The notes beneath the pieces are model-generated. The model was not told the origin of the DNA. It worked only from the letters and a program-made list of their open reading frames with translations, and did not search any database. From Eledone cirrhosa (lineage: Eukaryota), in the NCBI GenBank assembly GCA_964016885.1, contig OZ024743.1, positions 102,424,001 to 102,488,000 on the forward strand: DNA of 64,000 bases, given 5' to 3'. Below, piece after piece: positions 1-64,000 of this stretch. A program made the position numbers and the translations under genes. Positions within the stretch are counted from its first letter, which is position 1. The number at the start of each line of letters is the position of its first letter.

Positions 1-453
1 CTGGGTATCAAAAAATAAAAATGGTATTTATAGGTCTCTACAAGTGGTAGGAGAGGGTGGGGAGTGGGATGGGTGTAGGTCATTGGTTGATAGAAAAGGG
101 AATTCATTAAAAGCTAATTCTACAAAGCTATAGTTTATTTTTATTTATTTATGTTTTTAGAGTAACAAGGGCAGACAGAATTCTATAAACAGGTTCCGGA
201 TGGCATACCATTCCTTGTCATTAAGTTTCCCTTAAGCTAACAGATGTCTATAAGATCAGTGGGGGGTCAGTCATGGTCGATAGTATTAAAGAAAAGGGAG
301 ATTCTTTAAAAGCTAAAATCATTAAGGTTCTACTAACTGACAAAGGTTTAGAGAATTCTGTAGACAGATTCAAAATACTGAGTGCAAATCTTACAATTAT
401 CTTCGAACTTCTCTTAAACTAATCATCTATATGCCAAAAATCAACAGACACAT

Positions 454-1266
<813 letters not shown>

Positions 1267-1416
1267 GTATTTCAGTATACATATATGGATGTACATCTTT
1301 AACTTAATTGTTTAAGCGTCAGTCATACAAAAGTGAGTTACAAACGAAACGAAATTTAATTTCGTTTCGTTATTTGTTTTTATCGTCTCCGTTGAACCGG
1401 TACTTACTCACACTCT

Positions 1417-1424
1417 ATGCAAAT
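1417..1424 (+). promoter_or_regulatory. Octamer motif ATGCAAAT, candidate snRNA-type promoter element
   Basis: Exact octamer 100 nt upstream of the HHR core, followed by TAATTTTCATA; both motifs conserved in the diverged copy (60706-60713, minus). Confidence 0.4.
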
Positions 1425-1509
1425 TGGTCTGCCCACTACTAATTTTCATAGAAAAAGCTTATAACGATATGTGCTTTTACGATTCTCTAGAGAGGCCGGA
1501 AGATAGGTA

Positions 1510-1554
1510 AATATTGCTGATGAGTTGTAACAACAACGAAACTAGTTCAATATT
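1510..1554 (+). ncRNA. Minimal type I hammerhead ribozyme
   Basis: aatattg-CTGATGA-gttg(taacaa)caac-GAAA-ctag-TT-caatatt: perfect 7-bp stem I, 4-bp stem II, palindromic stem III (AACTAGTT). Confidence 0.88.
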
Positions 1555-1773
1555 CCTTGTCTGGCTTTCTGGAGAATAGAGGAAAGGTGTTTCCTCAAAA
1601 ACCAGTATGACTCTAAAAACCGGTTTGTCTGTGTGTTTACATACAGAATAGCTGGCCACTCACAGTAAAGTGACCAGTGAAAAAACTTGGTACATCTACA
1701 TATGTATACGTGTGTGTATTCATATACATACTAGTATTTCAGTATACATATATGGATGTACATCTTTAACTTA

Positions 1774-2797
<1,024 letters not shown>

Positions 2798-3372
2798 TAT
2801 GTAGATAAATCTACCAAGAGTTTACGGTAGTGTCCAATCCGTATGAAGAACTCAATGTATTCCGGATATCATGGAAAGAAGAGATGTAATGAAAATCCAA
2901 TTTCGGTGAAAGATAAACGGTATACAGAGTCAAGATAAAATATTAAACAAATAATGAAACAATTCCTTATATTAAACAAAAAAAGTTCACTATTTAACGA
3001 TCGTTTCTAGGGCATATATGTGTTATAATTGGTATGCATATTTAACAGATCTATGTACAAAATTATACAAAATTATACAAATTATCAAGATTAAATATAC
3101 ATACCTAACTCATATATACGCCGTCTTCAGAAATAATGAAGTATATTTATTGATAATAACAACAATTCAAAATATCAGTTCAAAATTGACCAATGAAAAC
3201 ACAAAGGGTTAAAAAGCAGTTTGGTGTGTGTATATACATGTAAAACCCCACACACATTTTACAATAATGTGTGTATAATCTGTATGTGCATACTAAAAAG
3301 ATGGATGCAAATAAAAAATTTCAAGGTTAATATCTCTGTAAGCTTAATGCTCTGATAAGATACGCAATGATA
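2798..3372 (-). repeat. PLE1 3' pseudo-LTR
   Basis: Near-identical to 9031-9608 (same 64-aa spurious ORF at 3018 and 9254). Confidence 0.9.
2991..3135 (-). ncRNA. Type I hammerhead ribozyme with long stem II (PLE1 pLTR)
   Basis: Reverse complement of 13741-13885: tattt-CTGAAGA-long hairpin-GAAA-cgatcg-TT-aaata. Confidence 0.72.
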
Positions 3373-3912
3373 CTTATGGAGTCAAGCATATAAATATATT
3401 TTTTTCATACTCACACATATCAGTATAATCACACATACATGTGCGTATATATATAAATATACACATAACCACGAACACACAAACACACACACTCCCCCAC
3501 TCACATTTATATATGTGGATATAAAATCATAAGCAAATAGAAATTAAGTCACTCACATAAACACACTGGTACACACATTTCAAGATCAAGATACAGAAAT
3601 TAGGTGGGAGGGGGGGGGGGGAGGGGTCAGTATTAGACTGTCAGACCAGACAACCTTAATATAAATGTATCTATAAATTATGAAAAATAAAAAAATAAAA
3701 ACAATAAAGTATAATACATATAATATAATGTACGTACGCATACAGATATACATACACATACATACATGTACGCGCACGTAGAGATATCTATACATACATA
3801 CATACACACATACCTATACTGTCATACACACACATACATTTACACGAACATACACATACACATATAAAAAGATATAAATACGGACACACACACGCGCAAC
3901 ACATACATACAT

Positions 3913-3959
<47 letters not shown>

Positions 3960-4078
3960 TACATATATATACACACACACGTAGACTCATATATATATAC
4001 ACATACACATACATACATTTATACACAAACATATATATCCCACACTCATACCACCATATAAACACATACAAACATCCA

Positions 4079-4137
<59 letters not shown>

Positions 4138-4358
4138 ACATACACACACGTACACACATATGTATATATACATACATATATACACACATACACATATATA
4201 TATATCCACACACACACATAAAATACAGACATGCACATATATATATATATATATATATATATTTCATTACTCTTATATATACACATAGTATATATACATA
4301 CACAACCTCACTTATACACATATACACATAAGTTATATTACAATAATAATAAAGAATA

Positions 4359-4389
<31 letters not shown>

Positions 4390-4540
4390 CATATATATAT
4401 ACACACATATACACATATACATACACACACATACACATACATACATACATACACATACATACATACACCTAAATATAAACATATATAAATACACACATAC
4501 GAATAAAGACATATATTCACACATAGACACCTATATACAC

Positions 4541-4572
<32 letters not shown>

Positions 4573-4602
4573 CTATATACACACACATACACATACATAC
4601 AC

Positions 4603-4635
<33 letters not shown>

Positions 4636-4673
4636 TACACGGACACACATACACACAGACACACATACACACT

Positions 4674-4710
<37 letters not shown>

Positions 4711-6436
4711 ATGTGAGTGTGCGCCAATACATATATATATATATACACACACACACATACAAACACACACAAACTCATACATATACATACGCACACACAC
4801 ACACACATATACCACATAGATACGAAGATAAACATATAAATAGAGAGACATACAAATATATACAGAACCCATATACACATACATACAAACACGCATATAC
4901 ATATATATACATATATACACACATATATATTCCTATATACAAGCATACACATACACACACATTTATACATATACATACACATATACATATCACACATTCA
5001 CATACACGTACATATATAATACATATATATACATACATATACATATATATGTATGTACAATCATATATACACACTCAATCTTACATTCATATTTACATGC
5101 TCATATATGTATTTTTATATTTAGAAATAAATACCAAAAAAACTATAAAGACACACATCTACACATATATTCATACATATACACTTACAAAAACAGATGA
5201 TAATAGTATGGGGGAAAGGGGGGGTTTGGAGAAGGGGATCAAAGTAAATATATGTTTCAAGAAACATATAATATTTTCCATATCTTAATTCAATGTATGT
5301 TCCTAACATATTTTCAGTGCTAGGAAATACGAAATCTATGCATCACAAAATAAAAAAGTATACTATTAATCATATGTCAACTAAACCAAAGATAGTCAAC
5401 ATATTGATTTCCAAGGTGTAAATTAGTTAGGTTTATAATATTTGAGGCAGAATTATGAAGTCAAACAGTAGTAGATTATTAATTACATTATAACTAAATT
5501 AAAGTTAATAACGTTATGGTATCAATATTAGGAGATGAATAGGGAAAAGAAACCCAAATAAAAATAAAAATAAAATAAAGTATTACATCGGTAGTAGCAT
5601 ATAAATTATATGTTAACTAAGTTAAAAATTATATATTTATTTCAATAGTATATGTTAATTAGTATATGTTAATTAGGTATACAATACATAAAGCAGATAT
5701 TGTATTTCATCAATAGCATAATATAATTATATGCAAACAAAAATCAAAATTAATACGCACACATATACATATACATACACATACACATACCTATACATAT
5801 ACATACACATATATATATATATATATATACATATATATACACATACATACATACATAGTCACATAAATATACATACAGATACACGTACAACACACACATA
5901 TACATATACATATAGATATACATATCTTTTTCAAAAAATTTGCACAGAATATATTAACTAGGTATATATCCAAAAACACCTCCCATTCTATGATTATATG
6001 ACATTCTGCAATTTGTCTGTACAATGATACTAATTTTAAGCAAATTAAAGTTAAAATTAAAGTTTTAGGTTGATTAAAGCTAAAACCAAATAATAAATAT
6101 ATTTCCAAAATGTATATTAATTAGGTCAATAATACTAAAAATTCTTTCTCCGTCATAGGATACATGATATTATTTTGTTATATTTTATCTGTAAAAGAAT
6201 TATAATAAAAAAAAATTATAATAAAAGGTTAAACTAAATTAAAAAATTATAATAAAAGGTTAAAATAAGTTAAAATTAATCTATAAATTAAATTACTGAA
6301 TATATATTAGTAATATTTAAAGGTTTTTCAAAATTAATGATTACATAATATTTTCTCATCTGTAATAAAATATTAATTAAATTAAATTTATAGGTTAACT
6401 AACATTTAAATTAAATTAAATTCTAGAATAATGTTA

Positions 6437-8878
6437 TTAATTAGGTTTATAATATTTAAATGTTTTTTTTAGTTTATGATTACACGATATAATTAATTCC
6501 TGTCTTTTATTTAATAAGATATCCCTAGACTTCATTATTTCAAATAGTTCTTGGGAACATAATCTACATTCCTTTCTATTATTTTGATAAGGGGTGGCTC
6601 TTTTGAGCACACTCCAGGTCAAATCATATTTTATATTTTTATTTTTATAACTATTGATTTTTTCTGCTAGAGATGTTGTATTAGCCAGTGCGGCATTTTT
6701 AAAGCTATGTTTGTGGGTATTATATCTTGTCTTAAAATTGTTAGAGGTAGCTCCTATATATGAGCAAATAGAATCTTTAGTTTTAACATTACATTTATAG
6801 ACTATGTTGTTAACAAGACAATTCCCTTTTAATGGGCAGTTTGTTTTGTTTCTACAGTTACATCCTTTCGTTAATTCTGTATTTGAGGAGATATTATTGT
6901 TAATTTGATGTACTGGTGGTATACTTATAGTTTTCTTACATTTATATGCATTATATGCACTTATATTTTGTTTTATGTTATTTGTTGTAGAATATGAGAA
7001 TTTAACTGTAGACCTATTTAAGATTTGATGGTATTTGTGGTTTGGCGGGAAATTTTTCTCAAGGATATAAAAAAATTTTTTAGCAATATTATCCTTAACT
7101 TGTAAATTAAAAGGAGCATTATACCAAGTAACTCGTCTATTACGGTTTCTATGTTGTTTATTATTTTTATTATTTTTATATGTTGTATCATGATTTTTAC
7201 TAGGAGGAATAATGTTAATGATCTCACCACAACTATTTTTAGTTATATTTGTAGATTTAGGTGTTTTATCTTTTTTATTAGGAGTTTTATTATTAATATT
7301 TATTATAGTCTTATGATGAGTAGTTTTTTGAGGGTTACTATACTTTATATTAAAAGATTTAGTATTTTGGGGTATACTGTGGGTGGCATTTAGGTGTGTA
7401 CTTTTCATTTGGTGTTTGTTGGTAATATTATGCTGTATGCTTTCAGTATTTTTAGTAGAAGGTATATACTCTAATCTATTTTTGTGGCCACTTCTATCTA
7501 GAGCTTCATTATAAAAGGTCGCATTTTTATCAAATACATCTTGGTTAGAAGAAAGGTTAGAAATTCTAAGTGATATATTATATGCAAGGTTTTTAAGGAT
7601 AGATTTAGGGTGATTAGATTGTGAGTGTATGTAATGTAAGTTTTGGTTAGGTTTATGGTAAGGTTGGTATATACCCGTAGCTAAATCTAAAGTTATATCT
7701 AGGAAATTTACTACTTTACTTGTTTTTTCAAAAGTAATATTAAGATTATAATAGTCTTTAAGGAAAGTTCTAATATGCTTTTTGTTTTTTTCGATTTCTG
7801 AAAGGCTAAGGTTGTTAGAAAGAAGAAGACAGTCATCACGATATAAACCACCTTTGAGGTGGGGAAAAGAGGCATTTATGTTGAAAAGGAGAAAGAGGCC
7901 CACAAGATCAGTAATTTGGGCAGAATCGCTTGAACCCATAGTAATATCAAAAAGATTACTATAAGTGTTTCTGGTCCAGTATTCATTCTGAAATTTAATA
8001 AGTGTTTGTCTAGCATGTGTAATAATGTTAATGTCATCCGAAGTTAAACTAGATCTATTTTTAGCAAATATTAATGCTTTGTTCAGGAGTATGGGTGATA
8101 TAGAAGAATAATAATTATCTATATCAAACTGTAGGAAAGAAGCAGAAGATTTACATCTAATATTTTTAAACCAATTAATTACCTGGGAGGTGTTTTCCCA
8201 GAGTGGTAAAATAACATATTTTCTTATTTGTGGGATGACTCTATCTAAAATTTTTTTGCTAATTATTCCAATATCTGATTTGGAGGGACATATAAGTCTA
8301 ATAGAAGGATTAGAGTTAAAGTTAGATTTGTGATCTTTCAGGTTGAAGTGTGGACTTCTCAATGCCAAAGGTTCAGTTCTATCTTCAATATTTAGTTTTT
8401 TTACTATGTTGTGTGTTTTGTTGTTGATGTTGGTGAGTGACGCATTATTAGATTTTTTATAATTTTTTCTGAGTTCTTTATATATGAACTCATTATAATG
8501 TTCAACATCCATATGATACAAGTTACCAGTTTTGTCCGAGTGGACATGGATTTTTTTAGACTTTTTTAGGTCCAATAGGGTAGAATCAAGGTCCTTTTGA
8601 AAGACGGATTTATACTTTTTAAATTTTAGGTGTTTAATTAAATTAAAAAGGTCTTTCTCGAAGTCTTCAAGTAAAAAGTTGTGTGGTGGATTCTTGTAAG
8701 TGTTGAAATCATACATATATTTCCGATCTGCTTGTTTAGATTTCCTATCAAAGTGGTAGGCTCTCCATCTAACCCTTCTGATAAAATTATTAGTTTTCTG
8801 AATCATAAGGAGTAAGAAGTCGTCCTTAGAAGGTATTGGTATGTTTTTTAAGGAGGTTCCTAAATATTGTTTTTCCAT
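6437..8878 (-). CDS. PLE1 reverse transcriptase / GIY-YIG endonuclease protein (813 aa from first ATG, MEKQYLG...)
   Basis: N-terminal SLKNIPIPS...FIRRVRWRA; RT motifs FLQFDIDNYYSSIS, MGSSDSAQITDLVGL, GLYRDD, NFLDITLDL; linker CNCRNKTNCPLKGNC; GIY-YIG IVYKC...YIGAT...FKTRY..H and CRLC; no internal stops. Confidence 0.93.
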   Translation of the reverse strand: MEKQYLGTSLKNIPIPSKDDFLLLMIQKTNNFIRRVRWRAYHFDRKSKQADRKYMYDFNTYKNPPHNFLLEDFEKDLFNLIKHLKFKKYKSVFQKDLDSTLLDLKKSKKIHVHSDKTGNLYHMDVEHYNEFIYKELRKNYKKSNNASLTNINNKTHNIVKKLNIEDRTEPLALRSPHFNLKDHKSNFNSNPSIRLICPSKSDIGIISKKILDRVIPQIRKYVILPLWENTSQVINWFKNIRCKSSASFLQFDIDNYYSSISPILLNKALIFAKNRSSLTSDDINIITHARQTLIKFQNEYWTRNTYSNLFDITMGSSDSAQITDLVGLFLLFNINASFPHLKGGLYRDDCLLLSNNLSLSEIEKNKKHIRTFLKDYYNLNITFEKTSKVVNFLDITLDLATGIYQPYHKPNQNLHYIHSQSNHPKSILKNLAYNISLRISNLSSNQDVFDKNATFYNEALDRSGHKNRLEYIPSTKNTESIQHNITNKHQMKSTHLNATHSIPQNTKSFNIKYSNPQKTTHHKTIININNKTPNKKDKTPKSTNITKNSCGEIINIIPPSKNHDTTYKNNKNNKQHRNRNRRVTWYNAPFNLQVKDNIAKKFFYILEKNFPPNHKYHQILNRSTVKFSYSTTNNIKQNISAYNAYKCKKTISIPPVHQINNNISSNTELTKGCNCRNKTNCPLKGNCLVNNIVYKCNVKTKDSICSYIGATSNNFKTRYNTHKHSFKNAALANTTSLAEKINSYKNKNIKYDLTWSVLKRATPYQNNRKECRLCSQELFEIMKSRDILLNKRQELIISCNHKLKKTFKYYKPN

Positions 8879-9030
8879 TGTGATATGGATGATGGACAAT
8901 TGAAAGAGCTCAACTAAATGTATATGGGTTTACAAAATCATACATATATATATGTTTATACATAAATATAAAATTAATACACACATACAGTACAAAAATA
9001 CGAATATTTCCGTGAAAATAGGAGCAAAAT

Positions 9031-9608
9031 TATGTAGATAAATCTACCAAGAGTTTACGGTAGTGTCCAATCCGTATGAAGAACTCAATGTATTCCGGAT
9101 ATCATGGAAAGAAGAGATGTAATGAAAATCCAATTTCGGTGAAAGATAAACGGTATACAGAGTCAAGATAAAATATTAAACAAATAATGAACAAACAATT
9201 CCTTATATTAAACAAAAAAAGTTCACTATTTAACGATCGTTTCTAGGGCATATATGTGTTATAATTGGTATGCATATTTAACAGATCTATGTACAAAATT
9301 ATACAAAATTATACAAATTATCAAGATTAAATATACATACCTAACTCATATATACGCCGTCTTCAGAAATAATGAAGTATATTTATTGATAATAACAACA
9401 ATTCAAAATATCAGTTCAAAATTGACCAATGAAAACACAAAGGGTTAAAAAGCAGTTTGGTGTGTGTATATACATGTAAAACCCCACACACATTTTACAA
9501 TAATGTGTGTATAATCTGTATGTGCATACTAAAAAGATGGATGCAAATAAAAAATTTCAAGGTTAATATCTCTGTAAGCTTAATGCTCTGATAAGATACG
9601 CAATGATA
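9031..9608 (-). repeat. PLE1 5' pseudo-LTR
   Basis: Direct repeat of 2798-3372 immediately upstream of the ORF. Confidence 0.9.
9227..9371 (-). ncRNA. Type I hammerhead ribozyme with long stem II (PLE1 5' pLTR)
   Basis: Same motif as 2991-3135 and 13741-13885. Confidence 0.72.
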
Positions 9609-12167
9609 AAACACCTAAATCTACAAATATAACTAAAAATAGTTGTGGTGAGATCATTAACATTATTCCTCCTAGTAAAAATCATGATACAACATATAAA
9701 AATAATAAAAATAATAAACAACATAGAAACCGTAATAGACGAGTTACTTGGTATAATGCTCCTTTTAATTTACAAGTTAAGGATAATATTGCTAAAAAAT
9801 TTTTTTATATCCTTGAGAAAAATTTCCCGCCAAACCACAAATACCATCAAATCTTAAATAGGTCTACAGTTAAATTCTCATATTCTACAACAAATAACAT
9901 AAAACAAAATATAAGTGCATATAATGCATATAAATGTAAGAAAACTATAAGTATACCACCAGTACATCAAATTAACAATAATATCTCCTCAAATACAGAA
10001 TTAACGAAAGGATGTAACTGTAGAAACAAAACAAACTGCCCATTAAAAGGGAATTGTCTTGTTAACAACATAGTCTATAAATGTAATGTTAAAACTAAAG
10101 ATTCTATTTGCTCATATATAGGAGCTACCTCTAACAATTTTAAGACAAGATATAATACCCACAAACATAGCTTTAAAAATGCCGCACTGGCTAATACAAC
10201 ATCTCTAGCAGAAAAAATCAATAGTTATAAAAATAAAAATATAAAATATGATTTGACCTGGAGTGTGCTCAAAAGAGCCACCCCTTATCAAAATAATAGA
10301 AAGGAATGTAGATTATGTTCCCAAGAACTATTTGAAATAATGAAGTCTAGGGATATCTTATTAAATAAAAGACAGGAATTAATTATATCGTGTAATCATA
10401 AACTAAAAAAAACATTTAAATATTATAAACCTAATTAATAACATTATTCTAGAATTTAATTTAATTTAAATGTTAGTTAACCTATAAATTTAATTTAATT
10501 AATATTTTATTACAGATGAGAAAATATTATGTAATCATTAATTTTGAAAAACCTTTAAATATTACTAATATATATTCAGTAATTTAATTTATAGATTAAT
10601 TTTAACTTATTTTAACCTTTTATTATAATTTTTTAATTTAGTTTAACCTTTTATTATAATTTTTTTTTTTTATTATAATTCTTTTACAGATAAAATATAA
10701 CAAAATAATATCATGTATCCTATGACGGAGAAAGAATTTTTAGTATTATTGACCTAATTAATATACATTTTGGAAATATATTTATTATTTGGTTTTAGCT
10801 TTAATCAACCTAAAACTTTAATTTTAACTTTAATTTGCTTAAAATTAGTATCATTGTACAGACAAATTGCAGAATGTCATATAATCATAGAATGGGAGGT
10901 GTTTTTGGATATATACCTAGTTAATATATTCTGTGCAAATTTTTTGAAAAAGATATGTATATCTATATGTATATGTATATGTGTGTGTTGTACGTGTATC
11001 TGTATGTATATTTATGTGACTATGTATGTATGTATGTGTATATATATGTATATATATATATATATATATGTGTATGTATATGTATAGGTATGTGTATGTG
11101 TATGTATATGTATATGTGTGCGTATTAATTTTGATTTTTGTTTGCATATAATTATATTATGCTATTGATGAAATACAATATCTGCTTTATGTATTGTATA
11201 CCTAATTAACATATACTAATTAACATATACTATTGAAATAAATATATAATTTTTAACTTAGTTAACATATAATTTATATGCTACTACCGATGTAATACTT
11301 TATTTTATTTTTATTTTTATTTGGGTTTCTTTTCCCTATTCATCTCCTAATATTGATACCATAACGTTATTAACTTTAATTTAGTTATAATGTAATTAAT
11401 AATCTACTACTGTTTGACTTCATAATTCTGCCTCAAATATTATAAACCTAACTAATTTACACCTTGGAAATCAATATGTTGACTATCTTTGGTTTAGTTG
11501 ACATATGATTAATAGTATACTTTTTTATTTTGTGATGCATAGATTTCGTATTTCCTAGCACTGAAAATATGTTAGGAACATACATTGAATTAAGATATGG
11601 AAAATATTATATGTTTCTTGAAACATATATTTACTTTGATCCCCTTCTCCAAACCCCCCCTTTCCCCCATACTATTATCATCTGTTTTTGTAAGTGTATA
11701 TGTATGAATATATGTGTAGATGTGTGTCTTTATAGTTTTTTTGGTATTTATTTCTAAATATAAAAATACATATATGAGCATGTAAATATGAATGTAAGAT
11801 TGAGTGTGTATATATGATTGTACATACATATATATGTATATGTATGTATATATATGTATTATATATGTACGTGTATGTGAATGTGTGATATGTATATGTG
11901 TATGTATATGTATAAATGTGTGTGTATGTGTATGCTTGTATATAGGAATATATATGTGTGTATATATGTATATATATGTATATGCGTGTTTGTATGTATG
12001 TGTATATGGGTTCTGTATATATTTGTATGTCTCTCTATTTATATGTTTATCTTCGTATCTATGTGGTATATGTGTGTGTGTGTGTGCGTATGTATATGTA
12101 TGAGTTTGTGTGTGTTTGTATGTGTGTGTGTGTATATATATATATATGTATTGGCGCACACTCACAT

Positions 12168-12204
<37 letters not shown>

Positions 12205-12242
12205 AGTGTGTATGTGTGTCTGTGTGTATGTGTGTCCGTGTA

Positions 12243-12277
<35 letters not shown>

Positions 12278-12307
12278 GTGTATGTATGTGTATGTGTGTG
12301 TATATAG

Positions 12308-12339
<32 letters not shown>

Positions 12340-12490
12340 GTGTATATAGGTGTCTATGTGTGAATATATGTCTTTATTCGTATGTGTGTATTTATATATG
12401 TTTATATTTAGGTGTATGTATGTATGTGTATGTATGTATGTATGTGTATGTGTGTGTATGTATATGTGTATATGTGTGTATATATATATG

Positions 12491-12521
<31 letters not shown>

Positions 12522-12742
12522 TATTCTTTATTATTATTGTAATATAACTTATGTGTATATGTGTATAAGTGAGGTTGTGTATGTATATATACTATGTGTA
12601 TATATAAGAGTAATGAAATATATATATATATATATATATATATGTGCATGTCTGTATTTTATGTGTGTGTGTGGATATATATATATGTGTATGTGTGTAT
12701 ATATGTATGTATATATACATATGTGTGTACGTGTGTGTATGT

Positions 12743-12799
<57 letters not shown>

Positions 12800-12910
12800 T
12801 GGATGTTTGTATGTGTTTATATGGTGGTATGAGTGTGGGATATATATGTTTGTGTATAAATGTATGTATGTGTATGTGTATATATATATGAGTCTACGTG
12901 TGTGTGTATA

Positions 12911-12965
<55 letters not shown>

Positions 12966-13944
12966 ATGTATGTATGTGTTGCGCGTGTGTGTGTCCGTAT
13001 TTATATCTTTTTATATGTGTATGTGTATGTTCGTGTAAATGTATGTGTGTGTATGACAGTATAGGTATGTGTGTATGTATGTATGTATAGATATCTCTAC
13101 GTGCGCGTACATGTATGTATGTGTATGTATATCTGTATGCGTACGTACATTATATTATATGTATTATACTTTATTGTTTTTATTTTTTTATTTTTCATAA
13201 TTTATAGATACATTTATATTAAGGTTGTCTGGTCTGACAGTCTAATACTGACCCCTCCCCCCCCCCTCCCACCTAATTTCTGTATCTTGATCTTGAAATG
13301 TGTGTACCAGTGTGTTTATGTGAGTGACTTAATTTCTATTTGCTTATGATTTTATATCCACATATATAAATGTGAGTGGGGGAGTGTGTGTGTTTGTGTG
13401 TTCGTGGTTATGTGTATATTTATATATATACGCACATGTATGTGTGATTATACTGATATGTGTGAGTATGAAAAAAATATATTTATATGCTTGACTCCAT
13501 AAGTATCATTGCGTATCTTATCAGAGCATTAAGCTTACAGAGATATTAACCTTGAAATTTTTTATTTGCATCCATCTTTTTAGTATGCACATACAGATTA
13601 TACACACATTATTGTAAAATGTGTGTGGGGTTTTACATGTATATACACACACCAAACTGCTTTTTAACCCTTTGTGTTTTCATTGGTCAATTTTGAACTG
13701 ATATTTTGAATTGTTGTTATTATCAATAAATATACTTCATTATTTCTGAAGACGGCGTATATATGAGTTAGGTATGTATATTTAATCTTGATAATTTGTA
13801 TAATTTTGTATAATTTTGTACATAGATCTGTTAAATATGCATACCAATTATAACACATATATGCCCTAGAAACGATCGTTAAATAGTGAACTTTTTTTGT
13901 TTAATATAAGGAATTGTTTGTTCATTATTTGTTTAATATTTTAT
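9605..13944 (+). repeat. Inverted 5'-truncated PLE1 copy (linker, GIY-YIG, 3' UTR, partial pLTR)
   Basis: Reverse complement of 2935-7270 (mirrored ORF pairs such as 7018-7230/9645-9857 and 5731-5961/10917-11147); junction microhomology GATA at 9605-9608. Confidence 0.93.
13741..13885 (+). ncRNA. Type I hammerhead ribozyme with ~110-nt stem II
   Basis: tattt CTGAAGA c-ggcgtatatatgagtta-ggtatgtatatttaa...ttaaatatgcatacc..taacacatatatgcc-cta GAAA cgatcg TT aaata; palindromic stem III AACGATCGTT. Confidence 0.72.
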
Positions 13945-13962
13945 ATATATATATACACACAC

Positions 13963-14021
<59 letters not shown>

Positions 14022-14042
14022 TACACACATACACACACACAC

Positions 14043-14091
<49 letters not shown>

Positions 14092-14514
14092 CACATATAC
14101 ATACACATACACATACATACATACATACATACATACATACACATACACATACATACACATATATACACATATATATATATATACATACATATATATATAC
14201 ACATATATATACATATATACATATTTATACATACATAAATATACACACATAAAACACATATACACACAAACATATATATATATATATACACATACACATA
14301 CATATACACACATAAAAACAAATATATACACATACAAATAAATAAGTACTCAATAAATATACGCATATACGCAGGCACATAAACACACCTCTACAGGCAG
14401 AAAATGTAGATACGAAAGAGGTACTCACATAACCATAGTGGCCGTATTTCACGTTGAGGAGGGGTGGGGGTAGGGTGGGGAGGAGGTATAGGGGCCAATA
14501 GGGAGAGGTCGTTT

Positions 14515-14925
14515 TTAGCCATCGGGCTTTAACACTGGCTTAAAGTGTTTGAAAGTTGCAAAGTTCTTGTGCATGCAGTTCGGGCAGTGTTCAGAGAGTT
14601 GTTCAGTAGCGGGCCCTTGGCGAATAAAATTTCGTAGCTCTCTGAAATACAAAGGTCGCAGCCCTTGTGTCCTCCGTTGTAAGAGCGCGTTTCCTGGAGT
14701 ATTTTCCATTTAAGCGTGAAGGGGGTGGAGTTCCTTTTGAGGTCCCAAACGTAGGAGGCGAGTGTTGTCTGATTTGATTTATCCGGTCACCTGAAGGAGT
14801 GGGTATGGGCATACCAACGGGTCTTAAAGTTGTTGGAGGTCATGCCGATGTAAGTTTTTTTGCAAGCCTCGGTGCCTGAGATGACATCGCATTTGTATAC
14901 GATATCATTTGTGAGGCATTTGTTT
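14515..14925 (-). pseudogene. Decayed Naiad-like PLE GIY-YIG endonuclease fragment
   Basis: Manual translation [14 protein letters not shown]...[22 protein letters not shown]...TTLASYVWDLK...WKIL...CDLCISE, then frameshifted NCMHKNFATFKHFKP; aligns to the PLE1/PLE3 C-termini. Confidence 0.85.
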
Positions 14926-14961
14926 ATATATATACTTACACACACATATATATATATACTT

Positions 14962-15005
<44 letters not shown>

Positions 15006-15007
15006 TT

Positions 15008-15061
<54 letters not shown>

Positions 15062-15063
15062 TT

Positions 15064-15096
<33 letters not shown>

Positions 15097-15133
15097 CTTA
15101 TACACACACATATATATATATATATATATACTT

Positions 15134-15170
<37 letters not shown>

Positions 15171-15173
15171 CTT

Positions 15174-15212
<39 letters not shown>

Positions 15213-15215
15213 CTT

Positions 15216-15257
<42 letters not shown>

Positions 15258-15259
15258 TT

Positions 15260-15294
<35 letters not shown>

Positions 15295-15303
15295 CTTACA
15301 CAC

Positions 15304-15336
<33 letters not shown>

Positions 15337-15367
15337 GATACATATGTCTATATATATATATATATAT

Positions 15368-17569
15368 AGTTATACTTTGGGAGGGTCATGTTGCCAATAA
15401 GAAACACACGCATCAGTAGCTTTGACTTCAATTTATTATAAATTAAATTCATAAATTTAAGAATTTATAAATTTCCGGTTGGTTGGTTGGTTCCAGGAAC
15501 GGACGGTTGTTCATATATTGTCAAAGCTCTTTCGTCACACATTCTGTGACCTCTTCAGTGACTGGGAATTCTTATCTTTATTTTGTGCCTCTCCTTTGTT
15601 CTGTCCTACGCCATATTGTTTTTTGTGTGTGTTGTGTGCTTAGTTTGCGCATGTGTTACATCCGGGTGTCTGTGTTTTATTTGTTTATTTATTTGTTTAT
15701 TTACATGTTACTGGTTGGTTGTTTGTTCTATGTGTGTGTGTTTTCATTTTTTCCGTATTTGTAAGTTGTGATGTTGCTATTCCATTCATGTTTTCTGTTT
15801 AATTTTCTTTGGAGTTCATTTATGCTTATTGCTTCTGTGATTGTCTAAACATTGCGTCTTTTCTGTTTGTAGATTTTATTTTTATTTCTATGGTCTATTT
15901 TAGCATGTTGGTGGAGTACTGATGAAGCTTTTCTATCTTGAAGCTCTCGCCAGTGTTCATTGAATCGTTCTCCTGTACTACGAGCTGTCTCACCTATGTA
16001 CACTATATTCTTATCTTTATATTGTCCTTCAGTACATCTTAAGCAATAAACTATGTTTCTAGTTTTACAGTTAATATGGGGGCTTACATATTTTGCATTT
16101 CTTATCTATACAGGGAGGTCTTTGAAAACGGTATGTATTACTAATAAGTGTTTTTATGGAGGTACCTGGTCTTTCTACTATCTTAATATTTAGTTTAATT
16201 TTTTCTAGGGCCCTTCTACATTTGTAAGCTAATTCACCTCTAGGGGTTGTATTGATGAAGATTACACTCTGGTATTTATTGCTATCATACCATGAGTTTA
16301 TTCTATTAACCTTATTCCTAATTTTTTCTATTCTATCCCACAATTTGCTTCTATACAAGGGGCAGGTCCCATTTGTATCATTATTTACCATTTTTTCCCA
16401 TTTGGTTCTGGCTCTTCTATACACTCTGATTTTATCTCTTTAATAGTACCCAGAGAACTGCATACGGTGGATGAAGTGTTGTATGTGTCTCTCTAGTTCT
16501 TTGGGGTTGCACATGCGGGACACATTTCTCATCACATCGTACTAAATCCGCAATCAGTATGTTGATTTTGGTGTGGTCCGAAACAGCTGAGCTTCGGTGG
16601 ATAAGATATTTGGAAGTCATGGGTTTGGCTTAATGCGAATGGACGATTTTATTTTTGTTATTAATGGTTTCTAACCAGAGGTCTGTGTCTAGTACAGGTA
16701 ATCGATGGTTGGGGTGTTTGCTTGGGTAGTCTATAGTAACTCTAATACTCTGGTGGATGGACTGAGCTATTTGCTGGATGCTTTCCATGGTGTTTTTCTC
16801 TAATTCCTGACTTTTCTCTAGTGGGGGTGTTTTTACTACGATGTTTATATCATCAACGTAGCGAGAGTATATTATCAGGGTCTTCTAATTGTTCTTTAAG
16901 TTTATTGTCCCACCATACCATGAATAAGTTAGCTATGTCACCTGCAATGCTAACACCAATAGCTGCTCCCTCCTCTTGGGCATATGTTTTTCCATTAAAT
17001 TTGAACGTATGTTCCTTAAGGATTAGTTTTATACTGGCCCCCCACTGCTGTGCAATCATTTTCTTCAGTTCATCATGGTTTTCGGGGGTCCGTATGGCTC
17101 TAGTCCACCCGTCCCATCTTTCTGAGTGGGTTTTCTTGGCCATTGAGGTAATGGTAGCTGGTCTGCCTCTTGCTGGACTTGTGGGGCAGAGGTTTCTAAG
17201 GTCATACGTATCTAGATAATCATTACTATAAGTAAGTTTAAGTATCTATCCCACGGAATTCAACATTGCTCTCACTGATCCATTCTACGCATTTCTCCAC
17301 AGCAAAATCCACATCAATAGATGGGTATAGGGACACAACAACCATACTACCTATTTACAGTCTGTTAGGTCCCTAGATCGGTTATTTCGCTGATTCTGTT
17401 GAGGAGGTCCTCTGTGTTGTCACATATATCAAGGGACATTTCAATGATGGGGCGTACGATCAGGGAGTGGGAGTAGAACAGTCTGTAGTTACTAGCAGAA
17501 TCAGCGAAAATAACCGATCTAGGGAACTAACAGACTGTATAATAGGTAGCATGGATGTTGTGTCCCTAT
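15368..17569 (-). mobile_element. Decayed, 5'-truncated copy of the PLE2 family
   Basis: Fragmented ORFs (16071-16424, 16432-16620, 16853-17143) match the PLE2 protein; pLTR with HHR at 15368-15565; short 5' inversion 17494-17569. Confidence 0.9.
15520..15562 (-). ncRNA. Minimal hammerhead ribozyme (PLE2-family pLTR)
   Basis: gtca-CTGAAGA-g-gtcaca(gaatg)tgtgac-GAAA-gagc-TT-tgac. Confidence 0.75.
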
Positions 17570-17599
17570 TACACACTCCCTCATTGTTCTACAGGCAAC

Positions 17600-17812
17600 T
17601 TCAGCCACCACCACCACCCACCAAATGCCATGATAGATTTATTTGTTTTTACAACAAATGTTGACCAATCCTCTTGACAACTACAATCTTCCCATATAAG
17701 GAAGTACCCCTAGACAATTTCGGCTATTTATTTACCAGGCTAAAAATTCTAATTTAGTCCAGAAATAGCCGTCGAAATGACTTGAGCTCTGCCGTCGGGG
17801 TCATACCTTTTC
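17600..17812 (+). mobile_element. Decayed solo pLTR of the PLE3 family with HHR-like motif (17706-17801)
   Basis: acccc..cggctattta..ccagg..tttagtccagaa.tagccgtc-GAAA-tgacttgagctctgccgtc-ggggt aligns to 32134-32227; ends in (TA)n. Confidence 0.7.
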
Positions 17813-18149
17813 TATATATATATATATATATATATGTTTGTATATATATGTATATATATATATATATATATATGAAAGATGTAAAGTAAGAACATTTTAA
17901 AAAATTAACTACTAAATTTTCACTCCAATTAATTAGTTTCTGTAAGGGAATAAATACAGTTAGGTGCTGCCCTTGATATATATTTATATAACAGATATAT
18001 ATTTACATTTGTTTTTCTTGGCATATTCTTAACCAAATTTTCAATTTACACCGATATATATATATATAGACATATATATATACACATATATATATACACA
18101 CATATATATATATATATATATATACATATATATATACACATATATATAT

Positions 18150-18190
<41 letters not shown>

Positions 18191-18243
18191 TATATACACA
18201 CACATATATATGTATATATATATATATATATACATATATATAT

Positions 18244-18286
<43 letters not shown>

Positions 18287-18291
18287 TATAT

Positions 18292-18348
<57 letters not shown>

Positions 18349-18353
18349 CATAT

Positions 18354-18419
<66 letters not shown>

Positions 18420-18420
18420 C

Positions 18421-18499
<79 letters not shown>

Positions 18500-18544
18500 T
18501 ATACATATATATATATATATTATATATATACATATATATATATA

Positions 18545-19153
18545 TGGTGGCTGCCAACTCGTTTTCGAGTACGGCCACTACTTTACATCCATGTAGGAGA
18601 ACCCCTACTGATGCGCTGAACGAGTGTGACTTTTTAGTCCAGCCAGCGACTTGAAAGCTCTGGTACAAACACTACACTTGTGACAATTATTGACACATAG
18701 TGCTGGGCCCATGGTACCATGTGACGACAAATGCAGAGAGATCTCCAGATATAAAGCAATGCCTGTGCCGTGAAGCTTTTATAGTGAGCAAAGGCACTGC
18801 ACAAAGCCAGTCCCACTCTCTTAACCAAGATGATATTTACCAAAAAGAAGAACAAGTCAACATCATTGGATACCATCAGGGTTGCAGGTGTTATATCAGA
18901 GTTTTCCTTCTCCTAGAATTCTGCCTTGACAAAGGCTAAGGGGTCATCTCTCCCGGTGATTTTGGATGGCCATTGACTCTTAAGAGCTCCTTTGCCTTTT
19001 GACAGGTTTTGTTTTTAGTCCTGCAGGATGTCCAAAGTCACCCTCCTCACCAAGAAACCTTGGTGGGGTTGCCAGTTTAGTCGCCAACGACCCGATCATG
19101 GGACAGGTTGTACTGGAATACATGTTACCAGTAGCACCAACTGGTGACCTGAC

Positions 19154-19155
<2 letters not shown>
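18545..19155 (-). mobile_element. Possible RTE-type LINE 5' UTR remnant
   Basis: Higher-GC island between (TA)n tracts containing CTAGGAGAAGGAAAACTCTGA on the minus strand, a motif I associate with invertebrate RTE 5' UTRs; no coding motif recognised. Confidence 0.35.
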
Positions 19156-19226
<71 letters not shown>

Positions 19227-19231
19227 TATAT

Positions 19232-19285
<54 letters not shown>

Positions 19286-19312
19286 GTATGTATATATATA
19301 TGTATGTATATA

Positions 19313-19361
<49 letters not shown>

Positions 19362-19392
19362 GTATGTATGTATGTATATATATATGTATATA

Positions 19393-19431
<39 letters not shown>

Positions 19432-19465
19432 ATATATATATATATATATAATATATATATATATA

Positions 19466-19588
<123 letters not shown>

Positions 19589-19847
19589 CATTATATATAT
19601 ATATATATACATACATATATATATATATATATTTCGTTTCTGAATTTGTTTAGCAAGATTCTTTATCTGAAATCGTGTGTTGAAACCGATATTGTTATAC
19701 TTTGGGAGGGTCATGTTGCCAATAAGAAACACACGCACCAGTTGCTTTCACTTCAATTTAATTTAATATATATTTATAAATTTACAAATTTATAAATTTC
19801 TGGTTGGTTGGTTGGTTCCACAACCAGATAGTTGTTTATATATATAT

Positions 19848-19892
19848 AGTCATAGTTCTTTCGTCACACACTCTGTGACCTCTTCAGTGACT
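19848..19892 (-). ncRNA. Minimal hammerhead ribozyme (inverted PLE2 copy)
   Basis: Exact reverse complement of 26391-26435. Confidence 0.8.
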
Positions 19893-20188
19893 GGGGATTT
19901 CTTTCTTCGTTTCTGTGCCTTTCCTTTCTTCTATCCTACGCCATTTTGTTTGTGTGTGGGTTGCGTGCTCAGTTTGCGCATGCGCCACATCCGGGTGTCT
20001 GTGTGTGTTTGTGTTCATTTTTCTATTTTTATATTTATATTTGTTTGTTTATTTATTTATTTATTGTTGGTTGGTTGTTTGTTCTATGTGTGTGTGTGTT
20101 TTCATTTTGTCTTGTGTGTGTTTTCATTTTGTGTGTGTTTTCAATTGTAAGTTGTTTATATATGTGTGTGTGTGTTTTCATTTTGTCC

Positions 20189-22131
20189 TTAATTGTAAGT
20201 TGTGATGTTGCTGTTCCACTCATATTTTCTATTTAATTTTGGTTTTAATTCTTTTATGCTTACTGCCTCTGTAATTTGCCTAAACATTGCGTCTTTCTTG
20301 TGTGTGGATTCTATTTTTATTTCTATGCTCTCTAATTTACCCCTGTGTTCTATCTTAGCATGTTGGTAGAGCACAGATGATTCTTTACTATCTTGGAGGT
20401 CTCGCCAGTGTTCATTTATTCGTTCCCCTATACTACGAGCTGTCTCACCTATGTACACTATATTTTTGTTTCTACATTGTCCCTCAGTACATCTTATGCT
20501 ATATACTACATTTCTAGTTTTACAGTTAATATGGGGGCTTATTTTACAGGTTATACATTTCTTATCTATACATGAGGGTCTTTGGAACGGGTATGTCTTG
20601 CTAATAAGTGTTTTTACGGAGGTACCAGGTCTTTCTACTATCTTAATATTGAGATTATGTTTCTTTAGGGCCCTTCTAAATTTGTAGGCTAGTTCACCTC
20701 TAGGGGTTGTATTGATGAACATTACACTCTGGTATTTATTGCTATCATACCATGAGTTTATTCTATTGGCCTTGTTCTTAGTTCTTTCTATTCTATTCCA
20801 AAATTTGCTCCTATACAAGGGGCAGGTCCCATTTATGTCATTATTTACCATTTTTTCCCATTTGGTTCTGGCTCCTTTATACACTCTGATTCTATCTCTC
20901 TGATTGTAGCCAGAGAACTGCATACGGTGGATGAAGTGTTGTATGTGTCTCTCTAGTTCTTCGGGGTTGCACATGCGGGACACATTTCTCATCACCCGTA
21001 TCAAATCCGCAATCAGTATGTTGATTTTGGTATGGTCCGAAATGGCCGAGTTTCGGTGGATCAGATGTTTGGAAGTCATGGGTTTGGCATAATGGGAATG
21101 GAGGATTTGTTTTTGGTTGTTAATAGTATCTAACCAGAGCTCTGTGTCTAGTACAGGTAATCGATGGTTGGGGTGTCTACTTGGGTAGTCTATAGTAACT
21201 CTAATGCTCTGGTGGATGGAGTTTGCTATTTGCTGGATGCTTTCCATTGTGTTTTTCTCAGGTTCCTGACTGTTCTTTAGTGGGGGTGTCTTAACTACGA
21301 TGTTTATATCATCTACGTAGCGGGAGTACATTATCAGGGTTAATCTGTCTTCTAATTGTTCTTTAAGTTTTTGTTTAAGTCTACTGTCCCACCATACCAT
21401 GAACAAGTTAGCTATGTCGCCTGCAATGCTAACACCAATGGCTGCTCCTTCCTCTTGGGCATATGTTTTACCATTAAATTTGAACATATGTTCCTTAAGG
21501 GTTAATTTTATGCTGGCCCCTACCGCATGTGCAATCATTTTCTTCAGTTCATCGTGGTTTTCGGGTGTCCGTATGGCTCTGGTCCACCCGTTCCATCTAT
21601 CTGTGTGGGTTTTCTTGGCCATTGAGGTAATGGTAGGTGGTCTGCCTCTTGCTGGTCTTGTAGGGCACAGGTTGCTAAGGTCATAAGTGTCTAGGTAACT
21701 ATTACTATGGGTAAGCTTAAGTAGAAGTCCCAGCTCACTGGTATCAATCCCACGGAACTCAACCTTGCTCTCGCTGATCATTTCGACGCATTTCTCCACA
21801 GCAAAATCCACGTCAATAGATGGATACAGGGACACAACATCCATACTGCCTATTATGCAGTTTGTTAGGTCCCCAGATCGGTTACCCGCGTCGATTCTGC
21901 TGAGGAGGTCCTCCGTGCTGTCACACACATCTGGGGACATCTCAATGATGGGGCGTATGATCAGGGAGAGGAAGTAGGACAGTCTGTAGTTACTAGCAAT
22001 GTTAGCCCCACAGACTGGCCGTGTTGGTGGTCCCGCGACAGGGTCCCAGCCCGTTTTATGGTCTTTTCGAAGCCCATACAACGCCGGCACGTCATTGTTC
22101 CAGGCCTGGAAGTTGTTGGCAGTCCTTTTGT
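20189..22131 (-). pseudogene. Inverted 5'-truncated PLE2 ORF (complete RT core, thumb and GIY-YIG, no N-terminus)
   Basis: Protein identical to the C-terminal ~646 aa of the 22267-26094 ORF from KRTANNFQ onward. Confidence 0.9.
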
Positions 22132-22290
22132 ATATATATATATATATAAACAACTATATATATATATAAACAACTATCTGGTTGTGGAACCAACCAACCA
22201 ACCAGAAATTTATAAATTTGTAAATTTATAAATATATATTAAATTAAATTGAAGTGAAAGCAACTGGTGCGTGTGTTTCTTATTGGCAAC

Positions 22291-25200
22291 ATGACCCTCC
22301 CAAAGTATAACAATATCGGTTTCAACACACGATTTCAGATAAAGAATCTTGCTAAACAAATTCAGAAACGAAATATCGTAAGCCTTAGCCAGGCTAACAA
22401 GATACTGAAAACCACCATGTTCTGTTGTCTACGAAAAACCATAACATCTCGACAACTACACTTCATAAAACTGTGCACCACTTCTAGAATCTACACCAAC
22501 ACCATCAATACCGACGTTAGAAGATTACAACTCACCAAAAAACAAGCAGATAGGCTAAAACGAACTTTAATTCTAAACATAAAAAAGAAGATCTATAGAG
22601 AATTAAGTCATCAAGAAAAACTAAAGCGTAACCTAATAGATGAAATATCTAAAATCACCACACCAGCAGAAAAACTAACATTTATAAGCCTTATACGACC
22701 CGAAGAACAGTACATTACTCAAGAATGTAATAAGCACTTTAACAGAAAATTAAAGTGGCTTAAACAGGCAAAGCTAAATCGGGATACTATAGAGTATACC
22801 AATAGATATCCCGACAAAATTGACGGTATCAACATGGCCGACACCTCATTATCTGAAGAGTTCAACAATGAAAATACCAACATTTATGGAAACACGAAAA
22901 TAGATAATAATGAAATGTCTGTGTTACGTTTGCCACCCAAATTTGCGACATTCAAGAAGGTAAATATGATTAGTTGTCTGTCAGAAATAGAAAAATCATT
23001 TACGAAACTACGCTGGAGCATCAAAAACAAAAACAAAAGCAACAATATACGCACACACATATACAACACACATCCCAACAACAACAGACACACAGACACA
23101 AACAATAACAACAACAATAGCAACATACCCAGATACAATACCAACAATAGCAACATACCCAGATACAACAGACACGCAGACACAAACAACAATAACAACA
23201 CACACGGAGACAACAATAACAACAACACACACATCAACAACAACAACAACAGCAACATACCCAGATACAACAACAACAGACACGCAAACACAAACAACAA
23301 TAACAACACACACAACAACGATAACACACACACACACGGAGACAACAACACACATCAACAACAACACACATCAACAACAACAACACACACACATTCAATG
23401 CCTCTCACCACCACTACAATCTTAACAAACACACAGACACAGAAAACAAGTAATGACAGTAGCACAGAAATCAGAGAAATAAGAGAAAGTAATAGGATTA
23501 AAAGGAGTAGGGAGACTAAGGACAAAGAGAATAACCAAGACGAACACACAGACACACAAAATAGGGTAGATAACAACATTGAGCCAGTGGAAAGAGACAG
23601 GAGTAATTATGAGAGACATAGAAACAACCATGAAGCTGAGGCTGCTGCTGTTGGTGGAAATAGAAACAACACAACTAACAATAGCGCAAGTACACATAAA
23701 GCAGCAGCCTGGAACTCTCCGTTTTATAACCACTCCGATAAATCATTCGACCTACGACGAGTCCACGCCACGACTTTGCCATTTAACAAACGCACGCAGT
23801 TGCCGTCGCAGGTCGATGAACAAACAGAAGCACAATTTAGTATAGCTAAATCCGAACTTAGAAATATTATAGAACAGTATAGCAAGAAGCATAATAGAAT
23901 AGAGGCCCAGCAACTGGGAGAAGAATCTGCAAATGGCTTGCGTAAGCTCATGCAGCGCTCGCGTAATGGAGAGATAGCATGCTTTCCAACAGACAAGTCT
24001 GGCAGAATGTCGGTTGACAGCCTGCCAAACTACATCCAGGCAATGCAACCCCACATCACTAACACAAGAGAGGTAACACCACAGGAGCATGAGGACAGAG
24101 AAAAAACCCTCAATGCCCATATGGTGATGTGGACAAATATAATGCAGCCCAACAAAAGGACTGCCAACAACTTCCAGGCCTGGAACAATGACGTGCCGGC
24201 GTTGTATGGGCTTCGAAAAGACCATAAAACGGGCTGGGACCCTGTCGCGGGACCACCAACACGGCCAGTCTGTGGGGCTAACATTGCTAGTAACTACAGA
24301 CTGTCCTACTTCCTCTCCCTGATCATACGCCCCATCATTGAGATGTCCCCAGATGTGTGTGACAGCACGGAGGACCTCCTCAGCAGAATCGACGCGGGTA
24401 ACCGATCTGGGGACCTAACAAACTGCATAATAGGCAGTATGGATGTTGTGTCCCTGTATCCATCTATTGACGTGGATTTTGCTGTGGAGAAATGCGTCGA
24501 AATGATCAGCGAGAGCAAGGTTGAGTTCCGTGGGATTGATACCAGTGAGCTGGGACTTCTACTTAAGCTTACCCATAGTAATAGTTACCTAGACACTTAT
24601 GACCTTAGCAACCTGTGCCCTACAAGACCAGCAAGAGGCAGACCACCTACCATTACCTCAATGGCCAAGAAAACCCACACAGATAGATGGAACGGGTGGA
24701 CCAGAGCCATACGGACACCCGAAAACCACGATGAACTGAAGAAAATGATTGCACATGCGGTAGGGGCCAGCATAAAATTAACCCTTAAGGAACATATGTT
24801 CAAATTTAATGGTAAAACATATGCCCAAGAGGAAGGAGCAGCCATTGGTGTTAGCATTGCAGGCGACATAGCTAACTTGTTCATGGTATGGTGGGACAGT
24901 AGACTTAAACAAAAACTTAAAGAACAATTAGAAGACAGATTAACCCTGATAATGTACTCCCGCTACGTAGATGATATAAACATCGTAGTTAAGACACCCC
25001 CACTAAAGAACAGTCAGGAACCTGAGAAAAACACAATGGAAAGCATCCAGCAAATAGCAAACTCCATCCACCAGAGCATTAGAGTTACTATAGACTACCC
25101 AAGTAGACACCCCAACCATCGATTACCTGTACTAGACACAGAGCTCTGGTTAGATACTATTAACAACCAAAAACAAATCCTCCATTCCCATTATGCCAAA

Positions 25201-26094
25201 CCCATGACTTCCAAACATCTGATCCACCGAAACTCGGCCATTTCGGACCATACCAAAATCAACATACTGATTGCGGATTTGATACGGGTGATGAGAAATG
25301 TGTCCCGCATGTGCAACCCCGAAGAACTAGAGAGACACATACAACACTTCATCCACCGTATGCAGTTCTCTGGCTACAATCAGAGAGATAGAATCAGAGT
25401 GTATAAAGGAGCCAGAACCAAATGGGAAAAAATGGTAAATAATGACATAAATGGGACCTGCCCCTTGTATAGGAGCAAATTTTGGAATAGAATAGAAAGA
25501 ACTAAGAACAAGGCCAATAGAATAAACTCATGGTATGATAGCAATAAATACCAGAGTGTAATGTTCATCAATACAACCCCTAGAGGTGAACTAGCCTACA
25601 AATTTAGAAGGGCCCTAAAGAAACATAATCTCAATATTAAGATAGTAGAAAGACCTGGTACCTCCGTAAAAACACTTATTAGCAAGACATACCCGTTCCA
25701 AAGACCCTCATGTATAGATAAGAAATGTATAACCTGTAAAATAAGCCCCCATATTAACTGTAAAACTAGAAATGTAGTATATAGCATAAGATGTACTGAG
25801 GGACAATGTAGAAACAAAAATATAGTGTACATAGGTGAGACAGCTCGTAGTATAGGGGAACGAATAAATGAACACTGGCGAGACCTCCAAGATAGTAAAG
25901 AATCATCTGTGCTCTACCAACATGCTAAGATAGAACACAGGGGTAAATTAGAGAGCATAGAAATAAAAATAGAATCCACACACAAGAAAGACGCAATGTT
26001 TAGGCAAATTACAGAGGCAGTAAGCATAAAAGAATTAAAACCAAAATTAAATAGAAAATATGAGTGGAACAGCAACATCACAACTTACAATTAA
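22291..26094 (+). CDS. PLE2 reverse transcriptase / GIY-YIG endonuclease protein (1267 aa from first ATG; frame open from 22267)
   Basis: TDKSG, LYGLRKDHK, RPVC, GSMDVVSLYPSID, QEEGAAIGVSIAGDIANLFM, RYVDD, LPVLD; Cys linker CIDKKCITC; VVYSIRC...YIGETARSIGERINEH; EAVSI...LNRKYEW. Confidence 0.93.
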   Translation: MTLPKYNNIGFNTRFQIKNLAKQIQKRNIVSLSQANKILKTTMFCCLRKTITSRQLHFIKLCTTSRIYTNTINTDVRRLQLTKKQADRLKRTLILNIKKKIYRELSHQEKLKRNLIDEISKITTPAEKLTFISLIRPEEQYITQECNKHFNRKLKWLKQAKLNRDTIEYTNRYPDKIDGINMADTSLSEEFNNENTNIYGNTKIDNNEMSVLRLPPKFATFKKVNMISCLSEIEKSFTKLRWSIKNKNKSNNIRTHIYNTHPNNNRHTDTNNNNNNSNIPRYNTNNSNIPRYNRHADTNNNNNTHGDNNNNNTHINNNNNSNIPRYNNNRHANTNNNNNTHNNDNTHTHGDNNTHQQQHTSTTTTHTHSMPLTTTTILTNTQTQKTSNDSSTEIREIRESNRIKRSRETKDKENNQDEHTDTQNRVDNNIEPVERDRSNYERHRNNHEAEAAAVGGNRNNTTNNSASTHKAAAWNSPFYNHSDKSFDLRRVHATTLPFNKRTQLPSQVDEQTEAQFSIAKSELRNIIEQYSKKHNRIEAQQLGEESANGLRKLMQRSRNGEIACFPTDKSGRMSVDSLPNYIQAMQPHITNTREVTPQEHEDREKTLNAHMVMWTNIMQPNKRTANNFQAWNNDVPALYGLRKDHKTGWDPVAGPPTRPVCGANIASNYRLSYFLSLIIRPIIEMSPDVCDSTEDLLSRIDAGNRSGDLTNCIIGSMDVVSLYPSIDVDFAVEKCVEMISESKVEFRGIDTSELGLLLKLTHSNSYLDTYDLSNLCPTRPARGRPPTITSMAKKTHTDRWNGWTRAIRTPENHDELKKMIAHAVGASIKLTLKEHMFKFNGKTYAQEEGAAIGVSIAGDIANLFMVWWDSRLKQKLKEQLEDRLTLIMYSRYVDDINIVVKTPPLKNSQEPEKNTMESIQQIANSIHQSIRVTIDYPSRHPNHRLPVLDTELWLDTINNQKQILHSHYAKPMTSKHLIHRNSAISDHTKINILIADLIRVMRNVSRMCNPEELERHIQHFIHRMQFSGYNQRDRIRVYKGARTKWEKMVNNDINGTCPLYRSKFWNRIERTKNKANRINSWYDSNKYQSVMFINTTPRGELAYKFRRALKKHNLNIKIVERPGTSVKTLISKTYPFQRPSCIDKKCITCKISPHINCKTRNVVYSIRCTEGQCRNKNIVYIGETARSIGERINEHWRDLQDSKESSVLYQHAKIEHRGKLESIEIKIESTHKKDAMFRQITEAVSIKELKPKLNRKYEWNSNITTYN

Positions 26095-26390
26095 GGACAA
26101 AATGAAAACACACACACACATATATAAACAACTTACAATTGAAAACACACACAAAATGAAAACACACACAAGACAAAATGAAAACACACACACACATAGA
26201 ACAAACAACCAACCAACAATAAATAAATAAATAAACAAACAAATATAAATATAAAAATAGAAAAATGAACACAAACACACACAGACACCCGGATGTGGCG
26301 CATGCGCAAACTGAGCACGCAACCCACACACAAACAAAATGGCGTAGGATAGAAGAAAGGAAAGGCACAGAAACGAAGAAAGAAATCCCC

Positions 26391-26435
26391 AGTCACTGAA
26401 GAGGTCACAGAGTGTGTGACGAAAGAACTATGACT
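26391..26435 (+). ncRNA. Minimal type I hammerhead ribozyme (PLE2 3' UTR)
   Basis: agtca-CTGAAGA-g-gtcaca(gagtg)tgtgac-GAAA-gaac-TA-tgact. Confidence 0.82.
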
Positions 26436-26593
26436 ATATATATATAAACAACTATCTGGTTGTGGAACCAACCAACCAACCAGAAATTTATAAATTTGTA
26501 AATTTATAAATATATATTAAATTAAATTGAAGTGAAAGCAACTGGTGCGTGTGTTTCTTATTGGCAACATGACCCTCCCAAAGTATAACAATA

Positions 26594-29065
<2,472 letters not shown>

Positions 29066-29157
29066 ACGAAGGAAATGTGGTAAGGAACCAGGTGGACCAT
29101 AACGCACCAAAGTACTCAATACTTGAGGTAGTAGAGTGGGTAATAGGAACCAGTAAG

Positions 29158-29251
29158 ACCCCGACAGCTGAGCTCAAGCCGTTTCGACGGCTAATTCTGG
29201 ACTAAATGAACATTTATCCTGGTATTTAAATAGCCGATCTTCTCAAGGGGT
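29158..29251 (-). ncRNA. Hammerhead-like ribozyme with variant core (PLE3)
   Basis: acccc-TTGAGAA-gatcggcta...tagccgtc-GAAA-cggct(tgagctc)agctg-TC-ggggt: three stems and a GUC site, but non-canonical CUGANGA box. Confidence 0.55.
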
Positions 29252-30363
29252 AATTCCATATATGGTCAAAGTGATTGTCAAAAATCAGTAGTAATTCTGT
29301 GGTTGCAAATTAGTAGGGGAGATGGTGGCTAAACCTGCCAGTAGGAGAAAGAGGGGAGGGGGTGGAGTAGACCCAATCAAGCGTTGGTAGTGCCAGCTAC
29401 AGCTGGGCATGAGGTCAAAGAAGATACAGGGGAGGGGGAGGGGGAGGAAGTCGGAACGGTAGGTAGAACAATGGGGGGTAGAAATAGGAAAGAAAAAATA
29501 CTGAGAGTGAAGAAAAGCAAATAAGTGTAAAGAAAAAAGTAAAGTAAATTAAATTCTACGACCTAGGTGTCAGGCTCTTGTTAGGCGAGAATAAAAAGAA
29601 AGAAAGAAAGAAGTAAATAAATAAATAAATAAATAAATAAGGAAATAAGTAAAAGAACTAGGTGGGACGAATTAGGCAAGGACCCTTTTAAGAGGTATAA
29701 GTACGTAAATGATACGGTGACTGGTCAACAAAAGGGGCCAAAATACTAAAGAGACTACCACGAAATAAACAATAAAGGTTTCCATCCCGGGCCAGCAACG
29801 ACCCAGTGCAGCAAAGTGAACTTGTACGAGATAATAATTCTGAGTCCCGAGAAAAATATATACTAATGCTAACTCTAAAAGATCTAAAACAAGCTACATG
29901 AAAGTTCGTACGAAATAAAGGTAGAATACGGAGAAATAAATTCAGAATCCACCCCGCCCAGAAGAAAAGCGAAGCAAGAAATACTGAAACGAAAAAATAA
30001 GGCATAAGTGCCACTAAGAAATATAGAGGGCACAGAGAATAGTGGGAGTGGTCGGAAAAAGGGGGCAAGTATCCGGGGTCTAAGCCAACTGCTATAAAGG
30101 GCGCAGTCCGCCAAATCTATCAAAGACTAGGGGAGGGGGGAGGGGGGAGTGGGGGTACTAAGGCTACCTGGGGCCAAAGGGCAGCCTCGGGTGGGCGAGA
30201 AAAGACGCCGACAAAGGAGAAGAGCTGGGGTAGAAGGACAAAGGAGAGAGGAGGGAAGGAAATAAAGGAAGCGATAAAAGAATACAAAGAAGATCTTACG
30301 TCTTCCTTGGCAAGCAGGGGTTACCCATTGCAAAATCGGCAACTGGGGTGTTATAGCCCTAGT

Positions 30364-31641
30364 CTACCCCCTCGGGTCATTATGGGGTTTGAGGGCGAGG
30401 TAAGTCCTACGCAATCTATGTTTACATGCAGTAACCAGTTCATCTTTCTTGTTTAGGAGTTGGTCCGTCGAAAACAGCATTTGTAAAGTTTCCTCCGAGC
30501 ATAAATTGCACGGACGGCGTCCTCCCGTGTAAGAATTGGCTCTGGACAGTAATCTCCAAGTGAGATCATAGGTGATGTTGTTGTCCTTGAGGTCCCATAT
30601 GTGGCCCGAAAGTGTAGTGGCGTGACGCCGGGCCGGGTTTCGGAAGGTATGTCTATGTTGGTATAGCCGGGTTTTGAAGTCACATGCGGTAAGTCCTATA
30701 TAGGCTTTGTTGGAGGTATCCGTCCTCACGTTGCACTGGTAGATCACATTACGGTCTCTGCATCTATTGTCGAGTGGGCAAATAGATCTATCCGGGCAGT
30801 TACACCTCCTGGTCGGTTCTCCACTGCTATTTAGGTTATTTCTGCCATCGGGGTTGAGTTTTTTGTTGTTAGAGGAGACGATGTTTTGTGCGAAGTTTGG
30901 TGTAGTGCTGTAAGAGAGATTGATGGTATTTTTGTTAATTATGTTGTGGTAGCGGTGTTGTAATGGGAAGTGTTTTTCAATGAGCCTAAAGAATAGTTTC
31001 CCGATGGGAGTAGTCACCTCTGCGTTGTGGGGAGGATTGAACCATGTTACATTGCGTGAGCGGCGGTGTCTCCTGCTGGTTCCGCTAATGGGATCTGGAC
31101 AGTAGGATATTTCCTCTCGGAAACCACTCCGCTTGAGGGCCTGGTTGTAATAAGGCGCATGTTCATCGAATATCCGCTCATTAGCTGACAAACGGGATAT
31201 GCGGAGGGAGATGTTTTTGACCAGGTTGTTTGTGATGTTCCTAGGATGGTTTGATCGGTGGTGGATGTAGTGCAGATTGTCATTAGGTTTCCTGTATGGG
31301 TAGTACAGGTCGTTTTCGAGGTCGAGGGTTACGTCCAGGAAGTTTACTCGGGTCAGGGACGTTTGTAGGGTTATTTTAAATCCCCAGTCGCGGAAGAATC
31401 TGATTAATTGTTTCCGGACCCGATCTGTACTACTGGGGTTGTACCCTTTAAGGGTAAGGAGCCCATCATCACGGTACAATCCACCACCGAATGCAGGAAA
31501 CATATCAGTGAGTTTGGCTATTAGGAATAATCCTATAAGATCAGTGACCTCCGCCGAATCCGTGGCGCCCATGCTGACGTCGAAGGGTGAGTCGGGAGCT
31601 CTTTTTATCTATTTAGAGTCGTCAAAGAGTAAGACTGTCTT
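30364..31641 (-). pseudogene. PLE3 RT (motif 4 onward) and GIY-YIG, 5'-truncated, one nonsense codon
   Basis: MGATDSAEVTDLIGL, GLYRDDGL, NFLDVTLDL, CNC..CPL..C, VIYQC..YIGLT..FKTR; upstream KTVLLFDDSK*IKR has TAG at the position of the Trp in PLE1 (NEYWTR). Confidence 0.9.
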
Positions 31642-32133
31642 ATTTTGGCCCCTTTTGTTGACCAGTCACCGTATCATTTACGTACTTATACCTCTTAAAA
31701 GGGTCCTTGCCTAATCCGTCCCACCTAGTTCTTTTACTTATTTCCTTATTTATTTATTTATTTATTTACTTCTTTCTTTCTTTCTTTATTTTATTCTCGC
31801 CTAACAATAGCCTGACACCTAGGTCGTAGAATTTAATTTACTTTACTTTTTTCTTTACACTTATTTGCTTTTCTTCACTCTCAGTATTTTTTCTTTCCTA
31901 TTTCTACCCCCCATTGTTCTACCTACCGTTCCGACTTCCTCCCCCTCCCCCTCCCCTGTATCTTCTTTGACCTCATGCCCAGCTGTAGCTGGCACTACCA
32001 ACGCTTGATTGGGTCTACTCCACCCCCTCCCCTCTTTCTCCTACTGGCAGGTTTAGCCACCATCTCCCCTACTAATTTGCAACCACAGAATTACTACTGA
32101 TTTTTGACAATCACTTTGACCATATATGGAATT

Positions 32134-32227
32134 ACCCCTTGAGAAGATCGGCTATTTAAATACCAGGATAAATGTTCATTTAGTCCAGAATTAGCCGTCG
32201 AGACGGCTTGAGCTCAGCCGTCGGGGT
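32134..32227 (+). ncRNA. Hammerhead-like motif in the inverted PLE3 segment (GAAA mutated to GAGA)
   Basis: Reverse complement of 29158-29251 with two substitutions. Confidence 0.45.
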
Positions 32228-32239
32228 CTTACTGGTTCC

Positions 32240-32270
<31 letters not shown>

Positions 32271-32652
32271 ATATATACATATATACACATATATATACAT
32301 ATATATACATATATATATATACATATATATATATACATATATATATATAAACATATATATATATACATATATATATATATACACATATATATATATACAC
32401 ATATATATATATACATATATATATATACACATATATATATATACATATATATATATACACATATATATATACACATATATATATATACATATATATATAT
32501 ACACATATATATATACACATATACATATATATATATACATATATATATATACATATATATATATACATATATATACATATATATATATACATATATATAC
32601 ATATATATATATACATATATATATATACATATATATATATACATATATATAC

Positions 32653-32715
<63 letters not shown>

Positions 32716-32760
32716 CATATATATACATATATATATATACATATATATATATATACATAT

Positions 32761-33138
32761 ATAACTTTGAATAACTTTGAAATGTTTTGGCCAGTATTGG
32801 CCCAGGCCATGTCTAACTTAATAGCACCACCTGGCGAAGTCTTTCAATTCAGGATTTGGGCACCATGGCCCATTCGAGAAGAGAATTACTGTTTGCGGAG
32901 ACATATCCGGGTGTGGGTGGTTTGTCCGGGATTACTTGGAGGAATTTGTCCAAAGACTTCTTGAATTTTGTGTGGTCAGTTTCTGTTTTGACGTTTCCTG
33001 GTGTGATGTTGAAGAGAGCAGGGCCGATTGAGGTGAAATAATTGTGCCGTATTGTTGTTATGAGTTGCGATTTAGATTTTTGAATGGGACGGATAGCACG
33101 GGGCCCAAGCCTTGGGTGTATCTTGAAGGCGATGCCAA
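32761..33138 (-). mobile_element. CR1-group LINE 3' fragment
   Basis: ...GPALFNITP...[16 protein letters not shown]...SNSLLEW C-terminus typical of CR1-group ORF2; short tandem tail (TTCAAAGTTA)2. Confidence 0.75.
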
Positions 33139-33163
33139 CATATATATACATACATATATATAC

Positions 33164-33242
<79 letters not shown>

Positions 33243-33283
33243 CATATATATATATACACATATATATATATACATATATATAC

Positions 33284-33332
<49 letters not shown>

Positions 33333-33369
33333 CATATATACATACATATATATATATATACATATATAC

Positions 33370-33400
<31 letters not shown>

Positions 33401-33879
33401 CATACATATATATATATACATATACATATATACATATACATATATACACAGTATATCAACGTAAATTACACACACATACATATTTATATATAGATTCTCT
33501 GGTATTCTCTACTACGTAATAGAGAATAACATGGTACCTATATACATATATAGCCATGTTTCATCATAAACCTAATAAAAATAAAACCAATTTACCTTCA
33601 TGTTTATTACCTCTAAATAACTTATACTTTATTCTAAGATGTTTAATCGAAACTGCTGCTTTTCTATTGCGTCATCATAAATTCCGTTGGTATTTCTTTT
33701 ACGCAGTATTTTTATAGATCTCTACCACATAAGTATGCCACAATTCTCATGTTTCACATTTAATTCAGGTGTAAAACAATAACTGTTTTATTAAACTATA
33801 ACCCGTGTCTTCAAATGTTAATATTTCATATTGTTCATATGGAATTGAAACACATCAACTGACAGTCAGGCCTCCCTAT

Positions 33880-33910
<31 letters not shown>

Positions 33911-33911
<1 letters not shown>

Positions 33912-34195
33912 TAGTTTTGCGAGGTTTTTGATATGAAATCGTGTGTTTGTTCTTGGGGAGGGTCATATTTGTGTAGTAATATTGCCAGAATTAATAACAG
34001 AACACATTCACTGTTTGGTTGGTTTTCACCAAACCAAACAGTGACCCTCCCCAAAATATGACCCTCCCCAAGTATAACAATATATATATAAATAATAAGT
34101 ATGGTCAATATATGTTATTATACATTTTGGAGGGTCATGCTCTCAATTAAAACACATGCATCTGCTGGGTTTCCCTTCAATTTATTATAAATATA
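33911..34195. mobile_element. Several short fragments of the PLE2-family pLTR/tail in mixed orientation
   Basis: gaccctccccaagtataacaa (plus) and ttttgggagggtcatg..aaacacatgca..cttcaatttattataa (minus) match PLE2 pLTR ends. Confidence 0.6.
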
Positions 34196-34289
34196 TATAT
34201 ATATATAGACGATCGACTTTCGTCAAATCGAACCCAGGGAACAATGTTTCCGTTGGTCTTTCCAATTGCTAATACTATCTATCGGTAGC

Positions 34290-34406
34290 AACTCCAGGTA
34301 GAAGGAGCAACGTGAAATAAAGTGTCTTGCTCAAGGACATGACGCATCGCCTGGTCCAGGAATCGAACTCACAACCTTACGATTGCGAATCCAATTCTCT
34401 AACCAT
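34290..34406 (-). mobile_element. tRNA-derived SINE 5' part (CORE-like body)
   Basis: Minus strand TGGTTAGAG (A-box) ... GAGTTCGATTCC (B-box), then gtccttgagcaagacacttt. Confidence 0.7.
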
Positions 34407-34420
34407 ATATATATATATAT

Positions 34421-34770
34421 AAAAACCACTCAACAGTCAAAAGTTTTCCTGGAGTTTCTAATATTATTCAAAATATTAACAAATGAACGATATTCCCATA
34501 ATGAAAATATATGCTTTATTATATATATTTCAAATGTATTGTGAACTTTTTTCAGATCGTCTTCATCAGATAAAATATATGATTTATATATGACATACCG
34601 CTACGCTCTTGATACTATATAATCAAGACCGTAGCGGTATGTCATATATCAAATCGTATATTTTATCTGATGAAGACGTACTGAAAAAACAAGACATTAC
34701 CTTTGAAATATATATAATAAAGCATATATTTTGATTATGCGAATATCCTTCATTTGTTAAAATTTTCAAA
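34421..34770. repeat. Palindromic element with twin outward-facing HHR motifs (34515-34574 minus, 34662-34721 plus)
   Basis: Imperfect ~145-bp arms around ~34617; each arm reads tttat-CTGATGA-...-GAAA-tatata-TA-ataaa. Confidence 0.72.
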
Positions 34771-34787
34771 AATATATATATATATAT

Positions 34788-34940
34788 AGTTATACTTTGG
34801 GAGGGTCATGGTTGTCAATAAAAACACACACACCTGTGGTATCACTTCAATTTATTATAAATTTCCGGTGGGTTGGTTCAATAACCGGATAGTGGTTTAT
34901 ACGTTGTCAAAGCTCTTTCGTCACTGTCTCTTCATTGATC
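34788..34940 (-). mobile_element. Decayed solo pLTR of the PLE2 family
   Basis: agttatactttgggagggtcatg...ttgtcaaagctctttcgtcac aligns to 15368-15540; HHR remnant partly deleted. Confidence 0.7.
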
Positions 34941-35254
34941 TTCCTACACTATCTACTTACACGTTTTCAGATAAGAAATTTTGCAATACTAATAAAAAAA
35001 GAAGATAAATAAATATATATATATACCTATATATATAAATATGCATACACATATATATATATATACATACATACATGCATACATATATACACATATAAGT
35101 ATGTATATGTACATATGTATATATATATATACGTATATATATATGTGTGTATGTATATGTATAATGTATATATATATATATATATATATTATTATTATTA
35201 TATATATATTTGTTTTTGAATTTGTTTTGAAAATTCCAATGCGCAATTCCACTA

Positions 35255-35329
<75 letters not shown>

Positions 35330-35691
35330 CATACATATACAGTAATATGATTAAGACAAATATTACCTCAAATACTTATTGATTCCCACTGCTGCCTCGA
35401 CTTTTAAAACGAACCTAATATAATAATTTAGCAAATATAGGTAAGAGGTAAGAGAATAATACTCACCAAGGAATCCTTTCGTACCCAGACACATTTTGAG
35501 TGACTATCATAACTGATGTCTATTTCAAAAGGGGCAACCATGTCGTTGTGTATAGTTCACAAGAATGGAAATAATCAATGGAATGTTGGCAAGCAAATGC
35601 GGTCGCTAAAAATAGCTGTTCGTTTTAGGCCTTTTTCACTCGACCGTGAGTAGATATATATATATATACATATACTTCATCATATACATAT

Positions 35692-36075
35692 ATATCTATC
35701 TATCTATCTAAGGCGGGTAAAATTCCCGAGATCCATGGACGAGTGCTCTCCAGCGGTCTCTGTCCCTCATTATCGCTGCCATGTCCTGCATCTCCAACAG
35801 ACCAGTGTCTGTCCTTAGTGTATCAACATACGTTAACCTTGGTCTTCCTCTTCTAGTGTGTACATGTAGGGGCTCCCACAGGAGCACTGAGTGCAATGTC
35901 AACTCTGGATGTCGGTGAGCATGTCCAGCCAACCTCAGTCTCCTCTGTGTCACTTTTGAGCTGACTTTTGGGATGCCCCCATACAGCTCTGAGTTTTTCA
36001 TCCTCAGTGTATACTGATTAATGTTCAGAGCCATCCTCAGCATTCTCGTGTAGCACCCATCCACCATCTGAGTGA

Positions 36076-36076
<1 letters not shown>
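35692..36076 (-). mobile_element. RTE-clade LINE 3' fragment
   Basis: DGCYTRMLRMALNI...ELYG..PKVS..V.QRRLRLAGH..RH...LLWEP....RRGRPRLTYVD...M.DR..WR; (TAGA)n tail. Confidence 0.85.
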
Positions 36077-36156
<80 letters not shown>

Positions 36157-36158
<2 letters not shown>

Positions 36159-36597
36159 AACAATGAGTTAAAGACTTAGTTAATAAATAATATTTCTGAG
36201 GAGTATTATGATAATAATAGTAGTAAACCAAAGATATATACTTTATATCATCAGTATTTATTTCATTATATATATTTCAGGGATGCGAAAATGTATGTAT
36301 AACATAAATCAGAAAATGCCCTTATCAGATGAAATACATATGAGATGTATAAATTTTCATGCTATAACAGCATCATCAAACTTGGTAAATCAATGACCGG
36401 CAAGTATATATTCTTGCCATTCAGATCGATGATGCTGATATATCATGAAACATTGTACATCTCATATGTATTTTATCTGATGAAAGCATGCTCTGATTTA
36501 TGTTACACATATATTTTTGCATCCCCGAAATATATATAATGAAATAAATACTGATGATATAAAGTATATATCTTTCGTTTATTACTATTATTATTAT
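36157..36597. repeat. Palindromic element with twin outward-facing HHR motifs (36261-36334 minus, 36471-36544 plus)
   Basis: ~170-bp imperfect arms (36211-36378 / 36428-36595); ttt(c/t)at-CTGAT(G/A)A-long stem II-GAAA-tatata-TA-atgaaa. Confidence 0.72.
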
Positions 36598-36607
36598 AAA
36601 GAAAACA

Positions 36608-37007
36608 CTTACCTCTTCGGTGATGCCCTGATTAACTTTTTCAAATTTCATTTGAAAAGGTAAATCAGAGTAGAGAGGGGAGTGCTCTCTTCCCAGCATT
36701 TTGTTGAAAGATGGGTGAGAGAAGCAAGTATGGCCCGAGTGAATGGGCATACTCTGAGTATGTGTCTGTAAATAAAAGGTAGAAAACTGGGAGAGGGCAC
36801 TTGCCCTGGTGGTCAGGGTCACTGTAGCCTTTTAATGGGCTTTCTCCACAAATGTCCCTCGGAAATCTCCCCCCTATTGGGGAATTTTTCATTGTTATTT
36901 TTTTTATTACATCCTGTTTTTTTTACATGCAGAAATGTCCATTTGTACCGTCCTGTACTGTGCTTAATGTCTACTTTATGTAAACCCTTGTGGTTAATAA
37001 AGAAAGC
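36608..37007 (+). mobile_element. 5'-truncated Tx1/L1-like LINE 3' end with 18-bp TSD
   Basis: TSD attattataaagaaaaca at 36590-36607 and 37008-37025; plus-strand translation LINFFKFHLKR*IRVERGVLSSQHFVERWV..ARVNG..LSMCL* resembles the Tx1 ORF2 C-terminus; AATAAA near the end. Confidence 0.65.
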
Positions 37008-37024
37008 ATTATTATAAAGAAAAC

Positions 37025-37065
<41 letters not shown>

Positions 37066-37152
37066 ATATGTGTGTGTGAGTATTCATATATATCTATATA
37101 TATATATATATTTAAGCTTGTTGAATCCCAACAAATTAAATACAACCTCTGC

Positions 37153-37209
<57 letters not shown>

Positions 37210-37240
37210 CATATATATATATATACATACATATATATAT

Positions 37241-37271
<31 letters not shown>

Positions 37272-37286
37272 CATACATATATACAT

Positions 37287-37341
<55 letters not shown>

Positions 37342-38354
37342 AATAATCACAAGGAACCTATTTCTACAGAGCTGGTACTGTGTCATTCGCTTGAATATAT
37401 GTATGTGCATATACATACATGCTATAATGTATTTACCGATTGCAGAGAATACTTAAGCATATTTGGTATTATGAAGCAATCGTCGTATACACTTTATTAT
37501 AGTCTCAGCGTGAACATATATGAAGTAGTTACTTACGACACTCAGTTTATTCAATTAAGGTAAATTTACACACGTCAAATACACTGAAACTCTAGGTATA
37601 TACTCCAGAATAGTTTGTGTGTGTTTGCAGTGAAGACTTCATATGACATAACCAGATATTTAAATTTTCTTGAAAAAGATATTCGTTGTCTTTCATATAA
37701 AATTTTAAAATGGAATAAGATATAAATATATTAGCTTTCACACATATCTTTCCACAACATTGGAATATAATGTTTTTAATAAAAGGAGGAAAAATATAGA
37801 AATTATTATAATTTTTGAAAATAATTTCAATCACATATGATTCAAACAAATATCTACTTTTTATTTTTACTATATAATTTTCTATTATTAATATCACCCA
37901 GATATCCACCACATTCGATATCAGTATCTACCTCAGTTTTTAATCTCAAGACCTCGGGGAAAATATTTATGTTCTCTCTTGTTTTGTTTTGTTTGTTTTT
38001 CTCCTTTAAAATTACTTCATACTAGATGGGTAATTTCCTAACTTAGCACCTTCATTAAAATACTGAAAATATCGGTTAGGTATACTCGTTCGCTTATACT
38101 TTTTGCATTAATTCACACATATATATCCGTGTATGCATGTGTTCAATGCAGATGTGACTATTTATGATTACATACTTAAACATGAGATACAACTTGTTCT
38201 GTCGCGTTTCATTATATTCCAGAAACAGTTCCAACAGCATTTGGCATCATCTACTATATCTGTTTATACTAAATGTTGGTGACTATATAACAACTTGCCC
38301 AGATCTTCTTCCATGCCACCATCAGCAATCGAATAATATACTACTACCATGGCA

Positions 38355-38378
38355 ACAACAATAGCAACAAGAATAGCA

Positions 38379-38428
<50 letters not shown>

Positions 38429-39335
38429 CAACGGCAACTATATTACTACTACTACCATCACCATCACCCCCATCACCAAAATTACCACCATCACCACAAC
38501 CCCACCCCCACCAGCATCAGCACCACCTCAATACTACTACTACTACTGCTACTACCAACAACAACAATTCTACAACAACTACTACTACTACTACCACCAC
38601 CACCACCACCAACGGCAACTCTATTACTACTACTACCATCACCATCACCCCCATCACCAAAATTACCACCATCACCACAACCCCACCCCCACCAGCATCA
38701 GCACCACCTCAATACTACTACTACTGCTACTACCAACAACAACAACAATTCTACAACAACTACTACTACTACTACTACTACTACTGCTAATACTGCTGCT
38801 ATTATCAAAATTACCAAAGAGGTTCCCTACACCAATTCATGTTGTTTCTCATCTCTTCTACGCCTCAAAGCCGTGCTGCAGTTTTGTGTTTGTACTATGT
38901 TGTTCCACTTCCGTTGTCCTTGTGGGTAATAAAGAAATCGTTATTAATTTACTATTGCAACTATCTCTATCTATTATACTCCTACTGTTACCGTTCTTGC
39001 TTTTATTGAAAGAACCATTAATGCTACCACAAATATTGCTCCTGGTGCATTCTGGTGATATTATATATCCTGTTCAACCTCCTGTTCAACCCCTACTACT
39101 ACTACTACTACTACTACTGCTGCTATTGCTACTACTACTACTACTACTGCTGCTGCTACTACTACTGCTGCTATTGCTACTACTACTGCTGCTGCTACTG
39201 CTGCTACTACTGCTGCTATTGCTACTACTACTACTACTACTACTACTACTATCACCACTACTACTACTATCACCACTACTACTACTAGTACTACTACTAC
39301 TGCTGCTGCTGCTACTACTACTACAACAACAACAA
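38355..39335. repeat. (CTA)n/(CCA)n/(CAA)n trinucleotide region with a ~181-bp tandem duplication
   Basis: accaccaccaacggcaact...ccagcatcagcaccacctcaatac...aattctacaacaact at ~38421 and ~38602; long (CTA/CTG)n at 39093-39330. Confidence 0.85.
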
Positions 39336-40360
39336 CACAGAGTTGCTGCAGGTATTACTATTTCGTTTCAAAAGATTTGCTTGTGGTGTTTACATGAGCA
39401 ATATTACTCCAATGGATTACATATCCTGAAAGTTTACTAAAATTGCAATTAACTCAAATTTATGTCAATAAATTTGATTATTCCAATACATTTCTTACAA
39501 TAAGTTGAGATTGAACTGGAATACACACACACACAGCCACATATACAAACACAAACGCGTACAATAAAACAATCTTCTTCACCCCTAAATGATACAAACA
39601 GCATCAAATTACATTAATAAAAGGAAGGAGTAGAAAATGGTTGAAAATAGACCCGGATTGATATGCCATATAAGATGAAAAGATTATTGATTCAAATCAT
39701 TTGGTTTCTAAAACAGAAATCGTATCTAAATCAATTTGAAGGGATTTAATGATAAATATATACATGTAGACTTTATCCATTTTACGTTTTCTAACTAATC
39801 CATTTTAAAGGATTAGCAGTGTACTGGTTATAATAATTCTTAAAGTTTATTATTATTAAATGCAATCATTTACAGCTGTAGGTAATCCGAAATATCGTAT
39901 TACTATTCAGCGTTGCCATTTATCTTAATATTTCCTGTTGTGGGAGAGCAGTTGACTAGTAGAATCGTTAGGGACTGGATAAATGGTCTGCAGCATCAGT
40001 TACCATATAGGTTTCGTTCTGATTTCAAATCATGCCCAGGTCAACTTTGCTTTTGATCATTCCGTGACCGATGAAATAATATTCTAGTCAAGCACTGGTC
40101 TTGGTTTAATCGATTCTGCCCATTGCACTAAATTTTCTGGCACTGCACTTAAATATGTGTTGTCTGTTTATTCCAAATCTTTCTACTCTTATCCTCAACA
40201 CACATTACCGTCATCCACATCACTGTCAGTACCACCTGCACCACTACCACGAGCAGTATCATGTCAGTAACACAACATCTGCCAGTACCAGCACCAAGCA
40301 CCACCGCCATCACCTGCACTACTGCCACCAATAGCACAATTCCAATAAACCACGCTCCAT

Positions 40361-40399
<39 letters not shown>

Positions 40400-40640
40400 C
40401 CATATGTAAACCTGAACACATACACGTATATGTGATTGTGTGGATAAGATACCTTGCGGTATTTCTTTATGATCTATGTTCAAATTTCTCCCAGGTTGAC
40501 ATTAAAATTATTCCTTCCGTTGTCAATATATTGGGTTTAATAATATCAACCAAATACGTTGTTATGATTAAATTATTTGTGCGCAAAATGTTAGTAATAT
40601 GTTTAACATAAAAACTTTTATTGACCTGCAGCATAATAAA

Positions 40641-40826
40641 TAATTGTTTCTACTTCAGGCACAAGGCCATATCACCCAGTGCATTACTGGTACTTTATTT
40701 TATCGACCCCGTAAGGACGAAAGGCAAAGTAAACATCGGTGGGATTTGAACTCAGACCATAAAGGGACGTAACTGTGCAGGAAAGCATGGCGTCCGACTC
40801 TGTACCGATACTGCCAATCCACCGCC
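40641..40826 (-). mobile_element. tRNA-derived SINE with Nin-like central domain
   Basis: Minus strand TGGCAGTATCGG A-box, GAGTTCAAATCC B-box, ctttcgtccttacggggtcgataaaataaagtaccag core. Confidence 0.8.
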
Positions 40827-42254
40827 CTAATGTATGTTGCAGCATAATAAATAATATATTCCCCATGGTGATAGTTGTCAAACATATCCTTGTCTAAATA
40901 ACACGCTCATTAATTCATGAATTCACATCTAATTTGTATGATAGGGAAGAAGAGAGAATTTAATTCTTCAATTTAAAAAGAATGCTAATATAAAGTAAGC
41001 TGCTTCAGTGTATGTTTTTTAGTCTATGAAAATATTAAAGAAAAGTGTGCAGCATCTTTCAGCGGAATTTAAGTCACATATAGCATATGTCAGACGGTTG
41101 TGCTATCATCACTCCAAACTCACACTCCTCACCGTACCTGATATTTTAATTCCTTATATCTCAGCCAGTATTATGTAAACAATAAACCAATCCTATTGAA
41201 GAAGCACTGACTAAATTTACTCAGCGATTCTTGAAGATTTTCTATAAATGTTTACATAGAAATCTTCGTTATTTAGTTTTTTTTTTAAACATAAGTATTC
41301 AGTGAATGTTTTCTAACATTGGCATAGTACCAATAGCCAAAAATGTGTTGGGGAATTTTGTCGATGATTAAATAAAGCTTAGTACATGATTGATCATTTT
41401 GATTTCTTTTGACTACGGAGATTGCCAAGTTTTTCAAGAGGAGTGTAATGCCTAATTCAATCTATTTCACTTCATTACTAGTAGATATGTGAGCTAATGA
41501 GAAGACATCAATGCTATCGCTCGCTCTCTTGGAAACACATCCGAACTTCCTATATAGTGTAAGATCCATTAGATAATGTAGTCTTAGATATCTCTAGAAT
41601 GAAAATATTTTCCCTACAAGAATATCTTTTGAGCTGTTTCCTGCAGGTTAAGGGACAACATATATGTTGGTTCACATATGCTTGGTGTTTGTTATTGGCA
41701 CGGAATGACTGAAATACAAAAACTACCTAAATTGGACTAGACATGAACTTGTACAAGGATATAACTAAATACTAAACTGTATTTAGTTTGTCTCTTTATA
41801 ATATTAATACTGGAAGTATTTGTTTAATATTGAAATCAATATATCCACAATATATTGATGCCTGGTTTATATCAATTTATATCCAATTCGAATAACTGTA
41901 TATTCAATTCTTATTCGTTCTTAAACGAAAACGAAAAAAAGAACATTAGGTTAAATGGACTGCAATTCGTGTTACATCTGTTGCCTTTAGGAAATATTCA
42001 TCATTTAATGTCCAGTATATCTCACTAAACCATACACTTTATGTGAAGTAATTTCTTTGGATTTCTTTATACAATATAATCGTTAACATCTGTAAATCGG
42101 ACGGAAAACAATATTCATAGACTTCTTTCTGAAAAACGATATTTGTTTGGTCTTCAGCCAAATTTCTCTGACAGCTTATTTTGGTCACGCTGTTTCAGAA
42201 GCCAAATAAATATGTATTTAAATACATAATGACCGATACTATTTCTGGTAGGCA

Positions 42255-43150
42255 ATAATAATAATTGTTTCTAATTTAGGCACAAGGCCAGCAATTACTC
42301 AGTTCATTACTGGTACTTTATTTTATCGACCCCTAAGGTAGGCAATAATAATAATGATTTCTAGTATAGGCACAAGGCCAGTAATTAGGGGGTGGGGGAG
42401 TCGAATAAATCGACCCTAGTACGTTACTGGTGCTTTATGTTATCGACCCCGTAAGGATGAAAAGCAAAGTTAACATCGGGGTGATTAGAACTCAGAACAT
42501 AAAGGCCATAACTCTATGCCTCAAAGCATAGTGTCCGACGCTCTACCGATACTGCCAACGAAAATAATGGTTTTTTTATATAGGCATAAGGTCATCAATT
42601 TTGGTGGAGGGGAAAGTCGTTTAAATCGACACAAGTGCGTGACTGGTACTTTATTTTGTCGACCCCGTAAGGATTAAAAGCAAAGTTAACCTCGTCGGGA
42701 TTTGAACTCAGAATGGCAAGGGCCCTAACTCTATGCGTCAAAGCATACCAATACTGCCAATGCAGATAATAATAGTGATAATAATTGTTTCTACTTTAGG
42801 CACAAGGCCAGCAATTAACCAGTGCATTACTGGTACTTTATTTCATCGACCCCGTAAGGATGAAAGGCAAAGTCAACCTCGGCGGGATTTGAACTAAGAT
42901 AATAAAGGGACGTAACTCTATGCCTCAAAGCATGGCGTCCGACTCTCTACCGATACTGCCAATCCACCGCCAATCCATCGCCCCTAATAGTGATAATAAT
43001 TGTTTCTACTTTAGGCACAAGGCCAGCAATTACCCAGTGCATTACTGGTACTTTATTTCATCGACCCAGTAAGGATGAAAGGCAAAGTCGACCTCGGCGG
43101 GATTTGAACTCAGATCGTAAAGGGACGTAACTATGCTAGAAAGCATGACA
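42255..43150 (-). mobile_element. Head-to-tail cluster of about five copies of the same Nin-like SINE
   Basis: Repeated ggcacaaggccagc...ctggtactttatt..atcgacccc.taaggatgaaa.gcaaagt..acctcggcgggatttgaactcag units. Confidence 0.85.
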
Positions 43151-43757
43151 TCTGTTTTAATTTTACTTGACAATCTGTTTGTAATGTACAGAGGACATAG
43201 TTTTATGAAATAAATCTATGTAGAGTTATTCTGGCTAAATATATGTGCTCTTGACGTTATGCTTCGGGAATTTAGGCTCAGATCTTTTTACTACAATTTC
43301 ACACTGCTATAGTAGGTTTACACGTTCTAGTTCGTATATAGACGGGTGTTTATTAAGTGTTAAGTGCTTTTCCACCGTCACGTCGGTGCTTTTCCACCGT
43401 CATGTCGTAATGTTGATGACCTATCATGGATAGGGATGGTTATATTTTAGCTGAAAACCAAGAACGTTTGTCAGTCGTAGGTTGGAACTATGAAGAATAC
43501 ATCAAAACAGAAAGTATCTAATATTCTTTAACGAAACCTCGGAACAAAAGACAAAAATAAAAAGATCTTTCCTCTTTCCTTATTCCCGTGCCTCGTTTCG
43601 TATATAAGATCGTACAGATTTGTAAGCACATAAGGGATGATAAACAAATAAAAATACTTAGTTAAAAAAAAGAAATTACTCAAAATACACAAGCGAAATC
43701 TCCCCCTCCTCACACACAAACACATACATATATACACACACACACAATCATCTGTAA

Positions 43758-43841
<84 letters not shown>

Positions 43842-44594
43842 ATGTGTGTGTGCGTGTGTGTACGTGAGTGTGTGTGCGTGCGTGAGCGTGTGTGTGTGTG
43901 TGTGTGTGTGCGTCAGTGTGTTTGTGTGTTTATTACCATATACTTATATATAGATATGCTGATTACATATGCATTAAGAAGATTAAATACTTTAGGAATT
44001 AAAGCAGAAATAAATACTAAATATATATAGACATACGTCTTTGCATAACATGGAAGACAAAAACCTGAAAAACGAAAGGCAAATACATTTAATGTTAACG
44101 AATGTGGGTTGGTATAGCTAGAATATATATATAGATCCTCTTTTGCTATGAAGAAGAAAGATATAATCGAATCGATAATTATGAATGAATATTATGAAGT
44201 ACTATTGTAGAATGTCGCCGTAACTTTTGCTTGATTATAATAGAAAGCAGCATTGTTATTAGATATTTTCCTTTTACCCTAGAAAAATCTATTTTCTACT
44301 GGAAATTTTAAAAAATCTTCTTACCACGTTTACTTCATTTTGTTTTCTTTACCATCATTTGTAGCCCTGCAGTGTTATGGGTTGATCAGCCAGGTATAGA
44401 TTTCAAATGTTTTTTGTCTTCATCAACATAGTTACAAATGCATATAAGTCAATTTCTGTTGTTTCCTATTCAACCTCCCACACCAGTAAATCCTCGCTGC
44501 ACATAATCTAGGATATATTGTTCTAAAATAGTTTTCGGATTTCTATCTTACAAAGCTCTGCAGTTTTGTATGAAGACAAATCAAGATAAAATAA

Positions 44595-44945
44595 ATTCAT
44601 AATTGTTTCTATTTTAGGCACAAGGCCAGCAATTAACCAGTACATTACTGGTACTTTATTTTATCGACCCCGTAAGGATGAAAGGCAAAGTTAACCTCGG
44701 CGGGATTTGAACTCACATCGTACCTCGGCGGGATTTGAACTCAGATCGTAAAGGGACGTAAAATTCATAATTGTTTCTACTTTAGGCACAAGGCCAGCAA
44801 TTACCCAGTGCATTACTGGTACTTTATTTTATCGACCCCGTAAGGATGAAAGGCAAAGTCAACCTCGGCGGGATTTGAACTCAGATCGTAAAGGGACATA
44901 ACTATGCTGGAAAGCATGGCGTTCGACCCTCTACCGATACTGCCA
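44595..44945 (-). mobile_element. Tandem pair of Nin-like SINEs
   Basis: Two units of the same consensus, the first with an internal duplication of acctcggcgggatttgaactca.atcgt. Confidence 0.85.
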
Positions 44946-46049
44946 TGACAAATAATACTAGTTATTTCTAGCATTGACATTGGGGGAAGACGAAAGTCTA
45001 TTATACTTAATAGTTCTATTAGTTCTTAATAGTCTATTATACTTAAATGGTTCTTTATTTTATTGATCTAGGAAGGATGAAAGGCACAGTTAATCTGGCT
45101 GAGACTTGAACTCAAGGCAAACACATTCTTAACTAAATACAGCACACATTTTATTTGACGCCTACTTATAATGCCAATACATATCACTACACCAAAGTAT
45201 CTGTACGACCACCACATTTAACCTTCTTGAAAAATAGTTATCCACAAAATATGGAGATATAAATTAAACAATGAACTGATGTTTTGCATTGTTTCACTTT
45301 TTTATTTCTCACTAACATTTCACAAACAATTCGTAATACAAGACATTCAGCTAATACATCGTAGAATTTAAATATATATTCAATAGATCTATTTGAAGCT
45401 TACAGTTCCTTTCTGTGAGAATATATAACCAAGTTACATTTGAATTTTCTTTATTCCCCCCCCCCCCCCCCCCCGGATGACGACAGTAGTGCAAATATTT
45501 TATGAATGCACTCAGTTTCCGAAAAATTCTTTTTATCCCTAGATAGTATGTATATTCTAAATTATATATGTTGTGATGTTATCAATTCAGTTAGATCACA
45601 AAACATTATATTAATTCATTTCGCCCTAAACACTTCACTAAAATATGAAATATTCATGATGTATCTTGATATATATATATATATATATATGAGTGTGTCT
45701 ATGTGTGCTTATGTATGTGTCCGTGTGTGTTTGCATGTATCACTTTATATATGAATTCAGATATAGACGTATTTCTATGTACGGTCTAAAAACACGCGAC
45801 TAGAAACTATATTTTGATTACATTCATCTCATCATATCTATTGAAATGCATTTATAGAAATATTCTATTTTTTAAAGCACTTTTGAAAAACCACTGACGA
45901 TGAATTTATTAGTATTAATCGTCATATATTCATCTTCATCTAACATTTCTTATGACCATACCATTCTATTTGGACTATTTTAACTGAACTATATTAATAA
46001 TTGGAATAAAATTAGTTTTATTAGTTCGTTTCTTCTTATTATTATTATG

Positions 46050-46175
46050 GTCTGAGCTCAAATCCCGCCGAGGTTAACTTTGCCTTTAATCATCACGGTG
46101 TTGATAAAATAAAGTACCAGTAATGCACTGGCTTAATTGCTGGCCTTGTGCCAAAAGTAGAAACAATTATTATTA
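46050..46175 (+). mobile_element. 5'-truncated Nin-like SINE
   Basis: ctgagctcaaatcccgccgaggttaactttgccttt...aaagtaccagtaatgcactgg...ggccttgtgccaaaagtagaaacaattattatt. Confidence 0.8.
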
Positions 46176-46822
46176 TAGTGTTGATAGCTATCAATTCTGT
46201 AGTCACATACGTTTTGCTTTAAAGGTATATCATGACATTTTCAAGATATACGTACTGTTTTCTTTCAGCATTAAAATCAACCCAACCATCTAACATTACC
46301 AGGGAACATAATCACAATTATGATTACTATGTTGCATAGACACGTATTCCGTCCACATACTTCTAAACAGAATTTCTCGACGTAATTTCACTGAAAAGGT
46401 ATGGGTTGACCTGATGCTGGGGAAAATGATACATGCTCGAGATACCATGCAGTTGGATCGAAACCTTGGCCTTCATGATTGTGAAACGAACTTCTTAACC
46501 ATTCGGTCATTCTATGTCTACTGGTTTACATTATAGATCAGATTATAACAAAAGAAAAACAGAATATACTATAACAATGTTTATTCAGTATGTTAGTGTT
46601 TTCCCTCTATTTTTTATTGTAAAATGCTTTTTACACAATATTCATAATGTGTTTTGTTTCACAAATACCACTTACAAATTAATCCCATCTCCATCATTTC
46701 CATTTCCAATATCTGCGCAATTTTATATTTCTCAGTAAGCTTGTACACTACATATAATTATGTAAATTTATTTAAATGGATGACTTGCAGTATTTTAATT
46801 CAATTTCTCTGAACATGACACA

Positions 46823-46911
<89 letters not shown>

Positions 46912-47686
46912 TGTCTGCTAAGTATGCGTAAAAAGATATATACGTATTGCATCTTATTTATATATACCTATAAACTCATTATTTCTCCCCCCCCCCCCAA
47001 TTTCTTTTATTATAGCAAATATATATATATATATATATATATTGAAAGATAAAACAAAAAGTAAATTTGGCAACAGTAAAAGAAATTTGCTATGTATTCA
47101 ATCATTGTAATAAAATTCTAAAGAAATCGATACACAAAAGCAAGTAAAATAGATAGGTAAGTGTAAAGCATAAAAATAAAATTATACTGTTAGCCGATTT
47201 GTAAATTCCAGACGCAATTTGGCTGCTTGCAAGCAATTCCTTTCATGTGACGTTAAAATCTAGTCTTGGCAAGCAGCTCGGTTCTGATTTCGTTTAAATT
47301 GGAACTGAGGAGCATTGGGCAAATGTACCATTTCTACTAAATTTTATTGGAAATGTTGTGCTTGAATCGGGCTGTCCATGCTTTCAGTATTAATAACAAT
47401 GCCAATATCATATATCCCAGCTGTCGATAATACTAATACTATCACATAACTCTCACGTCATCGTCAACTCGAACATATATTGCCACCACATTCAACCAAT
47501 GTACCATAAAGAAAAATCAAAACACAAATACTAACAAAAATATATAACATCAGAATAGCGTCAATTTTCATGATTTCATGACCTCTTACAGCAGTATAGA
47601 CCTATTGCAACATTTGATATAATTGACATTAAATATCGATTATACACACACATACATACACCCCCCATGCATACACACACACACAC

Positions 47687-47726
<40 letters not shown>

Positions 47727-47827
47727 CATTTGTATGTATATATAAATATATACGTATATATATATTTATATATACACTTACATTTGTATGTGTACTTTTA
47801 AATATATACGTATATATAAATATATAC

Positions 47828-47882
<55 letters not shown>

Positions 47883-48454
47883 GCATATATATAGTTGTAT
47901 GTAGGTTTACGTATACAAACACATGTGTATGTGTGTGTGTGTACATATATGTGTGTGTGTGTGTGTGTGAGAAACGGAGCGAGAGAATTATTCCAGATAT
48001 TCAATGGCAATTACAATTAATAGTCTCAAAAAGATATTCTAAGTTAAAAAAAAACTGACTACATGTTAATAACTGTAATGATGAAAATGTTAATGATCCA
48101 CTGGTTTACGTTATATCATGAAAAGCGATTACGTTGTAAATGAAAATGGTATTTATCTCTTTTTCTCGTCACACGTAGGATAAATCAGAATCGATTGTAT
48201 TCAGAGTTAAATTAACTCCATTTCAACATTGGCAGCGCCAGTGATATGAAACAACCAAATTTTCCATAGACGTACAAATACATTTGCTGATTTGGAATTA
48301 GACCAACATTGTGTGTTTAGTGTTTGTGTGAATCGTTTGTTTCTTTTGTATGGAAAGCATTGATGCATCAACAGAGATTCGGCGGCAGATAGCTTAATAT
48401 GTTTTTGTTTCAAGATTTGTATGTTTTCTCAACTGTTGTAAAATGTGGTGGTTA

Positions 48455-48606
48455 AGACTACAACACTGAGAACTAGTTGAACGCGATATTAATATTAAAT
48501 TATTTGTATACAACTAATGCATATTTATTAGAGACTACAACACAGAACTAGTTGAACGCGATATTAATATTAAATTATTTGTATACAACTAATGCATATT
48601 TATTAG
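48455..48606. repeat. ~76-bp tandem duplication
   Basis: agactacaacac..agaactagttgaacgcgatattaatattaaattatttgtatacaactaatgcatatttattag occurs twice. Confidence 0.9.
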
Positions 48607-50048
48607 GCAGCAAATTCCGTATATTTACAACACATCATCAGACAGTTATTTAATTATGATACAATATTGCTTTATTTGTTTATGTGCCATTCCAAGCGGT
48701 GATAGCGACGGCGGTGGAAATAGCGTTGTTTCGTGGTGTAGTGTAGTTAATATAAGGGAGCATTAGAAGTAAAATGTTGTTGTTTATATCCAAATCGTCT
48801 CTCACCAAGCAGACATATGATCTGAGGCAGCGAAATAATTATAATGGCATGGATCATTTAATGTATTTCTTTTCAAAGTGATGTCATGCCGTTTGAGTTA
48901 AGGGATGTTTTGGCTGTCACGTCTAACAGGTTAAGTGACAACAAATATATTCCGTTTATATTGAGATTTAAACCGTAGTTTAGACAAATCTATAACCAGT
49001 GAGATGAACAATTACAAATATAATCTAAACGTTAATGATTCCAGCATCATACTTCACGTCTCTTACAAGCAAATGATATTGCATAGTACAACGGACTGTA
49101 TTCTGTATCAATTAATAGGTATACGTTTGGCTACCCTGTATAGGTGTATGAATTAGTGTCGCGAAACGGAGTCGTAGAGGCGCCGCAGTAATGAGAAACT
49201 CATCTTGGGCATTTAAAATCTGATGCAACTGATTATTCCAAGAAAAGGAGAGAGCGAGAGAGAGAGAGAGAGAGAGAGAGATAGGAGAAAAGGGAGAGCG
49301 AGAGAGAGAGCGACAAAGAAAGTGAGAGTGAGACTTAGAGGAAGAATCGACTGGATAAAAGGCCAATTTGAGCGCAACTGGATTTGAACTCAGAGAGCTG
49401 AAACAAATATAGCAAAGCATTCTAGCTAACTTTCTACCTTTCTGCCAATTCGCTAACTTTTCTTTCTCTAGATACCAGTAATTCAAGTGATAATGATCAG
49501 GATCTCAGAACAGAACACCAATATTTCATGTCATAATGACATCAGCAACATTTCCTAAGCTCTACCAGAGATTTTATATACGATACGATTGTCCGCTGAA
49601 AGTTAAAAGCTAGTTGAAGAAATGCATGTTAAAACATCACAAGTACAATTAAGGTTTGCTGACAGCAATATCGACAACTTTGAAGGCAATCTTCTGTAAC
49701 CACTCAAGCCACAGCTAAAAGTCACCTACTCATAGATATTGATTGATATGAACCTAACGCTTACACAGAGGTTTTTGTGTTCTTCATTACTAAAGTTGGG
49801 TTCCATGATATTATCGCGTCATTGACTTCTCTTCTGAGAATATTGCATAATATTCCATTTATTTTCCTCTCAGCAATGATTTCGCACTGTTGCTATAGCG
49901 TAACATGCATTTATTTTACAATCCTTAAATCTTTCACTCGATAATACACATATACATACATACACACATACATACATCCATGCACACACACGTACATACA
50001 TACACTCATACACACATACACACATACATACATACATACATACATACA

Positions 50049-50080
<32 letters not shown>

Positions 50081-50081
<1 letters not shown>

Positions 50082-50345
50082 GGAGGCACGTGGCTTACAT
50101 GGTTAGTGCTTTGGATTCACAATCATGAATTTTTGAGAGTTCAAATCACAGAGCTGGTGTTGTTTTCTTGAACAAGACTTTATTTCACGTTGTTCCATTT
50201 CACTCAGCTAGACATATGAGTTGCGACGACACTGGGGCCAAGCTGTATCGGCTTTGCCCTTACCTTTGACAACACCGATGGGAGACTGGTATGCATAGAA
50301 TGACTGCTGAGCTTCTACAAAGCTTCCGTGCCTGGCATTGTGCCT
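50081..50345 (+). mobile_element. tRNA-derived SINE (same family as 34290-34406), decayed
   Basis: ggaggcacgtggcttacatggttagtg A-box, gagttcaaatc B-box, ttcttgaacaagactttatttcacgttg core. Confidence 0.65.
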
Positions 50346-50389
50346 CAGAACATTCTTGGTCCCCCGTACACATATATATACATAAAACA

Positions 50390-50697
50390 AGATGGTGTAG
50401 GACACAAGTTCCAATATACAAGTAGTGTATCCGCCCAGCATATGCATTTGTTTACTTAATGTTGCATTGTGCTGCATGAGTCCAGTTTTGCCAGCATTCA
50501 GGAAGAGTTCAAAGGACTATGGTGCAGCCTCCATTCTCAGTATCACCTTCTCATCTTTTTAGCAGGTGTTTACCATGAGAGATATGTCATCTGCATACGC
50601 CATTTCGGGTAGAACCTCTTCAGGATGTCGGGTACTTTGTCGACTTTTCAATATTATTCGGTTTGATGGTCCAATGGCATTACTCAATGTATAATCA
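50390..50697 (-). pseudogene. RTE-clade reverse transcriptase fragment
   Basis: Manual translation RQSTRHPEEVLPEMAYADDISLM...LFLNAGKT with stops (YADD catalytic motif). Confidence 0.7.
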
Positions 50698-52379
50698 TGT
50701 ATATCATCTACCTATCGATATCTATCTACCTAGCTATCTATATATACATGAATGCGCGTTAGTATATGTATTTTCATTTCTATATATAACCTGATTGTCG
50801 GTTAGCTACTATATCAATATACAGTCTTTATACCCAATTTAATCATGGAATATCTTAAAAGAGTTAAATTTCCTTTTATTGCAATGCTTATATTCTATAT
50901 CATAGACTACAAATCTATATAAGGCAAATTTATATAACTAGAAGCGAATAAACCTTACTATAATCACTTATTTCCAATAAATTCTTGATGGAAGAAAGGA
51001 AAATGTGTTTGTCCAGATATTTTGGAAGACATTGCTGTGTTAACATCCAATTTTAATCTCTCTATCCTCTATTGTATACTTAAGTTGAAATCTTAAACAT
51101 TGTGACTGAAATGTCGCACTAAGATAACAACGCGCGAATAAATGTATCATTTTCAATCATAATATTTCTCTTCAATTTTCAATCTGAATCGAATATGTTT
51201 GTCCACTGCATTGAAACCAATATAGCAAGTCGTTACGTCGTAGGCGTACCGTTTTAAAAATCATTAATCTTAGTGGACGAGATTTTATATAGTATTTTAT
51301 AGCTTTAATAGAATGCGGATAATGCAGGTGTTGTCATAGCAAATATTTATAGGCAACTTTCTAACGCTGTCTACCAGTTGTTTGGGGTAAAGAATAGAGA
51401 GATCTGAATACTGTTACGTGTTCCTTACAGATCAAGAAATAGAAGACACTTCAACATGTGTAACCACATCGTCCTAAAGCTTCTCTATTCTCGACCTTCG
51501 GTTATTCCTCTGATATATACAAATGTTGAAAGTTCTCTTTTCCCAGGACTGCTTACGGAAGTGCCGTAAAATAAATGAACCTTTCCTTTGATTTATATTT
51601 CTTTTTTTGGTTCATGACCAAAAGCAGTAAATTACATTGCCGCCTGTTATTTGACTATAGAGATAATATATATAATAAAAGTGGAGCCGAAATAGTAGAA
51701 ACAGTTTGTTGGAATATAATTCTATATAAATAATAAATATTCCTTGACATTTCCATCATATTAGACATTAAGCAATGACAAATAAGAGGATTATTTATAG
51801 GTAAACAAATGGGTAAACAATTTTGCCTGTAACATGCGTTACAGGCAAAATATGGTATTAATATAATCTTGGATATAAAATGTAGATACGCTATCCTTAT
51901 TTCTTTATTTTCTCTTCCCTTTCAGACTTAATCTTATATCAGTTATACATACCCAAACACATACGTACGCACTTACACACACACACACACACACACACAT
52001 ACACAAACATACACACACACGCACACATACATATATATATATTAAGAAAAAGCGATGATATTTCGTTTGCATGCTTTTATTGATTATCGACCCGTTACTG
52101 ACGTTTCACAAATGATTGGCTCAAGTACCACCATGTCTGCTATGGGCCTGACTCCTGTATCGATCTGTTCGTCTGACTTGGTAATTAAACAAAAGCAGCA
52201 GAGAGAGAGTATATTTCAGGTGATCGGCAAAGTGCTCAGTAAATATAATCTCCGGCCCATTTCTTCCGTAGGTGTATGTATATGTATACATATATGTTTT
52301 TGCTGTGTGTTCTTTTGTGAATCTGTATATATGCCGGATATCACAATAAACAAACCAAGATGGAAGACAATAAACTCCC

Positions 52380-53480
52380 TCAGAGGAGTCGTGAGGAATT
52401 TGGTAGGGCTATGCGATGGTGTCTGGTTACATTTGTTGGTCTGATCGGAAAAACGACGACACCAACAACAACGACAACAAAGACAACAACATTAGCAACT
52501 TGAACAGTATCTACATTACACAGTCGTAATGCCAATAATAATGGTTTCTTTATTTGCGACACAGGGATGACGGTTAGCCTTACCGAGACACCCCGGACGG
52601 GTTCGAGATGTATACACCACTTAATCGCCGAAAATGTGTGTGAAGGCTTGTGCCGCGGAAATACTGGTCTCGCTAATGGTCGCCACATTTATGTTTAATG
52701 ACGTGGTGACAGGTGATCCGGCTTCCAAGACGACCCAATGCCACGGGTATTTATACTGCCTATCCTGAGTGAAGCCATGCGTGTCGAAGAGTAGGAAAAA
52801 TTGGGAAGGATCATTTACTGAATTCATGTGAAGGGGGGATGGTTGATCCTTTATTCCAACAGATTGTGGGCCCTTTACCCAAGAATATCACAGTAAATCC
52901 GTTTGGCAATCTATCATTGAAAATATCCAATTCTATTGGGGAATGTTTGTTCTATCTTTTGTATGTATGGAGATCATGCGACCGTTTTTCTTGGATGGGG
53001 GGTTGTCATTTTCTGTAATTGTGCTGTTGCGATTTATGTGGTACATTAGTTTGTTGTTGTTACAGATATATGTTTGGTTGTGTTTGGGATGTTGTTTGTG
53101 TTGGTGATACTTGTGTAGCTGTTGGAATTAATGTATTAATAAGGCTGTAGCATTTTCCCCAATTAATTTTTTTTCTTCAAGGCGAAATCAGATAATTCTT
53201 AAAACTTTTTTGTCTTTGTCGAAGAGGGTTTTCCTCTCTTCATCTTCATCACAATTCATATCTAATTGTATGAACTCGGGTAGGTTCCTGTCTGCCACGC
53301 GCAATGATTTTGTTGGTGATGGTGGTGTTGGTTCTGTTCTGGCTGAAACTGTTGAGTGTGAATGGCATTCTTCCTATTGTTGGTGTCGCCTTCCGTGTTT
53401 TAGATTGAAGCACCAACGTCGTTCACTTCGCTTTTTGCGTGGCATTTTCGGAGATTCTCGCTGCCTCTGTTGTTGCTGGC
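52380..53480 (-). pseudogene. Possible highly decayed LINE ORF1/AP-endonuclease remnant
   Basis: SLNINVATISET resembles the APE xDIxxIxET motif; many stops and frameshifts. Confidence 0.3.
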
Positions 53481-53563
53481 ACAACACACACACACACACG
53501 CACACACACATATATATATATATATATATGCATATGTTTATATGTGTACAAATGCATATATAT

Positions 53564-53651
<88 letters not shown>

Positions 53652-55835
53652 TTATATACACACCTCCCAATATATATATATATATAGTGAGAGAGAGAGA
53701 AGGAGAGAGAGAGAGAGAGTTAGAGAGAGTATTAGATGACCTCCAATATATAATTATCACTCTTATAACAAATGTTAGATAGTCGTACTTCAAAACATCA
53801 TGATGAGATATGTTACTTAGTTAAAACATAATTCACGTCAACAGGATTATTCATATAAAACGTCACTTCTTCTCAAACAGTCTTCAATTTAGTTAAGAAT
53901 ATGCTATCGTTAATATCTTCTACCTTAATGGAGTGTATCACTCAGAGAGTTGCATTTGACAAATTACATTTCCTTCTGGCAGATATATTTGTATAGAAGA
54001 GCCAAAGGAATCTTTTAATGCATAACGTGACTATAATCAAGATATTTCCAACAAGTGATTTTTATACACATCTTATTTTGACAGTGTCTTACAATACAGT
54101 TTTCGTTTCATACTATTTGTTTCTGTACGAAGTACAATATTATGTTTGGAAATCAGTTTCCAGAGAATATGTGTGGCAGAGTAACTGATTTATTTACCAT
54201 TGGAGAAAGCTGCAAAGAACTAAATAAAGAATTATAGTCAATAGGAATGTTATAATCCTATTATATATGTAGATTTACAACCATGATATGCCCAGATCAG
54301 GTTTATTTTCTTTTTATTTAGGTTCAATTCTATTCAATGAAATAAAGGAATAGAAAGTGTCATAACAAGTTCATACAAGAGAATTATTGCACTATGCTAT
54401 TCTCATAAGACGAATAAATACGACCATGAATATAATGAGGTGTTTGTTAGCTTAATGTTTTAAGGTACCATACCTCCAGGATGAAATTTGGCATCCGTCC
54501 TTCTGGTTGTCGATGAAACATTTTCTAGAATTATTCCAGGTCCACCAAACCGTGTTTATTTTACAGGGCAAGTTGGGACGTATTTATGCAAGAACGAGCA
54601 ATAATTGTTGTTGAAGCATGGTAGCTCTTGTTAATCAGAACAACATGTTTGATAGGTAAGAGTAATTGCAGTAGCTGGTAGGGAATTAACTATGTGATGG
54701 ACTAGTGTCCTGTCCTGGGAGAATTTGTACACTCAGTCGCTTAACGTCACGAAAACCGGGAGAAGTAGCATTCTCATGAGCCTCCGAGTTTTAGAAAGAC
54801 TTTAAATATATTATCCTGCTAAATATTCATTTGTTTTCATATCTCCATGTATTGGCAGAACCAAAAGTTTTCTTTAACAGAATGTTATTCGTTCCATTCT
54901 GATGATGAATTGAACTACTTTCACAATTATATCTGCAAAGTTATTTTTGGAGATATATTGAAATAATTGTGTATAAATGTACGAGTGTCACATGATCTAA
55001 AACGTTGCTTAGGCATGGCAATCCTTTGTTTGAAGTTGGCTACATCTATTATCCAGGCCCTTCATGAATTACAGTGGCATAATCGGCAATACCTTTTGTA
55101 AGGTATTACAAACTGCCCTACCTGCAATTGTCCAGTGTGTATTAGTCGGACAATATCCAGCATAGATGAGCCGGGAGCAGCAAGCTAAAATCTTCATTTG
55201 AATTAGATTTTGAACTGTGGAATTGAATCACAGCTAACCCAAATTGTAAGCTCTTTAACTATCCACTGCCATATAATGCAATATGTGTTACTAAAATTGT
55301 AAATTATACCAAACATACATTGAATCAATTGTTTTCTATGCTCAACACAGCCTTCATCAAGTCCTGATTTTATTATTAGTGAATCTAAAATGAGCGCTGA
55401 TTCGTCAATATGGGGAGCTTGCTTTCTACGCATGGCACATGTCGTTTGATGCAAACAGCTGAAAGTGAATGTCATGACATAATATTTTTGTCATTAGGCC
55501 CAGTGCATCTAAGACTACATTTTTAATGCACTCTTTCATTATTTATGATTGCAGTCTGAGAAGTAGCACCTCATACCTTCAGGATGGTCGGAAACCAGAA
55601 GCCCTCTTGTTGATATTCTATAATTATTGGCTACATTGACACATGATCAGCAATTTTTAAGAAGAGGAAGTCGAATATATCTACTGAGTATCTAACTGGT
55701 ATTATATTCCATCAAACCCCGAAGGATGAACGACAATGTTGAACTTGGCGTAATTGACCTCAGAACGTAGAAAGTCAAAACTAAATACCACAAAGCATTT
55801 TATCCGGTGCTATACTAATACTGGCAATCAACCGT

Positions 55836-55908
<73 letters not shown>

Positions 55909-56799
55909 ATGTATGTACGTATTATGTATGTATGTATGTGTGTGTGTGTGTTAAAATGAATGTGATAATGAATGTTCACACACATAAATAACTGATAGTT
56001 TTAAAGTTAGAGGTTATTTTTTTAAATGTCTGGACGTTAACTTGCATCATTAAGGTGCTTGTGAATTGCCTTAGATGAGAAAGCTTTTGCCCACACGTTT
56101 CAGGAGAATTGCGTGACCCATGAAACAAACACAGAAGTGACTCCCCTTGAATAGTTACAAACTGACGTCTACAATGTAAAGAGGAATATGGAGAATTCTA
56201 GTGGAATTATGTTCTTGAATGTAAGGACTAGGTCGCGAATACTGTATAGATGACAAGATGACGAGTTGAACATTAACACTACATAAAAGATGTATTAACA
56301 AGATGTACTGTGTGTACATGCTGTTCAAAGTATGTTGTAGTGAATCAAAGATTTAAGATTAATAAATCTGATATCTAAGTATTATGTACGCATCATTTGT
56401 ATATCACATCATAAACATGTTGATAGGGTAGTAATCCACTAACCTAAAGTTGAACTTAGCAAGAGATTATCAAGGTTGTATCGAGAAATGGGAGATTAAT
56501 GAAGCAATGATAATCAATGAAATATTACAAAAGCAGAAGATTTCTCGCTTTGTCAGTCCTCAAGTGTATAGTATTACGTGAATTCACGGACGTTTGTACC
56601 ACAGGTGCAGTTATAAACACGTAGCTAAGAACTTAGCTTCATACCTAAATAGTTCTATAGTTAATCCCAATTTGTGAGCGAGAATTTACTCAATAGTTTT
56701 AGGTTGACCTGTGAAGCTGAGTGTAATCCCGTTGTATATATATATATATATATATATTGGTAAACGGAATAGAAAATGCTGACAAATTGTTCACAAATT

Positions 56800-57522
56800 G
56801 TTCCTTTCAATTCTTGCCACCCTAGACACGTTAAAATTAATATTCCCTACAACTTAGCCAAGAGAATCTGTACTATAGTCTCCAATAAAAACACCTGCTA
56901 CTTACGGCTACAATGACTAAATGACACACTCATAGGCAGGGACTACGCTGCATCACTAATTGACAATGGAATCCAACGTGTGTTGAAAAAGGACCATAGA
57001 ATGAACCAAATCCTACGAACACACGATATCATAAAAAGCAAAAGACAATCTAAGTCAATGAAAAACATCCTAACACTTGCCAAAGTACTGCCAACCACAA
57101 CAACGAAACCCACAGTAAAAAAATGCGATAGACCCAACTGTGGAATTTGCATCAACCTAATAGAGGGTTCGGAATTCTATTTCAAAGAAGGACAACGTTT
57201 TATAGTAAAACACAATTTCACATGCGCATCAGAAAATCTAATATATGTATTAACTTGCTCAGGTTGTCGAGAACAATACATAGGCCAGAACAAAAACAGC
57301 CTCCACCAACGCATGACTGTCCATAGATCCCAAATTAAAATACGAGAATACAGGAAAATACCACTGAGTGAACACATTGATACCTGTGCCGCCCAAAATC
57401 ATCCCAACTTCAGAATCTTTTCCCTCTACAAATTTAAAGATAATGCCACCCACACCCAGCGCATCAGCAAGGAATCGTACTTTATTAACAAATACGGACT
57501 CCGTCTAAACACTTCTCCCTAA
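56800..57522 (+). pseudogene. PLE4: Neptune-like Penelope thumb, Zn-linker and GIY-YIG fragment
   Basis: FNSCHPRHVKINIPYNLAKRICTIVS (one TGA), in frame with KCDRPNCGIC...FTCASENLIYVLTCSGCREQYIGQ...QRMTVH...ESYFINKY..LN. Confidence 0.85.
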
Positions 57523-58027
57523 GACGAACCCACAACATACACAGGTCAACATACATTCCTGCGTCAGCATACATCTCTGCCCACATGTAAACACAGTGGC
57601 ATACGTGGGCAAACATGTTCTGTGGTGCAACACGGGTATACACAGGTTTGCATGCCTTTTGGTGTCTATAGATATAAACGTGCCGACACACACACATACA
57701 TGGGCGCGCACATGCATTGCGCACTGGTGGGCACGTACATATTTGTGCACAGGTGTTCCAATACGGCAGGGCCTAATGGGTTCCCCTTGCAATGCGTACA
57801 ATCTGGACACACTCCAGATACATATTTGTGCACAGGTATACAATTTATGGGCACACTCCAGATACATGTGTACAGTTTGGGCACAGGTATTCCAATACGG
57901 CAGGGCCTAATGGATCCCCCTTGCGGTGCGTGCAATCTGGACACTCACACACACCTTGGTATTATGCCAATACTATGTATCATTTCACACCTTTTATTGT
58001 TAAGGTTTTTGGTGTTCTATTGGGAGA

Positions 58028-58086
58028 GTCGGTTTTACTGAAGATGTCGAATGGTGTACACGATTTTAACAGAAATAAATACTGAT
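58028..58086 (+). ncRNA. Degenerate HHR remnant in the PLE4 3' UTR
   Basis: gtcggtttta-CTGAAGA-tgt...aca-GAAA-taaatactgat; stem III and cleavage triplet absent. Confidence 0.35.
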
Positions 58087-58192
58087 CCACCCACACACAC
58101 ACAACACATTCTCTCACACACAAACACGCACATATATACACACACACATACAGACGCGTACATTAACATACAAAGAGACACACACACACACA

Positions 58193-58227
<35 letters not shown>

Positions 58228-58907
58228 TTCTCCGTATAAGACAAGAGCTGAAAAAATATCTTTTAACATGTTAAAATATCCCCCACGCACTTACAGACAC
58301 ATTCCTACTGACCATCCCTCTACCACGAATTACTCTGCTACACACACACACACACACACACTTGTCTTAATAGGCATCCGAACTGTCAACAGGCTGCGGT
58401 TCGCACACACATCCCTGCTGACCATTATCACAACAACGAACCTCTTTGCTGCTACTACACTCACACACACACATATCTGTTGTGAGAGACTTATTTCTCA
58501 GTCAGCCGACACAAACCTACATTTGGCGCAAAATCAATTTTTTATATTCACATGACCTCTACCGACCAATCAAAATTGTTTTGACCACAAGAATTTTTGC
58601 AACACGAATTGGCGCAAAACTTATTTTAATACCGCTGGAGCCACTTTTTTAACATAAAAACAGGTAGAATTCCCAAAACTAATCAGATCAGAGCAAACAT
58701 CACGGACGCTCTATCTCAAAATTATTTTTGAAAAGCATTAGAAATGCGCAACCGGTAAAACTTAAAACCAAAACTTAATACTAACCAATACTATTACTAA
58801 TTATCACTTATTCCTAATTAAACTATTTTTCACTGTGAACAGTTTGTCAGCATTTTCAATTTCGTTTACCAATATATCATAACTTGTGTGTTACACCTCT
58901 ATTGTTT

Positions 58908-58946
<39 letters not shown>

Positions 58947-59507
58947 TACCCGGACAAATCAGGAAACAGTAGATGTGGACAGAAGAGGAATTTATTGTAT
59001 ATTCTATCCTTAACATTTATCTTTGCACAATTACATAACAATCTACCTTCGCTGACTACATTATAAAATGTTCATTTATATGCATTATGTGTCTGGAATT
59101 GCACTTCATTAGAAACAGAATTAACAGAGAAAAGGTTGCTCACTTACTGCTGACAAAGCTATATATAAATTTCATTTTGGTATATTTGGAAAATCGGACT
59201 CAGAATATAATATATAAATAACAAAAATAGTGAACAAAAAATAATAATAAATAAGTACAGGAATAACAATAATTATACCAAGTATAGATACTAGATTTGT
59301 ATGCGGAGTGGGGGCGATTTACAGGCTAAATATCCAATGAGAAGATCAGTAGAGTTGTAAATGGAGCAAGGTTCAAATTGAGAACTATGGCTAGTCAGAG
59401 AACCTATTGTAATAATATACTATAGAATGAGGAAGAGGAAGAAAGAAAGAAGTAAAAAGATAAATAGAAAGGGAAGACGTGTATATATATATATACATAT
59501 ATATATA

Positions 59508-60031
59508 TAAAATAAAATAATTAAGTCAAATATTTAAAATTTGGCTTCGTTTATTAAAGGTGTACTGCTATATATATTTCGGTGACAGCCATCCTTGGCT
59601 GTGACCTCTTAAGGCAGTCCGAATTGGTGTGGTAGAGACAGGTATACATGTTGTTGAAGTGTTTAACTCCGTCAATACTCCGATATGCCCAGTTCTTGGT
59701 GGGGGTGTTATTTCTTTGAAGAACTGGAATCAGAGAAATAACAACCCAACCAGAAACTGGGTATATCGGAGTATTGAGGGAGTTAAACACTTCAACAACA
59801 TGTGTACCTGTCTCTACCACACCAATTCGGACTGCCTGAAGAGGTCACAGCCAAGGGTGGCTGTCATCGATATATATATAGCAGTACACCTTTAATAAAC
59901 GAAGCCAAATTTTAAATATTTGACTTAATTACTTTATTTTACATTACTCCGGAGTAACCAAACCAACCTGAGTACTTCGTCGAGTGGTCCAATCTGCATA
60001 CTGAGGTGTCGGTAAACAACCAACATATACT

Positions 60032-60035
<4 letters not shown>
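59508..60035. repeat. Palindromic element with twin outward-facing HHRs (59564-59618 minus, 59831-59885 plus)
   Basis: ~208-bp arms 59511-59719 / 59730-59938; consensus actgc-CTGAAGA-ggtcacagcc..ggctgtcacc-GAAA-tatata-TA-gcagt; both ends run into (TA)n. Confidence 0.85.
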
Positions 60036-60126
<91 letters not shown>

Positions 60127-60156
60127 ATATATATATATGTGTATGAGTGTGTAATA

Positions 60157-60202
<46 letters not shown>

Positions 60203-60208
60203 CGTGTG

Positions 60209-60252
<44 letters not shown>

Positions 60253-60587
60253 TGAAACAAAATGAAAACGAAATTTCATTTCTCACTCTTAGTATGGCAC
60301 TTACTTAAATGTAAGTATGCATGTATACGTACATACATATATGTATACAGACGTACAGTAGCATGCACATATATATATATATATATACATATATACATAC
60401 ATATGCATATATATATACATATATACATACATATGCATACAGGTACACATACATATATGCACGTATCAGTTTAGCGGCGCTTATTATAACGTCGCTTTGT
60501 TCGTTTGTAAACAAACTGAACAGCCGGAATTTATGCCATACGGTGTTAAGGCAACCACGTCACCTTTTTGTTCAACACTGACACAGG

Positions 60588-60632
60588 AACGATGTACTAG
60601 TTTCAAGCTTGTTAGCTATCATCAGCACCGTT
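60588..60632 (-). ncRNA. Minimal type I hammerhead ribozyme
   Basis: aacggtg-CTGATGA-t-agct(aaca)agct-t-GAAA-ctag-TA-catcgtt. Confidence 0.82.
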
Positions 60633-60705
60633 TACCCATCTGCCAGATAGTTGAACGGTCGAAAGTATATACTTTCCTTATGAAAATTAACGGCTGAGCA
60701 GCCTA

Positions 60706-60713
60706 ATTTGCAT
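60706..60713 (-). promoter_or_regulatory. Octamer motif ATGCAAAT upstream of the retrozyme HHR
   Basis: Conserved with copy A; followed by TAATTTTCATA and TATATA. Confidence 0.4.
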
Positions 60714-61063
60714 ATTGAGTGAGTTAAATCGGTCAGGCATACCGAAAACGATAAATTGAAACAAAATGAAAACGAAATTTCATTTCTCACTCTTAGTATG
60801 GCACTTACTTAAATGTAAGTATGCATGTATACGTACATACATATATGTATACAGACGTACAGTAGCATGCACATATATATATATATATATATACATATAT
60901 ACATACATATGCATACAGGTACACATACATATATGCACGTATCAGTTTAGCGGCGCTTATTATAACGTCGCTTTGTTCGTTTATAAACAAACTGAACAGC
61001 CGGAATTTATGCCATACGGTGTTAAGGCAACCACGTCACCTTTTTGTTCAACACTGACACAGG

Positions 61064-61108
61064 AACGATGTACTAGTTTCAAGCTTGTTAGCTATCATCA
61101 GCACCGTT
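61064..61108 (-). ncRNA. Minimal type I hammerhead ribozyme (second monomer)
   Basis: Identical to 60588-60632. Confidence 0.82.
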
Positions 61109-61345
61109 TACCCATCTGCCAGATAGTTGAACGTTGCCTTAACACCGTATGGCATAAATATTTATATCAACTATAATCATGTGTGTATATGAGGTTGAAA
61201 TAAGATGAATATGGTCCACCAGAGATATCACCACCTTAATTGACATAAAGTAAAATAAATGTCCTTAAATTCTGATGGAATCTTCGCGCGCCGTCCTTAT
61301 ATACGGCGTGTCATTGATACTTTAAACCTGCAAGAATAACCCTTC

Positions 61346-61411
<66 letters not shown>

Positions 61412-63734
61412 ATAAACCCATGTACTGGAATGGTTTTCTATTTACCAACCTCGAAAGGATGTAAAAGGCAGGTTTGTCCTCGGCAGGATTTGAACTCAGA
61501 GTTGGGGTCAAATAATGAGACATGTTTAATCTGACGCTGCACCTTATCTGTCAATTCACTGGCTTCTTGCAGTAGTTTAAAAGTTCGCGTTAAAATCACT
61601 TGAATTCATTTTAGATTACTATTTGCACTACGCTGGGAGTGGAGGCAGATATGGCTGTGTAATTAAGAATATTTTGTTTTCCTTCACAACTACGTGGTTT
61701 TCAGCTTCGTAGTTACACGTTTTTAATAATAACCACAAATCGACCAAAGCTTTTGGTAGACAAAACCTGGTAAATATCGGAGTATCCTTTCTTAATTTTA
61801 TGTGGTAGACTTGATCTGCCGCACGGTTTAGAGCCATAACTTTGTTTTGCAATACTTTAGTAAAGTACACTTTGTTGAAAACACTCAAGCAAGGGTTTTT
61901 TGTCTGAGGATAACATTCCGTGCCCTCCCACATGTATGGTAGGATGTGAAACGTTTTACAAGCGCTGCCATTTCTATTCTAATTAAGCAATATTACAAAT
62001 ATATACAATATACAAAAGTGTTGAAAACAGAACTTATAGTTAACATGTTATCTACAACTGGTATAGTTTTATTTTTGAACAACTTTAGTTCCTTTTATTG
62101 AAGGCTGGCTTTCGTATGATATAATGTTCATTAAATCTAAAATATGGAATAAATCAAATATTATCAATATTCCCGTATAAACGGTATAACAAATTATGGT
62201 TCCCGCAACTAAAACAACGATAATGTAAACTGTTATTATCTCTATGAAAAAATACTATAACTTATTATTAACCCATTTAAATATTATCAAAATTGAAAAT
62301 GTATAGAAGTTTTCAAAATACGTTAATCAATTTAATCAATTGACTGCACTTCTGTCTTTTTGTTGCCTTTCAAATATATTAGCTTTCACATAGGCTTTCT
62401 ACCATTGATATCATTGACTCCAAGCGAACAACTACCAACATATTGATTTTCTAAGTAACTTCAGAAAAATAAATTTCATATTTATTCCTTCTTTTCTTGA
62501 TGTACAACGTTTCATTCAATAAATGTTTGTTCTGTATCAGGTAGCGAGTTATTATATTTAGCAGCCACTAACAAACAATAGGAAGCTATCCATCTCTCTA
62601 GCTTGAAATTCCAGCATTAATGTCACTCTAGAAACAGTCTATTACGGAGAATATAATGTTAAATCATTGCTTATTGACATTGTTTTAGCACTGGGTTTTC
62701 TCAACAAATTATCTTCAGTAACAACTACTGTAATTGTAATAATTTCATAAGGATGAATTGTTAGAAATATATTCAAAGAATTCCATTCGCTGTTAGCAAG
62801 AGAATTTGGTCTTAGTTATTCTAACATTGCATAATTGTCGTATGCGACATCTACTTTTATTTGCTATCTTATATTCCTAATTATTGGTTTTTGCAGAGGC
62901 AAAGGAGCAATGCTTTAAACTGTGATAAATATAGTATTTAGAATTGACTCCTTTATATTATTCCAACGTATTTTACTGTAGAGTGTTTCATATACTATTT
63001 ATGATAATACCATCACTAAATTTCACTACATTTCTAGTACTTCAACATTCTTAAAGGTAATTGGATTGAGTTCTGTGTCCAGCTTAGTGGAGTTGTAGTT
63101 ATTTCAGAAGGAGGAAAACTTCAAAATTATAATATAGAAAATTGACATTTTCAGAAAACCTGCCGTCTATATATTCGCCAATGAAAAAAGATGAAAGCAA
63201 TTATATAACATACAAAATTTTATTTTTATTAGGTTTATAAACTTTAAATATTTTATGTTTCTTCCTAGCAGAAATTTATCTACATTTTCTAAATTCAGAA
63301 ATGGGCAACTATTTTTATATATCAGTTTTACTTATGATATATTTTTTGAAGGTTTTATCGATTTGATTTAATAGTTTTATTTCCATAATCCCATCAATCT
63401 CTTAATTTTTTTGTCTTTATTGTATTATCTATCTTTAGATATTGTTGCTATTTCGGTGGGATATTTGACAAAAAATTTGGTTCTGAACTTTTTCATCTTT
63501 CAATATAGCTAGGATTTGTCTTGTTGCTATATCAATGGTTTTTCCGGCAAGATATTATTGCTTTAAAAACATTTTATTTTATTACTTACTTTTTATTACT
63601 ATTATTAAAAAGGTATTTCATGGATTTGTTATATATATTATTATAAGAGCTTTTAGAACACCATAGGACATCTTTTCGAAGACTTGGAACGAACTATATT
63701 AATACCATCATCTCTTATCAAAATGCATTATTAT

Positions 63735-63843
63735 TTCTGAGTTCAAATCCCGCCGAGGTTAACTTTGCCTTTCATCCTTACGGGGTCGATAAAATAAAGT
63801 ACCAGTAATGCTGGCCTTGTGCCAAAAGTAGAAACAATTATTA
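63735..63843 (+). mobile_element. 5'-truncated Nin-like SINE
   Basis: ctgagttcaaatcccgccgaggttaactttgcctttcatccttacggggtcgataaaataaagtaccagt...tagaaacaattatta. Confidence 0.85.
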
Positions 63844-64000
63844 TGAGAATAATAAGCGCAACGAATGTCTAATGCGACCTCTTTGGTTTCGCTTAAGCCT
63901 CATTTCTAGACATAATGTCTGTCATTTCCCTTCAATCTTTGTTGAAGTATATTTTGATATTTATTATAAAACATTGACATTCTGATATCTTACCAATATC

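Follow-up and report, generated by a model that had tools for sequence, protein, structure and literature searches.

A putative tandem retrozyme in Eledone cirrhosa bears part of a PLE signature at its insertion ends

Introduction

Which enzyme placed a tandem hammerhead repeat beside a (TA)n tract in the genome of Eledone cirrhosa, and from what form of RNA, is the question raised by the locus described here. Both the enzyme that spreads animal retrozymes and the copying of their circular RNAs have been proposed in print but, in the literature available to us, not shown by experiment. Cervera and de la Pena (2020, PMC7229834) proposed Penelope-like elements (PLEs) as helpers together with reverse transcription of circles, and Li, Clavereau and Pollet (2026, 10.64898/2026.07.22.740005) describe animal retrozymes as non-autonomous PLE derivatives using PLE enzymes. 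The retrozyme-PLE partnership is thus already proposed in print, and the view of the initial annotation, that a PLE partner is presumed but poorly demonstrated, now understates the record, since the 2026 preprint argues for it from co-occurrence and pLTR homology. We performed a structural analysis of one insertion and of its neighbours within a 64,000-nt stretch of contig OZ024743.1 (the window). Our reading, to which we give a probability of about 0.6, is that the retrozyme would have been inserted by a PLE reverse transcriptase/GIY-YIG enzyme acting in trans and primed from both sides of the DNA cut.

Results

The element lies on the minus strand and comprises 1.8 near-identical units. These carry two type I hammerheads of the same sequence, with 476 nt between the predicted cut sites. 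Read along that strand, it consists of a 27-bp arm (61159-61133), a unit (61133-60751), a spacer (60750-60658), a second unit (60657-60247) and then (TA)n. The upstream unit (60751-61133, minus) is 5'-truncated, 383 bp long and pLTR-like, while the downstream (3') unit (60247-60657, minus; 411 bp) stops at the TA tract 348 nt beyond its own hammerhead cut site; the 93-bp single-copy spacer between them (60658-60750, minus) completes the monomer. The two repeated parts (60247-60657 and 60751-61133) differ by one substitution in 383 aligned bases and by a 28-bp length change in their TA/CA-rich middle, which is why the insertion looks young. As the initial annotation had it, two identical hammerheads are indeed present 476 nt apart, with C3 at 61101/60625 on the minus strand and predicted cleavage residues at 61071/60595. 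Hammerhead 1 occupies 61061-61113 (minus), with its core at 61101-61095 and a predicted cut after 61071; hammerhead 2 occupies 60585-60637 (minus), with its core CUGAUGA at 60625-60619 and a predicted cut after 60595. Both have the catalytic core CUGANGA...GAAA...UH and three stems: an open stem I of 7 bp plus 3 bp, a stem II of 4 bp on a U.U base, and a stem III of only 2 bp inside the palindrome ACUAGU.

We identify the ribozyme by its intact core and by its covariation with a sister element, because Rfam gave no hit at gathering thresholds in the 64-kb window and its best match was weak (HH9, 18.5 bits against a gathering score of 52, E 0.21), a score that is a library threshold and not a defining biochemical property of hammerheads. 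The miRNA hits in the same Rfam search were discarded as microsatellite artefacts. Against the sister, 33 of 34 cells are paired and 6 of 17 pairs are changed on both sides, in a comparison of two sequences only; 6 of 500 shuffles scored as high, and slid controls were 35-53% paired. We take this as good evidence that the hammerhead is a maintained structure. The weak stem III does not form in the minimum free energy fold. Similarly weak axolotl hammerheads are described as cutting better as dimers (PMC7229834), and in Xenopus only one of nine dimers was reported to be cleaved in vitro (10.64898/2026.07.22.740005). The U.U-based stem II matches 14 of the 26 Hydra-clade rows in File S2 of PMC8557442 and is also found in the axolotl retrozyme HHR_Amex2 (PMC7229834), and it is therefore not diagnostic. 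The predicted cut-to-cut monomer (60595-61070, minus) is a short noncoding sequence of 476 nt and 36% GC, hence below 50%, whose longest sense ATG open reading frame has 48 codons. With at least two consecutive units, each carrying a type I hammerhead, the element is very probably a non-LTR retrozyme with predicted self-cleavage. Folded as a circle, the monomer gives a z of -7 that is mostly owed to a TA/CA hairpin, and we do not count it as support.

The sister is a retrozyme-like element at 1264-1775 (plus), 59 kb away, homologous across spacer and ribozyme (z 25.6). This dispersed element of the same design is a 467-bp unit in front of which stands an exact 45-bp repeat of its own 3' end (period 467); it has one hammerhead (core at 1517), which keeps its core through the six double-sided pair changes, and TA on both sides, so that it too is a partial tandem ending in TA. 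Its end lies about 64 nt upstream of that of the studied retrozyme, before the U runs described below, an offset that falls within the 60-137-nt end offsets of three PLEs in the window, PLE1-3. The spacer of the studied element holds an octamer (60713-60706), a conserved second box (60689-60679) and a TATATA (60671-60666), for which a promoter role is inferred; octamer and second box, upstream of the ribozyme, are conserved between the two subfamilies. Three U4 runs cluster round the 3' end of the unit (60772-60745 and 60268-60259, minus), which together with the octamer and TATA resemble a Pol III cassette; such a cassette would conflict with read-through multimers. A dispersed repeat of about 130-200 bp, partly tandem and probably a SINE, also occurs in the window (40633-40826, 42247-43147, 44593-45114, 46041-46176, 61431-61500 and 63727-63844).

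Sequencing data may extend the family beyond the window. Of 22 runs listed, 18 contain part of the stretch and 8 contain half its words or more; no RNA run containing it is among the 22, a result with no bearing on expression. Of four runs analysed further, two Hi-C runs gave no reads, which does not count as a test. In run X1, 4983 contigs match the element at very high summed depth, although depth is not copy number and the run may come from another individual or species; run X4 has two contigs, one of which, at 470 nt, covers the monomer. Both runs that contain the element have the head-to-tail joint 61134 to 60659. X1 depth is zero over the inversion and the right flank, and no strand-change joint is found among the four joints listed. 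Among 8 of the 109 rows of loose contig ends, one (34 contigs) has a TA-leading consensus near 60750, with an agreement of 0.63. Both units in the window read G at 61002/60526, where X1 (509812 of 509816 depth) and X4 read T. The shared G is as expected from one template copied twice, provided that the runs represent the family in this genome; since X1 and X4 may derive from different individuals or even a different species, the G may not be private to this copy. A pattern for the element found no copies in the metagenome contigs scanned and none in the viral contigs scanned.

The tandem state of the family in other runs could suggest that the copy arose at the DNA level, by local duplication or because break repair captured a piece of satellite, reverse transcription playing no part, and the 2026 preprint (10.64898/2026.07.22.740005) favours local pLTR amplification. 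We regard such an origin as highly improbable: the copy is an isolated insertion of 1.8 units that joins TA cleanly, it has a dispersed sister of like design at a distance of 59 kb, and the ribozyme is conserved.

Two statements made from the outset about the ends of the insertion stood up to analysis. The 3' end is fused to (TA)n (tract 60034-60249), where chance would place a boundary 3 nt or less from a TA cluster in about 0.7% of cases (61 clusters in the window), and the 5' end carries a 27-bp inverted internal segment (61133-61159, plus) that reproduces 61031-61005 or 60555-60529 without a mismatch (as reverse complement, 27/27, E 6e-8). The presumed target, a (TA)n/(TG)n tract at 60034-60246, also takes the right arm of a noncoding fold-back at 59505-60033 whose 215-bp arms are 93% identical, whose two ends are both in TA and which has a one-sided tail of about 89 bp; it includes a decayed hammerhead-like core at 59836.

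The position of the 3' end within the RNA carries most weight. It sits 348 nt beyond the nearest predicted cut, inside the ribozyme-defined monomer, which rules out a linear cut-to-cut monomer as template and leaves a circle or a multimer entered internally. Internal entry is a known property of PLE reverse transcriptase, which initiates internally at AT-rich targets in vitro (PMC11167929). The same assay found ribozyme cleavage dispensable for PLE insertion, and a linear uncut multimer fits this end as well as a circle does. It is quite possible, if somewhat short of even odds, that a PLE helper used a linear read-through multimer, or that the element is an internally deleted non-autonomous PLE with a pLTR tandem, cleavage and circles being irrelevant to insertion. 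Unprocessed RNA was the dominant PLE substrate in vitro (PMC11167929), head-to-tail non-autonomous PLEs are known (MRC1, PMC8557442), 24 of 57 Xenopus families match known repeats, with 21 of those 22 repeats being PLEs (10.64898/2026.07.22.740005), and the insertion is just 1.8 units long. Weighing the other way are the strong covariation, which indicates that the ribozyme is maintained, the abundance of retrozyme circles in coral, mussel and axolotl (PMC7229834) and the shared G, which fits one template read twice, although a homogenised donor array would also explain it. We rate a circular template at even odds.

A further trait of the ends is a short repeat. ATAAAT is present at both edges (60247-60252 and 61154-61159, both plus), and each copy is also element sequence: the left copy, a candidate target-site duplication with microhomology, is the last 6 nt of the main arm, and the right copy forms the final 6 nt of the inverted arm, beyond which lies an AT-rich non-repeat flank. 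AUUUAU and AUAAAU each occur once in the unit, the first marking the end of the main arm and the second that of the inverted arm. A 6-nt match of this kind exists at 1 of 476 positions of the monomer; were a 2-nt overlap enough for priming, the figure would be 1 of 58 AU steps. The test is post hoc and concerns a single insertion. In PLE1-3 and the neighbouring fold-back, such two-sided symmetry spans just 2-4 nt, and at the six PLE ends examined TA-type junctions overlap the target by 2-4 nt. The two-sided repeat is likely explained by a cut with a 6-nt stagger whose two overhangs both annealed to the RNA, and it is more likely than not a true target-site duplication. Putative stems begin 2 and 5 nt beyond the two retrozyme ends, where the ACTC/GAGT motif is absent.

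A short duplication and a microhomology-primed inversion are also the footprint of L1 twin priming, and a short 5' inversion with target duplication is what L1 can likewise leave. This raises the question of whether an RTE- or CR1-like LINE protein mobilised the RNA as it would a SINE. Two fragments, at 35708-36076 and 32764-33139, which we take to be LINE-like, also adjoin TA tracts, so that fusion to (TA)n is not PLE-specific in the window and we rejected it as a PLE mark when taken alone; atlas look-ups of these fragments were weak, one naming an endonuclease-reverse transcriptase at 0.93 and the other no protein. A transcript could terminate at the three U4 runs, none of which is more than 25 nt from the 3' end, and LINEs are listed among possible helpers (PMC7229834). 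However, the junction has no templated poly(A) or simple-repeat tail, the template running on past it as non-repeat, unrelated sequence in the tandem; a transcript ending at the U runs could not span 1.8 units; and the sister ends about 64 nt upstream, before those runs. Moreover, short duplications accompany PLE insertions (PMC3846280), and a duplication alone does not point to a LINE. We consider LINE mobilisation very unlikely, and a PLE helper likely on the evidence of the ends.

Comparison with the PLEs in the window qualifies the parallel that had been drawn. All four PLE insertions have a 3' TA and a 5' inversion, as the initial annotation proposed, but the geometry is shared only in part. 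PLE1 (2799-13944), PLE2 (19629-26594) and PLE3 (29066-32242) have arms of about 4.3, 2.5 and 0.6 kb with both outer ends in (TA)n; only PLE4 (15364-17567) has a short arm, of 74 bp, which starts 97 nt from the inner junction and whose end is not in TA. PLE4 is the real analogue of the short arm of the retrozyme, at 97 nt against 102 nt from the inner junction. The end of the 27-bp retrozyme arm is separated from the main end by about 254 nt and from the end of the sister by about 190 nt; it is not in (TA)n, and, unlike the arms of PLE1-3, the arm stops at no known family terminus. A partial tandem with a 5' inverted copy is a described PLE layout (PMC8557442), and the inversion is optional in PLEs. 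The retrozyme has the partial tandem forming a pLTR and a 3' end that falls inside the RNA and meets an AT-rich/(TA)n target; it has no 5' inverted copy running to the element terminus, its arm falling short of it. The PLE signature of the insertion, as read from its structure, is thus only partial. Mobilisation by PLE machinery stands as the most likely route through the 3' end internal to the monomer, while the TA fusion and the inversion, on which the claim had leaned, are weaker support than stated.

It could be argued that the insertion was originally a canonical two-armed one, that a later deletion took away a long inverted arm together with the outer TA tract, and that the 6-bp repeat is coincidence. 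Long palindromes are prone to deletion, and PLE1-3 are two-armed with both ends in TA. On the other hand, the arm ends at the sole site complementary to the last 6-7 nt of the other end, the insertion looks young at one substitution in 383 bases, and PLE4 has a comparable short arm; we find a deleted arm unlikely.

The PLE1 and PLE2 proteins had been suggested for trans-mobilisation assays, but neither can be named as the helper. In 24 comparisons with the ends of PLE1-3 and with two fold-backs in the window, the unit showed no homology (z at most 2.4), and we rejected naming either one. PLE1 and PLE3 have Hydra-clade motifs, and PLE2 and PLE5 have the CX4CxxC linker; these clade assignments rest on motifs because Pfam named only one of the four PLE proteins (GIY-YIG). 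PLE1 has an intact-looking Hydra-type frame of 830 codons (6437-8929, minus) and a 3' UTR of several kb that is rich in microsatellites. A hammerhead core was found neither in PLE1 nor in PLE3, although all Hydra elements are reported to have one. PLE2, which is of Neptune/Nematis type, has a frame of 1278 codons without interruption (22258-26094, plus) that includes an N/T-rich insert, a minimal hammerhead at 26396 and two arms that are 100% identical over 1945 bp, which makes it very young and a candidate active element. Copies of the PLE2 family (85% identity), as well as short fragments, all stop at one site or close to it (15364, 26594, 34784 and 34118), a 3' end that is fixed within the window. 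In the PLE5 fragment (56752-58877), a 44-bp inverted copy of the apparent 3' end adjoins TA, forming a short but canonical arm. Two further noncoding fold-backs lie at 34461-34775 and 36230-36571, the first with a hammerhead core in each arm (34569, minus; 34667, plus).

Discussion

The ends of this single retrozyme copy most likely point to one PLE protein acting in trans, which would have cut at the edge of the TA tract and used both DNA ends as primers on a single RNA, giving arms of 1.8 units and 27 nt. Under this reading, a donor array would give transcripts that span several units, possibly started at the octamer/TATA block in each unit. The hammerheads, probably as dimers via the ACUAGU palindrome, would release the 476-nt monomer, which would probably be circularised. 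The enzyme would then cut the edge of the (TA)n tract with a 6-nt stagger. One DNA end would pair with the single AUUUAU 348 nt past the cut and be extended about 1.8 times round, leaving a partial tandem, while the other would pair with the single AUAAAU and be extended by 27 nt; joining of the two cDNAs would leave the inversion and the 6-bp duplication. In this complete form, with a 6-nt stagger, both ends priming on one circular RNA, and the second end pairing at a chance complementary site instead of the fixed second site of the family, the scheme is tentative and we would call it doubtful. If true, a single event would combine rolling-circle reverse transcription of a retrozyme with homology-guided twin priming by a PLE.

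Being one copy only, and one whose short arm is atypical, the insertion does little to strengthen the general claim, and the contribution proper to this locus is the two-sided 6-bp microhomology. Junction anatomy is a line of evidence that is unused in the available text of the two retrozyme papers (PMC7229834 and the 2026 preprint), and the copy, which is compact and has predicted priming sites, could serve as a substrate in the in vitro PLE assay that already exists. Subscription papers aside, our literature search found no paper on retrozyme insertion ends or on cephalopod retrozymes.

Among known systems, the closest are the metazoan non-LTR retrozymes (PMC7229834), which are likewise noncoding head-to-tail units with one type I hammerhead per unit and GC below 50%. 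The axolotl HHR_Amex2 shares the weak stem III and the U.U-based stem II, and in the same paper duplications of more than 4 bp are mentioned and a PLE helper is proposed, as in our reading. The differences are of size, since 476 nt exceeds the reported 170-400-nt circles and lies just above the 150-450-bp repeat range, and of evidence, since the available text of that paper holds no analysis of insertion ends, whereas the studied element provides junction anatomy. The 2026 preprint (10.64898/2026.07.22.740005) similarly relies on co-occurrence and pLTR homology, mostly in vertebrates, and the words "inversion", "target site" and "mollusc" are absent from its main text; here the evidence comes from junctions, with no pLTR homology. 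With an octamer and a second box upstream of its ribozyme, the retrozyme also recalls newt satellite 2, a hammerhead repeat reported to have an internal snRNA-type promoter (Coats 1994, as cited in PMC2220036). Finally, EN+ PLEs of the Hydra clade (PMC8557442) and Poseidon PAc (PMC11167929) share with the retrozyme the partial tandem, the 5' inversion, the (TA)n target, internal initiation and similar hammerhead core flanks. It differs from them in having no open reading frame, an arm that stops short of the family terminus, no sequence link to the PLEs in the window and a stem III of 2 bp, where the Hydra rows have 3-4 bp (PMC8557442).
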